This document shows, one piece after another, positions 1-64,000 of a DNA stretch of 64,000 nucleotides (positions are counted from its first letter, which is position 1; each line of letters starts with the position of its first letter). The stretch comes from an uncultured Verrucomicrobiae bacterium (GTDB taxonomy: Bacteria > Verrucomicrobiota > Verrucomicrobiia > Palsa-1439). Position numbers and translations under genes: made by a program. The notes beneath the pieces were generated by a model that saw only the letters and a program-made list of their open reading frames with translations, was not told the DNA's origin and did no database searches. The stretch is from contig CAWEWF010000014.1 of NCBI GenBank assembly GCA_963812605.1, forward strand, positions 605,003 to 669,002, in the 5' to 3' direction.

Positions 1-63
1 AGAGCGCTACCGCAACCGTGCGACCCCCGCTCGTTTTTCAAAGTCGGCTCCTACCCACGCGTC

Positions 64-967
64 ATGAAGCCATTGATTATTGGCACGCGGGGCAGTCCGC
101 TCGCTCTCGCGCAGGTGGAAATCATCCGCAGTCTGCTGCAAAACGCCAGTCCATCACTTCCTGTCGAAACGAAGACCATCAGCACCAGCGGTGATAATTT
201 TACAAACCTCTCCCTCACCGCCGGCGGCGGCAAGGGATTGTTCACGAAAGAGATTGAAGACCAGCTTCTCCGTAGCGAGATCCACATCGCGGTGCACAGC
301 CTGAAGGATTTGCCCACAATTCTGCCAGAGGGCCTGATGATTGGCGCCATTCCAATGCGCGAAGACGCGCACGACGTGTTTATCTCGAGGAACTTCGGAT
401 CAATCGAAGAGTTGCCGAACGGAGCCCGTGTAGCAACAAGCAGCATCCGCCGGCGTGCACAATTATTGGCCAAGCGGCCCGATCTGCAGGTCGAGGAAAT
501 CCGCGGCAATGTGGAAACGCGATTGCGCAAGCTTGAGGAGAACAGTTCGCTGGATGCGCTCATTCTCGCGGCGGCCGGACTACGTCGGCTTGGGCTCTGG
601 AAAACCTATGGCAGGCTCCATTGGCAACAAATCGATTTCGAGTGGATGATTCCAGCTGTGGGGCAGGGGGCCATCGCCTGTGAAGTTCGGGAGTCCGACA
701 CATTGACGCGCGAGATCATGGCCCGCATCAACGATGCTGACGCGTCCGCCTGTACAACTGCTGAACGCGTCTTCCTCCAGGCGCTGGGTGGCGGCTGTCA
801 GGTACCCTATGCAGCCTATGCGACGGTGGAAGGCGAACGCTTGCGAATGCTGGGCGCGACATTCGAGTCCATGACGGAAAGAACGTTCATCGAGCGGAGG
901 TCATCGGATCGAAGAGTGATCCGCGTGAGGTCGGCGAGCGGGCGGCCAGAGACAGGTTCTCGGATGA
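64..967 (+). CDS. hemC: Porphobilinogen deaminase (hydroxymethylbilane synthase); frame apparently broken near 868-873 and possibly again near 948
   Basis: The first ~270 aa of the 808-aa ORF carry HemC hallmarks (MKPLIIGTRGSPLALAQ, HSLKDLPT, PAVGQGAIA, ERVFLQALGGGCQVP). From 873 a HemC-like C-terminus (DGKNVHRAEVIGSKSDPREVGERAA) reads in a different frame. The ORF-track frame gives an R/S-rich stretch with no family resemblance. A TGA at 965-967 overlaps the ATG at 964. Confidence 0.8.
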
Positions 968-2490
968 AAACCAAAGGCAAAGTCTATCTGGTAGGCGCCG
1001 GGCCAGGCGACGTTGGGTTGATCACCGTGCGTGGCGTGGAATGCATCCGGGCGGCCGACGTGATTCTGTACGATAATCTTGTCAATACTTCGCTGCTTCG
1101 CGATGCGCGCGCGGATGCGGAATTGATTTTTGTCGGGAAGACGGCCAGGAAACACACCCTGACGCAGGATGAAATCAACGCGCTGCTTGTCGAGAAGGCC
1201 CGTGAAGGCAAAGTCGTCACACGCTTGAAAGGTGGCGATCCATTTGTTTTTGGTCGCGGCGGAGAAGAAGCCGAAGAACTACAAAAGGCCGGGCTCGAAT
1301 TTGAAATCGTGCCGGGCATCAGTTCCTCGATCGCCGCGCCGGCTTATGCGGGCATTCCCGTGACCCATCGGGGCGTGGCGACGGCATTCATGGTGATCAC
1401 GGGGCACGAGGATCCGACCAAGGAAGAAGCCGACGTGGATTGGGCAACCGTGGCGAAGTTTTTCGGAACACGCGTGATCTTGATGGGTGTGGAGCGGATC
1501 GGAACGATTGCCGATGAATTAATGCGACACGGTGCGCCATCGGAAACACCCGTCGCGATGGTGCGCTGGGGCACCACCGGGAAACAACAGACGATCCAGG
1601 GTACGCTGGCGACCATCGCCAGCGTCGCCACGAAGGCCGATTTCAAACCGCCGGCAGTCACCGTTATCGGTGAGGTGGCGCGGTTGCGCGAAAAACTGAA
1701 TTGGTTTGAGCGGCGACCGCTCTTTGGCAAGCGGATCGTCGTGACACGCAGCCGCGAGCAGGCCAGTGAGTTGGTGCGCCAGCTTACCGACCTCGGCGCT
1801 GACGTGCTGGAGATTCCGACGATTCGCATCCAGCCGCCAAAGAAAGTCGCGCCATTGCGCGAAGCAATCGCCGGCATCGGCGTCTATGATTGGCTGGTCT
1901 TTACGAGCCCCAACGGCGTGGACGCCTTCTTCCACGCGTTCTTCGCGCGCTACAAGGACATTCGCGGGATCGGCGCTGTGAAAATCGCGACTATCGGCGC
2001 GGTGACGGCCCAGAAAGTCGGCGAATTGCATCTCGAAGTGGACCTGCAACCCGAAGAGTTTACTACCGAAGCGCTGCTGGCGGAGTTCAAGAAGTCGGTG
2101 AGTTGCGAGAACCTGAAAATGCTTCTGCCGCGGGCCGATTTGGCCGACCAGCGGCTGGCGCGTGGCCTAGAAGATTTGGGCGCGATTGTCGATGATCTGG
2201 ATGCGTACCAGACCGTGCCCGATACGGAAGACCGCAACGGCCACCGGGCTCGGCTCCTCAGCGAAGGGGCTGATCTGGTGACATTCACGAGTTCATCGAC
2301 AGTGATTAATTTTTGCAATCTCCTGGATGTGCCCGGGTTATGTGCAAAATTTCCGCAACTGCGGTTTGCCAGCATTGGGCCACAAACGTCGCAGGCGGCG
2401 CGCGACAAAGGATTGGAGATCGCCGTGGAAGCAAAAGTGCATACGATCCCCGGTCTGGTGGACGCGATCATGGCGTTCATGGTGAAATAA
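964..2490 (+). CDS. cobA: Fused uroporphyrinogen-III C-methyltransferase / uroporphyrinogen-III synthase (CobA-HemD)
   Basis: MKTKGKVYLVGAGPGDVGLITVRG is a typical CobA/SUMT N-terminus, and LKGGDPFVFGRGGEE and VPGISS motifs follow. From ~1740 there is HemD-like sequence (RIVVTRSREQASELV, WLVFTSPNGV, VTFTSSSTV). Confidence 0.85.
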   Translation: MKTKGKVYLVGAGPGDVGLITVRGVECIRAADVILYDNLVNTSLLRDARADAELIFVGKTARKHTLTQDEINALLVEKAREGKVVTRLKGGDPFVFGRGGEEAEELQKAGLEFEIVPGISSSIAAPAYAGIPVTHRGVATAFMVITGHEDPTKEEADVDWATVAKFFGTRVILMGVERIGTIADELMRHGAPSETPVAMVRWGTTGKQQTIQGTLATIASVATKADFKPPAVTVIGEVARLREKLNWFERRPLFGKRIVVTRSREQASELVRQLTDLGADVLEIPTIRIQPPKKVAPLREAIAGIGVYDWLVFTSPNGVDAFFHAFFARYKDIRGIGAVKIATIGAVTAQKVGELHLEVDLQPEEFTTEALLAEFKKSVSCENLKMLLPRADLADQRLARGLEDLGAIVDDLDAYQTVPDTEDRNGHRARLLSEGADLVTFTSSSTVINFCNLLDVPGLCAKFPQLRFASIGPQTSQAARDKGLEIAVEAKVHTIPGLVDAIMAFMVK

Positions 2491-2717
2491 TGCTCGGCGC
2501 GATACCAATTATCGCCGACAACCGGATCCGCGTCGCGATGGAGCAGGGTGAATTTGACCACCTTGAAGGCGCAGGCCAACCGGTCCACGATCTCGATAGC
2601 CATTACGATCCCGACTGGTGGCTCAAGCGGAAATTGCAACGCGAGGAATTGACAGCCGATGACATGGCGGTGACACGGGAAAAGTTGAACCAGGTGCGGT
2701 CACAAAGGAATTCATGA
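2490..2717 (+). CDS. DUF1992 (DnaJC28-like) small protein
   Basis: The ATG at 2490 overlaps the upstream TAA (TAATG). The product MLGAIPIIADNRIRVAMEQGEFDHLEGAGQPV matches my recollection of the DUF1992 motif (IAExRIxxAxxxGxFDNLxGxGKP). The upstream part of ORF 2313..2717 overlaps cobA-hemD and is discarded. Confidence 0.6.
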   Translation: MLGAIPIIADNRIRVAMEQGEFDHLEGAGQPVHDLDSHYDPDWWLKRKLQREELTADDMAVTREKLNQVRSQRNS

Positions 2718-3061
2718 CCAAGGAAGAACATTACGACGACGGAATGGCGGAGTTCGCGATGGCAGAGTACGAGAAGGCCATCGCGTGTTATCGAAAGGCC
2801 GTGGAACTTGCCCCGGATTATTTCGACGCGTGGCATGCGCTCGGGATGGCCTACCTGCGCGCCAGCAAAATCCCCGAGGCCATCGAAGCCGGCAAGCGCG
2901 CGATCAAGATCAATCCAAACGACATGCTCGCGCACACCAGCCTCTCGATGTACTACATGAAGGCCGGCGACAAAGCCGCCGCCGAAAAAGAAAAAGGCCT
3001 GGCGACTGTGCTTTCATGGGGTGGAAAAATCGATCAACTGAAAGAACCGCCGAAACCCTAG
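2714..3061 (+). CDS. Small TPR-repeat protein
   Basis: Three TPR-like units (AEYEKAIACYRKAVELAPDY, DAWHALGMAYLRASKIPEAIEAGKRAIKINPND). ATGA overlap with the previous gene. Confidence 0.8.
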   Translation: MTKEEHYDDGMAEFAMAEYEKAIACYRKAVELAPDYFDAWHALGMAYLRASKIPEAIEAGKRAIKINPNDMLAHTSLSMYYMKAGDKAAAEKEKGLATVLSWGGKIDQLKEPPKP

Positions 3062-3067
3062 TGGCGC

Positions 3068-4171
3068 TTACTGGAACATGTATGACGGGAGGAAATACAG
3101 CTTCCCCGACTGCACCTTGAACTGATTCGGCGTCAATTGAATCTGAAGCTTCGTCTTGTCGTTCTTGCCCCATAACCGAAGCAGGTTGCGTATCGAAAAT
3201 GGTTCCGCGTAGCGAATGACCCGCGCCTTCTTGATCTTCGCCAAATCCTCGGCCTGATCGATGGCATCTTCAAAATAACCCACGCCATCCACAAAACCGG
3301 CCGCCAGCGCCTGCTTGCCCGAAAGAATCCGCCCGTCCGCCAACCCGTTCTTCAGGTCCTCCACTTTCATCTTCCGTTCCTCGGCCACAATGCCGACGAA
3401 TTTATCGTACACTTCCATGATCAACCCCTGCACCAGCGCCTTCTCGTCTTCCGTGGGTTCGCGCGCCGGATTCATGATGTCTTTATACTTGCCCGACTTG
3501 AAGGTATAAAACTTGATCCCGATCTTGTCCGCCAGGTCGCCGTACGTAAAGCTTTCCATGATCACCCCGATGCTGCCCGTGATGCTCAACTCGTTGGCCA
3601 TGATGTAGTCCGCGCCGACCGCGATGTAATACGCGCCCGAGGCCCCCACCGTGTCGATGCTCGCCACGATCGGCATGTCGGGCTTCTTATCGCGCGCCGC
3701 CACGACTGCCTGGTAGATCTCGTCCGACGCAACCACTTCGCCGCCCGGTGAATTGATCCGCAGGATCACCGCCTTCACATGCTTGTCATCGACGGCTTGC
3801 TGAAGCTGGTCTTCGATGTCCGTCACCATTCCGCCCTCGGTGGTGTCGCCGTCCTCCGACGAACTGATCACCCCCGTCACGTAGATCACCGCTATCTTGT
3901 CCTTCGCGTCTTCATCGCCATCCACAAACTGCTCCTCGTAACGGTTGCGTTGGTTCACGGCGAAGCTGGTCCCGTGGCTTTTGCCAAACAAGAAACCAAA
4001 CAACGCCAGGTTGGCCAGGACACTCAGGAAAAGAAAGAAAGTGATAAAGAGGGCGTAGATGATCCAGCCTGTCCGCCGACGCGGCGGCGCTGGGCTCTGG
4101 CTGACCGGATAAAGTGGGGGTGCATCCACAAACAGTACATTGCACAACGAATTCAACCGCCGCAAGTGCAA
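3068..4171 (-). CDS. sppA: Signal peptide peptidase SppA (36K type)
   Basis: N-terminal TM helix, then [18 protein letters not shown] and [29 protein letters not shown]. The codon at 4171 is TTG, so the start is uncertain. Confidence 0.85.
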
Positions 4172-4226
4172 AAGCGCGCCGTTTTTGACTTGGTCGCCGC
4201 GCGAAAGTGGCGTAGCTTATCGCGCC

Positions 4227-4799
4227 ATGTTGCTGGTCATCGACAACTACGACAGCTTCACCTACAACCTCGTGCAATACCTCGGCGAGTTGGGGGTGGA
4301 AATGAAAATCTTCCGCAATGACGAGATCACCATCGAACAGGTCCGCGCCATGAAACCGGCCAGAATTCTCATTTCCCCCGGCCCATGCTCCCCGCGCGAA
4401 TCGGGTCTCTCGAACGACATCATCAAGACCTTCGGCCCGACCATCCCCACCTTCGGCGTCTGCCTCGGCCACCAATGCATGGGCCACGTCTTCGGCGGTG
4501 AAGTCGTCCGCGCCGAGCGCCTCATGCACGGCAAAACCTCGCCCATCTACCACAACGGCCGTGACCTCTTCGCCGGCCTGCCCAACCCTTTCACCGCCAC
4601 GCGCTATCATTCCCTCCTCATCAAGCGCGACACCATCCCCGACACCTTGGAGATCACCGCCGAAACCAAACCCGAAGGCGAAATCATGGGCATCCGCCAC
4701 AAAACACACCCCATCTGGGGCGTCCAATTCCACCCCGAATCCATCCTCACCCAGGAAGGAAAGAAGATCCTCTCCAATTTCCTCAAACTCACCGCCTGA
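4227..4799 (+). CDS. trpG: Glutamine amidotransferase component II of anthranilate / aminodeoxychorismate synthase
   Basis: [30 protein letters not shown] (catalytic Cys) and GVQFHPES motifs. The ATG at 4227 is chosen because the longer ORF start at 4140 overlaps sppA. Confidence 0.85.
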
Positions 4800-4804
4800 G
4801 CCCT

Positions 4805-5075
4805 TAGTAGGTCGGGCGTCTCGCCCGCCATCTTCCGAGGTAGGGACGGCTGTCCCAGCCGTCCGCATCATCCTGTAGTCACAGGCCTCAGCCTGTGTTG
4901 TAGTCACGCCGCTCTGTCGGCGTGCTTTGTAATCTGTCATGTTTTTTGTAGGGCAGGGGCTGCGCCTGCCGTCGTTTCCTCGTTTTGCTGAAGCGGCGGT
5001 CTATGACCGCCGTCCTCCTGTGTAAGATTTCTTGTACAGCCTCGGCGACGGCCAATCGCCGACATCCCCGCAACG
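4805..5075. repeat. Cluster of at least 6 REP-like units (GTAG tetranucleotide plus GC-rich hairpin)
   Basis: Examples: GTAGGTCGGGCG-TCT-CGCCCGCC, GTAGGGACGGCTG-TCC-CAGCCGTCC, GTAGTCACAGGC..GCCTGTG, GTAGTCACGCCG..CGGCGTG, GTAGGGCAGG..CCTGCC, GGCGGTC-TAT-GACCGCC. Confidence 0.75.
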
Positions 5076-5168
5076 AGTTGACACCGGTAGCGTTTATGCA
5101 ACAGTGAAATGCAAGATGGTTCGTTCGTCAACCGAAGGAAACGTCATTTCAAGTCAAAGGGCGCAGCG

Positions 5169-5255
5169 ATGTTCACTATGCGAATGTCTATTCTGTTCCT
5201 GCTCCTGTCTTCCGCGCTTCTGCTAACCGGTTGCGCGACCCCGGATACCGGATGA
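5169..5255 (+). CDS. Possible 28-aa mini-lipoprotein ORF
   Basis: The ATG-initiated ORF MFTMRMSILFLLLSSALLLTGCATPDTG has an n-region, a hydrophobic core and the lipobox LLTGC, leaving only a 7-residue mature peptide. It is too short for the ORF track and has no other support. Confidence 0.25.
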   Translation: MFTMRMSILFLLLSSALLLTGCATPDTG

Positions 5256-5399
5256 AAAAGATGTCTTCTGGAGCGGATGGGTTCAGCCAACTTCCAAGCC
5301 GTTAGCCCCCCCATAAGACAAGGCAAATTCCTCCGCTCTTGTTAGCCCGGCGGCCTCGCCAAGGCAGAAGCCTTGGCGACGGCGCATTTCGCTGCTAAG

Positions 5400-6254
5400 A
5401 TGTGTTCTATGAGACGAAGCACAATTTGGACGGTTGCGGTGATCGCGGGCATCGGCCTTTTCGCCATCGTGGCCGGGCCGGTGATCGTTCACGGTGTCTT
5501 CCGGTATTACATGGTTCAGAAAATTCTGGGCCTCTTTCCGGACGAGCGGCAGCGCCTCGCCGTCTTGCCCCAAAAAAGGGCGCTCACGGCCCCTCCCTCC
5601 CTCCAACTCGTAAATCTCGGCTATGCCACGTTCGACATCGGAACGACCGGCTCAATCTATATTGCCGCCGTCGATGACGGCGCGGCGGTGGCCGTGACCA
5701 ATGACGATCTTGGAATTGAATTTATGCCTCCCTACTTGCCCGAAGGGCTAACGGATTCTTCGATATCGTCCGATATGATCGAAGCGGACGCGAAAGCTGG
5801 CTCTTCCCTCGCTCGCTATGTTGAAGTGGCGCGAACCAATGTCGTCGCCGCCGAGATCGAATTGGAAGACGCGCGTCTTCTTCCCATTTCGCAGATCGCC
5901 TTGATGTCGAGCGAGGATTTCCGTCTCTATGCCGTCAAACTCGTCCGCAAAGCCGGACTCTTTTGGGGGAGCAATGAGATCTGGTGGTTCATCACCCCGC
6001 GCGTCGAGGGAATCGTCCGCGTCGGGGAGGACCCCCATGATCGTCAGCGCGCCCAGGTGATCCTCACTTCGCTGGATGGAACACGGAACCTCGCGATACA
6101 GGCCATTTTGCCCCACGACTCCTCCAAGGACATCATGGTGGCGCTCGACCCAATCCTCGCTTCATTCCAGTTCACCATCGACAAGGTCAATGACCGTAAC
6201 CAAATCAGGCGGCTCATCCTGCAGGCGGGTATCTCCATGCGACTGGTCAACTAG
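5400..6254 (+). CDS. Hypothetical membrane-anchored protein
   Basis: Long ORF with one N-terminal TM helix (IWTVAVIAGIGLFAIVAGPVIV). No family recognised. The ORF-track start at 5373 is TTG; ATGs lie at 5400 and 5409. Confidence 0.6.
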   Translation: MCSMRRSTIWTVAVIAGIGLFAIVAGPVIVHGVFRYYMVQKILGLFPDERQRLAVLPQKRALTAPPSLQLVNLGYATFDIGTTGSIYIAAVDDGAAVAVTNDDLGIEFMPPYLPEGLTDSSISSDMIEADAKAGSSLARYVEVARTNVVAAEIELEDARLLPISQIALMSSEDFRLYAVKLVRKAGLFWGSNEIWWFITPRVEGIVRVGEDPHDRQRAQVILTSLDGTRNLAIQAILPHDSSKDIMVALDPILASFQFTIDKVNDRNQIRRLILQAGISMRLVN

Positions 6255-6326
6255 TCGCGCAGATCCGAAGCTCACGGACGCTGTGCGGCACTTGCCGATC
6301 GCGCTGCAAATCGCTAGGATACTCCC

Positions 6327-7796
6327 GTGGCGCGTTCGGAAGTCGGCAATCCATCGACATACTGGCTGACGCGGCTCTGCTTTCAACGGATGCTCGCCGC
6401 GATCTACCTGATCGCATTCCTCATCGCCGCAAATCAATATATCCCCCTGCTTGGCGAACACGGCCTGCTGCCCGTGCGCTTGTTCCTGCGGCACGCGACG
6501 TTTTGGGACGCGCCAAGTCTCTTCTGGCTGAACTGCTCCGACCGCCTCATCACGGCGGCGATCTGGTTCGGCATCGGACTGTCTGTCTCCGCCCTCACCG
6601 GCCTTTCGGAGCGATGGAACACGCTGCTTTCCGCGACAATCTGGGCATTGCTGTGGCTGCTGTACCTCTCACTGGTCAATGTCGGCCAGGTCTTCTACGG
6701 CTTTGGCTGGGAGGACATCCTGCTCGAGAGCGGTTTCCTCGCGATCTTTCTCGGCTCCTCGAACACGAAACCCCCGCGAATCGTATTGTATCTCCTGTTG
6801 TGGGTCTTGTTCCGCATCATCTTCGGCGCGGGCATGATTAAACTCCGCGGCGACTCCTGCTGGCGCGACCTCACCTGCCTCTACTACCACTACGAGACGC
6901 AACCCTTGCCCAATCCCCTGAGCTGGTACCTGCATCATCTACCGCATTGGTGGCTCAAGACCTGTGTGCTCTTCACCCATTTCGTCGAACTCATCGTCCC
7001 CTGGTTTCTCTTTGCGCCGTGGCGAAAAGTTCGCGCCCTCGCCGGCGTGTTGCTGGTGTACTTCCAGTTGACGCTGATCGTGAGCGGCAATCTATCCTGG
7101 CTCAACTACATCACCATCGCGCTCTGCATCCCGTGCTTCGACGACGCGCTCCTCGCCCGCATTGTCCGCCTTCGGCACATCGAACCAAGTGACTCGTCCC
7201 TTGCGCATCCCGTCGCCGTCTGGCTGTTGCTCGCGTTGGTGTTGCTATTGAGCGTTCAGCCCGCCATCAACCTATTCTCTCCCCACCAGGTGATGAACGC
7301 CAGCTTCGAGCCGTTCCACCTGGTCAATACTTACGGCGCGTTTGGCAGCATCACGCGCGACCGTTACGAAATCATCATCGAAGGCACCGACACCGCTACT
7401 CCCACCGACCTCACCTCGTGGCGCGAATACGAGTTCAAGGGCAAACCCGGCAACCCGCGGCGTCGCCCGTGCTTCGTCTCGCCCTACCACTGGAAACTCG
7501 ACTGGCAAATGTGGTTCGCTGCGATGTCAGACTATCGCGACCATCCCTGGATCCTGAACCTCGTCGCCAAACTTCTGGCAAACGACTCGCGCACGCTGGG
7601 CCTGCTCGCCAACAATCCGTTCCCCGGCACGCCGCCGAAGTTCGTCCGCGCCGAGTTGTACCTTTACCATTTCACCGACTCCCGCACCGACGGCGCATGG
7701 TGGAAACGCGAGCCCGTCGCCGCCTATCTCCCCCCACTCTCGCTCGACACCCCAAGCTTCCAGCGGATTCTCCAAGAGCAAGGTTGGTTGGAATGA
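6327..7796 (+). CDS. Lipase maturation factor (LMF1-like) family polytopic membrane protein
   Basis: AAIYLIAFLIAANQYIPLLGEHGLLP at the N-terminus. C-terminal FHLVNTYGAFGSITRDRYEIIIEG and YEFKGKPGNPRRRPCFVSPYHWKLDWQMWFAA match the LMF family as I recall it. GTG start. Confidence 0.75.
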   Translation: MARSEVGNPSTYWLTRLCFQRMLAAIYLIAFLIAANQYIPLLGEHGLLPVRLFLRHATFWDAPSLFWLNCSDRLITAAIWFGIGLSVSALTGLSERWNTLLSATIWALLWLLYLSLVNVGQVFYGFGWEDILLESGFLAIFLGSSNTKPPRIVLYLLLWVLFRIIFGAGMIKLRGDSCWRDLTCLYYHYETQPLPNPLSWYLHHLPHWWLKTCVLFTHFVELIVPWFLFAPWRKVRALAGVLLVYFQLTLIVSGNLSWLNYITIALCIPCFDDALLARIVRLRHIEPSDSSLAHPVAVWLLLALVLLLSVQPAINLFSPHQVMNASFEPFHLVNTYGAFGSITRDRYEIIIEGTDTATPTDLTSWREYEFKGKPGNPRRRPCFVSPYHWKLDWQMWFAAMSDYRDHPWILNLVAKLLANDSRTLGLLANNPFPGTPPKFVRAELYLYHFTDSRTDGAWWKREPVAAYLPPLSLDTPSFQRILQEQGWLE

Positions 7797-7958
7797 AAAA
7801 GTGTCGTATCTCGCAACTGAAAAAGGCTGGACAAAGCCGCCTGGCTCTGCTGTACTAACGGCGGTCTTTTGGGAAGCGCAGAAGCGAGTTTCGGGGTCGT
7901 TCCTGAGGTTGGTGACTTATGTCTCTTAAATCTCTCGGGTCAAACCCGCCGGCGTTTC

Positions 7959-7987
7959 GGCAGCATTGCGATGCTGCCTCTGTTTCC
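7959..7987 (+). terminator. Possible intrinsic terminator after the LMF-like gene
   Basis: GGCAGCAT-TGCG-ATGCTGCC hairpin followed by TCTGTTTCC. Confidence 0.35.
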
Positions 7988-8040
7988 ACCCTGCCATCAC
8001 GGATTCGCGTTTTTGGTTTCCGCTATGGTCAGAAACAGGT

Positions 8041-8625
8041 ATGAGAATAAAGCCACTACACGCGGTCTGCTTCTTGGCGGCTACACTTTTTACCACCGAC
8101 TTGGGCGCAACCGATGCAACGTTGCCCGATGAAACCGGACTGCGAATCGGACAACACGCGCCACCGTTCACACTCAACGACCAAAACGGAAAAGAAGTCT
8201 CGCTCGATGCGCTCCTCAAGAACGGCCCGGTCGCGCTGGTGTTCTTCCGCTCCGCCGACTGGTGCCTCGCTTGCGAATTCCAGTGGGTCAAACTCCAGGC
8301 GCACGTGAAGGAGATCGAAGCCTCAGGCGGGCAACTGGTCGGCATCAGCTATGATTCGGCCAAGACACTGAAATGCTTTGCCGACAAGCAGGCGATTGCG
8401 ATCCCGATCTTGTCGGATACCGGCAGCAAAACCATTGATGCCTACCACGTGCGCGACACGGATCCCGCGCGGGCTCGCAATGGCGTCGCGCGCCACGTCA
8501 TCTTTATCGTTGATCAGAAGGGCGTTGTTCGCTCCAAGCGGTTCGGGGTGATCTACGACGAACAATCCGGGGTGGATGCCCTGGTCAAAGCGTTGAAAGA
8601 CGCGCAGAACGTGAATGGGGGGTAA
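8041..8625 (+). CDS. Secreted thioredoxin-fold peroxiredoxin/redoxin (AhpC/TSA-Bcp-like)
   Basis: Signal peptide MRIKPLHAVCFLAATLF, then APPFTLNDQNGKEVSL..GPVALVFFRSADWCLACEFQ (CxxC) and GISYDS. Confidence 0.75.
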   Translation: MRIKPLHAVCFLAATLFTTDLGATDATLPDETGLRIGQHAPPFTLNDQNGKEVSLDALLKNGPVALVFFRSADWCLACEFQWVKLQAHVKEIEASGGQLVGISYDSAKTLKCFADKQAIAIPILSDTGSKTIDAYHVRDTDPARARNGVARHVIFIVDQKGVVRSKRFGVIYDEQSGVDALVKALKDAQNVNGG

Positions 8626-8629
8626 CACC

Positions 8630-11600
8630 ATGAAGGCGCGCATACAGTGTGTAGTGGTAGCGGTCGCAATTCTCTTCACCGGCCTCTTCGCTTCGACGGC
8701 TCATGCGGCTATGAACGTTGTCACGAATATCAGCTCCGACCCCACGATCTTTGAATGTTATCTGACTGCCACCAACCTGCCGGTAACCATCGTCACCACC
8801 AACGGTTCCGCCCTCGTCACCAACATTGTCCAGGCGATGGTCTACAGGGACGAAAAACAACCGAGTTGGCCGCAGGGAGCCGGCATCCCGGTCCCGGTGA
8901 TGAACCTGACGCCCGGGCAGATGGTCATTTGCCATTTCAAAAACACCTTGTCCGTGACCGAAGGTGCCAGCATCCACTGGCACGGCATCGAGCTGGATAA
9001 CGACAGCGATGGCACGAGCGTCACACAGGATAGCGTCAAGCAAGGTCAAACCTACACGTACCAATTCATTGCGCCCCGACCCGGTATCTTCTGGTTCCAC
9101 TCGCATATGGAACCCGGCAATACGACTTTCGCCGGGATGTATGGCGTCATTATTATCCCCAACGACGTTGAGGGCACCCTCATCTCCAACGGTTATCTCC
9201 CCTCGAATTCTGTCACCTACACCCTGGCCATGAGCGACATCGAATACGCCACCAACAACGCCTTCGCCCCAGGTTCCCCGATGGGCACTGTCGGCCGACA
9301 GGGGATCAACGGCGGCTCCAACGTGTTCGAAACCATTAATCAGTGGGTCGAAGACTGCCATGACGCCGGAGGTGGTGGCGGTGCGAAAGCCCTCTGCCAG
9401 ACAGCGTCGAAGCCCGGTGCTGTCGTGCTGGTGAACGGCGAACATCCTCTGGCCATAGCGGGAGGCCAAACGCCAATGTTTACCGTCCCGGCGAACAAAA
9501 AGATCCGGTTGCGGCTCCTGAACGAGGCCCTTGTCCGGCATTTCCATCTGAAGTTGCTGGATGCCAGCGGCAACCAAATCGACATGGTCCGCATTGGCGG
9601 ACAGGGTGGCCTGCTGGATTACGCGCGCCTGGAGGGAGGCACCAACGAAGACTGGGATACGCAATATGCGGAGGGCGAAATTGTTATCGGCTCGGGAGAT
9701 CGTGCCAACGTCCTCACCTATGCATCCGGCACCAACGGAGCCATCCTGCGGCTCGTTGGCAACCCTCTGCCCGATCCTCCTTTCTCTCTTGACGCGGCCA
9801 CACTGGGTAGCAGCGCCAACATCCCCAGCAACTATCCGGTCGCATTCTTCAAGATCAGTGGGACGGCAAGTGATCCGGAGCCCGAGGATGGCGATCCGAT
9901 ACTGGCCGCTGCCGGTGAATTCGTCGAGGAACTTGGCCCCGCCACCAATTCGCTCATCGATCCAGCTTCCTTGGGGCCCAATTTCCCGGGCACCACGAAC
10001 CCCGTCATTAGCCTGACCCAGGCGAACGTGCAGCCCTCGATTGACAACATCCAGCCCGTCAAGCTCGACGGGAACATGGGCAACGGAGATTTCACGTCGA
10101 TACCGCATACCAACAGCACGCGCTACGCGCACGTGGGCGACCTGCTCCAGCTCTCCGTCAGCAACGAGACAACCCCGGCTCATCCGTTCCACCTCCACGG
10201 GTTCTCGCTCCAACCGATAATGATCGTCGACAACAGCACTTCGAACACGCTCTACACCTACGATTACAATGAATTCGTCGACACAATCAACGTCTATGGC
10301 GGGCAAACCCTTGTCTTCCGCGTTCGCTTGGATGATCGCCCGAAGTTCTGTGACGAATCTCCGCTCTGGCCAAATCCAAACGCAGGTCCGACCCTCCTGC
10401 CCTGTAACGATTCGACCTGCGGCGGGGCCGTCGGGAGATGGTTATTCCACTGCCACATCTTCCCCCACGCCGGTGAAGGCATGATCGGCGAGTTGACCGT
10501 CCTGCAGAATGCGACGGAAACCAATGTCTTCAAATTCGTCAAGCACCCCGACCTCTCGTACTCGGGCGTGGACGTGTTGGCCACCTATGGCACCGGCTCG
10601 CCAGTCATCGCGGACAATTTCCTGTGCACCAGCAACGGCCTCATCACCGGTATCAGCGTCTGGGGTTCATGGCTTGACGACGTGGTGGGCAGCAATGTCA
10701 CCTTCCAGTTGACTTTGTCGAACGACGGAGGCAATCAACCCGGCACGCAATTGTGGCAGGAATTCTTCACACCGGGCACGTACAGCAACACCTTCGTGAC
10801 GTCCGTCTCCCCCGACGAGACGTTCTTCGATCCGAGTCAGCCGGCCGTCTTCGCCACCGACACTCAGGTGTACCGGTACGACTTCCCCATCCCGGACTGC
10901 GACGCCTTTTATCAGGATTCTGGCACCATCTATTGGCTCAGCGTGACGGCATTTACCACCAACGGGTTTTTCGGGTGGAAGACCTGCATTACCAACGACT
11001 ACTTTAACACCGACGCGACGTGGAACAGCACGACCAATTTCCCGGACTGGAGCCCCCTGTCTTATCCGTCCTCCAATCCATACTCCGGGCTTAGCATGGA
11101 CCAATCCTTTGAGATCGCCACCGCGGTGTCCACGAATTGTCCGCCGCCCGTGGCCAGCTTCTACGCTTTTCCAACCTCTGGTACCGAACCGCTGACGGTG
11201 ACCTTCAACGATACTTCGACGGGCAATGTCACGAATTGGTTTTGGGATTTCGGCGATGGCAACACTGCCAACATCACTACCAATACAATAATGCACACGT
11301 ACGCTGCGGGGAATTATTCGGTGACCCTGACGGTTATCAGCCGCTGTGGCACCAACACAATCACCCAAACGAATGCCATCAACGTCGGGAGTTGTATACC
11401 CACGGCAAGCTTCTACGGTAGTCCGACCACTGGTACGGAACCTCTGTTGGTGAACTTCTTCAGCACCTCCTCGGGCTCGATTACCAACTGGTTCTGGAAT
11501 TTCGGAGACGGCACTACCACCAACACCTCATCCCCCAGCGTAAGCCACACGTATGCCGCCGGCACTAACACCGTGACCCTGATCGTCTCCGGCCCCTGCG

Positions 11601-12328
11601 GCGACGCCACGAACACCCTGACAAATTACATTATCGTCATAAGCTGCATCCCCCAGGCGAACTTCTACGCCAGTCCAACCAGTGGCCTGGCACCGCTGTT
11701 GGTGTACTTCTACGACACCTCGACCGGCACGATCACCAACTGGTTCTGGAATTTCGGTGACGGCACTACCACCAACGTCATGACCAGCTACGTGTATTAC
11801 ACCTATACCAACGCCGGCACCTACTCAGTCACGCTGGTGGCCAGCGGCCCCTGCGGTACCAGCACGACCAACGCGCCGAACTACATCACGGTGCTGACGA
11901 CGGTGCAAAACTGGCAGATCCAATACTTCGGCTCCACCAATAACCCGAATGGCGCACCCGGACTTGACTTGTTCGGAACCGGTATGAGCAATTCCAACAA
12001 GTTCCTGGCGGGATTCAGTCCCACCGACCCGTCGGCGTACCTGCACATCATCGCCATCGTGAAGACGAATAATAACGTCCAGGTGATCTACCTCGGGGCC
12101 AACGGCGACTACACCTGGTATCCGGGCGTCGCGTCGCGCACCAACGTGCTGGAGTTCACCAGAGGCACGGTCAATGGCAGCTACTCATCGAACAACTTCA
12201 CGAGCACCGGCCAGACGAACATTCTCAGCGGCGGCGACGGCCTCGGGATCGTGACCAACATGATCGATGTTGGCGGCGCGACCAACAAACCGTCGCGGTA
12301 CTACCGGGTCCGCGTGCTGGTGCCATGA
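8630..12328 (+). CDS. Secreted multicopper oxidase fused to an uncharacterised module, three PKD domains and a ~140-aa C-terminal domain ending RYYRVRVLVP
   Basis: Signal peptide MKARIQCVVVAVAILFTGLFASTAHA. Copper motifs HWHGIE, WFHSHME, HPFHLHGF and HCHIFPHAGEGM. Three tandem PKD-like repeats (FYAFPTSGTEPLTVTFNDTSTG..WFWDFGDG) lie at about 11140-11880. The C-terminal domain is shared with the gene at 44020-46292. Confidence 0.85.
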   Translation: MKARIQCVVVAVAILFTGLFASTAHAAMNVVTNISSDPTIFECYLTATNLPVTIVTTNGSALVTNIVQAMVYRDEKQPSWPQGAGIPVPVMNLTPGQMVICHFKNTLSVTEGASIHWHGIELDNDSDGTSVTQDSVKQGQTYTYQFIAPRPGIFWFHSHMEPGNTTFAGMYGVIIIPNDVEGTLISNGYLPSNSVTYTLAMSDIEYATNNAFAPGSPMGTVGRQGINGGSNVFETINQWVEDCHDAGGGGGAKALCQTASKPGAVVLVNGEHPLAIAGGQTPMFTVPANKKIRLRLLNEALVRHFHLKLLDASGNQIDMVRIGGQGGLLDYARLEGGTNEDWDTQYAEGEIVIGSGDRANVLTYASGTNGAILRLVGNPLPDPPFSLDAATLGSSANIPSNYPVAFFKISGTASDPEPEDGDPILAAAGEFVEELGPATNSLIDPASLGPNFPGTTNPVISLTQANVQPSIDNIQPVKLDGNMGNGDFTSIPHTNSTRYAHVGDLLQLSVSNETTPAHPFHLHGFSLQPIMIVDNSTSNTLYTYDYNEFVDTINVYGGQTLVFRVRLDDRPKFCDESPLWPNPNAGPTLLPCNDSTCGGAVGRWLFHCHIFPHAGEGMIGELTVLQNATETNVFKFVKHPDLSYSGVDVLATYGTGSPVIADNFLCTSNGLITGISVWGSWLDDVVGSNVTFQLTLSNDGGNQPGTQLWQEFFTPGTYSNTFVTSVSPDETFFDPSQPAVFATDTQVYRYDFPIPDCDAFYQDSGTIYWLSVTAFTTNGFFGWKTCITNDYFNTDATWNSTTNFPDWSPLSYPSSNPYSGLSMDQSFEIATAVSTNCPPPVASFYAFPTSGTEPLTVTFNDTSTGNVTNWFWDFGDGNTANITTNTIMHTYAAGNYSVTLTVISRCGTNTITQTNAINVGSCIPTASFYGSPTTGTEPLLVNFFSTSSGSITNWFWNFGDGTTTNTSSPSVSHTYAAGTNTVTLIVSGPCGDATNTLTNYIIVISCIPQANFYASPTSGLAPLLVYFYDTSTGTITNWFWNFGDGTTTNVMTSYVYYTYTNAGTYSVTLVASGPCGTSTTNAPNYITVLTTVQNWQIQYFGSTNNPNGAPGLDLFGTGMSNSNKFLAGFSPTDPSAYLHIIAIVKTNNNVQVIYLGANGDYTWYPGVASRTNVLEFTRGTVNGSYSSNNFTSTGQTNILSGGDGLGIVTNMIDVGGATNKPSRYYRVRVLVP

Positions 12329-12434
12329 ACATGATTTGGAGGCGTGCGGCTATCGGAAGGGCCACGCTTTACAATTTACGCGTCAGTCCGTGAACAAGCT
12401 CAGAGTTCGCAAAAATACGTTTGTACAATCTGTG

Positions 12435-13736
12435 TTAACCGAGGTCCGTCCAACTCACCAGGTCCGCCAAATTCGCCCGGCCGTCATGGTGCCAGGACAA
12501 GGGCGGGCGTTGCATCTGGCCGATGGGGCAGACGCGATGGATGCCCATCCGGGCGAGGTCGCCCGCAAATCCCGCCGCCCGCTCGTTCATCGGCGCGACG
12601 CCCACCGTCGAGACATTGGCGGCGATCTTCTGGATGGCATCGAGGACACGCTTATAGCCGTCCGTGGGTTTGACGAAAATGACGCGGTTGAGGCAGGAGG
12701 GGATGAAGGACGGGCTGTCATCGTAGATCACTGTCCAGTCATTGCCAGTGGAACTGCTCCAAACGATGAACCGTTTGTCCGAGGCAGCACGAAATTCATA
12801 ACCTGAGCGGAATTTGGCGACTTGCGCTGCTTCTTCGGTGGAAAGTTGCCCGCGCGGGACGCGCGCTTGATACACAGCCATCGCCTCGGCCAGCGCCGCG
12901 GCAAACTTTCGCGGACCAAGCTGCCCGCGTTCTTCCACATAATACACATGCGGCGAGAGGCAACCCAACTGGTCGTACACCGATGCGTCAAACGCCGCCG
13001 CTTGCGCCAATTGCGGCAGGTTCTCCTCGGTCATCGCTTCCTTCCCGACCACCGCGAAGCTGAGCTTGTGGCCGTAACCGAGAAACCGCGCCTGCGCCGG
13101 CGCGAGTTGTCGCAACGCGGAAATCGTATGGTCGTCGCCGTACGCGATCACCCCGTCGGCATCTTCCAGCGCCGTCTGCGTCAGCGCCAACTCGCCGCGC
13201 GACCAATCGGTCGATGCCGCGCAATCGGCCAGTTCCGCGTCCACCTCGCGCACCGACTCGATGAAAAGGGAAGGGAACACCGGGTCGCGCGGCGAGACTT
13301 TCACCAGGTTGGCTGTGCGCAGCAGTAGGCCGCAGCAGATGCTGACGATCCCCGGCATCGGGACGTTGCCCGCCAAAAAATGCACCAGCAAACGCGGCGC
13401 CATCGCCCGCGATTGCACCCGCCCGCGCAGGCAGAACTCGTCGAGCACGCGGCGGTTCCCCAATTCGCGGTCCAGCAGTTCGCCGAGCGACTCGTAGTGG
13501 ATTGCCCCAAAGGTGAGATCGATGGCTTCCTGCACCATCGCTTCGGAAAATCCCATGTGTCGCGGGCCGTATTCGACGGCCTGCCGTCGCCACCGGCTCT
13601 TGGGGTCGAGCCAGTTCTTCGCCGTCTGCGTCAAAACGGCGATGACCGCGTCCGTGGTGCGATGCTGCTGCACCCGCTCGCGCGCTTCACCGGTCCGGCT
13701 GACCGCCTCCCGAATCGATTCAACAGTTGCGCTCAT
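12435..13736 (-). CDS. LuxC-like acyl-CoA reductase family protein
   Basis: HFLAGNVPMPGIVSICCGLLLRTANLVKVS and IAYGDDHTISALRQL.. are typical of the LuxC family (PF05893 from memory). Confidence 0.75.
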   Translation of the reverse strand: MSATVESIREAVSRTGEARERVQQHRTTDAVIAVLTQTAKNWLDPKSRWRRQAVEYGPRHMGFSEAMVQEAIDLTFGAIHYESLGELLDRELGNRRVLDEFCLRGRVQSRAMAPRLLVHFLAGNVPMPGIVSICCGLLLRTANLVKVSPRDPVFPSLFIESVREVDAELADCAASTDWSRGELALTQTALEDADGVIAYGDDHTISALRQLAPAQARFLGYGHKLSFAVVGKEAMTEENLPQLAQAAAFDASVYDQLGCLSPHVYYVEERGQLGPRKFAAALAEAMAVYQARVPRGQLSTEEAAQVAKFRSGYEFRAASDKRFIVWSSSTGNDWTVIYDDSPSFIPSCLNRVIFVKPTDGYKRVLDAIQKIAANVSTVGVAPMNERAAGFAGDLARMGIHRVCPIGQMQRPPLSWHHDGRANLADLVSWTDLG

Positions 13737-13758
13737 TCGAATTTGTTTTGTTTCGCTT

Positions 13759-13862
13759 TGTAGGGCAAGCGCTCCGCTTGCCGCCGTTTCGATTCCTCTT
13801 GTAGGGCACGCAACCCGCGTGCCTTCTGCATATCAACGGCAACCGACGCGGTTGCCCTACAA
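13759..13862. repeat. Three REP units in the luxE-luxC intergenic spacer
   Basis: TGTAGGGCAAGCG-CTC-CGCTTGCC, TGTAGGGCACGC..GCGTGCC, and the inverted GGCAACCG-ACG-CGGTTGCCCTACAA. The last CTAC supplies the TAG stop of the LuxE-like gene (13857-13859). Confidence 0.8.
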
Positions 13863-15059
13863 CATTCCCAAGCTCTCCGCATTCAACGAGCACCCGCGCA
13901 CTTCCGCGCCCGCCGCTCGCCCCAATACTTCAAATTCCGCCAGGCCCACGTCGCTCATCCGGGCAATCCCCAAATCCTCCGTCTGCACACACAGCATACT
14001 CCACAGGTTCGCCAGGTCAAAGATTCGAATGAGGCCGCGTTCATGATCAGCAGCCTCCCTGCCAGTGTTCGGGTCTATGACCAACACGCGCGCCCATGGC
14101 GGAACCGCCTTGCCGTCCGTCCGCTTGCCAACCCGCAGCGTCGCATCATAAAACTGCGTGCTCAATTCCGTCATGCCGTATTCATTGACGATGTGCGACG
14201 TCGGTATCCCCAGAACACGCTCGAAGTGCCCGTAAAGCTCCGCCTTCGACAATTCGCGAGATCGTCCCTTGAACCCGCCCGTTTCCATGGCGCGACTGCC
14301 TTCTGCCATCTCGAATTTCAAATTCCGCCGTTCCAGATGATCAAGCAAATGGACAAAAGCAAACGCCGTCCCCAATAGGAACACAGGCTGGTGCGCCCAT
14401 TGCGCCTCACACAAGTCGTGCACCAGTTTCTCTAGAAGCAACTGACCGCCCTCAACATAATAAGCGCTGTCATCGCCGCCAAACTCTTCCATCACCACGC
14501 CCATCATGTGCGACGACGACGAATGCGGCGCCTCCTCCGGTGACGGCATCAGTATCATCATCGGCAAAGTCATTGTAGGGCAAGCGCTCCGCTTGCCGCT
14601 AACCGTAGTGGGGTGGGCGTCTCGCCCGCCATCATCTCCTGTTGAACAGGCATCCCGCCTGTTTCCCTCCTCCTGCCCACCTAGCAAATGCGCCGCGAAG
14701 TTTGGCTTGATCGCCGCATGGTAAAGTTCGAGCGTGGCCAAAAAATGTTTCCCCGACTGCTCGCGCGTCGTCCCACTCGTATGAAACTCCGCCACGGCCT
14801 GCTCAACCAGGAAACACGTCAGCGCAAAATCCTTGAACGCACCCGTCGGCGTCGCCGGGATCTCCTTCCAGTACGTCACCGACTGCGGTGTCTGCTTCCG
14901 ACGGTCGCAATAAGCCCGATACACCGCGCACCGCTCATACTGAAACGCAAAAACCTCCCGCGCCAACCGATCAAACTCCTCATCCGTGGTCGGCTGTCCA
15001 ACCCCGCGAGAGATCAGCGCGAGCACCCGTTGTTGGAGGTCTGAAGCAACTTTATCCAT
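13857..15059 (-). CDS. LuxE-like acyl-protein synthetase / adenylating enzyme, with an in-frame REP-derived insertion
   Basis: FHTSGTT, METGGFKGRS and NEYGMTELSTQFY motifs. The ATG at 15059 overlaps the aminotransferase stop by 8 nt (a GTG at 15074 is also possible). Residues GGQEEGNRRDACSTGDDGGRDAHPTTVSGKRSACPTM are encoded by REP hairpins. Confidence 0.75.
   Translation of the reverse strand: MDKVASDLQQRVLALISRGVGQPTTDEEFDRLAREVFAFQYERCAVYRAYCDRRKQTPQSVTYWKEIPATPTGAFKDFALTCFLVEQAVAEFHTSGTTREQSGKHFLATLELYHAAIKPNFAAHLLGGQEEGNRRDACSTGDDGGRDAHPTTVSGKRSACPTMTLPMMILMPSPEEAPHSSSSHMMGVVMEEFGGDDSAYYVEGGQLLLEKLVHDLCEAQWAHQPVFLLGTAFAFVHLLDHLERRNLKFEMAEGSRAMETGGFKGRSRELSKAELYGHFERVLGIPTSHIVNEYGMTELSTQFYDATLRVGKRTDGKAVPPWARVLVIDPNTGREAADHERGLIRIFDLANLWSMLCVQTEDLGIARMSDVGLAEFEVLGRAAGAEVRGCSLNAESLGML
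14574..14664. repeat. Three REP hairpins inside the LuxE-like CDS
   Basis: TGTAGGGCAAGCG-CTC-CGCTTGCC, GTAGTGGGGTGGGCG-TCT-CGCCCGCC, AACAGGC-ATCCC-GCCTGTT. The ORF stays open and LuxE-like on both sides. Confidence 0.75.
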
Positions 15060-16290
15060 GGGAAACGAAATCACCCAGTGCAGCCACGCAATAATCCAAT
15101 TGCCGTTTCGTGATCACCAGCGGGGGCGTGAGGCCAACGACTTCATTGCGGCTGCCTTCGGGCAGGGCGAGAACGCCACGCTGCAAAAACTTCTCAACGA
15201 CGGGAACCGCGTTGTCCACCTCGAGTCCGAGCATCAATCCCTGGCCACGCACCTTGCCGGTGCGGGCCAACCGCGTTGCGAGCCATTTCCCCAGTTCACG
15301 ACTGCGGGCTGCCAACTTGAGCCGCTTCATCTCTGCAATTGACGCCAAGGCCGCCGCGCAACCGAGCGGATTACCAAGAAATGTGCTGGTATGAATGGCC
15401 TCGCCTTGCGATTCCGGCCAGCTATCCATGACTTTCGCGCGACCGATGCACGCCGAAATCGGAAAGCCGCCCGCCATCGCCTTTCCCACACAAACGATGT
15501 CTGGTACCACCCCCGAATGTTCGCAAGCGAACCAACGTCCCGTCCGACAAAACCCCGTGTAGATCTCGTCGAGAATTAATAGCAACCCATGTTCATCGCA
15601 AAACCGCCGCAACTTCGGGAGAAAATCATCCGGCGGAACAACAATCCCACCGCGTCCCTGGATCGGCTCGGCGATCACTGCGCCGAAATCTTGAATATTC
15701 GCCACATCCGGCAAACGGCCAAACGGAACATGCGCGGTGAAGTGGCCCAGCTGCCCCGTGAAATGTGAACGGAAGTCCGCGCGCCACGTCGTGTCGAGCG
15801 CACCGTAGGTGAGTCCGTGATACGCGCCGTCGAACGCAATGACGCCGGGCCGGCGGGTGTGGATCACTGCTGTTTTGAGCGCGATTTCCACCGCCTCCGC
15901 GCCGGAATTCGCGAAGACAACGCGCGCTTCCGATTTGTCCCACCTCCCAAACGTCAGCGCCACCAATTCCCGCGCCAGCTTCAATTTTAATTCGTTCGGA
16001 TGCACGTCGCCCATCGCATGCAACAGCTTTCCCGCTTGCGCCTGGATGGCCGCTACCACGCGCGGGTTGGCATGACCGACACTTGCCACGCCAAACGCCG
16101 CCGTCAGATCGAGATAGCGGTTGCCATCGACATCCCACACATTGGCGCCCGCCGCGCGCTCCCAAAAGATCGGCCAGTGGTCGGACACGAAAGTAATGTT
16201 GCGGGATTCATACTGACGGAGTTGGTTGGCGAGGGCGCGGGACTTCAAGCCAGGGACGCGGGTCTTGAGAAGTGGCAGCAGATCTTTCAC
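15052..16290 (-). CDS. Class III (omega/acetylornithine-type) PLP aminotransferase
   Basis: GANVWDVDGNRYLDLTAAFGVASVGHANP, ANSGAEAVE, LLILDEIYTGFCRTG and VCVGKAMAGG (PLP lysine). GTG start. Confidence 0.85.
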   Translation of the reverse strand: MKDLLPLLKTRVPGLKSRALANQLRQYESRNITFVSDHWPIFWERAAGANVWDVDGNRYLDLTAAFGVASVGHANPRVVAAIQAQAGKLLHAMGDVHPNELKLKLARELVALTFGRWDKSEARVVFANSGAEAVEIALKTAVIHTRRPGVIAFDGAYHGLTYGALDTTWRADFRSHFTGQLGHFTAHVPFGRLPDVANIQDFGAVIAEPIQGRGGIVVPPDDFLPKLRRFCDEHGLLLILDEIYTGFCRTGRWFACEHSGVVPDIVCVGKAMAGGFPISACIGRAKVMDSWPESQGEAIHTSTFLGNPLGCAAALASIAEMKRLKLAARSRELGKWLATRLARTGKVRGQGLMLGLEVDNAVPVVEKFLQRGVLALPEGSRNEVVGLTPPLVITKRQLDYCVAALGDFVSHG

Positions 16291-16305
16291 AACAACGGCT
16301 TCATC

Positions 16306-16548
16306 CTAGCCGTGTCGGACGAACTTGTGAAACGTCTTGCCGGCTTCCTGGTCGACAAGCAGCACAAGCTGATTGGCTTTCATGGCTTCGACCAGTTCAT
16401 CAACGCTCAGGTTCTCGTAATCGACCTTGTCGCCATCGAAGAGAACGGCGAGATCACCGTCGGTATTGCGACGGCGCGCGGCCTGGCCGCTGCGTTCACC
16501 GATCCAACCACGAATTTGCGCGGACTTGATGATGATGCGTAGGGACAT
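16306..16548 (-). CDS. Hypothetical 80-aa protein
   Basis: An ATG at 16548 lies 11 nt downstream of a GAGGAG Shine-Dalgarno, between queE and the aminotransferase gene. No family recognised. Confidence 0.5.
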   Translation of the reverse strand: MSLRIIIKSAQIRGWIGERSGQAARRRNTDGDLAVLFDGDKVDYENLSVDELVEAMKANQLVLLVDQEAGKTFHKFVRHG

Positions 16549-16553
16549 GGTGC

Positions 16554-17201
16554 TTACACTCCTCGGGTTTCCGGCCCCCAAATCTGTTTGTGCCACTGGG
16601 TCTGCATGCGGACGGGCAGTCTATCCGCCAGAATCCATTCGGCAAGCGTTTTGAGCGTCAGCTCGCCCCAAACGGGCGAAAATAAAACGGTACAGACGTT
16701 TGCCAACTGATACTCGCCCATCATCTGCTTCGCCCAATCGTAATCCTGGCGGTCGGCAAGAACGAACTTCACCTCATCCTTTTTGTCGAGATGTCGAATG
16801 TTGTCGTAGAGGTTCTTCCCGACCTCGCCGCTGCCGGGGCATTTCAAGTCCATGATCTTCACCACGCGCGGGTCAACGCGCGACACATCCACCGAACCGC
16901 TCGTCTCCAGCAACACCCTTTTGCCCAGATCACAAAGCCGCGCCATCAAGGGGAAAACGTTTGGCTGCAACAAAGGCTCGCCACCCGTGATCTCAACCAG
17001 CGGGCAGTTGTATTCCAGCACTTTCACGATCACGTCACCGAGTTTCATCGGCGCGCCCTCGTGGAACGAATACGTTGTATCACACCACGTGCAGCGCAGA
17101 TTGCACGCGGTCAGCCGTACAAACACGCACGGCAACCCCGCAAACGAGGACTCGCCCTGGATGCTGTGAAAAATCTCGTTGATGACAAGCGTATCGGCCA
17201 C
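16554..17201 (-). CDS. queE: 7-carboxy-7-deazaguanine synthase (radical SAM)
   Basis: INEIFHSIQGESSFAGLPCVFVRLTACNLRCTWCDT is the characteristic QueE N-terminus with CxxxCxxC. GTG start. Confidence 0.9.
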   Translation of the reverse strand: MADTLVINEIFHSIQGESSFAGLPCVFVRLTACNLRCTWCDTTYSFHEGAPMKLGDVIVKVLEYNCPLVEITGGEPLLQPNVFPLMARLCDLGKRVLLETSGSVDVSRVDPRVVKIMDLKCPGSGEVGKNLYDNIRHLDKKDEVKFVLADRQDYDWAKQMMGEYQLANVCTVLFSPVWGELTLKTLAEWILADRLPVRMQTQWHKQIWGPETRGV

Positions 17202-17259
17202 GGCAAGAGATTAACAAACCCCCGCTGCCGCGTCAATTTGCGGCACCAACCAAAGCTAT

Positions 17260-18261
17260 TTATTCCGCTCCGACCTTGGCCGGCTGCCCTGTTCGCGCCG
17301 ATTCATAGATCGCCTCCATTAACAGGGCCTGCCGCAAACCCCAAATAGCAGGCGCCGGATCTTCCGCTTTCCCGAGCACGCAATCGATGAACCACCGCTG
17401 CAACGTCGGCACCGTGGGCACCGCGGGGTACCGTATCAACTTCCCATCCGCGCCCCATTGTTGAAGTCGTCCGCCATGAACGCCCGTCAGAAACTCGCCG
17501 CCCGTGGTCGATATCCGCACTCCTTCCTCCCAACCAACGACCGAGTCACCATTGATCAGGGCTGTCCCGAGCGCACCGTTCTCGTAGCGAATGCTTACGC
17601 TGCCGGTGATATCGACCGGCGCGCCGCGATTATCCGTCCAGGCGAACACTTCGCGTGGCCGAAGATCCGTCAGGTAAAGCAGCGCATTGAACACGTGCGC
17701 ACCACTGTCGTACGCCTGCCCGCCGCCCGCCGCTTCCGGATCCTGTCGCCACGTTCCTTTCGTCGCCCGCTTCCACGCTTGCGCCACGAATGCATCCGCG
17801 GCGATCACTTCTCCAATCGCGCCGCTCTTGAGCAGAGCATGGATGTATTGAAACTCCGGTGAAAACGTCCCCGGAAACGCGACGCTCAACACGCGTTTGG
17901 CTTTCGCCGCGTGCTTGATGAGTTGGCGAGCATGCTCGACGTTCACCACCATCGGCTTTTCCACGAATACGTGACAGCCGACATCCAAGGCGGCGCTGAC
18001 CTGTTCGAAGTGCTGGTTGTGCGGCGTGACGATGAGCACGGCGTCCAATTCCACCTCGGCCAGCATATTTTTATAATCAGCAAAGGTTGGCGGCTTCTTC
18101 TTAATGGGATCGAAGACTTCCCGCTGGTAGCGATCGAGATTGTCTTTGTGCGTGTCGCAAAGCGCGACAACTTCCGCTTCCGGCACCTGGGTCGTATAGA
18201 CCCGTCCATGATACCGGCTCATGCTGCCGCAGCCAATGATCCCCAACCGTACTTTATTCAT
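17260..18261 (-). CDS. Gfo/Idh/MocA family NAD(P)-dependent oxidoreductase
   Basis: The Rossmann N-terminus MNKVRLGIIGCGSMS, VFVEKPM, and a C-terminal alpha/beta domain. Confidence 0.85.
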   Translation of the reverse strand: MNKVRLGIIGCGSMSRYHGRVYTTQVPEAEVVALCDTHKDNLDRYQREVFDPIKKKPPTFADYKNMLAEVELDAVLIVTPHNQHFEQVSAALDVGCHVFVEKPMVVNVEHARQLIKHAAKAKRVLSVAFPGTFSPEFQYIHALLKSGAIGEVIAADAFVAQAWKRATKGTWRQDPEAAGGGQAYDSGAHVFNALLYLTDLRPREVFAWTDNRGAPVDITGSVSIRYENGALGTALINGDSVVGWEEGVRISTTGGEFLTGVHGGRLQQWGADGKLIRYPAVPTVPTLQRWFIDCVLGKAEDPAPAIWGLRQALLMEAIYESARTGQPAKVGAE

Positions 18262-18375
18262 AGTGCCAAAAGCCTAGCAAATGGGCTTGCCCCCGGCAAA
18301 CTATCTGGCAACGATACGGATGTGACGAAATTGACGCCAGAACAGTTCGCCCTGGTCGCGCGTGAAGTCGAGCTC

Positions 18376-19278
18376 ATGATTGGGGAAGGGGAGCGCGACG
18401 AAGTATGGCGCGTGCTCAAAATGTTCGCGGACGGGCACTTTCAACACACGTTGCAGGATTTTCCCCCAACAATTCAGTCCGAGTTTCGCAACCTGGGCCC
18501 ATCTCGGCGGAAAGATTACAACATCCTTGCCGCCGCCATTCGCGCCCTGGAGAAGGACGTGTTTGATGTTCGCGGAATCGGCCGGTTGAACTTCGAGAGG
18601 AGGGAATACGAACTCTTGAAAATCGTCAGCCGTCCGGCGCCTTCGCCGTATGCCGTGCAGGTGCCGATCTGTCTTGTCGCCGGCGTGCATGGCGATGAAG
18701 CGGATGGCATTCTCGCCGCGCTGGAGTTGGCGCGCCGCTTTGCGCGGAGCCCGCAGCTCATCTCCAACTATTCGCTGACGATCTATCCCTGCGTTAACCC
18801 TGTCGGTTACGAACGCATGACGCGGGAAAACGGCGCTGGCAAAGACTTGAACCGTGAATTCTTTCGCAATAGCACAGAAGAAGAAGTGATCGTCATGGAG
18901 CGCGAGTTACGGGCGCACGAGTTCATCGGATTCATCAGCGGGCACAGCGACTACGAGTCGTTTGGCGTTTATGCCTATGCCACCGGCGCGGTCCTGAGTG
19001 AACGGTTGGCGAAACCCGCGCTCTTTCAGGCCAGCATCATCATCCCGATCAATACCGACGCCGTGATCGACGGCCATCCCGCGCAGAACGGAATTATCAA
19101 CCAGAAGTTTCCCGGCTCGCTTGGCCCGCTGTCGAAAGGTGCAAGCGAACCGTTCGATATCACTGTCGAAACCCCGAATCTTTTCGCACTCAGCAAGCGC
19201 ATCCAAGCCCAGGCAATCGCTTTCGAAACCATTCTCCACGAATACCGCGCTGTGGCGGCTGAAGCCGTAAACTTGTAA
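18376..19278 (+). CDS. M14 / succinylglutamate desuccinylase-aspartoacylase (AstE/AspA) family zinc hydrolase
   Basis: VAGVHGDEADGILAALELAR, TIYPCVNPVGYE and GKDLNREF. The ORF-track start at 17911 is antisense to the oxidoreductase gene; starts at 18376 (ATG) or 18322 (GTG) are plausible. Confidence 0.7.
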   Translation: MIGEGERDEVWRVLKMFADGHFQHTLQDFPPTIQSEFRNLGPSRRKDYNILAAAIRALEKDVFDVRGIGRLNFERREYELLKIVSRPAPSPYAVQVPICLVAGVHGDEADGILAALELARRFARSPQLISNYSLTIYPCVNPVGYERMTRENGAGKDLNREFFRNSTEEEVIVMERELRAHEFIGFISGHSDYESFGVYAYATGAVLSERLAKPALFQASIIIPINTDAVIDGHPAQNGIINQKFPGSLGPLSKGASEPFDITVETPNLFALSKRIQAQAIAFETILHEYRAVAAEAVNL

Positions 19279-19313
19279 GCGGGGCCGATCTGGACTACAA
19301 AGGACGCTTGCAA

Positions 19314-20003
19314 ATGAAGAAATCAACTGCGCTGGTGCTATGCACTGCCCTCGCCACCGTAGCGGCCCAGGCTCAGCCGCCGAAGTCCGATCGCGACTTC
19401 GACGGGCTCAAGGGCAAAGTCCATCAGGTGAGCCATGGCAATCTCATGCCGTCCATGCAGGATAAATTACACTCCGGCGAATCGGAGACCTACGACGAGC
19501 AGGGCAATCTGGTAGCGACCGTCGTCGTGGGCGCCGATGCCTACCTCCGTCACGCCTACGCGCACTTCGATGTCCAAACCGTGTTTGAGTATTGGGGCGA
19601 GAAGCCATCCCCTCCCGGCAGCGAGGAGGATTACTCCAGGCTGTCTGCCAAATTTATCTACAAGTACGACGGCAATGGCAACCGCATCGAGAAATCCGAC
19701 TTCAACAACAAAGGCTCGCTAACGGCGACGCATAAGTATCTGTACGACCCCAAGGGCCGGCGCATCTCCGAGTCTACGGAAGTCGGCAAGGAAGTGCGTG
19801 AATTGGTGAAATTCACCTATGATGCCGCAGGCAACATCATCGGTCGGGTCAATGGCACGCAAACCACCGCTTATCGGTATGCCCAATTTGATTCCGCGGG
19901 AAACTGGACCAAGCGGATCGTCATCGGTCTGGGGATCAAAGAAGGGGAAACCCAACCCGCGCTAGTGGAATCCCTCGAAGAACGGTCGATCACCTATTAC
20001 TGA
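19314..20003 (+). CDS. Secreted protein with YD/RHS-like short repeats
   Basis: Signal peptide MKKSTALVLCTALATVAAQAQ. Repeated YDEQGNLV, YKYDGNGNRIE, YLYDPKGRRI and FTYDAAGNII units. Confidence 0.6.
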   Translation: MKKSTALVLCTALATVAAQAQPPKSDRDFDGLKGKVHQVSHGNLMPSMQDKLHSGESETYDEQGNLVATVVVGADAYLRHAYAHFDVQTVFEYWGEKPSPPGSEEDYSRLSAKFIYKYDGNGNRIEKSDFNNKGSLTATHKYLYDPKGRRISESTEVGKEVRELVKFTYDAAGNIIGRVNGTQTTAYRYAQFDSAGNWTKRIVIGLGIKEGETQPALVESLEERSITYY

Positions 20004-20010
20004 CCGCGCC

Positions 20011-21234
20011 ATGGCCTCGGACACGTGCATTGCAGTTCACTTGACATGCGACGTCTGGACGTCTAACATGCATGCCATGAGCGAGACCGAAACAAGGTAT
20101 GCACCGGGGCGGGTCCGCGATGCCATTCTTCAAGTATTATCACTTAGCTCAAAACCTCTTTCGATCAAACAGATCCAAGAACGCGTGTCTCAGGTCATTG
20201 GGCCGACGCCTACGTCGTCCGTCCGTTCCTATCTCCGTCTGAATACTCCGAAGAGTTTCGTGAGACAGGATTGGGGCGTTTATAGCGTGCGCCGCGGAGG
20301 AACACTTGGAGTTCAACGAAGTCTGTCGCACAAAGAAGCCTGGCAACCCCCTTTGCACATCGGAAGCGCTCAACTAGTTCACGCCGACTGTTTTGATTGG
20401 CTGGAGCAACAAGCGGATAAAAGTTTTCAAGCTGTCCTCACAGATCCCCCCTATGGACTGCATGAATACACCGCCGAGCAGCAATCAAAACTTCGGAGTG
20501 GGAAAGGAGGGGTCTGGCGAATTCCGCCATCGTTTGATGGTCACATGAGATCTCCGTTGCCCCGTTTCACGACTCTGACAGCGCAACAGCTTGAAGAATT
20601 GCGGAGCTTTTTCTTTGTATGGACACGCCTGCTACTGCCGAAACTGGTGCCGGGCGCGCATGTCGTTGTCGCCTCCAATCCGCTTCTGTCCTACATCGTG
20701 GCTGGAGCATTGGCGGATGCGGGCCTTGAACGCCGCGGTGAGATTATCAGACTGGTCATGACCATGCGCGGTGGGGACCGCCCCAAAGCTGCGCATGAGG
20801 AGTTTCGTGATGTGAGCGTGATGCCGCGTTCCATGTGGGAACCGTGGCTGGTATACCGAAAACCGCTGGAAGGCCGGGCCCAGGACAACTTGAGGAAATG
20901 GAAAACAGGCGGACTTCGGCGTCCGGCTTCTGATAAGCCGTTCGGCGATGTCATTCCTTCATCGCCGACGCGAAAGAATGAGCGCTTGCTGGCCCCTCAT
21001 CCCAGCCTCAAGCCACAGGCATTCCTCCGTCAAATTGTCCGTGCACTCCTGCCTTTGGGAGAGGGGACCGTGTTGGATCCCTTTGCGGGCGCGGGATCCA
21101 CCTTGGCAGCGGCCGAGGCGATTGGCTACGCCAGTATTGGGATTGAAAAGGACAGGCACTATTTCGACATCGCGGGCCGAGCCATACCGAAGCTCGCGCG
21201 GTTTCATCCTAACGGAAGTCTTTCGAGCCGGTAG
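20011..21234 (+). CDS. Beta-class N6-adenine/N4-cytosine DNA methyltransferase with an N-terminal winged-helix-like extension
   Basis: TDPPYG catalytic motif upstream of the SAM-binding VLDPFAGAGSTLAAAEAIG (order IV then I, which is the beta class). Alternative ATGs near 20068-20077. Confidence 0.85.
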   Translation: MASDTCIAVHLTCDVWTSNMHAMSETETRYAPGRVRDAILQVLSLSSKPLSIKQIQERVSQVIGPTPTSSVRSYLRLNTPKSFVRQDWGVYSVRRGGTLGVQRSLSHKEAWQPPLHIGSAQLVHADCFDWLEQQADKSFQAVLTDPPYGLHEYTAEQQSKLRSGKGGVWRIPPSFDGHMRSPLPRFTTLTAQQLEELRSFFFVWTRLLLPKLVPGAHVVVASNPLLSYIVAGALADAGLERRGEIIRLVMTMRGGDRPKAAHEEFRDVSVMPRSMWEPWLVYRKPLEGRAQDNLRKWKTGGLRRPASDKPFGDVIPSSPTRKNERLLAPHPSLKPQAFLRQIVRALLPLGEGTVLDPFAGAGSTLAAAEAIGYASIGIEKDRHYFDIAGRAIPKLARFHPNGSLSSR

Positions 21235-21833
21235 ATCCAGTTTTCCCGGAGCTTCTTGATGCCTTCGCGATGCAGTGTGGCAGTCCGCGTGCCCAATTCC
21301 CCTCGCGCATTCTTCCGAAAATCCTTGATCGTAACCTTACCCAAATAAATCTCGGTAAATGTCATGGGGTGGCGATCACGGGCTGGTTCTGTTTCCGAGT
21401 CGGTATCGTAAACAAAAACACACATCCATTGCTCTCGGGCGCCATGGGTATCAACCGCGCCCCCGGATTTTCGCGTCGTCTTGATCTCAATGCCGTCGGC
21501 GCCAGCCTTGACTGCATTGCCGGCATAGACTCCTTGCACAATGAGGTCGGGATGGCCATTGAAGTACTCATTCTCGACCAGTACGCGAGAATGCTTCGCC
21601 AGGCTCGCGGTGAGCATGTCTGATAGCACACCGGACATGATTGCGGGGCGCAACATATCGTCCAGTCGCTGCAGTCCTTTCCTGGCCAGATGCGCGTTTA
21701 CGTCATAAAAGAAGTCATAAACATCCTGCACAGCCATTTGAAAATCATGCAACCTCAGTTCGTAGGGGAGCTTTGCCGCTGGGTTGAACTTTGCCTCGTC
21801 CACAACGTTATGAATAGTGGGCATGATCGCCAT
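21204..21833 (-). CDS. Putative type II restriction endonuclease (PD-(D/E)xK)
   Basis: Convergent with the methyltransferase, with 3' ends overlapping by 31 nt. GHPDLIV ... GIEIKTTRK fits PD...ExK. No specific enzyme recognised. Confidence 0.55.
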   Translation of the reverse strand: MAIMPTIHNVVDEAKFNPAAKLPYELRLHDFQMAVQDVYDFFYDVNAHLARKGLQRLDDMLRPAIMSGVLSDMLTASLAKHSRVLVENEYFNGHPDLIVQGVYAGNAVKAGADGIEIKTTRKSGGAVDTHGAREQWMCVFVYDTDSETEPARDRHPMTFTEIYLGKVTIKDFRKNARGELGTRTATLHREGIKKLRENWIYRLERLPLG

Positions 21834-22047
21834 TCATAGCCTTCCGCGAGACGGAATTTCAAGTATTCCTTCGCCCCAGGTAATGTCCAGAGGCGTCGTC
21901 GAGACGGCCGGCCAAGTGGGTCGGCAAAAAATTCCCGTAAATAACGGTTGATTCTTGGGGCGGAGAACTGAATATTAGCGGGGTTGACCCTAATCGTTGC
22001 TTCAGCGGACGATTCGAAAAAGGAGGCTGTGTGAATCGAGGTACAGT

Positions 22048-23688
22048 ATGAAGGCGCTAAAATTCTGTTTTGGGGTGCTGCTTTTTGGGACACTCATTGC
22101 GGTCGTTCAGTTGGCCGACCCGCCCCAGGATACTCCCGCCGCAAAATTCCAACGACTACCGGACATCAGCTTGGTGAACACCGCGCAAGCCGAATGGGCC
22201 GCCGGACGAAGCGGAGTCGCGTTGCTGTTGCTCGATTACGTCATCGAGAATGATCTGCCGGACAAAAAGCAGGCCACTGAGCTTCGCCAAAAAGTCTTTA
22301 CGCAATTAGCGGCGGAAAATACGCCGGTGAGCCGGCTCAAGGCCACCGGCTGGGCGGCAACGCTGGTGGGCGGAAACTCATTCGAGAGCCTGGCTGGCAG
22401 CACTGTAGCCGACGCTGTTTTGTATGGGGACATCGCCCAGGTCGCCCGCGATGGCGGGTTCGAGGGTTACCAAGATGCCTTTACCGGTTCGCTCAATAAC
22501 ATCCTCGGCATGGCAAATGTATTTCCACCCGCCGCCGGCACGATCACGCTGGTCAAAGCCGCGCGCCGCACGGGCGCCATCAATGAGGCGCTTACACAAC
22601 AATTGAGCTCGCTCGTGGAACTCATGCAGGCCGACCCGAAATCGGCGCTGGCGGTGGAAAAATTCAAAGATAATTTCATGCCAATGTTCGAATTGGCCAG
22701 GCACTGTCGCACGTGGGGAGAATTCGAAACGATTCTGCGGCAGGCCGACAGCGCCGACCAGGTGAAGGTGCTGACCAAAATGGCTTCCGGCGCCCCGGCC
22801 GCCTCGAAACGGCTGGCCCAGGTCCTGGCGGTTGCCGCTCGTAACGGCCGGCAGACCGCGTCCGCCTGTATCGATCTGATCATGCGCCAGGGACCCAGGG
22901 GGTTGGATACGTTGTACGCCGCCATCGGCAAAGGAGCGGCGGGACTACAGTTCGTAGCGGCGCACCCCGAATTGACGCCTCGTAGTTTGGGCCCGGTGGG
23001 GAAAGCGCATCCATCGATGTTGGATTCAATGCAGGAAAAATACCAGTCGCTCCGTTACCAGTACGGGTCGATTGTGCCATTCTTGAAATATCTCTTGATC
23101 GCGATTCTCTGTGGTCTGCTGGTTCTCATGGTCGTGCCCGGTCAATATCTGGAGAAGCTGATTGCCAGGCCGGGGAGTACGCTCGCCGCGCCCAGCCCAA
23201 TTCATTTCTTGCTCTCAGCCTTGGCCGTGGGAGTGGTCGTGGCCGTGCTGGCGTATTTGCTGTCGCTCGCAGTGCGTCCTGCCGTGGAGCAAGCGGCGGT
23301 CGCGGCGGTCGCCGGTGACACGAGCGCACCCGCTGTCGGCGAAAGAACTGACAGTGCCTTCCTGTCGGGAACAGTAGTACTGATCTCCCTGGCGATTCAC
23401 GTAATCGTCTGGTTCTTTGTGAGAGGCAAGATCCGGCAGGTCGAAGACGACGAGCGGGCGACGCCCTTGCTGCGCTTGAAGCGCCTGGACAACCTCGATG
23501 TCTTCCTGGATCTACCGTTGTTTACCGGACTGGCGTTGACAGTCTTCGCCTTCATCCTGATTACGCTGGATGCAGGTATGAGCCGGCATTTCGCCTACAC
23601 CTCCACCGTGGTCGGCATCCTCTCGGCGGTGTCGCTGCGGATCTGGTATCAGTATCCGCTGAAGGAGCGTCTCATCCAAATGGAGTAG
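22048..23688 (+). CDS. Polytopic membrane protein whose last two helices resemble the ExbB/TolQ/MotA channel signature
   Basis: N-terminal TM/signal, a ~310-aa helical soluble region, then about 5 TM helices. LPLFTGLALTVFAF compares with TolQ APYVGLFGTVWGI. FAYTSTVVGILSAVS compares with TolQ EALIATAIGLFAAIP. Similarity was judged by eye only. Confidence 0.5.
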   Translation: MKALKFCFGVLLFGTLIAVVQLADPPQDTPAAKFQRLPDISLVNTAQAEWAAGRSGVALLLLDYVIENDLPDKKQATELRQKVFTQLAAENTPVSRLKATGWAATLVGGNSFESLAGSTVADAVLYGDIAQVARDGGFEGYQDAFTGSLNNILGMANVFPPAAGTITLVKAARRTGAINEALTQQLSSLVELMQADPKSALAVEKFKDNFMPMFELARHCRTWGEFETILRQADSADQVKVLTKMASGAPAASKRLAQVLAVAARNGRQTASACIDLIMRQGPRGLDTLYAAIGKGAAGLQFVAAHPELTPRSLGPVGKAHPSMLDSMQEKYQSLRYQYGSIVPFLKYLLIAILCGLLVLMVVPGQYLEKLIARPGSTLAAPSPIHFLLSALAVGVVVAVLAYLLSLAVRPAVEQAAVAAVAGDTSAPAVGERTDSAFLSGTVVLISLAIHVIVWFFVRGKIRQVEDDERATPLLRLKRLDNLDVFLDLPLFTGLALTVFAFILITLDAGMSRHFAYTSTVVGILSAVSLRIWYQYPLKERLIQME

Positions 23689-23701
23689 CGGACGGAATAT
23701 C

Positions 23702-25411
23702 ATGAAGACGTCCATCCTGATCGTCATGCTGGATTTTCTGGTGTGCTCCCTGTTGCTCTTCGTGATCGGCACAGGCGGCAAGCAGACGCAGTTCGCCACT
23801 TCCGCCCCGCCCGCGGTCCATGAAGAGTTTTCAGCCGCCGCGATGCAGGCGCAGCAGGAAGAATGGAACCGTGACTACGAGCAGCAAGGGCTCCTGGCCC
23901 AACTCAACACAACCACCACGGAAAACGAACAACTTCGCGGTCGCCTGAGTGAGACCAGCGCCACCCTCGCCGCCCGGGAAGCCAACCTCAAGGCGCTGGC
24001 AGAAGAGAAAGCACGCGTCGAACAGGCACAGACACAAACCGAGCAGGCGCTGACCACAGTGGCGAGCCAACTCGCCCGCGCCACTGCCGAGCAAACCAAA
24101 CTCCAGCAGGAAGGCAATGTGGCCAAGGAGAGTCTCGCCAAGGTCCAGACGGAATTGGCCGGTTTGCAGACCCAGCAGGCCACGCTCCAAACGGAAAAAA
24201 CACAACTTGAGCAGCACGCCCAACAGTTGGGCCAGACGGTGGCCAGCCAGCAGGCAACCATTTCCACGTTGAGCGAAGAAGTCCGCGCCTCACAAACCCG
24301 GGTCGAAGCGCAGATGGGCGACGTCGTCAAAGAGCAGCAGGAAATGAGTTCGACATTGGGACGACTGGACGAGTTCGCGCGCACGCTGCCCGCGACCATC
24401 CAAACGAATGTCACCGGCGTTCACGACGAACAGCAGGCGATGCAACAAAACGTTGCGGCGCTGGCGGAGGACGTCAAGAGCCTGCAAGAGGGCCTCAATG
24501 CGGATGAGAAGGCGCGCCTCATGCAGGCCGTTTCCGATGTCGCCAAAGGGCAACAGGAACTCCAGTCGCGTCTGGATACACTGATCAAGGCCGGGCAGAA
24601 CGATCAGATCGGGCAAAGCCTGAATACGATTGAGTCCGGTCAGGAAGCGTTGCGCCAGCAGACGGCCAAGCTGGGCGATCAAATCGAGTCCATCAAGGCC
24701 CGCGGCCCGGGCCCATTCAAGGCCGTCAAAGGCGCGCGGCTGGAATTATTGGTCGCAATTGGCAAGCGCGATTCTGCGGAGTCTCCGACCTCCCGTTTCA
24801 AATCGGCGGCTTACCCGCCGGTCGTCAATGTGGGCGGACGCTCGTTCATCGTCGCTAACGATCAGACGTTCGGATTTCGCTGGTGGGCCCTGAGCGATAT
24901 TGGTGAAATCACCCAACTAAAATATACCGTCGATAAAGCCGGTGACACGCCGTGGACCGGCACGCTATCGGCCCCCGCCTGCGCGTTGCGCGCTGATCCG
25001 CACGTGGTGGCTGCCGAACTAAGCGGCGCGGTACCCGGCTTGAGCACCATGGAATTGGCGGGTCCCGAGGCAGTCCTGCAAACCGATCAGCGCAAGCTAC
25101 AAGTCTTCAAGAGCACCGCCACGGGACTGAGCTTTGAAGTCGATACCTCTCCTGACCTGGCCGATCCGCGTTATCTGGTGGTCAAACGTCCGCTCCGCGG
25201 CGTTGCTTCCTGGTTCGAGAACCCCGCCTACCGCGCCGATACCGGCGACTACGTGGTGACCAGCGATGGGAAGCTGGTCGGCATTATGGTCGGACGGGAA
25301 AGGTGCTTCATCCTCACCAAGGACAATCTGCTGAATTGCGCCGCAACTGTTCCCCTGGCTGACGCGCGTCTCTTCCAGCCCGCCGTGGAGACCTTCCGCA
25401 AGCTCAAGTAG
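23702..25411 (+). CDS. TolR/ExbD-like TM anchor fused to a ~300-aa Q-rich coiled coil and a ~240-aa C-terminal beta-rich domain
   Basis: It starts 13 nt after the previous stop. MKTSILIVMLDFLVCSLLLFVI aligns with TolR LLDVLLVLLLIF, including the membrane-embedded Asp. Residues ~45-340 are heptad-like (LQTQQATLQTEKTQLEQHAQQL). The C-terminus contains DYVVTSDGKLVGIMVG. Confidence 0.5.
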   Translation: MKTSILIVMLDFLVCSLLLFVIGTGGKQTQFATSAPPAVHEEFSAAAMQAQQEEWNRDYEQQGLLAQLNTTTTENEQLRGRLSETSATLAAREANLKALAEEKARVEQAQTQTEQALTTVASQLARATAEQTKLQQEGNVAKESLAKVQTELAGLQTQQATLQTEKTQLEQHAQQLGQTVASQQATISTLSEEVRASQTRVEAQMGDVVKEQQEMSSTLGRLDEFARTLPATIQTNVTGVHDEQQAMQQNVAALAEDVKSLQEGLNADEKARLMQAVSDVAKGQQELQSRLDTLIKAGQNDQIGQSLNTIESGQEALRQQTAKLGDQIESIKARGPGPFKAVKGARLELLVAIGKRDSAESPTSRFKSAAYPPVVNVGGRSFIVANDQTFGFRWWALSDIGEITQLKYTVDKAGDTPWTGTLSAPACALRADPHVVAAELSGAVPGLSTMELAGPEAVLQTDQRKLQVFKSTATGLSFEVDTSPDLADPRYLVVKRPLRGVASWFENPAYRADTGDYVVTSDGKLVGIMVGRERCFILTKDNLLNCAATVPLADARLFQPAVETFRKLK

Positions 25412-25421
25412 CCGGCTACTT

Positions 25422-26414
25422 TTACTTTTTCGCTTGGATGGTTTTCGGGGCAGGGGACGGCGTCGATTTGGCGAATTTCTCTTCGAAGAAACTCATGATG
25501 CTCAGGCGATGCGCGGGAAGCGCGAGGATTGACGTGTAATGTCCGAGTAAAACGAAGTCCGCGCGCGGTTTGCCCAGGGCGTGCCAGAGCTTGATCTGAT
25601 ATCGGGTCGGGACGGAGTGGTCAAAACGCGCGATCAGCATCAGGACATCATCGCGCGCCACGTAGGGCGCCAACTTGACCGGGTCGGTGCGGATGACATC
25701 CTCCAGGTCTTTATAGACCTGCTTGCTGGTCAAATCATGGCCACGACGAATGCAATCCCAGTCTCGGCGGAGACCGAATTCGCCCGAGGATCGCATTACG
25801 CCCGCCAGCGGACCGCCGGCAAGGTCGATGACATGAACCTTCACGCGCGGCTCGACGGCGGCCAGCGCCGCATCGATAATCGCGCCATAGCTGATTCCGA
25901 AGCTGGCGATACGGCCTGCGTCCACGCCTGGTTGTTCGAGCAGCCAATCCAGGGCTTGGCGATGGCGGATCACGGCGGCGTGGAGGGTATCTTCCACCTG
26001 CGAGAGCGGGCCGTCAGGATCGAATTTGGAATGGGCGCGCTTGACGATAGCCGCATGATAGCCGCTGCTGGCGAAGACCCTCGCGCAATCATCCACGACG
26101 ATGGTGTCACTGCCGCGGATGGGAGAAATCAAGATGAGGGGGCGCGGCTCCAGCAGTTTTGGGGAGTACCAGATGATTTCAATGGGCTGAGCGGCGCCGG
26201 GTGGCAACAGGGTGACTTCCTGTACGGAATAATCTGCATGCCGTTCCGTGGTGCGGATGCCCACCGTTGGCTCGATAGCCGGATAACGATAATACTGCTC
26301 GATATCCAAGGGCAGCGGCAACGCCGTCCGTGGGGATCCGGAAGTCTGATAGGACGCGCAACCCGTCCCCGCAGCCAGCACGGCCAGCGCTGCAATCGTA
26401 CTCGTTCTCTTCAT
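25422..26414 (-). CDS. Alpha/beta-hydrolase lipoprotein
   Basis: Lipobox signal MKRTSTIAALAVLAAGTGC and nucleophile elbow FGISYGA (GxSxG). Confidence 0.75.
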   Translation of the reverse strand: MKRTSTIAALAVLAAGTGCASYQTSGSPRTALPLPLDIEQYYRYPAIEPTVGIRTTERHADYSVQEVTLLPPGAAQPIEIIWYSPKLLEPRPLILISPIRGSDTIVVDDCARVFASSGYHAAIVKRAHSKFDPDGPLSQVEDTLHAAVIRHRQALDWLLEQPGVDAGRIASFGISYGAIIDAALAAVEPRVKVHVIDLAGGPLAGVMRSSGEFGLRRDWDCIRRGHDLTSKQVYKDLEDVIRTDPVKLAPYVARDDVLMLIARFDHSVPTRYQIKLWHALGKPRADFVLLGHYTSILALPAHRLSIMSFFEEKFAKSTPSPAPKTIQAKK

Positions 26415-26580
26415 CCCGGATGCTGTAATCTAGCACAGGTTGGGCCAATTCACCGTGGTGCGCTCGTCTCTGCAAGTCGGTGGTAGACACCGCCTTGACA
26501 AGGTTCGGCAATCCTGCTACGTAGATTGTGAAATTTGGAACAAGCGTTGGAGGGTTGGAAGCATTTTGACCGGTTACGTG

Positions 26581-26949
26581 ATGGATTCATACACAAACCA
26601 ATACCTGTTTATCATCGTGTTTTTCGCGGTCGCCGTGGGTTTTCCGCTGGCCCCGCTCATTATCGCGCGCCTGGTCGCGCCGCGCCGTCCCACGCCGTCA
26701 AAAAATGAGATCTATGAGTGCGGTTTGGTCTCCAAGGGCGATGCGTGGGTGCAGTTCCGGGTCGGTTACTACATCTACGCGCTAATGTATGTCATTTTTG
26801 CGGTCGAAACAGTGTTCCTGTACCCGTGGGCCGTCGCGTTTGGCGGGCTGAGCTTCGGAGCGTTCCTTGCCATGATGATTTTCGTATTGTTGCTCGTGGA
26901 AGGGCTCGTCTACGCGTGGGCCAAGGGCGCCCTGGATTGGAAGTCGTAG
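26581..26949 (+). CDS. nuoA: NADH:quinone oxidoreductase subunit A
   Basis: YECG and FAVETVFLYPWA motifs with three TM helices. ATG at 26581. Confidence 0.9.
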   Translation: MDSYTNQYLFIIVFFAVAVGFPLAPLIIARLVAPRRPTPSKNEIYECGLVSKGDAWVQFRVGYYIYALMYVIFAVETVFLYPWAVAFGGLSFGAFLAMMIFVLLLVEGLVYAWAKGALDWKS

Positions 26950-26958
26950 GATTTTGCC

Positions 26959-27604
26959 ATGGCAATTGACGAAGGACTAAAAAGCGAGCTTCAGAAACAG
27001 GGGATTTTCGTTCTCCCGTTCGAACAGCTTTATAATTGGGGCCGCAAATCCTCGATTTGGCCGCTGCAATTTGGCCTGGCGTGTTGCGCCATCGAGATGA
27101 TCGCCAGCGCCGCTTCGCGATATGATTTGGCCAGGTTCGGCGCCGAAGTTTTCCGCGCGACGCCGCGGCAGGCCGACTTGATGATCGTCGCGGGCACGGT
27201 CACCAAAAAAATGGCGCCGCAGGTTGTCCGCCTCTACAACCAGATGCCGGAACCGAAATACTGCATCGCCATGGGCGCGTGCGCGATCTCCGGCGGACCG
27301 TTCAAAGACGGCTACAACGTCTTGAAGGGGATCGACCGGTATATTCCCGTGGACGTGCACATTCCCGGTCTGTCCACCACGCCCGGAGGCGTTGATCCAC
27401 GCGATCATGACCTTGCAGCGCAAGATCGCGGACCAGCATCTTGAGAAGGACCAGCGACCACGGTGGTACGACAAGCACGCCGCCGCCGAGTACCCGATCC
27501 CGGCATTCGGCGAACATGATTTGCAACCGCCGGCCAATCGCGAAGTCTGGCAACCGCCGCGCGATTACCGCGACGTGACGTTGGAGGACGTGAAGAAGGG
27601 CTAA
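26959..27604 (+). CDS. nuoB: NADH:quinone oxidoreductase subunit B, with a 1-nt frame break at 27369-27370
   Basis: [11 protein letters not shown] and [11 protein letters not shown]. After VDVHIPG the sequence ggtCtgtccaccacgc shifts frame; removing one base restores [20 protein letters not shown] (ORF 27392..27604). Confidence 0.9.
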
Positions 27605-28201
27605 ATGGAAGCGATCGAAAAAATCAAAGAGATCGCCACGCAAGCCGTGCCAGCCGCGAAGATGGAAATCATTAACTCCACACCGGCGGCTCAGCAACCC
27701 GCGTTGCTCGTGGATCGCGAGCACATTTACGCGGTGGCGAAATTTCTCAAAGAAGACCCACGCTTTCAAATGGATTTCTGTTCGTGCGTCACCGCCGTCG
27801 ATTACCCAACCAAGGCCGACAAGCCCGGCGAGATTGAGGTCGTCTATCATTTGTACTCGGTCGCGCAGAAGCAGGGGCCCATCGTGCTCAAGGTGCGCGC
27901 GCCGCGCGAACTTGGCCAATGCCGCGTGCCGTCCCTGACGCCATTGTGGCGCGCGTGCGAATTCCAGGAACGCGAGGCCTACGATCTGTATGGTGTGAAG
28001 TTCGACGGACATCCTGATCTGCGGCGCATTCTGATGTGGGACGAGTTCACGGATTTCCCGATGCGCAAGGATTACGTGCCCCCGGCCGATTACGAGTGGG
28101 AACCGACCCCGCACGATGACACGCTGCAACGGGCCGTTCAAGAGGGCGGAATCATGCCGCCAACCGCGGTGGAAGAACTGGAGAGGGCGAAGAAGAAATG
28201 A
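27605..28201 (+). CDS. nuoC: NADH:quinone oxidoreductase subunit C
   Basis: [25 protein letters not shown] is typical of the 30-kDa subunit. Confidence 0.9.
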
Positions 28202-29364
28202 TCCAGCCGCTCACAGATGAGAAGCCGTACACGTTGACGCCGGGTTCCGACGGCGTGATCGAGACCCAGACGCTGGAAGTCTCCATCGGGCCGCAACACC
28301 CGAGCACGCACGGCGTGTTCCGCATGGACTGCGTGCTGGACGGCGAAGCGGTTGTCGCGCTCAAGCCCGTCATGGGCTACCTGCATCGCAATCACGAACA
28401 ACTGGCCGAGCGCATGGCGTGGCTGGGATCGATGCCGTACACCGACCGGCTCGATTATTTCAATTCCATGACCAACAACTGGGCGTACGCGCTGGCCGTC
28501 GAGAAGCTCGCGGGCATCAAGGTCCCCGACCGCGCCGAATATATCCGCGTGATCATGTCCGAACTGACGCGCCTGCTGAATCACTCGTGTGTGATCGGCT
28601 TCATGTTGCAGGACCTCGGCGCCTGGGGCACGCCCTTGCTCTATGCCTTCCGCGAACGCGAGCGGATCCTCGATCTATTCGAAGCCGTCAGCGGCTCGCG
28701 CATGATGTGCAATTACATGCGGTTCGGCGGCGTGCGCGTGAACATGACCGATGAAAACCTGGCGACGGCAAAGGATATTGCCACCCGTTTCCCCAGATTC
28801 TTGGATGAGTTTGAGAAATTACTCACGAACAATGAGGTACTGCTCGCCCGCACGCAGCGCGTCGGCACTCTGCCGAAGGAATTGGCGATCAACGCCGGCA
28901 TCAGCGGCCCGATGGCCCGTGCCAGCGGCGTGGAGTACGATGTTCGCAAGGTGGACAAATACGGCGTGTACGGACGCCTTGATTTTCGCGTGCCGCTGGG
29001 TGAAATCGGCGACGTGTACGACCGTTACTACATTCGCGTGCTGGAGATGCGCGAGAGCATCAAGATTTTGCAGCAGGCGCTACGCGATATTCCACAAGGC
29101 CCGCACATCGCGCCCGAGGTAAAGTTGCGCAATTTCAAGATCCCGCCCGGCGATGGTTACGGCCGGATCGAGGGACCGAAGGGCGAGCTGGGGTTTTATC
29201 TCGTTTCGGACGAAGGCGGCAAACAGCCGTACCGCTACCATGTGCGCCCGCCGAGCTTCGTCAACCTGACGGTTCTTGAAGACATGTGCATCGGTCACAA
29301 GGTGGCTGACGTCGTGGTCATTCTGGGCAGTGTGGATATCGTGTTGGGGGAGGTGGATCGCTAA
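28198..29364 (+). CDS. nuoD: NADH:quinone oxidoreductase subunit D
   Basis: [24 protein letters not shown] and [26 protein letters not shown]. Confidence 0.95.
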
Positions 29365-30428
29365 TGGGCTTTATTGGCAAAGGTTTGTTCGAAGGCATGG
29401 TCGTGACCGCCCGCAACTTCGTGGGTAGTTATTTCGACAAGGAACGCCTCGTGACCGTCCAGTATCCCGAGGAGCGCGTCCAGGTTCCCGAAAATTCGCG
29501 CACGTTTCCCTTCCTCGTGTTCGACGCGGACAAAGATCCCATCGGCACGATGCGTTGCGTGGCCTGCAAGATTTGCGAAGTGGAATGTCCGCCGCAGTGC
29601 ATTTACATCGTCATGGACCGCGACGAGAAGGGCAAACCGCTGCAGCGCCCGAAGGTGTTCGACATCGACATCAGCGTTTGCATGCAGTGCCAGATTTGCG
29701 TGGAGGTCTGCCCGTTCGACGCGATCAAGATGGACAACAATTACGAGAAGTCGCAGTACGGGCGCTTCAATGAACTCGTCGAGCATTTGCCCCAGTTGCT
29801 GCTGTCCAACGAATACTATAACAAGATCAAGCCGACGGAGGCTTCCGCCGTCGATGCGAAGCTGAAAATTGAGGCGGAAAAGAAAGCCAAGAAAGCTGCG
29901 CCGGCCGGGGCGAAACCCGCGGCGCCAGCGCCCAAGCCGGCCGCTCCCGCAGCGCCGAAGCCCGTGTCAGCGCCTGCACCGATGGCGAGAGTCGCGATTC
30001 CAGATGACGCACCGTTTACGCCCGAACAACGCCAATGGCTCAGCGGATATCTCGCCGCCGTCGGAGGTTCTGGTGGCGCGGGCGTCGCTCCCGCAGCCGC
30101 AGTTCCAACCGCCGAAGCGGCGGTAGCGGAAGCCGCGCCAGTGACCGAGGCTGCACCCGCCGCCGAAGCGCCAGCGGGTGGCTGGCCGTGGCACGACCCG
30201 GGACTCGGGATGCAGCAGCGGCTCGATTTGGCAAAGGACACGCCCATTGCCGACAAGCTGATGGCCGCCATGGCACAGACCGATTGCCATGCCTGCGGTT
30301 ACGACTGTCGTGGCTATGCGGATGCGATTGCCACGGGTGCGGAGACCGATTTGTCACTCTGCCTGCCAGGAGAAGCGGAAACTGCCAACATGCTCAAGAA
30401 GCTGATGCAGGAGGCAGGAAAGTTGTAA
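29364..30428 (+). CDS. nuoI: NuoI-type 2x[4Fe-4S] subunit fused to an Ala/Pro-rich linker and a C-terminal RnfB-type 4-Cys (PF04060-like) domain
   Basis: CVACKICEVECPPQCI and CMQCQICVEVCPFDAI in a NuoI-like context (VTVQYPEE). The linker is KKAAPAGAKPAAPAPKPAAPAAPKP. It is followed by PFTPEQRQWLSGYLAAV and MAQTDCHACGYDCRGYADAIATGAETDLSLCLPG. Confidence 0.8.
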   Translation: MGFIGKGLFEGMVVTARNFVGSYFDKERLVTVQYPEERVQVPENSRTFPFLVFDADKDPIGTMRCVACKICEVECPPQCIYIVMDRDEKGKPLQRPKVFDIDISVCMQCQICVEVCPFDAIKMDNNYEKSQYGRFNELVEHLPQLLLSNEYYNKIKPTEASAVDAKLKIEAEKKAKKAAPAGAKPAAPAPKPAAPAAPKPVSAPAPMARVAIPDDAPFTPEQRQWLSGYLAAVGGSGGAGVAPAAAVPTAEAAVAEAAPVTEAAPAAEAPAGGWPWHDPGLGMQQRLDLAKDTPIADKLMAAMAQTDCHACGYDCRGYADAIATGAETDLSLCLPGEAETANMLKKLMQEAGKL

Positions 30429-30528
30429 GGGGCGGCATCGCAGTTCGGCGGTCGTGGGGAAGCAAGTTTGACAGGGGATGGGGGTTTTCCTATAAGAAGC
30501 GCGCCCGATTCGGGCTGACTGACGAAGC

Positions 30529-31758
30529 ATGGACCAGGTTTACAAAGTCGCGCCACAATTATTGAAGTTTCTGTCGTACCTGCTGGGGTGGTTGCCCTGG
30601 ATCGGGAAGCCCGTTGCCGGTTTCCTGTCCAACCCGCCGGAATGGTTCCTCCTGGCGGTGGCGATTGCGGTTCCCATCCTCTTTGTCGTTGCCGTGTTCC
30701 CCGGTATTTTTGCCTACACTACGCTCGTTGAACGCAAGGCGCTCGGTCGCATCCAGAACCGCATCGGCCCGAATCGCGTTGGCCGTTGGGGCCTCCTCCA
30801 GCCGATCGCGGACGGCGTAAAATTGCTGACCAAGGAAGACATTGTTCCGCGGAGCGCCGACAAGTTCGTCCATTTCTTGGCGCCAGTCGCCGCAGTGATC
30901 CCATCGGTACTACTTTTCTCGGTGGTGCCCATCGGTGTGGGATTGGTCCCGGTGAATCTCAACATTGGCCTCCTGTTTGCCTTCGCCATCAGTACCGCGA
31001 GCGTGCTGGCGCTATTCATGGGCGGCTGGGCGTCACGCAACAAGTTTTCATTGCTCGGCGCGATGCGCGCGGTGGCCCAGGTCATTTCCTATGAAGTTCC
31101 GATGGTGCTGGCAGCAGTAGCAGTGGTGATGGCCACCGGCTCACTCTCGACCCTGGCCATCGCGAGGGCGCAGAGCGGCGGGATCGTCAATGTCTCGCAC
31201 TGGTTCGTTTTCCGTCCGTGGGGATTTGTCGGATTTGTGCTCTTCACGATTGGCGCGATGGCGGAGTCGGCGCGCACGCCCTTTGACATTCCCGAGGCGG
31301 AATCCGAAATCATCGCTGGCTATCACACCGAGTACAGCGGCTTCAAGTTCGCGCTCTTCCAACTCGGCGAGTATCTCGCGTCGATTGCCATGGCGGGCAT
31401 CACCGTCACCATGTTCCTCGGCGGCTACAACGGTCCCGGCAGCGGCCCCGGTTTCCTGGGCGGCCTGATTTCCATCTTTTGGTTCTTTTCCAAGCTGGGT
31501 TGCATGATCGTGTTGACCATTTGGATCCGCGGCACCTGGCCGCGGGTGCGGGTCGACCAGTTGATGAGCTTTGCGTGGAAGGTGCTGCTGCCCATGTCGA
31601 TCGTTAACATCATCGCCGTCGCAATGTGGCATTACATAACCATACGGCCCGTCGCCTGGATCGTGACCACGTTGTGGCTTGTCCTTTGGTTCATCACGCT
31701 CTCCAAGCTCGCGGCCACCGAGAACGTCGAAAAACGGGAATACCGGTACGCCTCCTGA
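30529..31758 (+). CDS. nuoH: NADH:quinone oxidoreductase subunit H
   Basis: LVERKALGRIQNRIGPNRVGRWGLLQPIADGVKL and GYHTEYSGFKFALF. Confidence 0.95.
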   Translation: MDQVYKVAPQLLKFLSYLLGWLPWIGKPVAGFLSNPPEWFLLAVAIAVPILFVVAVFPGIFAYTTLVERKALGRIQNRIGPNRVGRWGLLQPIADGVKLLTKEDIVPRSADKFVHFLAPVAAVIPSVLLFSVVPIGVGLVPVNLNIGLLFAFAISTASVLALFMGGWASRNKFSLLGAMRAVAQVISYEVPMVLAAVAVVMATGSLSTLAIARAQSGGIVNVSHWFVFRPWGFVGFVLFTIGAMAESARTPFDIPEAESEIIAGYHTEYSGFKFALFQLGEYLASIAMAGITVTMFLGGYNGPGSGPGFLGGLISIFWFFSKLGCMIVLTIWIRGTWPRVRVDQLMSFAWKVLLPMSIVNIIAVAMWHYITIRPVAWIVTTLWLVLWFITLSKLAATENVEKREYRYAS

Positions 31759-31763
31759 TTGCC

Positions 31764-32282
31764 ATGGAAATCGCCTTCTGGATTCTTTCCGCAATCACCG
31801 TCATGGGCGCAATCCTGGCCATCTCCTTGCGCAACGTCATGCACTGCTTGCTATCGCTTATCCTTTTCTTCTTCGGCATTGCCGGTCATTACTTCCTGTT
31901 GCACGCGGAATTCCTGGGAGGAATTCAGATCCTCATCTACATCGGCGCGGTCGCGGTGCTGATCGCGCTGGCCACCATGCTCACCCGGCACATTACGGGC
32001 GAAGAAGGGCCGCGCGAAGTGCTCGGCGGCAAATGGTGGGCGGGCATGGGGACCGCGGCCATTATTGCCGGCCTGTTGTGGGCGATTATTCGCAGGGACG
32101 AGTTGGCTCAATTGCTGCCGACCGCAGCCGCCAACATATCGTATGCGGCGATGGTGGGAGACCTTGGCCGGGCGCTGGTTGTGGACTGGGTCGTGCCGTT
32201 TGAGGCGCTGGCCGTGCTGCTGACGGCGGCGCTCATTGGCGCAGTGGTCATCGCCATCGAAGAGGTCATCCGCAAACGATGA
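31764..32282 (+). CDS. nuoJ: NADH:quinone oxidoreductase subunit J
   Basis: MEIAFWILSAITVMGAILAI..AEFLGGIQILIYIGAVAVL. The ATG at 31764 lies just after the nuoH stop. Confidence 0.9.
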   Translation: MEIAFWILSAITVMGAILAISLRNVMHCLLSLILFFFGIAGHYFLLHAEFLGGIQILIYIGAVAVLIALATMLTRHITGEEGPREVLGGKWWAGMGTAAIIAGLLWAIIRRDELAQLLPTAAANISYAAMVGDLGRALVVDWVVPFEALAVLLTAALIGAVVIAIEEVIRKR

Positions 32283-32590
32283 ACGTCTCCTTGGAACATT
32301 ACCTGATGCTCTCGGCGTTCCTGTTCGCCATCGGCCTGTGCGGCGCACTCGCGCGCAAGAATGCCATCATCGTCTTGATGGGCATCGAGATCATGTTCAA
32401 CGCGGGCATCCTGAATTTTGTCGCGTTCTGGCATTATAAGTACTTCGCGTCGCTGACGGCGCAGGTATTCGCCATCTTCGCGATTTCCATCGCCGCCGCC
32501 GAATCGGCGGTGGGCCTGGCCCTGGTGATTGCAGTCTACAGGCACTACCGATCGGTGGACCTCGATGAGATGAGGAGTTTAAAGGGCTAG
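32279..32590 (+). CDS. nuoK: NADH:quinone oxidoreductase subunit K
   Basis: 103 aa with three TM helices and AAAESAVGLALV. ATGA overlap with nuoJ. Confidence 0.9.
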   Translation: MNVSLEHYLMLSAFLFAIGLCGALARKNAIIVLMGIEIMFNAGILNFVAFWHYKYFASLTAQVFAIFAISIAAAESAVGLALVIAVYRHYRSVDLDEMRSLKG

Positions 32591-34663
32591 ATGAGCGAAG
32601 CCCGGTACATTGACGAGTTGGCCAGGCAACAATGGTTGATTCCGTTTTTCCCGCTGGTGGCCGCGGCCATCCAGTCGCTCCTGAAGCGCCCGCAACGAAA
32701 GCTCTCCGCAACATTGACCATTGGCGCGATGGGCTTGTCCTGCATTTTTGCGCTGCGCGCCTTTTTCGCCACACTCGGGGGCGGCGAGCATCCGGAAGTC
32801 CAGCCGGGGATCTGGAATTTCACCTGGTTCAAATTCGGCACCACCAGCCTCGATCTGGGGCTTATCCTTGATCCGCTGACGGCGGGCATGGCAGTCATGG
32901 TGACATTCGTCGGCTTCTGGATTTTCGTCAACGCCACGGGTTACATGGACCATGACGAGAATTTTACCCGGTTTTTCTGTTTCCTGTCGCTCTTCGCCGC
33001 TTCCATGTTGGGTCTGGTCATATCCAATAATCTGTTGCTCCTGTTCATGTGTTGGGAACTGGTCGGCTTGTGCAGTTACCTCCTCATCGGCTTTTGGTAT
33101 TTCAAGCCGGCGGCAGCGGCAGCCATGAAGAAAGCGTTTATCACCACCCGCATCGGCGACGTTGGATTCTTCCTCGGCATACTGATGCTGTACTGGAAGA
33201 CGGGCACATTGAATTTGTACGCGACGGACGGCACGGGAGCGTTGCAGCAGGCCGGCAGCCTGGCCCACCTGGCAGGCTGGTGGGGGTTGTCCGCGGCGAG
33301 CACCATCGCCTTTCTGCTCTTCATCGGCGCGATGGGCAAGAGCGCGCAATTCCCGTTGCATGTGTGGTTGCCGGACGCGATGGAAGGCCCGACGCCCGTG
33401 AGTGCTTTGATTCACGCCGCAACCATGGTTGCTGCCGGCGTGTTCATGGTGGGCCGCATGTACCCCTTGTTCACGGCGGAGCCGGGCGCCTGGGTGATGG
33501 ATTTTGTGATGTGGATCGGCTGTTTTACGGCGGTCTTCTCAGCGACGATTGCGGTGGCGCAGAATGACATCAAACGCGTACTGGCCTATTCCACCTGTTC
33601 GCAGCTCGGCTTCATGATGATGGCCCTGGGCGCCGGCAATCTTGTGGCCGGACAATTTCATCTACTAACCCACGCGTTCTTCAAGGCGTTATTGTTCCTG
33701 GGTTCCGGTTGCGTGATTATCGGCACGAACCATGAGCAGGACATGCGTAAAATGGGCGGATTGCGCAAGTATATGCCGATCACCTTCGTCTGTTACGTCA
33801 TCGGCACGCTGGCACTGGCGGGCTTTCCACTGACAGCGGGTTTTTTCAGCAAGGACGAAATCCTGCTGGCTACATTTCATCGCAACCGGTTCGCCTGGGG
33901 CCTGGCGACGTTTGCCGCATTCCTGACGGCGTTCTATATGACGCGGCAGATTTTCATGGTGTTCTTCGGTCGCTGGCGTGGGGGCCGGCCCGAGGAACAT
34001 CCCCACAGTAAGCACGCTGAAGCCCACGGGCGAGTCGATGATCCTCATGGGCACAGCCATTCTGACGAACCCCGTGAAGTTCCCTGGAATATGTGGCTGC
34101 CGATCGCGGTCCTGAGCGTCTTCGCGTTGTTTATGGGCTTCGGCCACGGTTTCTTTCAGCATTACATCGCCCCGGAAGAAGCTGCGCCGGAACACAGCGA
34201 CATGGTGCTCTGGCTCTCGATCGGCGTCGGGCTGCTGGGTATTTTCCTCGGTTGGGTGGTCTACGGGCGCAAAACGATGGAACACGCCACCGACCCTGAT
34301 CCATTGGCGGTGACCCTGGGAGGACTGTTCACATTCCTAAACCGCAAGTGGTACATCGACGAATTTTATGAAATGACCGTTTTTCCGTTCACAGCCGCGT
34401 GTGCCATGTTTTGTCGCCTGTTCGACAAACTCGTGGTCGATGGCTTTTTACACGCGATCGTCTTTATTGCGACGGCGATCTCTTTGATCTTTAGCGGGGT
34501 GGGGGACGGATTTTTCATCAACGGCGGCTTTGACGCCAGTTGCGAAAGCGTGCGCCTGGGCGGGAAGGTCCTCGCGAAGTTGCAGAGCGGACGCGTACAG
34601 AATTATTTCCGTGTCTTGAGTCTCGGGGCGGCAATCTTGTTGCTGGTTTACTTCTTCACATGA
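32591..34663 (+). CDS. nuoL: NADH:quinone oxidoreductase subunit L, long form (690 aa) with an extended lateral-helix region
   Basis: MCWELVGLCSYLLIGFW and KSAQFPLHVWLPDAMEGPTPVSALIHAATMV. There is a His-rich loop (EEHPHSKHAEAHGRVDDPHGHSHSD). About 27 extra residues lie between VVDG and LQSGRVQNY relative to typical NuoL. Confidence 0.9.
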   Translation: MSEARYIDELARQQWLIPFFPLVAAAIQSLLKRPQRKLSATLTIGAMGLSCIFALRAFFATLGGGEHPEVQPGIWNFTWFKFGTTSLDLGLILDPLTAGMAVMVTFVGFWIFVNATGYMDHDENFTRFFCFLSLFAASMLGLVISNNLLLLFMCWELVGLCSYLLIGFWYFKPAAAAAMKKAFITTRIGDVGFFLGILMLYWKTGTLNLYATDGTGALQQAGSLAHLAGWWGLSAASTIAFLLFIGAMGKSAQFPLHVWLPDAMEGPTPVSALIHAATMVAAGVFMVGRMYPLFTAEPGAWVMDFVMWIGCFTAVFSATIAVAQNDIKRVLAYSTCSQLGFMMMALGAGNLVAGQFHLLTHAFFKALLFLGSGCVIIGTNHEQDMRKMGGLRKYMPITFVCYVIGTLALAGFPLTAGFFSKDEILLATFHRNRFAWGLATFAAFLTAFYMTRQIFMVFFGRWRGGRPEEHPHSKHAEAHGRVDDPHGHSHSDEPREVPWNMWLPIAVLSVFALFMGFGHGFFQHYIAPEEAAPEHSDMVLWLSIGVGLLGIFLGWVVYGRKTMEHATDPDPLAVTLGGLFTFLNRKWYIDEFYEMTVFPFTAACAMFCRLFDKLVVDGFLHAIVFIATAISLIFSGVGDGFFINGGFDASCESVRLGGKVLAKLQSGRVQNYFRVLSLGAAILLLVYFFT

Positions 34664-36247
34664 GCCCCCACACGACACTGCCCATCTTGTCGCTCATCAC
34701 GTTTGCCCCGCTGGTTGGCGCGGCGCTGGTGCTGTTGCTCCCGAAAGACAGCAAGGGCGCAATCAAAATGGTAGCGCTGTTCGCCACCCTCGTCTCGCTC
34801 TTGCTGACGCACATCGTCTGGCACCATTTCGATCCGAACGCCGGGCTGATGTTCGAGGAGCGGTCGGCGTGGATTCCGGCCATGAACATCGATTATCACC
34901 TCGCCGTGGACGGCCTCAGTATCACGATGGTTTTGTTGACGGCGATCATCATGCCGCTGGCGCTGCTGGCGTCGTGGAAACAGGAGCGCAATGTGAAGTT
35001 GTTTTTCCTGCTGTTCCTCCTGCTCGAGACGGGAATGTTTGGCGTTTTCACCGCGCTCAATTTCTTCCACTGGTTCATCTTCTGGGAATTGGGCCTGATC
35101 CCGATGTTCTTCCTCATCCGAATCTGGGGCGCGGAAGACCGCACCTATGCATCCTTCAAATTCTTTCTCTACACGCTGGCTGGCAGCGTGGGAATGCTGC
35201 TGGCGTTTGCGTTCATCTATCTCGCGACCAATTCCCTTGATTTTATTGACCTGCGGCAGAAGGCCGCATCGGGCGAGCTGGCCGTGGCGCTGGGAAAATT
35301 TGTTGAGGGTATTAACACGCATATTGGAATGCAGGTCAATCCGACGAAATTCGCCTCGTTGCTGTTTTGGGCCACCTTTCTCGGTTTTGCGATCAAAGTG
35401 CCGATCTGGCCGTTTCACACGTGGTTGCCGGACGCCCACACCCAGGCACCGACGGGCGGTTCCATGGTCCTCGCCGCGATCCTGCTGAAGATGGGCGTCT
35501 ATGGTTTCCTGCGGATCGTATTGCCGATTTTTCCGTATCAAGTGCAGGCGCACGTCAACGCGTTGTTATTGCTGGCCTTGGCCAGCATCGTGTTCGGCGC
35601 CTATGCCGCGCTGGCGCAGACCGATTTCAAGCGGCTCGTCGCATATTCCTCCGTGAACCATATGGGCTATGCGATGCTCGGTATTTTCGTGACCGTCGCC
35701 ACCGCAGCCAACGTGACGGACATCGTCAATGAGAAAGCTGCCGCACTTAACGGGGCGATGTTACAGATGTTCAACCACGGCATCAGCTCGGCGGCGTTGT
35801 TCTTTCTGGTCGGCGTCATCTACGAACGCACCCACACGCGCAAACTGGAAGAGTACGGCGGGCTGCGAAAGATCATGCCAATCTACGCGGGGGTGCTGGG
35901 CATCTCCATGTTCTCGTCGCTGGGGCTGCCCGGGCTTGAACGGCTTTGTGGGCGAATTTCTCGTGTTCAAAGGCGCATTCCCCATCGTCCCGCTGGTCAG
36001 TTCGCTGGCAACCATCGGCTTGGTCATCACCGGCGTGTTCCTGCTCGGTATGATGCAAAAGGTTTGCTTTGGCCCGCTCAACCAGAAGTGGAAGGGGCTT
36101 TCCGACATGAACACGCGCGAGATTTGCATCATCGCCGTACTGATGTTCTTCATGTTCTGGATTGGCCTCTATCCCGGGCCGTTACTCAATGCTTCCAATA
36201 AGGCTGTATTGCAACTGGTGGATTTGTTCCAGAACCTGGGACACTGA
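34660..36247 (+). CDS. nuoM: NADH:quinone oxidoreductase subunit M, with a 1-nt frame break near 35930-35939
   Basis: MSPHTTLPILSLITF.., NIDYHLAVDGLSITMVLLT and WLPDAHTQAPTGGSMVLA. After SSLGLPG the frame shifts; the correct continuation LNGFVGEFLVFKGAFP is in ORF 35729..36247. The break lies at a CCCGGG run. Confidence 0.9.
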
Positions 36248-36254
36248 CGAAAAT

Positions 36255-37780
36255 ATGCAGGTTGATTGGACAATTTATCTGACGTTCCTCGGCGCGGGCC
36301 TGATCCTGCTGTTGCCGCGTGACTCGAAGAACCTTATCCGCTGGGTCGCGCTGTTGACCGGCGTGGCCGCCCTGCTTGTCGGCCTGAAGAATTACTTCGA
36401 CTACAATGCGTGGGTGAACGCGGAGCTCGCCGCGCATAACGGCAAGCTGGTGGATGGTTTCCAGCAGATCGTGAATGTCTCCTGGATTCCCGCGCTGAAT
36501 GTGAACTACCACCTGGCGGTTGACGGCATCAGTTATCCCCTCGTCGTTTTGAACGGCTTCGTGTGTGTGACGGGAATCCTTTTCAGTTGGAATATCGAGA
36601 ACCGGGTCAAGGAGTTCTTCGCGTTCTTCCTGACGCTGATCGCCGGCGTTTACGGCGTGTTTATGTCGATGGATTTGTTCCTGCTATTTGTGTTTTACGA
36701 ATTGGCGATCATCCCGAAATACTTTGTCATCGCGATCTGGGGCTCAACTCGCAAGGAGTACGGCGCGATGAAGCTGGTGTTGTACTCTTTCGTGGGCAGC
36801 GCGCTCGTGTTCATCGGCATTCTTGCCGTCTACTTCAGCGCCGGTGGGCAAACCTTCGACATCCTCGAACTCATCAAGCACCCGCTGGCACCGGAGGTGC
36901 AGATTTGGGTATTCCCGCTGATCTTCGTCGGTTTCGCGGTCCTGGCGGGCATGTGGCCATTGCACACGTGGGCGCCGACGGGCCACGTGGCTGCGCCGAC
37001 GGCAGCTTCCATGCTGCTGGCGGGCGTCGTGATGAAGCTTGGCTCGTATGGTTGTTTCCGCGCAGCCATGCTTTTGTTTCCGCAGGGTCTCGAAGCCTGG
37101 AAGTGGTGGATTGCGATATTGGCGGTCATTGGCATCGTCTATGGCGCGGCGGTGGCGCTGGTGCAGAAGGACTTCAAGTTCATCATCGGCTACTCCAGCG
37201 TCAGTCACATGGGCTTTGTGCTTCTGGGACTGGCGACACTCAACGTCATGGGCATGTCGGGCGCCGTCCTGCAGATGTTTTCCCACGGCATTATCGCCAG
37301 CCTGTTGTTCGCGGTGGTCGGTCGCATGGTTTACGACCGCACCCACACGCGACAGTTGGATGAACTGGGCGGACTGGCCAAGGTGATTCCTTTTGCGTGC
37401 GTCACCTTCGTGATCGGCGGCGCGGCCTCCATGGGCATGCCGGGCTTTAGTGGATTTGTCGCCGAATACCAGATTCTCGCCGGCGCTTTTCAAATGCATC
37501 CGCTGCTGGCTCTGGCCGCCGGCCTCAGCATCCCGATCACCGTTGCGTACATTCTCAACGCAAACAACAAGGTATTCATGGATCGGGATGTGCCGGCCGG
37601 CGGACATGGACACGGTCACGGCTCTGGGAGCGGTTCGCATCCGCCACTGCCCCCGATTACGCTGCCGGAGCGCGTTGCCGCAATCATCCTGATGGCATTG
37701 CTGGTGATCGTCGGATTGTGTCCGTCGATCATGCTCAACATGATCAAGGCCAATATCGAATTGTTTTTGCGGGGTGGGCG

Positions 37781-37784
<4 letters not shown>
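36255..37784 (+). CDS. Second NuoM-type antiporter-like subunit
   Basis: NVNYHLAVDGISYPLVVLN, HTWAPTGHVAAPTAASMLLAGV and GYSSVSHMG follow the NuoM/ND4 pattern, which is distinct from NuoN. There is a His/Gly-rich loop (GGHGHGHGSGSGSH). Confidence 0.85.
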
Positions 37785-39280
<1,496 letters not shown>

Positions 39281-39335
39281 TCGCCACCTGATGCAATGAG
39301 GCGCGTCCACCATAACCCGCCGCGTTTCGATTCTC

Positions 39336-40199
39336 ATGAACATTGACGGCTCAACAACGATTGTCGGGATTTTCGGCGCGCCGATCAGGCACACCGCTTC
39401 GCCCGCGATGCACAACGCCGCTTTCGCGGCGCTCGACATGAATTGGGCGTACCTGGCGTTCCACGTCGAGCCACAGAATTTGCGCTCGGCGTTGCGGGGC
39501 GCGGGCGATATGGGGATTGTCGGCATCAATTTGACGGTCCCGCACAAGATCCTCGCCCTCGACTGGATCGATGACATCGACGCCGAAGCTCGCAAGCTCG
39601 GCGCCGTCAATACCGTCTCCATGGAGAAGGGGAGACTGCGCGGGTACAATACCGACGGCTATGGGTTTCTCAAGGCGATTAAAGAGGACTTCAACCTGTC
39701 CATCAAAGGCAAACGCGTGCTGGTACTCGGCGCCGGCGGGGCAGGGCACGGGATCGCCGTAAAATGCGCGCTGGACGGGGCTGCCCGGGTGATCGTGGCC
39801 AACCGCACGCCTGCCCGGATTGAACCAATCGCGCAGGAGGTCCGCGGTACAAAAACGGAGTTTCTGGCTCTCAAACTGGCCGCGGAGCATATCCGCAAGG
39901 TCATTCACGAGGTGGATCTGGTGGTGAACGCCACATCTGTGGGATTGGAAGAGCACGATTCGCTGGGGCTTGGCGCCGATCTTTTTTCGCCGCGCCTGCA
40001 TGTGTACGACACGATTTATCGTCCCGCGGAGACGGAGCTGCTGCGTGTCGCCGAGAGCGCGGGCGCGAAAGTCGCCAACGGATTGAGCATGTTGCTGCAC
40101 CAGGGCGCGAAAGCGTTTGAAATCTGGACCAAGCGCAAGGCGCCGCTGGCGGTCATGCGCCGGGCGTTGCGGGCGGCCATCTACGGGGACAAAGCGTGA
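39336..40199 (+). CDS. aroE: Shikimate dehydrogenase
   Basis: GIFGAPIRHTASPAMHNAAF, NLTVPHK, NTDGYGF and VLGAGGAG. Confidence 0.9.
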   Translation: MNIDGSTTIVGIFGAPIRHTASPAMHNAAFAALDMNWAYLAFHVEPQNLRSALRGAGDMGIVGINLTVPHKILALDWIDDIDAEARKLGAVNTVSMEKGRLRGYNTDGYGFLKAIKEDFNLSIKGKRVLVLGAGGAGHGIAVKCALDGAARVIVANRTPARIEPIAQEVRGTKTEFLALKLAAEHIRKVIHEVDLVVNATSVGLEEHDSLGLGADLFSPRLHVYDTIYRPAETELLRVAESAGAKVANGLSMLLHQGAKAFEIWTKRKAPLAVMRRALRAAIYGDKA

Positions 40200-41384
40200 C
40201 CGGGCTTCAGCTCTATATTGATTTCATCGTCTTCTCATTTGGCGCGGTCATTGGCAGCTTTCTTAATGTCTGCATCCACCGGATGCCCCTGGATCAGTCC
40301 ATCGTGTTCCCGCCGTCCCACTGTCCGCACTGCAACCAGCGCATCCGCTGGGCCGACAACATTCCGCTCTTCAGTTACCTGGCGCTGGGGCGCAAGTGCC
40401 GCAACTGTGGCGCGAAAATCACTGCGCGGTATTTCCTCGTGGAACTCCTGACCGCGGTGTTGTTCCTGTTGATGTGGCTGAAACTGACGCAGTGGGCCAA
40501 CCCGCCACTGCACGGCGTTTATCTGCTAAAAGCGCCGATCTATTGGATGGTCATCGCCGGCCTGATCGTGGCCACGTTTATCGACTTTGAGCATTACATT
40601 ATCCCCAACGAGATTACGTTCGGCGGAATCCTGGCGGGGTTGTTCCTGAGCGCGGTTTATCCGCCGTTGCAGCCCAACGATATGGTGACGTCCCTCGATA
40701 CTGAAGCTTATGCCAATCTCAATGCCAGCGTGGAGCGCGGGGCTGTTCCGATCCCTCTTTGGGGTACTGGTGGGTGGATTTGTGCTTCTCGCCATTGCTG
40801 AGTTTGGCAAGCTCCTGTTTGGGAGATTACGCGTGAAACTGCCGCCGGACGCGACGGTCATTATCGCTGATGGCAAGCTCAAATTGCCTGACGAAGAAGT
40901 CGATTGGCCCGATCTTTTCTTTCGGGATTCCGACAAGATACGTTTTCAGGCCACGTTCCTGAATTTTGGCGACAAGCAATTCACTGATGCGACCGTAATC
41001 GTGCAGGAAGATTCAATCACGATAAACGACGAGCACTATCCTTTGGCGGGCACCGGAATCATCGAAGCGAAGACCAGCGAGATCGTGATCCCACGGGAAG
41101 CCATGGGATTTGGAGACGTGAAATTACTGGCGGGTATCGGCGCATTCCTGGGCTGGGAAGCGACCTTGTTTTCCCTGTTCCTTTCGTCGGCGGTAGGCGC
41201 GGTGGTGGGTCTGGCGTTGATTGTGATTGGGAAAAAGGACCTGCAAGGGAAGATCCCCTATGGGCCGTATATCGCCCTGGGCGCGCTTGTCTGGCTCTTT
41301 GCAGAAGACCAACTTCTTGCTATCATGGCCACGTATTTGGAAAATGTGAAAGACCTCCTGACATTGATATTCAGTAGAGGATAG
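40196..41384 (+). CDS. pilD: Prepilin peptidase (A24 family), with a 1-nt frame break near 40737-40740
   Basis: GSFLNVCIHRMP, CPHCNQRIRWADNIPLFSYL..CRNCGAKI and MGFGDVKLLAGIGAFLGW. The two ORF-track pieces (40196..40801 and 40710..41384) join if one G of a GGGG run is removed. GTG start. Confidence 0.85.
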
Positions 41385-41387
41385 ATT

Positions 41388-42519
41388 ATGCCGCAACTGC
41401 GTTACTTCACCGCAGGCGAATCGCACGGCCAATGCCTGATTGGCGTAGTCGAGGGGCTGCCGGCCGGCCTGAAACTGGATCGCGCCGCCATCAATCGCGA
41501 TCTCGCGCGCCGCCAGCAAGGCTACGGGCGCGGCGGTCGCATGAAGATCGAGGCGGATGAAGCGGAGATCGTCTCGGGCGTGCGCCATGACGAAACGATT
41601 GGTTCACCCGTCACCTTGATGGTGAAAAACCGCGACTTCAAAATCAACGAACTCGCCGGCCGTCACGAAACCACGTCCCGGGCATGCCGACCTTGCGGGT
41701 GTTATCAAGTATGACCGCCAGGACGCTCGGGACATTCTCGAGCGCTCCAGCGCGCGGGAAACCACGATGCGCGTGGCCATTGGTGGTGTCTGCAAGCTGT
41801 TGCTCGCAGAGGTCGGCGTCGACATCGTCGGTCACATCGTCAGCCTTGGTACGGTGCAGGCGAAGACAGACGGGCTGACGTTTGCCCAAATCCGCGAACG
41901 CAGCGAAGCGAGCGAAGTCCGCTGCGCCGATCCCGAAGCCGAGAAAAAAATGGTCGAGGCGATTGACGCCGCCAAGGGGCAGGGGGATACGATCGGCGGC
42001 GTGTTTGAAGTGATCGCGGTCGGCGTCCCGATTGGCCTCGGCAGCCACGTTCATTGGGACCGGAAACTCGACGCGAACCTCGCCCGCGCCTTGATGAGTA
42101 TCCAGGCCATGAAAGGTGTCGAGGTTGGACTCGGATTTGAGGCCGCGCGACGCTTGGGCTCACAGGTCCACGACGAAATCCTGCCGGCGCAGGACGGCGT
42201 CTTCACCCGCGCGGGCAATAATGCCGGGGGTTTTGAAGGCGGCATGACCAATGGCCAGCCAGTCGTCGTTCGCGTCGCCATGAAACCCTTGTCCACGCTC
42301 ATGAAACCGATGCGTTCGGTGGACATTCAGACGGGGCAGGAAGTAAAAGCCACCGTGGAACGCTCCGACGTCTGCGCCACGCCGGCGGCGGCGGTCATTG
42401 GGGAAGCGGTCGTCGCGGTCGAGTTGGCGAAGGCGTTGCTGGACAAGTTCGGCGGCGACAGCGTGCGCGAGCTAAAGCGCAATGTGGAAAGTTACCGCCA
42501 AGCTTGTCAGCGGTGGTAG
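41388..42519 (+). CDS. aroC: Chorismate synthase, with a 1-nt frame break near 41655-41668
   Basis: [21 protein letters not shown] and [15 protein letters not shown]. The motif [34 protein letters not shown] is read in the frame of ORF 41767..42519. Confidence 0.9.
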
Positions 42520-42531
42520 CGCGTCGGGAAC

Positions 42532-42555
42532 GCGCCTCACAGAGGCGCGGCTACA
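42532..42555. repeat. Single REP unit after aroC
   Basis: CGCGCCTC-ACA-GAGGCGCG followed by GCTAC. Confidence 0.6.
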
Positions 42556-42962
42556 CCGCTACCGTATCCAACTGACGAAGCACGCGGGTTGAGGCTGGTT
42601 CCGGAGCGGACGGCCTGGACGAGGATGGCAATGCTGAGGCCGCCCGGTGTTGCATGCGGCTGCTCCCGTAGGGGGATTGGCCGCAGGCGACGAGGCGCGC
42701 AATTGGCTTGACAACAGTGGCAGCCTTGTGGCACCAGAGTTGACTTGTAAGCGAGTGAATTCGGGTCATGCGGAGAGGCGAGTTAGTGCGGTTGCGAGAA
42801 CCTCGATCCTGAATCACCGGCTGCACGTTTGCACGCAGGTTACGTTATCTGGGGTCGCCCTTGCTCTGGTTGTTCTTCTGCACTCACACTTTCTGTCCCC
42901 CTGCCCCGGTTTGAAATAGCGACACGTAGAGCGCCACAAGCGCAGAAGGGGATCGGCGTAAC

Positions 42963-43906
42963 ATGAGAACTCGTTCATTATTCCGTGGCGGGGAACCCAC
43001 AAAAAGAACAACGTCCAGGACGATCTGCCTCTTCGTGGGTGCCGGGCTGATGGCGAGCAGTGCCTACGGCGTTACGTTTCAGTCCGTCGGCCCCACAAAT
43101 TATGGCGACGACGCACTTAGCGCCACGGTGAATCCGTATCCAGCGATCGCGGTTAGCACCATGCGTCCCACCAGGACAGTGCACCTGGATCAACACCGTT
43201 CGGAAGAATTTTATAGCCGCGAATCGCACAATTCGAACCGGCCCCTTTCCGGTGAGTCGTGGAGTTACTCCTGGGCTGGCACTGGTACGGAGGCCAAAGT
43301 GGAGGCGGGCATCAGCATCCTCGACTACTTTCCGTACGTAATCACGAAACCGTCAGTCACAACGGGCGACGGCGACGTCTACCCGGTGGGCCCCGCTAGC
43401 GGGCTCGGCGGCGCCGTGTTCAATCTCAAGTACACGCCGCAGGCGGGCGCACCGGCGATCAATAATCTCCACTGGATTCAGGCGTATACGGGTACCATCT
43501 ATGGGACAGCATTTGGGGCCATATTGGACAACGACACCAACAATCCTTACGTGGCGCAGAGCGGCGTTTCACCCTTTTACGACACAGATTACGCTGCCGG
43601 GAACTTGACCGGTGGCGGAGGATGGTTTCTGGACAGACCACAGGTTCCTGAAAATGAATACGAGACAAATCCCGTGGTGTCCTCCCAGTTTCAGGTGGTT
43701 CTGGCAGGCGACACCCAGTGGGTCGTAGGCGGGGTGACCGACAAGCCGTCGCGTTGTATGGCGGTGAGTGGTGGGGATTTAATTTCTCGGCGGTTGACGT
43801 GCGCGAACAGTCGGCAGGCTTGCTCGTAATGCTTGGCGGAAGCGGGCTGCTCTTCTTCCGGAGGAAGGCGAGAAGGAAGAGGACCCGCAGTTCCTCGGTT
43901 CGGTAG
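42963..43906 (+). CDS. PEP-CTERM-type secreted protein, with a frame break near 43740
   Basis: N-terminal signal-like ICLFVGAGLMASSAYG. The C-terminal sorting-like tail VREQSAGLLVMLGGSGLLFFRRKARRK is read in ORF 43718..43906, in a different frame from the body. Confidence 0.6.
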
Positions 43907-44019
43907 ATTTTCACGCACCTTGAAACGCGGAAGCGCACATGAAGAAAACACCGGGTGGTGCGGGGCAAATGCGCTAAAGAATTCGTCGGTCTGACGTGTC
44001 CGGCTATTTCCAGACGGTG

Positions 44020-46292
44020 TTACGGCAACAACACGCGCACGCGGTAGTACCGGTTGGTAGAGGTACACGGGATTGCCGTATTCGTCATGTTGGTGACGGT
44101 GCCGGACCCGTTCCCGCCACTGAGAATGTTCGTCTGGCCCGTGTCCTGCCAACCGCCATTCGTGTAGTTGCCGTTGGCATTGCCGGTCAGGTAATCCAAC
44201 ACGTTCGTCCGTGACGCGATCCCCGGCGCATAGGTGTTGTCCCCGTTGGCGCCGAGATAGGTTACCACGACGTTGGTGTTCCCCGCCACCGACTCCACGA
44301 TGCTGATGACGTGCAGGTACGCCGCCGCGTTGGTGGGATTGAATCCCGCCAGGAACTGATTGGTGTTGCTCATGCCTTTACCCAGTGGATCCGCGCCAGG
44401 GGCCGAATTCAAGGGGCTACGGTGAAGTAATGTGTCTGCCAGGTCGTGAATGGATCACTGCCGCCGGTTACTTGCAGGATCACCGAGCGAATCGTGTTCG
44501 TATTGACGGCGTAAGACAAACTGCCGTTCGGCGTGGTGCCGATGGTCAGCGTGCCGCCAGTCAAGGTGCCGGCGTACGTGAGCAGCGTGTAGCTGGTGGC
44601 GGTGAAGCCGCCGGCATCGGCGATGTTGACCGTGCCGCCGAGGGTCAAGTTACCGGTGACGGCAATTTTTGTGGCGTTGGTGCCAACCCCGAAGTACAGC
44701 GTCGATGAACTGCCCAGCGTTAGAATGTTGCTCACCGTCAGCGTGCTGGCGGCCAACGTGAGGTATGGATTGGGGTTGTCCAAGCCGGGATCGGTGATGG
44801 TCGCCTGCGCGTTGAAGAAGGACAACACGGTGTTGGACGGCGACCCCAATCCACCGAGCGTCATTCGATTCGCGTTGAGTGCGCTATTGGTGATGGTAAT
44901 CACGGCGTTGTAGAGGGTCAGGGTGTTGGTGCCGGAGGAGGGCGCGGTGAGATTCGAGTCGATGAATTGGATATTTCGCGCGTGATACACGGAGAAGGTC
45001 CCGTGCTGGTGCGACCCAGGATATTGACTTTGCAAAGCGTGACGTTCGAGACGGGCGACCCGGGCTTGCCATAGATGATACCGGCGATATTACCGGGGCC
45101 CTGGATACCGCTGTTTCCAACCGCCGTGAGATTGCTGATGGTAATATCTGGTAGATCGGCGTCGAACTGGTGATCGATCCTGTCGAGTCCGATGCGGCGT
45201 CCGCGGGTAATAAGGATATTGGCGGAGGGCGAGCCCAACGAGCTATAGTCCATGTAAAACGCGATCGGGAAATTCACGTTGGTCATCGTCAGATCACAAT
45301 ACTTGATGTTCTGCACCGGGCAGCCGGAACCCTGGTCGATTTGATTTTGATGCCGTATTCGGTGCCGTTCCACGAACAGTTGCTAACGGTCAAGTTGTTC
45401 ACCCCGCCGCCGATCTTGCTACCCATCGACACGCCGTGCCCGGTGCCGAACATGCAATTGGAGATGGCGATGTCCGTCGCCGCGGCGCCGCTGCCCCCGA
45501 TCTCAACATCGTCATCACCGGTGCTGATGAAGGAGTTTCGGATCAGAACATTGGTGGAACTGATGTCAAACCCGTCGGTGTTGTGCGAATCGTGCGGCGT
45601 GTTGATCGTAATGCCCTGGACCGTGACGCTCGTGTCGCTGGACTTCATATAGATGTGGAATTCCGGCGGGTTCTGCAGCGTGACGTTCTGGATCAGCACC
45701 CGCGTGCAACTGCCGATATCGAGGAAGAGCGGTCGCGTCGAGGCGAGTGGGAACCACCAGTTCGTCCCCTGACCATCGATGATTCCGGACCCGCTGATCT
45801 CAATGTCGGTAAGGCCGGAAGCGCTGATGAACGACGTGCCGCTGCCGTAGTTGGGGACCCAGGTGCTCATCGGGAAAATCTGCAGTTTCGCGCCGCTGTA
45901 GTTCTGCAGATTGACGTGGCTGGCCAGGGTGATCGGGCCGGACAGGTAGTTGGTTAACGTGCCCACCGGCGGGATCTCGACGGTGCCGCCCCCATGGGCC
46001 ACCGCATACGTGATGGCCGCGTTGATCGCGGCAGCGCTGTTTGATGACCCATTCCCGTACGCGCCGCCGGCAAATGTCGTGTTGGTAACGACGAACACCT
46101 GGTTGGAAATAACGGGCAACGGCGGGTCGGCGTGCCCGGACCGGCCACGGCGAGAAACAAGATGACGGCCCCAACGGCCACCTTCCACCAAGGGGCGGCA
46201 AAAGACCCGCGGTGCGGCCGCTGATTGGTTTGCGCCCGGAGTCTCACGGCACACGCCACCGAACACCGTATTCCCGTATGCTTTTTCATCAT
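44020..46292 (-). pseudogene. GH28 (polygalacturonase-like) beta-helix protein with a C-terminal RYYRVRVLLP domain; at least 4 frame breaks
   Basis: SHNTDGFDI, STGDDDVEI, GTGHGVSMGS and YGIKIKS in ORF 45289..46266. The continuation is spread over ORFs 44918..45373, 44409..45035 and 44020..44412. The signal/TM part (WKVAVGAVILFLAVAG) is in yet another frame (ORF 45954..46355). Confidence 0.75.
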
Positions 46293-46703
46293 AAACCCCT
46301 GACTACGTGTTTTGTGTGTCCACGGCGTGTTGATCCCCGAGAGACGTGTTGCCATCCGTAGTTACGACGCCGGTCCTTGTGTGTATTACATCCCAGCAAA
46401 CTGTTTGCCACTTCAGCGCGTTCATTTTCGTACCTCTGAGCGCGTTTATGGACCAAAGGGATAGGAGATACTTTGAATGGCGACGCAACTCAGAGTGTTG
46501 ACCTGACGTACCGATATGACCTACCCCGCGACCATCGCTGACGACCCAGTCTGACGGACACTCATGCTATCACTTTTGACAAAGCGAGGAAGCCAATTCT
46601 GGGCCTCTGCCTTCGCTCCAAGAGATGGCCTCCGCATGGCCGCCCTCATCAGAGCCATCCGCGCAGGAACCGATCTCAACCTATGCTCCGTCAGCCGGAT
46701 ACG

Positions 46704-48250
46704 CTACACCTGCTTCTTCAGCTCCAACTTCGCGATCTTGCCGGTGGCGGTTCTTGGCAGGGCTCCCACGATGCGGACTTCGCGCGGGATTTTGTAGTCG
46801 GCGAGCCGCTCGCGGCAGAAGCGCAGGATTTCGCTCGGCTCGAGTTTCGCTCCCTCGACCGGGCTGACGAAGGCGATGGGGACTTCGCCGCGCTTCTCGT
46901 CGAGTTTCGGCACCACAGCCGCTTCGCGGACATTCGGGAATTGGTGCAGCACTTCCTCGATTTCGCGTGGGTAGACGTTCATCCCGCGCACCAGCAACAT
47001 CTCTTTGCGACGGTCCACAATGTAAATATAACCGTCCTCGTCCTTCTTCCCCATGTCGCCGGTGTGCAGCCAGTTGCCGCGCAACGCCGCGGCCGTTTCC
47101 TCAGGATGATTGAAATAACCCCGCATGACGTTCGGGCCGCTGACCACGATCTCTCCCACCTGGCTGGCGGGCAACTCCTGATCATGGTCGTCGAAAATCT
47201 TCACCTGCACCTCGGGCAGCGGCAGGCCGACCGAGCCCGCCTTGCGAACGCCGCGGATGGGGTTGAAGGACACCACGGGCGACGCTTCGCTCAATCCGTA
47301 GCCTTCCAGCAGCGGGAAATGGAATTTGCGGTCGAACTTCGCCAGCGTCTCGGCGGGCAGGGGAGCGGCGCCGGAGACCGCCAGGTGCAGTTTCAGCACC
47401 CAATGCAGCCAGAAGGGGATGCGGGCTTCCGCGAGCGCCTGGAAAAGCTGCGGGATGCCCACCAGGATCGTCGCGCGGTTGCGAATGATCTCGCGCATCG
47501 CGGCCTTGAACGGCTGGACGGACTTGATCAGCACGATGCCCGCGCCCATCGAGAGCGGGGTGAAGATGCAGACGGTCAGCATGAAACTGTGAAACATCGG
47601 GAGCAACAGCGTGAGCCGATCGGCTGCCGTCGGTTCGAGCGCCTGGAGGCAACTACGGACGTTCGACGTGATGTTGTCGTGGGTGAGCATCGCGCCCTTG
47701 GATTTGCCCGTGGTGCCGGACGTGTAGATGATCACCGCGACGTCTGTCGGCGGTGATGGGTGGCCAGTGTGGATTGATTTTGACAGGCAGGGACGCCTGT
47801 CCCACCACTACCGGCTCGGAGGTCCGTACACGGCACGGAGGCCTGTCCCACTTCTTGGGAGAGAAGCTCCAGTCGAACGGCGGTAACGCCTTCGACCTTG
47901 GAAATCGTCTCGTCGAAATCCCCGGACGTGACCAGGCACTTGAGTTCGCAGTCGTCAACGATGTGCTGGATTTCGGGGGCTTTGAGAAAGGTGTTGATCG
48001 GGACCACGGTCGCGCCGGACTTCAGGATGGCGTAGAGCGCATAGATGAACTCGGGGCAGTTCTTCAACAGGATGCCCACGCGGTCGCCCGGCCGCACGCT
48101 GTGGGCGGCTTGCAAGCGGGCGCCATACGCGTGGATACGGGCCGCCAATTCCGCGTTGGTGATTCGTTCCTTGCCGCAGAAAATGCAGACCCGGCGCGGC
48201 TGCGTCGCCGCCACCGTTTCGAGGCGGGCGATGACGGTTGGCTCGCTCAT
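46704..48250 (-). CDS. AMP-dependent acyl-CoA synthetase/ligase, interrupted by two REP-like hairpins with a frame break
   Basis: IIYTSGTTGKSKGAMLTH, LEGYGLSEA, GDMGKKDEDGYIYIVDRRKEM and GKIAKLELK. The N-terminal part is ORF 47732..48313, with ATG at 48250. Confidence 0.8.
47778..47852. repeat. REP-like hairpins inside the acyl-CoA synthetase gene
   Basis: GACAGGC-AGGGAC-GCCTGTC plus CCAC..CTAC, and a second GGCCTGTCCCAC unit. On the minus strand these translate to VGQASVPCTDLRAGSGGTGVPACQ. Confidence 0.65.
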
Positions 48251-48269
48251 GCGGAAATGCGGACAGTTG

Positions 48270-48815
48270 CTACCAGAGGAACGATTTCTTTTCGGCGACG
48301 AGTTGATCGCCATTCCAGAGCGTCACGCGCCAGGCGGACACCGTGCCGCCGCTGCGAAAATCTTCCCCGCGAACTTCAAAGAGCTTCACCATGTCGCCGT
48401 GGGGCACGTAGGTCTTCTCGAAGATGGCGGCTGGTTTCGACACCTGCCGATACTCGAATTTCACCAGGCTGATGCTCGCGGGCCTCCAGCGGACAAAGAA
48501 CTCCTCGCGCTGCGCCTCGGTGGCCAAATCCTGCGGCACGTACGTGAACCGCGAGGCTTCGTCGTATCCGAAAAACTGTTTAACGTCCTCGGGATCGAGG
48601 TCCTGCAAGCGGGTGCGGCTGGTGACTTCGAGGACGCGCGGCGCGGTGGTCGAGCAGGCGATGGTGAAGAGGAGGAGGACTGAGAGGCAACAGAGCGGAA
48701 ACGACGGCAGGCGGGCCGCCTGCCCTACAATGCTGCTCGGATTGTAGCCGCGAATCTCATTCGCGGCATTTTCCGACCGCGAAAATGTTTCGCGGCTACA
48801 AAGATGGTCATTCAT
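48270..48815 (-). CDS. Hypothetical lipoprotein; the N-terminal ~35 codons are REP-derived, so the start is uncertain
   Basis: Lipobox LLLFTIAC. The only ATG (48815) overlaps the rsmI stop (ATGA) and reads through three REP hairpins. Confidence 0.5.
   Translation of the reverse strand: MNDHLCSRETFSRSENAANEIRGYNPSSIVGQAARLPSFPLCCLSVLLLFTIACSTTAPRVLEVTSRTRLQDLDPEDVKQFFGYDEASRFTYVPQDLATEAQREEFFVRWRPASISLVKFEYRQVSKPAAIFEKTYVPHGDMVKLFEVRGEDFRSGGTVSAWRVTLWNGDQLVAEKKSFLW
48706..48800. repeat. Three REP units
   Basis: GGCAGGCG-GGC-CGCCTGCCCTACAA, TGTAGCCGCGAAT-CTC-ATTCGCGG, CCGCGAAA-ATG-TTTCGCGGCTACAA. Confidence 0.7.
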
Positions 48816-49515
48816 TCCCGGTAACCTTCGACGATGACGGTAATTTCCCCTTTGACGGCGCGGTTCTCAAGCTTTTTCAGGATGGCGGCCAGGTCGTCGC
48901 GGAGGATCTCCTCGAATTTCTTGGTCAACTCGCGGGCGACGACGGCGCGGCGATTGCCGAGCTGGTCGTGCATGTCCTGAAGGCTCTTCACCAGGCGATA
49001 GGGCGATTCGAAGAAGACGAGCGACCAGGGCAGGGGAGCCAGGCGGGTGAGGGCATTGCGCCGCTGCCCGGATTTGTGCGGGAGGAAACCGTAGAACAAA
49101 AAAGGTCCGCCGCCAGAGTCCGCTGGGCAAGCGGTCCCAAGCCGCTGGCAACCCAGGCAGTGGTGATGGCTGAGACGCCGGGAATGACCTCCACGGGGAT
49201 GCCAGCGTCGATAGCAGCCCGAATCAGGCGCTGTCCTGGATCGGAGACGGTAGGCATGCCCGCATCGGAGACCAGGGCGATGGTGCGGCCCTGCTGGAGG
49301 TCTTTCAGCAGTTCCGCCGTGCGTTTGGCCTCGTTGAACTCATGGTAGCTGACAAGGGGCTTCCTGATCGAATGGCGGGCCAATAGCAGCCCCGTGTGCC
49401 GGGTATCCTCGGCGGCCACCAGGCTGGCTTCCCGCAGCACCCGCAGCGCGCGCAGGGTGATGTCCTCCATGTTGCCAATGGGCGTGCCGACGATGTAGAG
49501 CCTGCCAGGAGACAT
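48812..49515 (-). CDS. rsmI: 16S rRNA (cytidine1402-2'-O)-methyltransferase, with a frame break near 49095-49140
   Basis: RLYIVGTPIGNMEDITLRALRVL..VAAEDTR and ALVSDAGMPTVSDPG. The C-terminal FYGFLPHKSGQRR..LVFFESPYRL is in ORF 48812..49099. A T6 run lies at the junction. Confidence 0.85.
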
Positions 49516-49558
49516 GCGCCGACTCTATTGAGCGGGTGGGGAAAAGACAAGAGCCGGG

Positions 49559-49658
49559 CGTAGAACGGGCGTCTCGCCCGTTTATTTTGTCACGCCACGA
49601 TTTTGAACGGGCGGGACGCCCATTCTACGGGGAACATCGACAGGCGGGACGCCTGTCC
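49559..49658. repeat. Three REP units
   Basis: GTAGAACGGGCG-TCT-CGCCCGTT, AACGGGCG-GGA-CGCCC..CTAC, GACAGGCG-GGA-CGCCTGTC. Confidence 0.75.
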
Positions 49659-49683
49659 AACTCGGCGTGTAAGCCAGGCCGTT

Positions 49684-49718
49684 GGGGGAAAAGAAAGAGG
49701 CCAGTCTTTCGACTAGCC
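49684..49718 (-). terminator. Intrinsic-terminator-like hairpin downstream of TMTC-like gene 1 (degenerate copy of the 52665-52701 element)
   Basis: Read on the minus strand it is an imperfect hairpin followed by TTCTTTTCCCC. It shares a 30-nt identical block, GGGGAAAAGAAAGAGGCCAGTCTTTCGACT, with 52665-52694. Confidence 0.5.
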
Positions 49719-49734
49719 CCGCGGGACACGGCGC

Positions 49735-51578
49735 TACCGAACGGAGATGGAAGCGACCGACTCACGATAAGGCTTCCCATCACGGTACAACTGCGCGCGC
49801 GCCTCGATCTCGCCGGCCAATTTCAATTGCCCGTCTGCGCGCGCCAATTTCGCGGCTTCTTCAGCGGACGCAAGCGCTTCCTGAAAGCGGCCTGCCGCTG
49901 CGTACGCCGCCGCCAGCGTGTCGAGGTAGGTAGCTTGCCCGGCGATCCAGCTTCAAGGCGAGTTGAACGGCCTGCGCGTGGTCCGCCGAAGTCGACTTCT
50001 CGGCTGTCGCCAATAGCCAGGCGAGATTGTTGTACGCGTCGGCACGGTCGGGATCCAGCCGCAACACCTCTTCGTAATGGGCAATCGCTTCGCCGTTTTT
50101 GCCCTGTGAAACCAGGACAACCGCCAGGTTGAAGTGCACGGACGGTTCGTTGGGATCGGTCCGCAAGGCCTCTTGGAACTGGCTGATCGCATCGTTCTGG
50201 TTGCCCGCCTCTCCCAGGGCAACTCCCAAGTTGTCGTGCGCCGCCCAAGCCTTCGGATTCTTTGCCAGGTTGTCACGCCAGAGCGTTTGGTTATCGGCGT
50301 ACACCGTACTGCGCTGCCATGTTCCCGCCGCCAGTGCCACCAGTATCCCTCCGCTGACCGCGATGGCCCAGGGACGGCCGGGTTTGCCAACGCGGCGGTA
50401 AACCCAGTCGCCGGCGGCGACTGCCAAGGCGATGACCCCACGATGGAGAAGTACTGCCAGTGATCGGCCACCAGCGAATAGTGATAGAAGCCTTGATCGA
50501 AGAATCCCAGCACCGGAAACAGCGTCACCACAAAATAGCCAAAGCCAAATAACAGAGCTCGTCCCCAAGTCTGCCGTTTCCACCAAAACACCGCGAAGCA
50601 GCCGACCAGCGCAATCCCCGGCACGCAGGAAATCCAGCGAGAGGCATCGATATCCCATTTGGGATACATGATGGTCAGGTTCAGGGGCCAGAGCGCCTTG
50701 GAGAGATAGAACCAGGGCACCCAGCCCGCCGTCATCAGGCGGGAAAGAAATCCTTCTGGGCGAGCCGTATTTCCTCCCAACGCCCGGTGATGCTGAAACC
50801 AGATGGTCGTCAGCCCGAGGACCAGCGCAAGGACAAAGAAAGGCACACTGTTGCAGGAGGTCTTTCCACCGAACCCGACCATGCTGCCACCACACGCACC
50901 CCAGGAGGACAAACGGCAGCATTACGACCGCCGACTTGCTCAACAGGGCCAGTAGAAACGTCGCAAGTGAAAGGACGTACGTGCGCCGCCGCCTTCTTCG
51001 TCGAATCGTAAAAAGAGCAGGATCGACGCGGCATAGAAGAGCATTGCCATTGTGCTTTTCTGTTCAATAACCCAGCAAACCGTGGCGGCGTTCACGGGAT
51101 GGATGGCAAACACGAGTCCCGCAGCCCATGCGCCGGGAATTTTGAGTCGACGCAAGACCAACCACACCAGAACAGCACTGGCAGCATGCAGCAGCACGTT
51201 GACGACGTGGTAGCCTGCCGGGTGATTGCCCCACAAATGCCACTCGAACCACAACAGGCTCCATGTCAGCGGATAATAATCCGGGGCCTCGGTCGTGAAC
51301 CAAATCCGCTGCAGCCCGTCGGGGGCTTTGAGCAACTGGTTGTGGAGAATCAGGGTGCCATCATCAAAGACAAAGCCGTCCTGCCAGGCGGGCAGATAAG
51401 TGATGACGGTTATCAGGAGGATCAAGCCGGCCATGCCGAGGAATGTCCGCGTCGGCATGTTTATCAAGCGCAACTGCTGGCCGCCTGGATCGGGTTGGCG
51501 GGCAGTTGTGTGGGCTTTTGTTTTCGTCATCGCGTTCCGAGTGGGCGGCATCTTAGCAACTCGAAGTGAAAACAGCAA
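49735..51578 (-). pseudogene. TMTC/PMT-like (DUF1736-type) membrane glycosyltransferase with C-terminal TPR repeats, paralogue 1; about 4 frame breaks
   Basis: FVFDDGTLILHNQ, EAPDYYPLTWSLLWFEW, YHVVNVLLHA and AIHPVNAATVCWVIEQK. The continuation switches between ORFs 50940..51578, 49861..50943 and 49953..50912. The last TPRs (AGQATYLDTLAAAYAAAGRFQEAL..YRDGKPYRESVASISVR) end at a TAG at 49735. Confidence 0.75.
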
Positions 51579-51593
51579 AAACCGTCTTCCCGA

Positions 51594-51822
51594 GGCAAGC
51601 CGGCGGCTTGCCCTACAATACGCCGGCCATTGGCAAGCGGGCCGCTTGCCCTACAATACGCTGGCCAATTGTAGGGCAACGGGCCCCCGTTGCTGTTGTA
51701 CAATTCATTGGCAAGCGGGCCGCTTGCCCTACAAATTCAACAACCGCCCGCCAGGATTGTAGGGCGACGGGCCCCGTTGCCGTTTATGTCCGGGATTGGC
51801 AAGCGGGCCGCTTGCCCTACAA
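51594..51822. repeat. Array of 6 REP units in alternating orientation (BIME-like), upstream of the RAYT gene
   Basis: GGCAAGCGGGCCGCTTGCCCTACAA (x3), GGCAAGCCGGCGGCTTGCCCTACAA, and the inverted TTGTAGGGCAACGGGCCCCGTTGC / TTGTAGGGCGACGGGCCCCGTTGCC. Spacers are 12-28 nt. Confidence 0.85.
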
Positions 51823-51865
51823 ATCGGTCTTGTCGTACAATGCGGCGGGCTGCTATAACCGCGGC

Positions 51866-52514
51866 ATGGCGCATCCGCCACGGATTCCGGTCTGGCTGCC
51901 ACTGGATAAACCGGTTGTCTACTTCGTGACGTGGTGCGTCCGCAATCGTCGGCCCGTACTGGCCAACGCCGAGGCCTTGATTGCCTTCCAAAATGCCGTG
52001 GGCCGATTGACCCGCTGGCAGGTCATCGCCGCCGTTCTGATGCCCGATCATGTGCATGCTCTGACGTGTCCGTTGGATCGCGAGGAGGCGGTCGGTGATT
52101 TTTCCGCGCTGGTGAAACGCTGGATGCGCCAGGAGTTGACGCGCTGCCAGGATCGTAGGGCAATTTATTGGCACGCGGGCCGCGCGCCCTACAATAATTG
52201 TAGGGCAACGGGCCCCGTTGCCGTTAAACCGAGATCGGCACGCGGGCCGCGTGCCCTACAATACGCCGGGCATTGGCAAGCCGGCGGCTCGCCCTACAAG
52301 TGGCAAGCGGGCCGCTTGCCCTACAAGCAAGCCGGCGGCTTGCCCTACAAATTGGGAATGGCAGCCGGGGTGTTTTGACCGGCTGCTGCGCTCCGATGAA
52401 TCCGCTCAGCAGAAATGGGAATACATCCGAGAGAATCCCGTGCGGGCCGCGTTGGTAAGCGAATGGCAGGCCTGGCCGTATCGCGTTGGGTTCAATCCGC
52501 CGTCAGGGTTGTAG
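51866..52514 (+). mobile_element. REP-associated tyrosine transposase (RAYT, IS200/IS605 Y1 HUH family) gene, split by an internal REP array
   Basis: MAHPPRIPVWLPLDKPVVYFVTWCVRNRRPVL. The HUH motif lies in VLMPDHVHAL. The C-terminal piece, in another frame, is WQPGCFDRLLRSDESAQQKWEYIRENPVRAALV (YxxxNP tyrosine motif). The stop TAG (52512-52514) is the GTAG of the next REP. Confidence 0.75.
52154..52350. repeat. 6-7 REP units inserted within the RAYT reading frame
   Basis: GGCACGCGGGCCGCGCGCCCTACAA, TTGTAGGGCAACGGGCCCCGTTGCC, GGCACGCGGGCCGCGTGCCCTACAA, GGCAAGCCGGCGGCTCGCCCTACAA, GGCAAGCGGGCCGCTTGCCCTACAA, CAAGCCGGCGGCTTGCCCTACAA. Confidence 0.85.
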
Positions 52515-52660
52515 GGCAACGGGCCCCGTTGCCGTTATTCCGGAATCGGCAAGCGGGCCGCTTGCCCTACAATTCCCACAACCGCCGTCAGGATTGTAGG
52601 GCAACGGGCCCCGTTGCCATCATATAATTCATTGGCAAGCGGGACGCCCGCCCCACTACC
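52509..52660. repeat. 4 REP units downstream of the RAYT gene
   Basis: TTGTAGGGCAACGGGCCCCGTTGCC (x2), GGCAAGCGGGCCGCTTGCCCTACAA, GGCAAGCGGGACGCCCGCCCCACTAC. Confidence 0.85.
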
Positions 52661-52664
52661 ACGT

Positions 52665-52701
52665 GGGGAAAAGAAAGAGGCCAGTCTTTCGACTGGCCTC
52701 T
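52665..52701 (-). terminator. Intrinsic terminator after the PEP-CTERM gene at 52742-53468
   Basis: On the minus strand, an 11-bp perfect stem AGAGGCCAGTC-GAAA-GACTGGCCTCT is followed by TTCTTTTCCCC, 40 nt past the stop codon. Confidence 0.6.
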
Positions 52702-52741
52702 CCAGAAACGAACTTAAGGGTTTTTCCCTTTGAATAACTGT

Positions 52742-53468
52742 TTAGCTGCGACGACGAAGACCCAAAAGACCGAGCAAACCCGTGCCGACGAGAAGATACG
52801 TCGAAGGCTCGGGAACGATCGGATCGAGTCTGAGTTGACCAACTGTCGTGTTTTGGTTACCGTTGGTGTTGTTATAAGCGTTCAGCCATACCGTTTTGTC
52901 CACCAGCAAACGTGCCGATGAGTGGAGTGGTCAACGCATTATCTGTGTCCGGGCTCGCGGTGCCACTGGTCATTGACGACGGATACGTCCAGTGACCGCC
53001 TGTTGCACCCTGAAGTCCCTCAAACACACCAACTTGAGTCGCGTTAGCGGTGGTATTTGAATTAAACACCAACACGTAAATGCTACCGCTGGCAAAGCCA
53101 GGGTTCGTACCACTAAAGGTAGCGGCAATCGCGCCAGAGTTTTTGTCAGCCGTTACCAGCTGAAGTTCCAGAACCAATGGCGTTACTGAAAACACCGCTC
53201 AACGGCACGAAGTCAGACAACAAGACGGCATAGCTGGCCGGAGTCAGTTGGTTCCCAGTAGCGAGCGCCGCAATCACGGCATCGCTCTGTGAGAACTGGC
53301 CCATTTCAACCAAGCTACCATCGTGCAGGTACACCCCACCCGACGTGGCGAAGAAGTTACTAGTCATCTGCACGCAAGCGCGATGTTTGCTGCGTACACG
53401 CGGGCCGAGCCCACGCACGCAATCGCCGCTGCTACCGCTGCGAACTTAAAGATCGTTTTCCCATTCAT
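52742..53468 (-). CDS. PEP-CTERM protein, with about 3 frame breaks
   Basis: Signal peptide MNGKTIFKFAAVAAAIACVGSARVYAA (ATG at 53468). Body in ORFs 53146..53418 and 52872..53195. The canonical tail DPIVPEPSTYLLVGTGLLGLLGLRRRS* is read at 52742-52825 in a third frame. Confidence 0.65.
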
Positions 53469-53537
53469 TCTATTAATCCCTTTCCCTGTGTTCGTTTTCT
53501 GACTGCCCTGATTGTTTAACAGTTTTCCTGTTTTAAG

Positions 53538-54611
53538 TCAAGTGTTTAGTACGGCGCCGGCGATTGTATAGTTAAACGGCGACGCCAAGTTGCGTTGGAT
53601 GACCATGACCGCCCCAAACGGCAACTGGTTCGTTCCGCGATCAATTGACGTGCTATTGGCATCACGCCAGCCGGGCGTGGCGCCTCGTTGTGCGGAACCA
53701 GTACTGGGCAGACCTGTTGCGCTACGGGATCCCAAACAAGCACATTGTCCGCATTCGCCAGCGTGTTGGAACCGTTGACACCAGTGCGGGATATCGCCCG
53801 TGTACAACAGCGAGTTGCTCAGCGTATAATTGGTGGCATAAACCATTCCGAGCGTATGTCAAGCCGCTTGCAACGCCAGGAACGATGGTCGGACCGAGCT
53901 TGACCGCCGCCAACCAGTTTGGTTGACGCCGTTCCCGCGATATTTCGCTGAACCACAATGCCCTGATCAATATAAAGGAGGTTTGTTCCGCGATCAATCG
54001 ACGTGCTGTTGGCATCGCGCCAGCCTGGGGTGGCACTCGTTGTGCGGTACCAGTATTGGGCAGACGATTGAGCTCAGAGGATTCCAAACAAGCACGTTGT
54101 CCGCATTCGCCTAGTGTGTTGGAACCATTGAGGCCCGAATTGGCTGGTGGCCCAAACGCGGTGTTCAACGTCCAGTGCGGATAGATCTTGAAGGTTTCGG
54201 TCGCGGCAACCTCCGACGAATCATCGTTGGCGGTGGTGACGGACGTCGCGTCGTTGGTGACGATGTCATCCGTCAAACCCGCAAACGGGCCCGAGGTGAT
54301 TTCAATAAAGTACTGGGTCGCGCCGCCAGGCCCGATGAATTGGCCCGGTGTCAGCGTACTGTTCACCGTGAGCACGCTGACCAGCCACAGCAGTTGACGA
54401 TTCCGCGCAGCGCCGGAATCTGGGTCATCCCCAAGCTCAGATAAGAGAGCCCGTTGCCGACCGAGGTCAGCGTGATGAACCCGACCGGATCAGTGAACAC
54501 ATCGGTCGCGCGGGCTTGGAAGCCGGTCGCGGCGGTGATCAACCCGATGGTGATTACGAAAGTTAATTTCGGAAGGAAGTTCCAACCCCGTGGCTGTTGT
54601 GCTTGTTGCAT
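53538..54611 (-). pseudogene. Secreted TDPVGF-motif protein with two internal repeats; many frame breaks
   Basis: Signal/TM LTFVITIGLITAATGFQARA, then TDVFTDPVGFITL. Two repeats of NADNVLVW(N/D)P...GWRDANSTSIDRGTN are recoverable only by hopping among three frames (ORFs 54363..54611, 53722..54375, 53546..53743 and 53538..53846). The family name (possibly TIGR02597) is from memory only. Confidence 0.55.
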
Positions 54612-54986
54612 GTTCTCCTCGCCTAGCTTTTCCCAGTTGCCTCGTTCACGACTCGGTGAACTATCTAATTTCGCCTATACCCTATCTGCACTGACTCGGT
54701 GAATCTAACTGCCCGTAGACTACCAGCGGAGGCATTCTCTGTCAATAACTTATTCGCAGATTTATGGAAAATCTTGTCAGGTTTGCGTAGCATTATCAGT
54801 CATGAGAATCTCCCGGCTAAAAACAGCGATTTTACAGGGGTTTACATGTATTTTTTGGTCCCGGGAGCGATGTGACGGCGAAGTTTGATGGCCTGTAAGC
54901 CAGTATTTTGCTGGTTTTGGTGGTGTCTGACAGAAAATTCGGCGAAAAAGCGGCGGTGGAAAAATGGGAGGGGGGAGGGGAGGGGG

Positions 54987-55150
54987 CACGGCTCGCAGAG
55001 CCGTGGCTACACCGACCCGGCTCCCCCCAAGGGGAGGGGGAGATTCGCATTGAATACGAATCGATTGCACGGTGTCGTTGGGCGGCCTTCGGCGCGGTGG
55101 GCCACCGCGCCCTACCGCGATTTTGGTAGGGCGGGCTGGCCCAGCCCGCC
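54987..55150. repeat. Three REP units
   Basis: CACGGCTC-GCA-GAGCCGTGGCTAC, GCGCGGTG-GGC-CACCGCGCCCTAC, GGTAGGGCGGGCTG-GCC-CAGCCCGCC. Confidence 0.6.
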
Positions 55151-55183
55151 GTCCGCAATCATTTCCGACAGCACGCTACCGGC

Positions 55184-56974
55184 TCACCGGGCGGGTTGCA
55201 GGCGGGCGAGCGCGGTGCGCGCTTCGGAGAAATTGGGATTGAGCCGGAGCGCTTGTTGGTAGTGCTCGGTGGCTTCCCGCAAATTGCCGGCGCGCTCGAG
55301 AGCGATTCCCAGATAATAATGTGCGTCGGCGGAATTGGAATTGATCCGCAGCGCTTGCTCCCAATGTTCCATCGCTTCCGGCATGCGGCCGAGTGCGGCC
55401 AGGACGAGTCCGAGATTGACGTGCGCCTTCGCGTAATTGGGGTCGAGTCGCAAAGCTTCCTCGTACTGCGCTTTGGCTTCCGGCAGTTTTTGCAGTTGGA
55501 ACAAGACGACGCCGAGATTGTTATGCGCATGGGCGTAATCGGGCGCGAGGCGCACTGCTTGTTCATAATGTTCCCGGGCTTCGTCCAATTTGCCGGCTTG
55601 TTGCCAGGCGCTGCCCAAATTGTTTTGCGCCTCGGCGAAATTGGGATGAAGCCGCAACGCCTGCTCGTAGAGTTCGATGGCTTCGGGCACATTCCCGGAA
55701 GCCTGCAAGACCAGCCCCAGATTGTTGTCCGCCATCCAGGCGTTTGGATTTTTGCGGAGGGTATCGCGCCAGAGAGTTTCCGAAGTTGCGTAAACGCCGG
55801 CCCGGGTCCACGTGGCGGTTCCCAGCGCCAGCAATACCGCCAGGGCCGCCACTTCTGCCACAGGCCGGAGTGGTTGATCGATTCGGCGTCCAATCATTGT
55901 CACCGCCGCGACCGCCAACGCGATGACGCCCACGATGGAGTAATACTGCCAGTGATCGGAAACCAACGAGTATTGATAAAAGGATTGGTCGAAGAAGCCC
56001 AGCACGGGAAAGAGCATGACGACGAAATAGCCGAGCCCAAAGAACCAGGGACGCCCCCAAGTCCGGCGGTTCCACCAGAAAAGCGCGAGACATCCCACGA
56101 GAGCCGTTCCCGGCAACCAGGAAAGCCACTGGGAAACATCAATGTTCCACTGCGGGTAGATGGCGCTGAGGTTGAAGGGCAGAAGCGCCTTGTAAAGATA
56201 GAACCACGGGACCCAGCCGGCGGCGGCGAGACGAAAGGGGAAACCGACGGCGCGGACCGGGTGGGCTTTCAGGAAGTGCTCATTATGGAAGTAGATCGTT
56301 ACCAATCCCGAGACCAATGAAAGGCCGAAGAACGGCGCGCTGCAGAAGAGGTCTTTCAGCCGCAGGCGTCCGCGCTGCCACCAGACGCAGCCTAATAAGA
56401 CCACCGGCAGCATGACCACGGCGGACTTGCTGAAAAGGGCCAGCAAGAATGCCGTCAAGGAAAGGCCCAACCAACGCCACCCGCCTTCTTCGTCGAATTT
56501 CAAAGAGAGCAGGATCGCGGCGGCGTAGAAGAGCATCGAAAGCGTGTTTTTCTGTTCGCTGATCCAGGCGACCGTGGCCGCGTTTACCGGATGGATCGCG
56601 AACACGAGCGCCGCTAGCCATGCTCCCGGGATTTTCAAGCGCCGGAGGACCAGCCACACCAGGATGGCATTGATGGCGTGCAGCAATACATTGACGACAT
56701 GGTACCCCGCCGCGCTGTCGCCCCAGAACCGCCACTCCGCCCACCAGAGGCTCCATGTCAGCGGATAGTAATCCGGCGCTTCCGTCGTAAACCAGAAACG
56801 GTACAACCCGTCGCCGGCACGAAGCAGGGGATTGTGGATGATCAGGGTATCATCGAAGACAAAGCCGCCGTGCAGTGCCGGAAAGTAAACGACGAACGTG
56901 ACGACCGCCAATACGAGGGCCAGGAACCAGGGTTGTTGCGCAAAGGAGATTTTTGCCGTCGGCTGGGTTGCCAT
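55184..56974 (-). CDS. TMTC/PMT-like membrane glycosyltransferase with C-terminal TPR repeats, paralogue 2 (intact)
   Basis: MATQPTAKISFAQQPWFLALVLAVVTFVVYFPALHGGFVFDDTLIIHNP, EAPDYYPLTWSLWWAEW, AIHPVNAATVAWISEQK, about 11 TM helices, then about 7 TPRs. The ATG at 56974 is chosen by conservation with paralogue 3; the ORF-track start at 57091 reads through the promoter region. Confidence 0.85.
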   Translation of the reverse strand: MATQPTAKISFAQQPWFLALVLAVVTFVVYFPALHGGFVFDDTLIIHNPLLRAGDGLYRFWFTTEAPDYYPLTWSLWWAEWRFWGDSAAGYHVVNVLLHAINAILVWLVLRRLKIPGAWLAALVFAIHPVNAATVAWISEQKNTLSMLFYAAAILLSLKFDEEGGWRWLGLSLTAFLLALFSKSAVVMLPVVLLGCVWWQRGRLRLKDLFCSAPFFGLSLVSGLVTIYFHNEHFLKAHPVRAVGFPFRLAAAGWVPWFYLYKALLPFNLSAIYPQWNIDVSQWLSWLPGTALVGCLALFWWNRRTWGRPWFFGLGYFVVMLFPVLGFFDQSFYQYSLVSDHWQYYSIVGVIALAVAAVTMIGRRIDQPLRPVAEVAALAVLLALGTATWTRAGVYATSETLWRDTLRKNPNAWMADNNLGLVLQASGNVPEAIELYEQALRLHPNFAEAQNNLGSAWQQAGKLDEAREHYEQAVRLAPDYAHAHNNLGVVLFQLQKLPEAKAQYEEALRLDPNYAKAHVNLGLVLAALGRMPEAMEHWEQALRINSNSADAHYYLGIALERAGNLREATEHYQQALRLNPNFSEARTALARLQPAR

Positions 56975-56981
56975 CGGGCCA

Positions 56982-57010
56982 ATCATAGGGTTTTCTGCGG
57001 GGCGAGACAA
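56982..57010 (-). promoter_or_regulatory. Sigma70-like promoter, TTGTCT-N17-TATGAT, ending 7 nt before the ATG (possible leaderless mRNA)
   Basis: The minus strand reads TTGTCTCGCCCCGCAGAAAACCCTATGATTGGCCCGATG. It lies within a ~75-nt block almost identical to 59214-59290. Confidence 0.45.
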
Positions 57011-57065
57011 GGATCGGTACGGTCGCCGGCGGCCATTCCCAAAGACAATGGCAACAGGACTCGGC

Positions 57066-59216
57066 TTAGCGAACGGCTGGCAGTCGTGCAAGCGCGTTTC
57101 GCGCTTGGGTGAAATCGGGCTTAAGCCGCAGGGCTTGCTGCAAATGGTCTTTCGCTTCCGGGATCCTGCCCGCCAGTCCCAAAGCGATCCCCAGGTTACA
57201 GTGCACCTCGGGCGAATCCGGTTTAAGCCGCAGCGCCTGCTCCAAGTGCGCTATCGCTTCCGGGATCCGGCCCGTCCTCGCCAGGGCGATCCCCAGGTCG
57301 CAGTGCGCCTCGGTATAATCCGGCTTGAGACGCAGCGCCTGCTCGAAATGCTCTATCGCTTCCGGGGTCCGGCCTGATCCCATCAAGGCGATTCCCAAGC
57401 TGTGGTGCGCTTCGGCGTAATCCGGCTTGAGTCGCAGCACCCGCTCGAAATGCCCTATCGCTTCCGGGTCCGGCCCGATCCCATCAAGGCGGTCCCCAGA
57501 TTGTTTTGCGCCTCGGCGTAATCCGGGTTGAGCCGCAGCGCTTGCTCATACTGCTCGATGGCCTCGCTGATCTTCCCCTCCTGCGAGAAGGCGTTTCCCA
57601 GATTGTAGTGCGCCTGGGGTAAATCGGGCTTGAGCCGCAGCGCTTGTTCATACAGGCCGATGGCATCGCTGATCTTCCCCTTCTTCGCGAAAACGTTTCC
57701 CAGATTGTAGTACGCCTCGGCGTAATCCGGTTCAATCCGCAGCGCCTGCTCGTAGTGAGTGATCGCGTCCTCAATCCTGCCATCTTGCTCCATGGCTTTC
57801 CCCAGATTGTTTTGCGCCTCGGCGTAGTCCGGTTTAATCCGCAGCGCCTGCTCGTACTGGGCGACCGCTTCCGGCATCCTCGCCGCCAGATCCAGGGAGA
57901 CCCCCAGATTGTAGTGCGCTCGCGCGTTGTTCGGACGCTTTTCGACAGTGTCCCGCCAAATGGTTATTTCCGAGTTGTAATCACGATTGCGTTGAACTGT
58001 CGTGAAGGCGAGCAGAAGCACCACCGCCCCCTCCGCGACGCACCCAAGCACAATGCCTGATTGTCTGCGGAGCAGGCGTTTCCCAAGCAGAAACGCGCCG
58101 ACGACAACCATGGTCACCACTGCTGCCAACGGTAAATACATTCGCCGTTCCGCTGCCGCTTCGCCGAAGCTCGGCAGAAAGCTGGACGTCGGTCCCAAAA
58201 TGAGAAAAAACCAGGCGCCCAAAAACCCCCACTGTGGTTGGCGACGAAATGCCCACGCCGTTGCGCCGAGGAGGCCCACGACCACGGCACCGGGCAGAAG
58301 ACAGTCTTTCAGTGACAATGAAATCGGCCAGTCAAAATAGTCAAGTACCAGCGGGTGCGGCCAAAAACAAAGCCGCAGGTAGTAAACAATCACGCCGGCC
58401 TCGGTCTTCAGATAATCCCATGGCGTCAGGCCTTTAATCCCAAACCCCGTGTAGCCATGAGGCGTCCGCGCCACCAATACTGCCAGCATCAGCCAGGTCG
58501 CGGCCAAGCCAACGTATAAGACGGCGCGGCGACGCCATAATTCGCGAAACGACGGCGCGAGAAACACGCGATCATACAGCAACACAATCAGGGGAGCGGC
58601 AACCATGACCTCCTTGCTTCCCATACCCAATGCACAGAAAATGATTGCGGCCAAACACCAAAGGCCGGCGTGTTCGGATTGGGAGCTGCGAAGCGTACAA
58701 TACAACGTCAATAGCAGGAACAGGCCCATGAGCAATTCCGTACGTTGTACAATGTAGGTCACACTTTCTGTCTGAAGCGGGTGTAGCTCCCAAATGAGTG
58801 TTATCGCCCCGGCCAACCAGACAGCAACGCCGCCGAATCGATCGCGAAGTGTCCGTCCCTGAAACGTCCTGCGCAAGATCCCAAACAGCACCAAGGAGGA
58901 CAATAGATGCACTGCCAGGTTGAATGCGTGGTAGCCCCAGACATTGTATCCGCCCAATGCGTAGTTCAATGCCAACGTAAAACAAACCACGGGGCGCCCA
59001 CTGACCGTAGTGCCCAAGGGCGCAGATAACGCATCGCGGATCGGCCATAAGTGACGTGTATGGGGATTCCCGGAAATGGCGGCCACGTCATCAAAGATGA
59101 ATGGGCCTGCGAAACTGTTGTGATACGCCAGCAGCCCCGCAACCATCACCAATACCAGGGCCAAAAGCCAGGGTCGATCCGCGAAAGAGATTTTTCGTCG
59201 TCGGCTGGTTTGCCAT
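57066..59216 (-). CDS. TMTC/PMT-like membrane glycosyltransferase with about 10 TPR repeats, paralogue 3; two 1-nt frame breaks (about 59190-59200 and 57455-57462)
   Basis: MANQPTTK(I)SFADRPWLLALVLVMVAGLLAY..FIFDDVAAISGNPH. The TPRs continue into ORF 57066..57440 once a C is restored in ACCCGG (the neighbouring repeat copy at ~57370 has ACCCCGG). Confidence 0.8.
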
Positions 59217-59223
59217 CGGGCCA

Positions 59224-59252
59224 ATCATAGGGTTTTCTGCGGGGCGAGACAA
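59224..59252 (-). promoter_or_regulatory. Second copy of the TTGTCT-N17-TATGAT promoter, ending 7 nt before the ATG at 59216
   Basis: Identical to 56982-57010. Confidence 0.45.
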
Positions 59253-59372
59253 GGATCGCCACGGCCGCCGGCGGCGATTCCCGGGATGAATTGCCGTCGG
59301 TGGGGGCAACGGAAAGAGAATGGCCCGGCAACACGGTGCCGGGCCAAAATGAAAGGTGAACAACCGAAACGA

Positions 59373-60218
59373 TCAGGCGCGACGACGGCGCAGGAGGCAA
59401 AGTCCGCCAAGCCCCGCGGCTACCAACATGAGAGAACTGGGTTCGGGCACAATCGAGAGATCTTTATCCTTGCTGATGAGTACCGAACCGCCCGGAGCGA
59501 TATTCAGATCCCATTCGAGAGCCCAAGTTACAGCCCCGGTGGCATTTGAATTGTTGTTAAGCACGACTGGAACCGCGCCGTTATTCAACTTGGCGAGTGT
59601 CGAGAACTCATTGGCTGCTTCACTCTCGTTGGCCATTCGCGCCACAACGGTTTCACTCATGGCCAAGTTCCCAAGGTTCTGGTAGGCGCCATTGTACCCA
59701 AAGAAGGGGGCCTTACTCATTGTCACGGTTTGCCCGCCAATGGTGTTGTTCAAGTCAAAATCCGAATACTCATAGAAAATGAACGGGAGGGTATTGGTGG
59801 TATTGTTGTTAATCTGGATCTGCTCCCCAAGGTCAGATTGCCCGCTTCCCGGAGTACCGCCATTCAAGCTGTAACCGACGGACAGATTGAAAAGTGGTGA
59901 CCCGTAAGATATCGTCCCCGCACTGGGGACGGTCTGTGCCAGCACGGCGGGACTGATCGTGTCGATCGAGGCTGGCGGCGTGCTGCCCCCGGGTGGTCCC
60001 AGCGCGTACCAAAACCATTCCTGATAAATTTGGTTAACGCCATCGACCTGCCAGTTGAACAGTCCGGCTTGAGAGCCGGCATTAACCTGGGCGACCGAGT
60101 TTTGGTTGGCAAGGGTAAGTATTTGCCCCGCCACCGGAGCAGACGCACACAGAATCGGCAGAACAATCGCTACGGCAGCTCCCCTCACCACTGTCATCAC
60201 AAAAGATTTGACTCGCAT
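59373..60218 (-). CDS. PEP-CTERM protein (intact)
   Basis: Signal peptide MRVKSFVMTVVRGAAVAIVLPILCASAPVAG and the canonical tail VPEPSSLMLVAAGLGGLCLLRRRRA*. ATG at 60218. Confidence 0.8.
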   Translation of the reverse strand: MRVKSFVMTVVRGAAVAIVLPILCASAPVAGQILTLANQNSVAQVNAGSQAGLFNWQVDGVNQIYQEWFWYALGPPGGSTPPASIDTISPAVLAQTVPSAGTISYGSPLFNLSVGYSLNGGTPGSGQSDLGEQIQINNNTTNTLPFIFYEYSDFDLNNTIGGQTVTMSKAPFFGYNGAYQNLGNLAMSETVVARMANESEAANEFSTLAKLNNGAVPVVLNNNSNATGAVTWALEWDLNIAPGGSVLISKDKDLSIVPEPSSLMLVAAGLGGLCLLRRRRA

Positions 60219-60584
60219 ATCTCCCATTCCCCTTCCGCTCGCCTCGCTAAAAACGCGCGGATGCATTTGCCACCTACTAATGTGCTCTTTTTGGCAGGAT
60301 CTTTGCCGACTGTCAACATAATAATGCAAACGCTTACAGTCCCACTTGGATGACGGGCGGTGCGGTCGGAGGCGCATTGCAATGCGGTTGCCATCGACAC
60401 GAGAAGAGATTCGGTCAAGTCCGAAGCCAGGTTCGCGCCAATCAGAGGGTTTTCTGTGGGGCGAGACGAGGATCGCTGGTCGCAAAGCAACGTTGTATTG
60501 GGCGAAGGCGTTTTGTTAGTGTGCGGCGGTCGCACACGCGCTGGAAGGAATTAGCGGGCACGCGTCCCGCTCCTAACGAACACG

Positions 60585-62039
60585 ATGAAGATTTTTTTTG
60601 CGGCCAGTGAGATGACGCCTTACGCCAAGACGGGCGGATTGGGCGACGTGGTGGGCGCGCTGCCGGGGGCGCTCCGCCAGCTCGGGCACGAACTGACGTG
60701 CTGCCTGCCGTTCTACCGCTGTGCGCAAGAGGTGGCGCGCGACGCCAAGGCGATCGGCTTGACGCTGCAGATCCCGCTGGGGAGCCGGACGGTGACGGGC
60801 GACGTGATGGAGTTGACGCGGCCCGATGGCGTGCGGGTGCTGTTCATACGGCGCGATGAATTCTTCGATCGCTCGGAGTTGTATTACACCGGTGTCCGCG
60901 ACTATGAAGACAACGCGGAACGGTTTTTATTTTTCTCGAAAGCGGTGGTCGAGTTGCTCGGGTACACCCGGTTCCAGGCCGACATCGTGCACTGCCACGA
61001 CTGGCCGGCGGCGTTTGTGCCGGTGCAGCTTCGCTATCGCCAGGACAAACTCGCACAGGCAGGGACGCCTGTGGCACCGCCGGCGAAGTCGGTGTTCACG
61101 ATCCATAACATCGCCTACCAGGGAATGTTCTGGAGCCCGGACTTTCCGCTGACGAATTTGCCCGGCGAATTCTTCACGCCCGAGTCGCTGGAGTTTTACG
61201 GGCAGATGAACCTGATGAAGGGGGGAATCCTTTTTTCCGACGCGGTCACCACCGTGAGCCGGAAGTACGCCCAGGAAATCCAGACAGCGGAGGGCGGGTT
61301 CGGGCTCGACACGGTCCTCGCCACGCGACCCGACGGCGTGCAGGGGATCGTCAATGGTGTGGACTACACGCGGTGGAACCCCGCCACGGACCTGCAGTTG
61401 CGACAGCGTTATACGCCGGAGGATTTATCCGGCAAACGCGCCTGCCGGGCGGAACTGCTGGCGAAACTGGGACTGGAGGCGGACGAGACGCAGCCCGTGG
61501 CGGCTTTCGTGTCGCGGTTGACGGAACAAAAGGGGGTGGAGGTGCTGGTGGGCGCCGTGGAGGAACTGGTGAAGTCGGGGCTGCTTTTGATCGTCCTGGG
61601 AAAGGGCGAGCGAAAATATGAGGAGATCCTCGCGGGGGTGGCCGAGGAATTCCCGCGACAGGTCGCCGTGAGGATCACCCACGACGAGGAGTTGTCGCAC
61701 CAGATCCAGGGTGGGGCGGACATGCTGTTGGTGCCGTCGCATTTTGAACCGTGCGGGTTGACGCAATTGTACGCCCTGAAGTACGGTACGATTCCCGTGG
61801 TACGGGCGACGGGCGGGCTGGAGGACACGGTGCAGCAATACAATCCGCGGTCGGGGGAGGGAACTGGTTTCAAATTTGCTCCTTACACATCGGCGGCGCT
61901 GGTGGAAGCGGCGCAACAAGCGATTTTGCTCCACAAGCAGCCCAAGAAATGGCAGAAATTAATGCGGAACGCGATGGCCCGCGATTTTTCATGGCGAGCC
62001 AGCGCGCGGAAATATGAAAAACTGTACGCGGCGCTCTGA
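60585..62039 (+). CDS. glgA: Glycogen synthase (GT5)
   Basis: MKIFFAASEMTPYAKTGGLGDVVGALP, HCHDW, TIHNIAYQG, PSHFEPCGLTQLYALKYGT and RATGGLEDTV. Confidence 0.9.
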   Translation: MKIFFAASEMTPYAKTGGLGDVVGALPGALRQLGHELTCCLPFYRCAQEVARDAKAIGLTLQIPLGSRTVTGDVMELTRPDGVRVLFIRRDEFFDRSELYYTGVRDYEDNAERFLFFSKAVVELLGYTRFQADIVHCHDWPAAFVPVQLRYRQDKLAQAGTPVAPPAKSVFTIHNIAYQGMFWSPDFPLTNLPGEFFTPESLEFYGQMNLMKGGILFSDAVTTVSRKYAQEIQTAEGGFGLDTVLATRPDGVQGIVNGVDYTRWNPATDLQLRQRYTPEDLSGKRACRAELLAKLGLEADETQPVAAFVSRLTEQKGVEVLVGAVEELVKSGLLLIVLGKGERKYEEILAGVAEEFPRQVAVRITHDEELSHQIQGGADMLLVPSHFEPCGLTQLYALKYGTIPVVRATGGLEDTVQQYNPRSGEGTGFKFAPYTSAALVEAAQQAILLHKQPKKWQKLMRNAMARDFSWRASARKYEKLYAAL

Positions 62040-62072
62040 GGCGCGGCGGCTGAAAAGTGGGGACAGACGGTT

Positions 62073-63095
62073 ATGCCAGAACTTCGCAAGGATCCAATTG
62101 TCGGTCGGTGGGTGATCGTGGCGACGGAACGCGGGAAGCGCCCGAGCGATTTTGCGGCGCAACCCAGCGAGGTGCTCGACCCGGCCAAGAACCCCTTCGC
62201 CGAGGGCAACGAACACATGACGCCGCCGGAGATTTTCGCCTTTCGCGACCCGAAGAGCAAGGCGAACGGCCCGAACTGGCAGGTGCGCGTGGTGCCGAAC
62301 AAATTCCCGGCGTTGCGCATCGAGGGCGACATCGACAAGGAAGGGCAGGGGATCTACGACAAGATGAACGGCATCGGCGCGCACGAGGTCATCATCGAGA
62401 CGCCGAACCCGAACCTGCAACTGGAGCAACAACCGGTCGAGGCCATCGGGCGCGTCGTCGAGACCTACAAGGTCCGCATGACCGATCTGCTGCGCGATCC
62501 GCGGTTCCGCTACATTTTAATTTTCAAGAATTTCGGACGGCAGGCCGGCGCGACAATCGGGCATCCGCACTCGCAGTTGATCGCCACGCCCGTCACGCCG
62601 AAGCGATTGAAGGAAAAACTGGTCGGCGCGATGCAGTACTACGCCTACAAGGACCGCAGCATTTTTGAGGACATCCTCAAGCAGGAAATCAAGGAGGGTT
62701 CGCGGCTGGTGTACGAGAACGCGGGTTTTGTGGCGTATTGCCCGTTCGCGTCGCGCTTCCCGTTCGAGGTCACGGTCATCCCGCGGCGGCAATCAGCATA
62801 TTTCCAGGACATTCATCCCGACGAGATCCTGTTGCTGGCCGATGCGCTGAAGGTGACGTTGCAGAAGCTGGCGAAGGCGCTGAACCAGCCGCAGTACAAT
62901 TATATCGTCAACACGGCACCGGCGCGTTACGCGCACCACGGCTTCTGGTCGACCATCGACCAGGACTTCCGCTGGCACATCGAGATTCTGCCGCGATTGA
63001 CGCTGATCGCGGGCTTTGAGGTCGGCACGGGTTTTTACATCAACCCGACGACACCCGAGGAAGCCGCCAAGTATCTCCGCGAGATCCCGGTCTAA
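62073..63095 (+). CDS. GalT-like HIT-superfamily nucleotidyltransferase (hexose-1-phosphate uridylyltransferase / NDP-glucose phosphorylase-like)
   Basis: LRKDPIVGRWVIVATERGKRP, FENAG-type region, and the active site GATIGHPHSQLIATP (HxHxQ). The usual N-terminal CPFC is NPFA here. Confidence 0.8.
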   Translation: MPELRKDPIVGRWVIVATERGKRPSDFAAQPSEVLDPAKNPFAEGNEHMTPPEIFAFRDPKSKANGPNWQVRVVPNKFPALRIEGDIDKEGQGIYDKMNGIGAHEVIIETPNPNLQLEQQPVEAIGRVVETYKVRMTDLLRDPRFRYILIFKNFGRQAGATIGHPHSQLIATPVTPKRLKEKLVGAMQYYAYKDRSIFEDILKQEIKEGSRLVYENAGFVAYCPFASRFPFEVTVIPRRQSAYFQDIHPDEILLLADALKVTLQKLAKALNQPQYNYIVNTAPARYAHHGFWSTIDQDFRWHIEILPRLTLIAGFEVGTGFYINPTTPEEAAKYLREIPV

Positions 63096-63123
63096 ACGCC
63101 GCAAGGATCACTCATGCCGCTCC

Positions 63124-64000
63124 ACGTCGCCTTTCTCTGGCACATGCACCAGCCGTACTATGTCGACCCGATTCGCGGGGCGGCGCTGATGCCATGGGTG
63201 CGCCTGCATGCGACCAAGGGTTATCTCGACATGATCTGGCTGGCGGACCAGTACCCGGAGGTTCATTGCACCTTCAACCTGACACCGGTGCTCTTGCTGC
63301 AAATCCAGCAACTCGCCAACGATGAGGTGCGAGACCTTTGGCGCGAACTGGCGGCCCCGCCCCCGGAGACGCTTACCCTGGCGCAAAAGGCGAACCTGTT
63401 GGAACATTTCTTCAAGGCGAATTGGGACAACATGATCAAGCCGTTCCCGCGTTACTGGGCGCTGCTGCAAAAGCGCGGGCTCAACGCGGCGAAGATCAAC
63501 CTCGAACACGCCGTCGGCAGTTTCACCGACCAGGAATTTCGCGATCTGCAAGTGTGGTTCAACCTGACGTGGTTCGGCTACGCCGCCGATCGGCTGTACC
63601 CCGAGATTGCCGACCTGAAACGGAAGGGTGGGGGATTCAGCGAGGAGGACAAGCAGACGGTCTTTGACCACCAGCGGGTCGTCCTGAAAACCGTGCTTGG
63701 TTACTACAAGGCCCTCGCCCAGCGCGGCCAGATCGAAATCAGCACGACGCCCTTTTTTCATCCGATCCTGCCGCTGGTGTACAACACCGAGTTCGCCCGC
63801 CGCTGCATGCCGGGCCGGGAACTGCCGCCGCCGTTGTCGCATCCCGAAGATGTCCGCGCGCAGTTGACCATGGCCCGCGACCTGCATACGCAAATCTTCG
63901 GCGCGCCGCCGCGCGGGGTGTGGCCGTCGGAAGGTTCCGTTTGTCCGGAGCTTATCCCGATCTTCGAGGAACTCGGCTACGAATGGTTCGCCACCGATGA
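63124..64000 (+). CDS. Glycoside hydrolase family 57 (alpha-glucan branching / amylase-type), 5' partial, running off the window
   Basis: Not in the ORF track because no stop is reached. MPLHVAFLWHMHQPYYVDP, ISTTPFFHPILPL and GVWPSEGSVCPE (nucleophile Glu). The antisense ORF 63108..63893 is spurious. Confidence 0.85.

Follow-up and report, generated by a model that had tools for sequence, protein, structure and literature searches.

A verrucomicrobial complex I operon without nuoEFG encodes a NuoI subunit with a tethered four-cysteine Fe-S domain and a probable CysJ-type leader

The nuo operon and its NuoI-type subunit

The window, that is, the whole 64-kb stretch of verrucomicrobial DNA that was analysed, contains a nuo operon on the forward strand. 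Pfam and NCBIfam profiles give its order as nuoA-B-C-D-I(fusion)-H-J-K-L-M-M-N (Table 1), confirming the order and the fusion of NuoI to an extra Fe-S domain that the initial annotation had read from the sequence. The fusion, located between nuoD and nuoH, is the sole NuoI-type subunit of its operon. The missing nuoEFG and the missing nuoI between nuoH and nuoJ, both pointed out earlier, were also borne out: no nuoE, nuoF or nuoG was found in the operon, among the larger open reading frames of the window or in the 10-kb flanks of related nuo loci, and no second nuoI is present between nuoH and nuoJ or elsewhere in the window.

Table 1. Features of the nuo operon and of the NuoI fusion protein; positions are those of the window.
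Feature	Position	Strand	Basis or remark
nuoA-D block	26440..29364	+	Pfam
nuoA	26440-26949 (start codon uncertain)	+	Pfam Oxidored_q4
nuoB	26959-27444	+	Pfam Oxidored_q6
nuoC	27605-28201	+	Pfam Complex1_30kDa
nuoD	28198-29364	+	Pfam Complex1_49kDa
Whole nuoI fusion gene, 354 aa	29364..30428	+	Open reading frame; >120 full-length orthologues
NuoI core, residues 1-159	29364..29840	+	Fer4_7, TIGR01971, 7awt_I
Two CxxCxxCxxxCP motifs (clusters N6a, N6b)	29556-29588 and 29679-29714	+	Sequence
Lys-rich helix, residues 160-178 (AVDAKLKIEAEKKAKK)	29841..29897	+	Net charge about +3
Linker 1, residues 179-210, Ala/Pro/Lys-rich	29898..29993	+	AF2 pLDDT <50 over residues 182-207
Leader/docking motif, residues 211-232 (AIPDDAPFTPEQRQWLSGYLAA)	29994..30059	+	Conservation; AF2 pLDDT 86
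Linker 2, residues 233-273, Ala/Pro/Glu-rich	30060..30182	+	AF2 pLDDT <50 over residues 236-270
Acidic Fe-S domain, residues 274-354	30183..30425	+	PF04060, NF004859, TIGR01944
Cys ligands C308, C311, C315, C333	30285-30362	+	Spacing CX2CX3CX17C
nuoH-N block	30529..39280	+	Pfam, NCBIfam
nuoH	30529-31758	+	Pfam, NCBIfam
nuoJ	about 31626-32282	+	Pfam, NCBIfam
nuoK	32279-32590	+	Pfam, NCBIfam
nuoL, 690 aa	32591-34663	+	Pfam, NCBIfam
nuoM	about 34540-36201	+	Pfam, NCBIfam
Second nuoM	about 36162-37784	+	Pfam, NCBIfam
nuoN	about 37718-39280	+	Pfam, NCBIfam

The 11-subunit gene set, nuoA-D plus nuoH-N without nuoEFG, is the same in 48 verrucomicrobial loci. Two NuoM-type subunits (439 and 465 bits with TIGR01972) are encoded beside NuoL and NuoN (407 bits with TIGR01770), as in '2M' complex I. 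A further trait of the '2M' type is an insertion of about 26 residues in the NuoL lateral helix; here, NuoL exceeds NdhF1 by about 27 residues beyond the aligned region, a comparison of length only. The closest match of NuoL is NdhF1 from the cyanobacterial, ferredoxin-dependent NDH-1 (6hum_F, E=5e-145). By the genes of its operon, the complex belongs to the N-module-less enzymes that have one NuoM more, the 'NUO11+M' type (PMC4758237 for the NUO11 nomenclature, PMC9040806 for the '2M' type). It shares with NUO11, NUO11+M and '2M' enzymes the nuoA-D and nuoH-N genes without nuoEFG, the second nuoM and the long NuoL, and all Q-module clusters are kept. It differs from NUO11 enzymes in that its NuoI has a covalently tethered extra Fe-S domain with a CysJ-type leader, and in that the contiguous D, I and H genes are in the order D-I-H instead of D-H-I. 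The initial annotation had linked this placement of nuoI, 'where nuoEFG normally sit', to the fusion. A tie between the two was rejected, because nuoI lies ahead of nuoH phylum-wide, in each of the 48 verrucomicrobial loci, also where NuoI is plain and unfused.

The ATG of nuoI overlaps the stop codon of nuoD by one base (TAATG). In the core of the protein, two groups of four cysteines, Cys65, Cys68, Cys71 and Cys75 followed by Pro76, and Cys106, Cys109, Cys112 and Cys116 followed by Pro117, are the ligands expected for N6a and N6b, and all eight are invariant in the orthologues. Residues 64-120 match Fer4_7 with 35.9 bits (cutoff 27), and the NuoI profile TIGR01971 is matched with E=2.6e-25 and 88.4 bits, below its cutoff of 113. 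The top relatives of the core in the PDB are all NuoI/TYKY chains, the first being E. coli NuoI (7awt_I, E=4.6e-19). The window NuoI is best read as a normal two-cluster connecting subunit of complex I. Due to a shallow alignment, AF2 modelled this core poorly (pLDDT 30-45), so that neither Foldseek matches of the complete model nor distances between its clusters carry meaning.

Architecture of the NuoI extension

The extension had been described as about 200 residues in three parts; it measures about 176 residues (residues 179-354), and the parts following the core are five, in the order Lys-rich helix, Ala/Pro linker 1, helix motif, Ala/Pro linker 2 and acidic four-Cys domain. The Lys-rich helix is common to fused and unfused verrucomicrobial NuoI and aligns with the C-terminal tail of E. 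coli NuoI, which contacts NuoG, NuoE and NuoF and has a role in stabilising the arm (PMC8357420). By alignment to 7awt_I, the tail begins where E. coli NuoI meets these three subunits. The helix was also considered as a ferredoxin-docking patch; this was downgraded in view of its alignment to the structural E. coli tail. Lys-rich and Ala/Pro tails are present on every verrucomicrobial NuoI, with or without the fusion, so part of the 'extension' is older than the module attached to it.

The two linkers have median lengths of 31 and 39 residues, and consist for 62% of alanine and proline. In the orthologues, their lengths range from 19 to 54 residues for linker 1 and from 27 to 58 for linker 2, always in frame despite this variation. 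The AF2 model resembles beads on a string, with two low-confidence linkers; this low confidence, together with the linker composition, suggests that the terminal domain may be mobile. The lipoyl domains of the E2 component of 2-oxo acid dehydrogenases are swinging arms on Ala/Pro-rich linkers. The NuoI extension likewise has a small, probably cofactor-bearing domain on long, variable Ala/Pro-rich linkers, although the cofactor and the chemistry are different.

Between the linkers, the motif is predicted to form a helix at residues 220-234 and is conserved in the main fusion clade. Compared with residues 26-46 of E. coli CysJ, it gives an hhalign probability of 87% (E=4.2e-6), and BLASTP finds 8 identities in 16 positions with the CysJ leader (E=3e-4). 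Tyr229 and Leu230 (Phe and Leu in most orthologues) align with Tyr39 and Phe40 of CysJ. The match is about 20 residues long, and makes it probable that the motif is homologous to the CysJ oligomerisation leader, which is necessary and sufficient for oligomerisation, also when placed on a heterologous protein (bioRxiv 10.64898/2026.04.08.717228). The general layout parallels that of E. coli CysJ (SiRFP): what would be an assembly leader (FTPEQRQWLSGYLAAV is the aligned leader sequence), then an Ala/Pro tether, then what would be a mobile carrier of single electrons. The carrier in the window NuoI, however, is an Fe-S domain and not an FMN flavodoxin domain, and the module is joined to complex I and not to an FNR domain. 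The E. coli CysJ leader drives oligomerisation, as the verrucomicrobial motif may do.

The C-terminal domain is acidic (median net charge −5) and is modelled with pLDDT 76-94. The initial annotation had likened it to RnfB. This holds for the PF04060 profile it named, which matches residues 305-335 above its gathering score (26.0 against 23 bits), but not for the cysteine spacing, which is CX2CX3CX17C and not the CX2CX4CX16C of RnfB. The domain profile matches RnfB in 8ahx_B (E=4.7e-4) with all four cysteines aligned, and those of 7zc6_B align too; in these solved Rnf complexes, the N-terminal domain of RnfB has a [4Fe-4S] cluster. The use of a domain profile was needed, as a PDB search with the C-terminal 154 residues as a single sequence returned low-complexity noise only. 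The rnfB profile TIGR01944 is matched with E=1e-15 over model positions 22-89 only, with 57.8 bits against a cutoff of 68.7. Unlike RnfB, the window protein lacks an N-terminal membrane helix, following ferredoxin domains and accompanying rnf genes. Identification as RnfB was rejected, given the score below the TIGR01944 cutoff, the absence of rnf genes and the nuo context, although JGI names some fragments RnfB.

The C-terminal cysteines are invariant in the orthologues, so the claim of an extra Fe-S domain is not undone by a lack of conservation, an outcome that the initial annotation had said would refute it. Besides the four cysteines, about 60 positions of the domain do not vary between lineages in which the modules are only about 50-60% identical, which indicates purifying selection and not decay. 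The domain most likely holds one [4Fe-4S] cluster.

Origin, distribution and loss of the module

Residues 206-353 of the window NuoI match positions 8-146 of NF004859 (E=3.4e-45, 154.7 bits against a family cutoff of 432), in agreement with the likeness to the N-terminal module of CysJ-like flavoproteins that the initial annotation had noted. The N-terminal leader and Fe-S module of NF004859 are present, while Pfam finds no FAD_binding_1 or NAD_binding_1 (FNR) body in the window NuoI; by its sequence, the protein has nothing but the module in common with this family and does not belong to it. Proteins of the NF004859/PRK06214 type ('sulfite reductase subunit alpha', from Planctomycetes and Abditibacteriota) have the same leader motif, Ala/Pro tether and four-Cys PF04060 domain, but at the N-terminus of an FNR body and not at the C-terminus of NuoI. 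A true member, P0149, scores 680 bits against the cutoff of 432, and its body is structurally CysJ (Foldseek match to 9c91_A, E=4e-42).

In CysJ-like proteins, the module takes the place of the flavodoxin domain. In a triple fusion (P0269), it lies between a siroheme reductase and an FNR part, and it also occurs as a stand-alone gene between NIR_SIR and FAD/NAD (FNR flavoprotein) genes, which implies that it behaves as a ferredoxin-like carrier. Fe-S-FNR flavoproteins begin with the leader motif, and so do stand-alone Fe-S carriers, siroheme proteins and headless FNR proteins. In the split system, it is present on all components (siroheme protein, Fe-S carrier and FNR protein), and in the all-in-one fusion it is absent or degenerate. 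The most divergent NuoI fusion, P0352, has a decayed motif and an intact Fe-S domain. A homologue search with a headless motif-bearing FNR protein as query retrieved proteins labelled Abditibacteriota, Chloroflexi and Planctomycetes; no verrucomicrobial FNR relative was found among its few taxonomically labelled relatives. The best explanation for these similarities is that the module was copied from Fe-S-type CysJ (sulfite-reductase) flavoproteins onto the C-terminal tail of NuoI.

The same Fe-S domain was encountered in proteins of about 250 residues encoded by the last gene of 11-subunit nuoB-C-D-H-I-J-K-L-M-N operons of the planctomycete type, in three of the four loci examined. The complex-I-associated Fe-S domains cluster together (bootstrap 75/100) and share the signature QTDC[HT]ACGYDC...PGExET. 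These 12th-gene proteins (P0338, P0345 and P0336) thus resemble the verrucomicrobial extension in their Fe-S domain subfamily and in their link to N-module-less complex I. They differ in that they are not fused to NuoI but are polypeptides in their own right, in which an unassigned N-terminal domain and an acidic linker are present and the CysJ-type leader motif is lacking. The domain was recruited to these nuo operons independently, as a separate gene. Neither these proteins nor a NuoI with a tethered Fe-S domain and CysJ-type leader were found described in the searchable literature.

Full-length homologues of the fusion form more than 120 protein clusters with 64-91% identity, from independent contigs, and the fusion is present in about 30 of the 48 species-level genome loci, which come from different studies. 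The hosts are soil and peat Verrucomicrobia. An RNA contig from a wetland metatranscriptome spans core, linker and motif, showing that the gene is transcribed in situ, and a 3.4-kb DNA contig from a public run covers the extension and continues into nuoH. Alternatively, the reading frame could stem from read-through, misassembly or a gene call joining nuoI to a separate downstream gene, and two genes downstream of the operon in the window are indeed split by frame changes, so that the assembly is not error-free. Against this stand the same unbroken reading frame in all these clusters and genomes, the single RNA and DNA contigs that span the fusion, and linkers that differ in length while staying in frame. 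Misassembly, named earlier as a possible source of the extension, was rejected on these grounds, and we consider the chance of any such artefact negligible. With its orthologues, invariant cysteines, conserved islands and variable linkers, the fusion is real and under selection.

The module is not universal. It is cleanly deleted in one locus (L025), frameshifted in two (L026 and L031), and absent in two others (L027 and L028) and in several deeper lineages; one apparent split gene (L048) was discarded, as it is a fusion with a masked run of N. These losses occur in several nested lineages, and the available nuo genes of module-less loci look intact, so the enzyme evidently works without the module. 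Its repeated loss from intact operons makes the module an accessory and not an obligatory sole entry point for electrons.

Possible roles of the tethered domain

Our best explanation, for which we hold the chances to be about even, is that the extension serves as a carrier of single electrons, tethered to NuoI at the site that the N-module leaves empty. The domain would be a built-in ferredoxin on the NuoI face where NuoEFG would sit, taking single electrons from a soluble donor and passing them to cluster N6a, from where they would continue via N6b and N2 to quinone. Its reductant may be a CysJ-type FNR flavoprotein, the partner we infer from the native contexts of the module. In this more specific form, which we regard as tentative and on the unlikely side, the leader helix of NuoI would co-assemble with the same helix on the flavoprotein; NAD(P)H would reduce its FAD, and electrons would pass to the tethered [4Fe-4S] cluster and from there to N6a of complex I, in a non-homologous replacement of the N-module. 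The initial annotation had proposed an electron-input device for a non-NADH donor. The native carrier role of the module and the 12th-gene domain strengthen the idea of electron input; repeated loss limits it to an accessory function, and the 'non-NADH' wording would not strictly apply with a CysJ-type FNR partner, since the electrons would then come ultimately from NAD(P)H. Neither in the window nor up to 10 kb from any collected nuo locus was there a gene for an FNR-like protein, a ferredoxin, a siroheme reductase or another protein with the motif; in a tblastn and six-frame motif scan of the window and all nuo loci, the NuoI motif itself was the sole match.

A different partner would make the enzyme a ferredoxin-type:quinone oxidoreductase without FNR protein, its Fe-S domain being fed by pyruvate or 2-oxoglutarate:ferredoxin oxidoreductase, a hydrogenase or free ferredoxin. 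The general view of 11-subunit enzymes as users of ferredoxin or flavodoxin (PMC11238625) agrees with this, as do the similarity of NuoL to NdhF1, the lack of an FNR gene near any collected nuo locus, the retention of the Fe-S domain after motif decay in P0352 and the planctomycete 12th-gene proteins entirely without motif; an extra NuoM pump would also fit a lower-potential donor with more driving force. We nevertheless think such a partner rather unlikely: outside nuo operons, the readable contexts of the module, by neighbourhood or fusion, pair it with an FNR-type flavoprotein, the strong conservation of the CysJ-like leader in the main clade suggests a leader-bearing partner, and no linkage to pyruvate:ferredoxin oxidoreductase (PFOR) or hydrogenase was seen. 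Electrons might also flow outwards, with the complex reversed by the proton gradient and the tethered cluster feeding a siroheme-type reductase of sulfite or nitrite that the leader recruits, or some other enzyme that depends on ferredoxin. The native acceptor of the module is indeed a siroheme reductase with the same N-terminal motif, and it has been proposed that a second NuoM makes a complex better suited to reverse electron transport towards low-potential carriers (PMC9040806). This is very unlikely, given that none of the collected nuo loci has a siroheme reductase gene linked to it and that the planctomycete 12th-gene version has no motif to recruit a reductase. Peat and soil Verrucomicrobia are, moreover, assumed to live heterotrophically, which gives them no evident need for reverse flow.

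The module may finally have a non-catalytic function, as an assembly or stability aid, a redox or oxygen sensor or a cross-linker of complexes via its oligomerising helix, or may be the decaying remnant of a fusion that arose by chance in low-complexity Ala/Pro-coding DNA. Its repeated loss beside nuo genes that look intact, the Ala/Pro tails of unfused relatives, the purely arm-stabilising tail of E. coli NuoI (PMC8357420) and the oligomerising nature of the CysJ leader are all compatible with this. It is quite unlikely, as the invariant cysteines and the roughly 60 invariant positions in modules of limited identity testify to purifying selection, the same domain was independently recruited to nuo operons as a separate gene, and the fusion gene is expressed in situ.

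Under the preferred reading, a tethered carrier at the vacant site, the system has parallels in cyanobacterial NDH-1, with its NdhS/V/O ferredoxin site, in Campylobacter NuoX/Y with flavodoxin, and in methanogen Fpo, which takes electrons via FpoF. In each of these, a complex I core is fed by something other than NuoEFG, but through separate docking subunits or soluble carriers, whereas the carrier in the window is tethered to NuoI. Bacteroidota, Chlorobi and many anaerobes, among other groups, have a complex I without NuoEFG; its electron donors are a long-standing question, unsettled for the whole 11-subunit class, and searches for a common donor have failed (PMC11238625, where the cyanobacterial and Campylobacter cases are also cited). 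Here, the question may be partly answered by the genes themselves, as the entry subunit has a carrier domain with a known native partnership, from FNR flavoprotein to carrier to siroheme reductase. If the FNR partnership is true, it would make this '11-subunit' complex I, with its additional pump subunit, an NAD(P)H:quinone oxidoreductase, and the planctomycete 12th-gene protein would have arrived independently at a second solution that uses this Fe-S domain. What is probably the assembly leader of CysJ has, in the NuoI fusion, moved between enzyme systems that are unrelated, and the fusion illustrates the modular evolution of electron-input modules. Lineages without the module are natural deletion variants for comparison, in a group of organisms abundant in peat, soil and permafrost.

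The nuoI fusion gene and its operon

Assignments with Pfam and NCBIfam give the gene order nuoA, B, C, D, the fusion gene, nuoH, J, K, L, two nuoM paralogues, nuoN and aroE, the fusion gene being the sole one between nuoD and nuoH. The absence from the operon of nuoEFG and of a separate nuoI between nuoH and nuoJ, on which the initial annotation remarked, was confirmed: no second nuoI was found in the window with either database, and NuoE, NuoF, NuoG, a ferredoxin or an FNR-type protein are not among the larger open reading frames of its 64 kb. The enzyme is a '2M' or 'NUO11+M' complex I, a type common to sufficiently complete verrucomicrobial loci; the second label, for the class without the N-module (NuoEFG), follows the nomenclature of PMC4758237, and the 2M type is discussed in PMC9040806. 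For 2M enzymes an insertion of ~26 aa in the lateral helix of NuoL is reported. When the window proteins were mapped onto 48 verrucomicrobial nuo loci from a scan with one genome per species, the order A-B-C-D-I-H-J-K-L-M-M-N-aroE was found in every sufficiently complete locus, with NuoI extended or not. Like the second nuoM, the position of nuoI ahead of nuoH, noted initially together with the fusion, is therefore characteristic of the phylum and has nothing to do with the NuoI extension.

Coordinates of nuo genes, of the parts of the NuoI extension and of the 12th-gene proteins
Feature	Position	Strand	Remarks
nuoI fusion gene	29364-30428	+	ORF, 354 aa; ATG overlaps the nuoD stop codon (TAATG)
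Lys-rich helix	residues 160-178		also in unfused verrucomicrobial NuoI
Linker 1	residues 179-210		AF2 pLDDT <50
Leader motif	residues 211-232		AF2 helix, pLDDT 86
Linker 2	residues 233-273		AF2 pLDDT <50
Fe-S domain	residues 274-354		AF2 pLDDT 76-94; median net charge -5
nuoL	32591-34663		690 aa; best solved relative cyanobacterial NdhF1 (6hum_F)
Two nuoM paralogues	34540-37784
12th-gene protein, locus L059	10001-10756		planctomycete-type contig
12th-gene protein, locus L060	10001-10726		planctomycete-type contig
12th-gene protein, locus L062	2709-3461		planctomycete-type contig

Both CxxCxxCxxxCP motifs are present in the N-terminal 160 residues, an ordinary NuoI whose best relative of known structure is E. 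coli NuoI (7awt_I, E=4.6e-19); the AF2 model of this core is poor because of a shallow alignment. The extension reported initially is present, with about 176 residues in five parts instead of about 200 in three. Its first part, the Lys-rich helix, occurs in every verrucomicrobial NuoI examined, the unfused ones (L035, L038-L047) included, together with a low-complexity tail of 20-70 residues rich in Ala, Pro, Lys and Glu. The counterpart of the helix in E. coli NuoI is, by alignment, the C-terminal tail, which in the E. coli structure rests against NuoG, NuoE and NuoF (PMC8357420), so the tether would begin on the side that an N-module would occupy.

The Fe-S domain matches PF04060 with 26.0 bits (gathering score 23), in agreement with the RnfB-type domain proposed for it, with the cysteines spaced CX2CX3CX17C, one residue off the RnfB spacing CX2CX4CX16C to which it was first likened. 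When a profile of the Fe-S domain was built from 26 diverse carriers, it matched RnfB in solved Rnf complexes (8ahx_B, E=4.7e-4; 7zc6_B, E=0.011) at the N-terminal [4Fe-4S] domain, with all four cysteines aligned. The resemblance to CysJ-like flavoproteins, noted in the initial annotation, also proved sound, the C-terminal part matching, more strongly than PF04060, the first 146 positions of NF004859 (E=3.4e-45), the NCBIfam family of Fe-S-type CysJ flavoproteins, which bears the name 'sulfite reductase subunit alpha'. With RnfB and the NF004859 flavoproteins the protein has only modules in common; both identities were rejected, and the protein is NuoI. In databases the fusion proteins are entered as NuoI, as '4Fe-4S dicluster domain-containing protein' or, mistakenly, as RnfB.

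Among 5.8 billion proteins searched, more than 120 full-length homologues of the fusion (317-376 aa, 64-91% identical) were found; they come from many independent contigs, and all those with a taxonomic label are from Verrucomicrobia. Loci L053 and L054 encode fusions that have diverged further, with about 57-59% identity over the whole protein, in the same synteny. In alignments of 22 and 66 orthologues, Cys308, Cys311, Cys315 and Cys333 are invariant. Two islands of the extension, IPxDAPFTPEQRxWLSGFL and WPWHD...AAMAQTDCHACGYDCRGYADAIA...LCLPGEAET, are likewise invariant, while the two linkers vary in length (19-54 and 27-58 aa) and consist to 62% of Ala and Pro. Public runs holding the fusion sequence come from peat, soil and permafrost. 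One wetland metatranscriptome contig (29709-30043) extends without a gap from the core to the motif, another covers the Fe-S domain, and a DNA contig of 3.4 kb reaches across the extension into nuoH. The fusion is real as well as conserved and expressed; with so many full-length homologues on independent contigs, the misassembly considered at the outset was not borne out, and we give an artefact of any kind practically no chance. No description of a NuoI-Fe-S fusion was found in the searchable literature.

In the window, about 9 kb separate nuoA from an upstream cluster (12435-17201, minus strand) for a LuxC-like acyl-CoA reductase, a LuxE-like acyl-protein synthetase, a class-III aminotransferase and a radical SAM protein; in L053 (2667-7312) the cluster lies immediately upstream of nuoA, so its synteny is conserved. 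Further upstream are an 808-residue triple fusion of porphobilinogen deaminase (HemC), a uroporphyrinogen-III methyltransferase-type TP_methylase and uroporphyrinogen-III synthase (HemD) (64-2490), and a 1237-residue protein with multicopper oxidase domains, DUF7901 and three PKD domains (8615-12328), just preceded by an AhpC/TSA-family redoxin gene (7966-8625). The genes for an A24 prepilin peptidase (40196-41384) and chorismate synthase (41388-42519) are each split into two open reading frames in different frames, as pseudogenes or by assembly frameshift errors.

Relatives of the Fe-S domain and the leader motif

An exhaustive search with the C-terminal 154 residues yielded 539 representative proteins. 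Most are 520-585 residues long and carry the module (leader motif, Ala/Pro tether and Fe-S domain) at the N-terminus, followed by the FAD_binding_1 and NAD_binding_1 domains of an FNR body; by their domain content they are CysJ with an Fe-S domain in place of the flavodoxin domain. One of them, P0149, scores well above the NF004859 cutoff (680 vs 432 bits). Its AF2 model (pLDDT 86, pTM 0.77) consists of a helix, a disordered linker, the Fe-S domain, a second disordered linker and the FNR body, beginning with the same layout as the NuoI extension, and its best structural matches are entries of the E. coli sulfite reductase flavoprotein (9c91_A, E=4e-42; 6efv; 1ddg). Labelled members of the family come mainly from Planctomycetes and Abditibacteriota. 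In the 984-residue P0269 the Fe-S domain lies between a siroheme reductase and the FNR body, and three loci encode the module by itself, in a gene flanked by an NIR_SIR gene and a FAD/NAD gene. In one of these, L051 (about 4100-8022), it is continuous with the upstream reading frame, siroheme protein and carrier sharing one ORF, and the next gene is assimilatory nitrate-reductase-like. From domain architecture and gene neighbourhood, we infer that the module would carry electrons in the manner of a ferredoxin, linking an FNR-type NAD(P)H reductase to siroheme enzymes.

The leader motif is invariant across the Fe-S-type CysJ flavoproteins. In the split system of L049 (4297-7848), the siroheme protein (FSEEQKLYLQGF), the carrier (APFTPEQRAYLNGF) and the FNR protein (APFSPQQRAWLDDL) all start with a version of it, as do the siroheme protein and carrier of L051; the short form in split systems is F[ST]xEQ[RK]x[WY]LxGF. 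In P0269, which unites all components in one protein, the motif is degenerate or missing. The N-terminus of E. coli CysJ comprises a helix and then an Ala/Pro tether, just as the NuoI extension does here, and the motif profile aligns with CysJ residues 26-46 (hhalign, 87% probability, E=4.2e-6), with eight of 16 residues identical by BLASTP. According to a 2026 preprint (bioRxiv 10.64898/2026.04.08.717228), octamer assembly requires the first 52 residues of CysJ; these also suffice for it, even when placed on a heterologous protein, and Tyr39 and Phe40 are critical. Tyr229 and Leu230 of the window protein align with these two. The haemoprotein of E. coli SiR likewise uses its N-terminal 80 residues to bind the flavoprotein (PMC11195156). 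Because of the similarity over some 20 residues to the CysJ leader and the context, the motif is probably an assembly leader, serving as a co-assembly tag, and on NuoI it would recruit leader-bearing partners.

Distribution of the module and a separate Fe-S protein of other nuo operons

One large verrucomicrobial branch of the NuoD tree carries the fusion, with a patchy distribution inside it; the branch with MAGs labelled Opitutaceae, Haloferula and Verrucomicrobiaceae does not. In L025 (10440-10700), on contig PLTX01000117 of a peat-bog MAG, comparison with L013 and L010 shows that nuoI has lost the motif, the linker and the Fe-S domain through a clean deletion of about 470 nt, leaving the original 3' end of the gene recognisable but out of frame; this natural 'knock-out' would be useful for comparative genomics. 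The module is frameshifted or degenerate in L026 and L031, and L027 (contig JBEKZD010000040), L028 (contig JBBISF010000063) and several deeper lineages have plain NuoI tails. All trees were built by neighbour joining from one protein each, and long-read errors may account for some of the frameshifts, which leaves the count of losses uncertain. Among the loci collected, lineages without an intact module keep the rest of the nuo operon, so the module is accessory.

A third architecture is a protein of about 250 residues, with an N-terminal domain of no assigned family, an acidic linker and the same Fe-S domain; the leader motif is absent from these proteins. In three of the four loci examined (L056/L059, from a planctomycete MAG; L058/L060; L062) it is encoded by the last, 12th gene of the nuo operon, and in the fourth (P0335, L061) it does not adjoin nuo genes. 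Where upstream genes are visible (L059, L060), the order is nuoB-C-D-H-I-J-K-L-M-N with nothing between D and H, so these operons also are without an N-module. In a tree of the Fe-S domain, the NuoI-fused and 12th-gene versions group together against those associated with sulfite reductase (75/100 bootstrap), with the signature AAMAQTDC[HT]ACGYDCxGYA...PGxxET vs AAMAQLDCGxCGYxC...PGGxxT. These two separate genetic attachments are the strongest evidence that the Fe-S domain works with complex I devoid of an N-module. The planctomycete-type 12th-gene protein, of which no description was found in the searchable literature, is a candidate 12th subunit.

Proposed electron transfer through the tethered domain

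We give an even chance to the reading in which the Fe-S domain, on its tether, serves as a one-electron carrier where the N-module is missing; so placed, it would pass single electrons to N6a, one of the two NuoI clusters. The cluster of the domain itself is putative. Counted against this reading are the repeated loss of the module, the lack of a partner gene in the window or any nuo locus collected, and the lack of a verrucomicrobial FNR relative among labelled relatives. In its most specific version, advanced tentatively and held to be well below even odds, the leader and a CysJ-type FNR flavoprotein would co-assemble, thereby allowing NAD(P)H to reduce the tethered cluster.

The domain might instead be reduced directly by ferredoxin-linked enzymes; the NdhF1-like NuoL and the extra pump subunit favour this route, which we consider rather unlikely. 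A structural, regulatory or decaying role of the extension appears improbable, and reverse flow, with a siroheme reductase receiving the electrons, quite improbable. The fusion makes the donor question for the 11-subunit complex I experimentally approachable.

Follow-up and report, generated by a model that had tools for sequence, protein, structure and literature searches.

Repetitive extragenic palindromes (REPs) and the REP-associated transposases (RAYTs) are among the commonest repeat systems of bacteria, and the routes of their spread and the limits on their numbers are still open questions. The locus described here, which lies in a window of 64,000 nucleotides from the genome of a soil Verrucomicrobium (G000), raises a particular form of them. 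Its RAYT gene is bordered by REPs and also contains a series of REPs between its two halves, and these halves lie in different reading frames. Is such a gene still working, or has it been switched off by the repeats that it presumably spreads, and by what route did the repeats enter it?

Anatomy of the RAYT gene and its REPs

According to the sequence and its list of open reading frames, the RAYT/TnpA-REP gene extends from an ATG at 51866 to a stop codon at 52512-52514 ( Table 1 ). The N-terminal half contains PDHVHAL, with HVH at 52049-52057; in a 93-sequence alignment H62 is invariant and H64 is kept in at least 90% of the sequences. The C-terminal half contains WEWQPGCFDRLL...EYIRENPV, with the catalytic tyrosine at 52422-52424, and the spacing from WQ to this tyrosine is 21 aa in all the homologues compared (116/116). 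Against the RAYT profile NF047646 (cut-off 80) the N half scores 36 bits (profile positions 11-85) and the C half 41.5 bits (105-145), and against PF01797 the N half scores 22 bits, just below the cut-off of 23. Orthologues score 91 bits with NF047646 when no REP is present, 84.6 with one REP and 76.2 with two, another figure for the insert-free orthologues being 84.6-91 bits. The N half is 84-86% identical to that of its orthologues. A structural model of the orthologue of G012, built in place of the broken product of the window, has a pLDDT of 86.9 and finds the E. coli TnpA-REP 4er8_A as its top Foldseek hit (E 3.4e-7, TM 0.56/0.61), and sequence alignment to 4ER8 agrees with this match. 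On the HUH and tyrosine motifs, the matches of both halves to NF047646 and the fold of the orthologue, the gene is a RAYT/TnpA-REP, a single-domain Y1 HUH nuclease, as the earlier note had read it from its motifs. An IS200/IS605 insertion sequence was rejected as the identity of the gene: it is single-copy in the genome, the six other Y1 matches are different proteins, and the IS200 model NF033573 yields 17-27 bits only, far below its cut-off of 55.

Table 1. Features of the RAYT locus and its two neighbours (window coordinates).
Feature	Position	Strand	Description
Upstream neighbour, TMTC/PMT-like TPR membrane protein gene (outside the element)	49861..51578	-	Two in-frame stops at 50922-50942, at least one frame change
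Upstream REP array, six units	51594..51822	.	51594+, 51632+, 51669-, 51710+, 51757- (1 stem mismatch), 51798+
RAYT N half	51866..52138	+	91 codons, MAHPPRIP to KRWMRQEL; beta1 to alphaC, HUH motif included
Intragenic REP array, six units and one truncated copy	52139..52352	.	214 nt, from sequence and repeat finder; truncated minus-strand REP ~52154-52166, 52170+ (1 mismatch), REPIN 52198-/52237+, 52275+ (1 mismatch), 52302+, 52327+
RAYT C half	52353..52514	+	WEWQPGCFDRLLRSDESAQQKWEYIRENPV...PPSGL; beta4 and alphaD; NF047646 match
Downstream REP array, four units	52509..52658	.	52509- and 52548+ (REPIN pair), 52594-, degenerate 52634+
Downstream neighbour, PEP-CTERM protein gene (outside the element)	52742..53470	-	At least three frame changes

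Each REP unit is a hairpin with a GC stem of 8 bp and a loop of 3 nt, after which CTACAA follows, and folds as single-stranded DNA with -9.2 to -9.3 kcal/mol. In the upstream array the plus units read GGCAAGCG-GGC-CGCTTGCC-CTACAA, and the minus units carry the compensated stem GGCAACGG/CCGTTGCC. Unit counts proposed from a first inspection (six upstream, four downstream, six to seven inside the gene) were borne out by the assembled sequence and a repeat finder, the seventh internal copy being truncated, and the GTAG/CTAC-footed units do occur in both orientations. The TAG stop of the gene falls, as had been noticed, within TTGTAGGGC of the REP at 52509; the REPIN that begins there (52509-52572) folds with -23.6 kcal/mol (z -5.5).

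A genome-wide census with the pattern GGC-N13-GCCCTACAA recovered 100 copies, against 4 for the reversed control pattern, and the largest cluster of this REP class is the RAYT locus itself. [quoted passage not shown] Across genomes, REP copies are more numerous where a close RAYT orthologue is present (Mann-Whitney p=0.004). A broader pattern, SSC-N13-GSS-CTACAA, gave no gain in this census because its control background, about 35 per genome, was too high, and a search of the hairpins against Rfam returned only sub-threshold microRNA false positives. The locus is very probably a REPtron of a verrucomicrobial RAYT clade; its RAYT gene is flanked by REPs of one class and has REPs of that class inside it.

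The insertion site in relatives and the origin of the internal units

The internal array lies in the loop that joins helix alphaC to strand beta4, directly before the conserved WxWQ...FD motif, where insert-free relatives have three codons. In the model of the G012 orthologue, alphaC spans residues 76-101 and beta4 residues 130-133, and the insert forms a low-confidence loop between them. Comparison of orthologues defined this loop as the site of insertion and revealed that relatives carry from zero to three REPs in it. The genes of G045 and G002 have none, that of G009 has one, in frame, that of G012 has two, in frame and at the same codon position, and P0002 has three, in frame, in three independent assemblies; G001 also has three at the same site, in a copy that is frame-broken. 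The arrangement of a gene flanked by REPs is found in G045, G002, G009, G012 and P0002 as well. Assembly collapse, which the earlier note had named as a possible source of the internal repeats, was discarded because independent assemblies of relatives (P0002, G009, G012) carry REPs at the same codon position.

In the wider clade the loop is 3 aa long in 78 of 102 parsed homologues; the other 24, about a quarter, carry inserts of 9-49 aa. Most inserts are spelled by REPs, as in ARGPRALQ, GKRSACPT, NCRAGAPPAES and IVGQPPRLAS. The phylogenetic tree demands nine state changes, at least five of them forced by well-supported branches, and the insert has been gained or lost independently at least five times. 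At the DNA level, ten of the twelve insert-bearing copies recovered from metagenomes are in frame. The longest insert in intact proteins of the clade is 49 aa, a length that the 71-codon insert of the window would exceed.

Part of the internal array has a local origin. The REPIN at 52198-52262 matches the one in the downstream flank (52509-52573) with 91% identity, its spacer included (repeat finder), and the spacer TACGCCGGSCATT is held in common only with the upstream flank; to judge from these sequences, parts of the array are local copies of flanking REPINs, spacers included. In the empty site of G045 a GCTACC is aligned with the REP foot. A conserved target-site motif was set aside, since 25 other empty sites have no motif in common beyond the x-Ala-x codons of the loop.

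Homology with E. coli TnpA-REP suggests an enzyme that would bind single-stranded REP hairpins with a GTAG foot and would cut and rejoin the DNA beside them; it may mobilise this REP class. The alphaC-beta4 loop very probably acts in this clade as a landing pad for the REPs of the element itself, where they are repeatedly gained and lost and where frame-keeping copies persist. In G000 the pad has grown, as assembled, to six REPs and a truncated one, at least in part by the copying of REPIN units, with their spacers, from the flanks of the gene. Selection for an open frame may explain why one loop is used, or the restriction could reflect targeting rather than selection.

Rival readings of the broken frame

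The two halves had been described as lying in different frames, with open reading frames that overlap across the repeat block, and the ORF list agrees: ORFs 51566..52378 and 52218..52514 overlap there, and the frame of the C half is +1 relative to that of the N half because 214 nt, a length of 1 mod 3, separate the two. The earlier description of the gene as dead or one indel away from coding is therefore arithmetically correct as to the one-base offset, but the weight that it laid on a dead gene is not supported in an assembly rich in frame breaks. Five of the eight RND transporter genes of G000 are split into 2-9 pieces, with an uneven spread of breaks (0 in three genes, at least 9 in one), and aroC is split with both halves conserved. 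Because the assembly is full of such breaks, a single offset in a hairpin array is weak evidence of gene death, and as a caution it should not be taken as evidence of a pseudogene in this assembly.

The gene is, with somewhat better than even probability, intact in the organism, where it would encode a RAYT of ~215 aa with a REP-encoded loop of ~71 aa, the offset being a single-base consensus error. This is favoured by the pervasiveness of breaks in G000 (the five RND genes, aroC and both neighbours), by the fact that both frames are open over most of the array, and by dN/dS values of 0.09-0.38 across both halves (0.09-0.16 in the C half), which point to recent purifying constraint on each of them. 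Relatives assembled from other data keep one to three REPs in frame at this site, and the ratio of 10/12 in-frame metagenome copies points the same way. Against a consensus error, the breaks are over-dispersed among genes and have no clear homopolymer tie (runs of at least 5 at only two of the nine RND-gene junctions checked, with a background of 10%), and an insert of this length is absent from the intact proteins of the clade.

The gene may instead, with a probability that is considerable though below even, be a genuine recent pseudogene, in which the build-up of REPs inside the gene put the reading out of frame and disabled the very enzyme that spreads them. In the assembled sequence the C half is shifted by +1 against the N half, whose ORF runs out at 52378. 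No other array of the clade is as long, degenerate and truncated units occur in it, and its 71 codons, beyond the clade maximum of 49 aa, are compatible with a real loss of function. Both neighbours are broken too, the upstream one with two in-frame stops, the uneven breaks of the RND genes fit pseudogenes of different ages, and the junctions lack a clear homopolymer tie. Frameshifted RAYTs are known beside large or decaying REPIN populations (bioRxiv 10.1101/2021.07.10.451892), and broken copies are common among the metagenome loci of the clade. A pseudogene is harder to reconcile with a free-living genome of 4.2 Mb in which aroC and the majority of the RND pumps are frame-broken as well, a pattern that points to consensus errors, with dN/dS values that give no sign of relaxation in either half, with catalytic motifs that are all intact, and with the presence of one offset only, in a hairpin repeat whose GC-richness makes it the kind of place where polishing performs worst.

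Joining of the halves in expression by programmed ribosomal frameshifting or transcriptional slippage inside the REP array, recoding of a kind that occurs in some IS transposases, is very improbable: both frames are open over the ~160 nt of overlap (52218-52378) and the RNA structure of the array is very stable (-112.9 kcal/mol, z -4.1), but a +1 shift would be required, intact relatives need no frameshift, the defects of G001 are of another kind, and Y1 RAYTs are not known to use recoding.

The quality of the assembly was also approached from other sides. Long ORFs cover 77% of the genome on average, and coverage at 40-50 kb of the window ranks among the lowest 5-10%, a measure by which, taken alone, errors and decay are inseparable. 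The large contigs of G000 suggest long reads, and G001 is labelled as a Microflora Danica (MFD) isolate. A search of indexed sequencing runs found none that holds the stretch (shares of at most 0.06), look-ups of the exact products of the 170-aa and 270-aa ORFs gave no match, and in a scan of metagenomes no copy exceeded 76% identity.

Known REP/RAYT systems and a possible self-targeting loop

The locus resembles described REPtrons, in which REP, BIME or REPIN sequences flank a RAYT/TnpA-REP gene (E. coli TnpA-REP 4ER8; Nunvar 2010; Bertels and Rainey 2011, PMC3116915; Ton-Hoang 2012; Messing 2012, PMC3479197), in its single-domain Y1 HUH enzyme of ~145 aa with the 4ER8 fold, and in the inverted, GC-rich hairpins with GTAG/CTAC feet that flank the gene and are dispersed in the genome mostly as REPINs. 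It differs from them in its Verrucomicrobiota host, in flanking arrays of 4-6 units, in a stop codon that lies within a REP and in the REPs of its coding sequence.

The earlier note gave no precedent for a RAYT colonised by its own REPs and held such systems to be poorly described outside proteobacteria; the literature does not support this claim of novelty. REPs inserted in frame within tnpA-REP genes were described by Quentin et al. 2018 (BMC Genomics 19:475, PMC6006769) in subclass 2.4, which corresponds to RAYT group 4 of Bertels; there the insertions usually keep the frame, lie in a loop of variable length and were interpreted by the authors as tolerated in a peripheral loop. In the clade of the window, REPs of the flanking type lie in the coding sequence with the frame kept in the orthologues of G009, G012 and P0002 and in 10/12 insert-bearing metagenome copies; the copy in the window is one base off. 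By motif only, subclass 2.4 (NH[IFV]H and YIxNNP) is distinct from the present clade (DH[LV]H and Y[IM]RENP), whose signatures are nearest to those of subclasses 2.5 and 2.7. The variable insert also lies between beta3 and alphaC in subclass 2.4 but between alphaC and beta4 here, and the assembled array of the window (6-7 units, 214 nt) breaks the frame. When a subclass assignment was sought, Verrucomicrobia were not found in the available portion of the text of Quentin et al. 2018.

GTAG REPs were likewise already on record in Verrucomicrobia and other phyla: the accessible parts of Di Nocera et al. 2013 (PMC3733652) report GTAG palindromes in the PVC group (Opitutus terrae, Verrucomicrobia), many of them in frame in protein genes, and REPtrons in most REP-carrying species. 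Unlike the present case, the REPs reported in those parts lie in housekeeping genes, with none mentioned there within a RAYT gene. In Neisseria gonorrhoeae (Bertels and Rainey, bioRxiv 10.1101/2021.07.10.451892) a frameshift has disabled a RAYT whose decaying REPIN population is still present in the genome, and large REPIN populations stand beside recent RAYT loss; that frameshift lies outside any intragenic REP array, whereas the break in the window is one seen as assembled. The novelty is modest: the RAYT clade and the loop differ from those described before, and a series within one genus culminates in the largest array seen. With these genes the observation of 2018 reaches a second RAYT lineage and a second loop, in a phylum that has been little studied. 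The genes form a natural allelic series with 0 to ~7 of their own putative substrate hairpins, most of them in frame, in a single loop close to the region that recognises DNA, and offer a compact test set for the effect of the insert on activity or specificity, for action in cis on the own gene, and for the relation of RAYT loss to REP bursts.

The alphaC-beta4 region lies near the REP-recognition surface (Quentin et al. 2018, PMC6006769). A bolder and unlikely reading is that the loop is a built-in self-target, or molecular fuse, through which activity would progressively load the gene with REPs copied from its flanks until function is impaired or the frame lost; the gene would load itself because one of its substrate REPs is placed close to the surface with which the enzyme recognises REPs. 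In a variant that we consider just as doubtful, the REP-encoded peptide would retune the hairpin that is recognised. A fuse might also, though this is a long shot, couple REP proliferation to the shut-down of the enzyme, with a footprint in the internal as against the genomic REP numbers. An apparent series of this sort is seen, in which REP abundance and array size are related in a confounded way, since the frame-broken copies are those of the two REP-richest genomes, G000 and G001: internal REPs of 0, 0, 1, 2, 3 and 6-7 are matched by roughly 5, 18, 21, 24, 63 and 100 genomic ones.

A RAYT gene divided by a REP array

The Y1 HUH gene of the window, which direct reading of the sequence and the ORF listing place with its start ATG at 51866, is a RAYT (REP-associated transposase, TnpA-REP). 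The NCBIfam profile NF047646 (REP-associated tyrosine transposase; cut-off 80 bits) matches the gene twice, at profile positions 11-85 for the N half (36 bits) and 105-145 for the C half (41.5 bits), and gives 91 and 84.6 bits for orthologues with no insert and one REP, respectively. Pfam PF01797 scores 22 bits on the N-frame ORF (cut-off 23). E. coli TnpA-REP, 4ER8, can be aligned with the insert-free orthologue (E 1.8e-6) and is the best structural match of the model predicted for the orthologue in G012 (pLDDT 86.9), with ISDra2 and IS608 transposases coming next.

The two halves are separated by 214 nt made of REP units, GTAG/CTAC-footed GC hairpins located here by repeat finding and a hairpin-plus-CTAC scan. 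The earlier note had described RAYT motifs in two different frames, overlapping ORFs across the REP block, six REPs upstream, four downstream and six to seven inside, in both orientations, and a stop codon shared with the next REP. This description proved accurate in every detail checked, with one downstream unit degenerate and one internal unit truncated; the interpretation given with it is supported in part. Plus-oriented units read GGCAAGCG-GGC-CGCTTGCC-CTACAA and minus-oriented units carry the compensated stem GGCAACGG/CCGTTGCC; as ssDNA, a single unit folds with about -9.2 to -9.3 kcal/mol and an inverted pair with -23.6 kcal/mol (z -5.5). The stop codon is the TAG within TTGTAGGGC of the REP at 52509, and the metagenome orthologue P0002 likewise terminates inside a REP. 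Since the last RAYT residues are also REP-encoded in the related genome G002, the 3' end of the gene is REP-derived in several lineages.

Features of the RAYT locus and other loci discussed (plain coordinates refer to the window; C-numbers are contigs of the genome named, G000 being that which holds the window)
Feature	Location	Strand	Description
RAYT N half	51866-52138	+	91 codons; MAHPPRIP, PDHVHAL, KRWMRQEL
RAYT C half	52353 to TAG 52512-52514	+	next frame relative to N half; conserved WEWQPGCFDRLLRSDESAQQKWEYIRENPV...PPSGL
ORFs	51566..52378; 52218..52514		overlap over the internal array
Upstream REPs (six)	51594, 51632, 51669, 51710, 51757, 51798	+, +, -, +, -, +	
Internal REP, truncated	~52154		precedes the complete units
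Internal REPs (six)	52170, 52198, 52237, 52275, 52302, 52327	+, -, +, +, +, +	complete
Downstream REPs	52509, 52548, 52594	-, +, -	good
Downstream REP	52634	+	degenerate
TMTC/PMT-like gene	49861-51578	-	upstream; in-frame stops TGA, TAA at 50922-50942; frame change near 50436
PEP-CTERM gene	52742-53470	-	downstream; at least three frame changes between signal peptide MNGKTIFKFAAVAAAIACVGSARVYA and anchor
aroC	41381-41860		one frame change near 41650-41665; both halves well conserved
Split RND genes	G000 C8:9697-12750; C1:670454-673520; C10:78426-81377; C14:250391-253497; C1:321374-324222		
Second short RAYT	G000 C1 ~509090-509750 (gene at ~509250-509600)		intact, about 150 aa; MPDHLHAL, WQRGFFDHRL, DYIRQNPV
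Alanyl-tRNA synthetase	G000 C2:121098-124472	-	outside the window; single open frame, 1125 codons
REP at RAYT 3' end	G002 C68 1309-1340	-	overlaps ORF 3' end; encodes PPSGPLGLQ

REPs at the same site in related genes

The N half was searched against 61 related genomes and the matching loci were read. REPs in the orthologues occupy exactly the position of those in the window, between KRWMRQEL and WxWQ in the alphaC-beta4 loop. P0002 is identical in three independent assemblies and shares the flanks of the window gene. A protein search recovered 589 homologues from Verrucomicrobiota, mostly unnamed or labelled RayT; among the 102 that could be parsed, the loop is 3 residues long in 78, and the other 24 bear inserts of 9-49 aa, mostly REP-spelled in differing frames and orientations (ARGPRALQ, GKRSACPT, NCRAGAPPAES, IVGQPPRLAS). 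All of 116 homologues keep the same distance between WQ and the catalytic Tyr, which leaves the insert loop as the sole variable site in the RAYT core. The insert lengthens helix alphaC in the G012 model and continues as a disordered loop before beta4. In an independent DNA-level metagenome sample, 10 of 12 insert-bearing copies are in frame, and the 21-nt loop of one lineage resembles what a deletion would leave of a 42-nt REP loop.

RAYT orthologues and their internal REPs (genomic counts were made with a pattern tuned to the REP class of G000)
Source	Identity to window	Internal REPs	Genomic REPs	State
G045	57%	0 (RQQL-KAT-WQWQ)	~5	intact
G002	64%	0	~18	intact
G009	60%	1 (insert ANCRAGAPPAES)	~21	in frame, 157 aa
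G012 (MAG palsa_1439)	86%	2 (inverted pair)	~24	in frame, 181 aa
P0002	86% over the 144 columns of the tree	3		in frame
G001 (Microflora Danica-labelled MAG)	84%	3	~63	frame broken
G000 (window)		6-7	~100	

A maximum-likelihood tree of the clade, built with the insert region masked, requires nine insert-state changes, of which at least five are forced by well-supported branches; the window gene falls in a six-row clade in which every row bears an insert.

The internal REPIN (inverted REP pair) at 52198-52262 and the REPIN at 52509-52573 in the downstream flank share 91% identity, spacer included, and a 63-nt two-REP unit of the array has a counterpart with 87% identity in the upstream flank. 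The spacers of these units occur nowhere else in G000, so at least part of the array was copied locally from the flanks of the gene; dispersed copies were not its source. This may have happened by recombination, gene conversion or enzyme-mediated copying.

The earlier note knew of no RAYT with its own REPs inside and took REP/RAYT systems to be poorly described outside proteobacteria. The central idea is already published (Quentin et al., PMC6006769, who note REP insertions for subclass 2.8 as well), and Di Nocera et al. 2013 (PMC3733652) report GTAG REPs for the PVC group and name Opitutus terrae as the richest in REPs inside genes. The window locus belongs, with a variant insertion site, to a known kind, REPtrons with in-frame REPs in the RAYT gene. 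In contrast to subclass 2.4 of Quentin et al., the window clade belongs to Verrucomicrobiota, has the motifs DH[LV]H, WQ and Y[IM]RENP (nearest to those of subclasses 2.5 and 2.7) and carries its insert in the alphaC-beta4 loop, which PMC6006769 places near the REP-recognition surface. Further differences are the recurrence of insert gain or loss at one site (at least five events forced by the tree), the within-genus series, the local origin of internal units and an array exceeding any other seen in the clade. The series is a useful resource for tests of how a RAYT copes with, or exploits, its own substrate within its coding sequence.

Reading frame of the window gene

The earlier note held the gene to be either dead or one indel away from coding. 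The insert length (214 nt, 1 mod 3) agrees with an offset of one indel. The 'dead' reading depends on one base of an assembly prone to errors, in which other genes are also frame-broken. Every catalytic motif is intact and dN/dS against three relatives is low (0.15-0.38 for the N half, 0.09-0.16 for the C half), therefore any inactivation would be recent.

An assembly indel is somewhat favoured as the cause of the offset. Frame breaks are frequent in G000: five of its eight RND (ACR_tran) transporter genes lie in 2 to 9 or more pieces that differ in frame (the other three are perfectly intact), the split in aroC (chorismate synthase) is most probably a consensus indel error, and both RAYT neighbours are broken. 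However, the breaks are unevenly distributed, over-dispersed among genes, and show no clear tie to homopolymers. Both features leave room for real decay, and a recent frameshift that inactivated the gene is a substantial possibility falling short of even, weakened by the unreliability for frame that the RND genes, aroC and the two neighbours reveal. Bertels and Rainey (bioRxiv 10.1101/2021.07.10.451892) report RAYTs with frameshifts, as well as REPIN populations that are large where a RAYT was lost recently. Recoding that joins the halves is very improbable. Contigs of up to 883 kb suggest long reads spanning the array, and for this reason its REP copy number is probably more reliable than its frame. 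The upstream TMTC/PMT-like gene, encoding a TPR membrane protein, is 60% identical to a paralogue at 55184-57250.

The REP class across genome and genus

In the G000 assembly (4.17 Mb, 15 contigs, 58% GC), the strict pattern GGC-N13-GCCCTACAA occurs 100 times, against 4 for the reversed control. At most one stem mismatch is present in 95 of these copies, which group into 73 clusters, the RAYT locus being by far the largest; 14 of 15 doublets are inverted with GTAG feet outward, the REPIN arrangement. The class has some copies in all 18 genomes of the genus, and those with a close RAYT orthologue hold more (100, 63, 24, 21 and 13) than the remainder (median 9; Mann-Whitney p=0.004).

Across six genomes, REPs inside the RAYT gene become more numerous as the genomic count increases. 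This correlation was discounted because the pattern is tuned to G000 and the two REP-richest genomes are those most likely to be long-read assemblies, judging by the isolate label of G001 and the contig sizes of G000; long reads would be expected to bring both more recovered repeats and more indels. That the correlation reflects a self-limiting 'fuse' is unlikely.

G000 also holds several other hairpin-CTAC families. No RAYT gene lies within 1.5 kb of abundant ones such as CCGAAGC-TTAC-GCTTCGG-CTACA[AG] (about 37 perfect copies) or CCGCGAA-NNNN-TTCGCGG-CTACAA, in an assembly that is 90% complete. Among the other Y1_Tnp matches (seven in total) there is only one short RAYT, whose flanking REPs belong to another class (GGACGGCTC-NNN-GAGCCGTCC-CTACCA) and which has no internal REP. 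A complete RAYT-like Y1 HUH domain (...VMPDHVHLLVWP...VWQHESYDRIVRDE...WNYIANNAV) also lies in frame within the alanyl-tRNA synthetase gene, between two tRNA-synt_2c stretches; PF01797 scores 18.9 bits on residues 331-448, below its cut-off, and similarly long synthetase frames occur in the related genomes G034 (1155 aa) and G058 (1108 aa).
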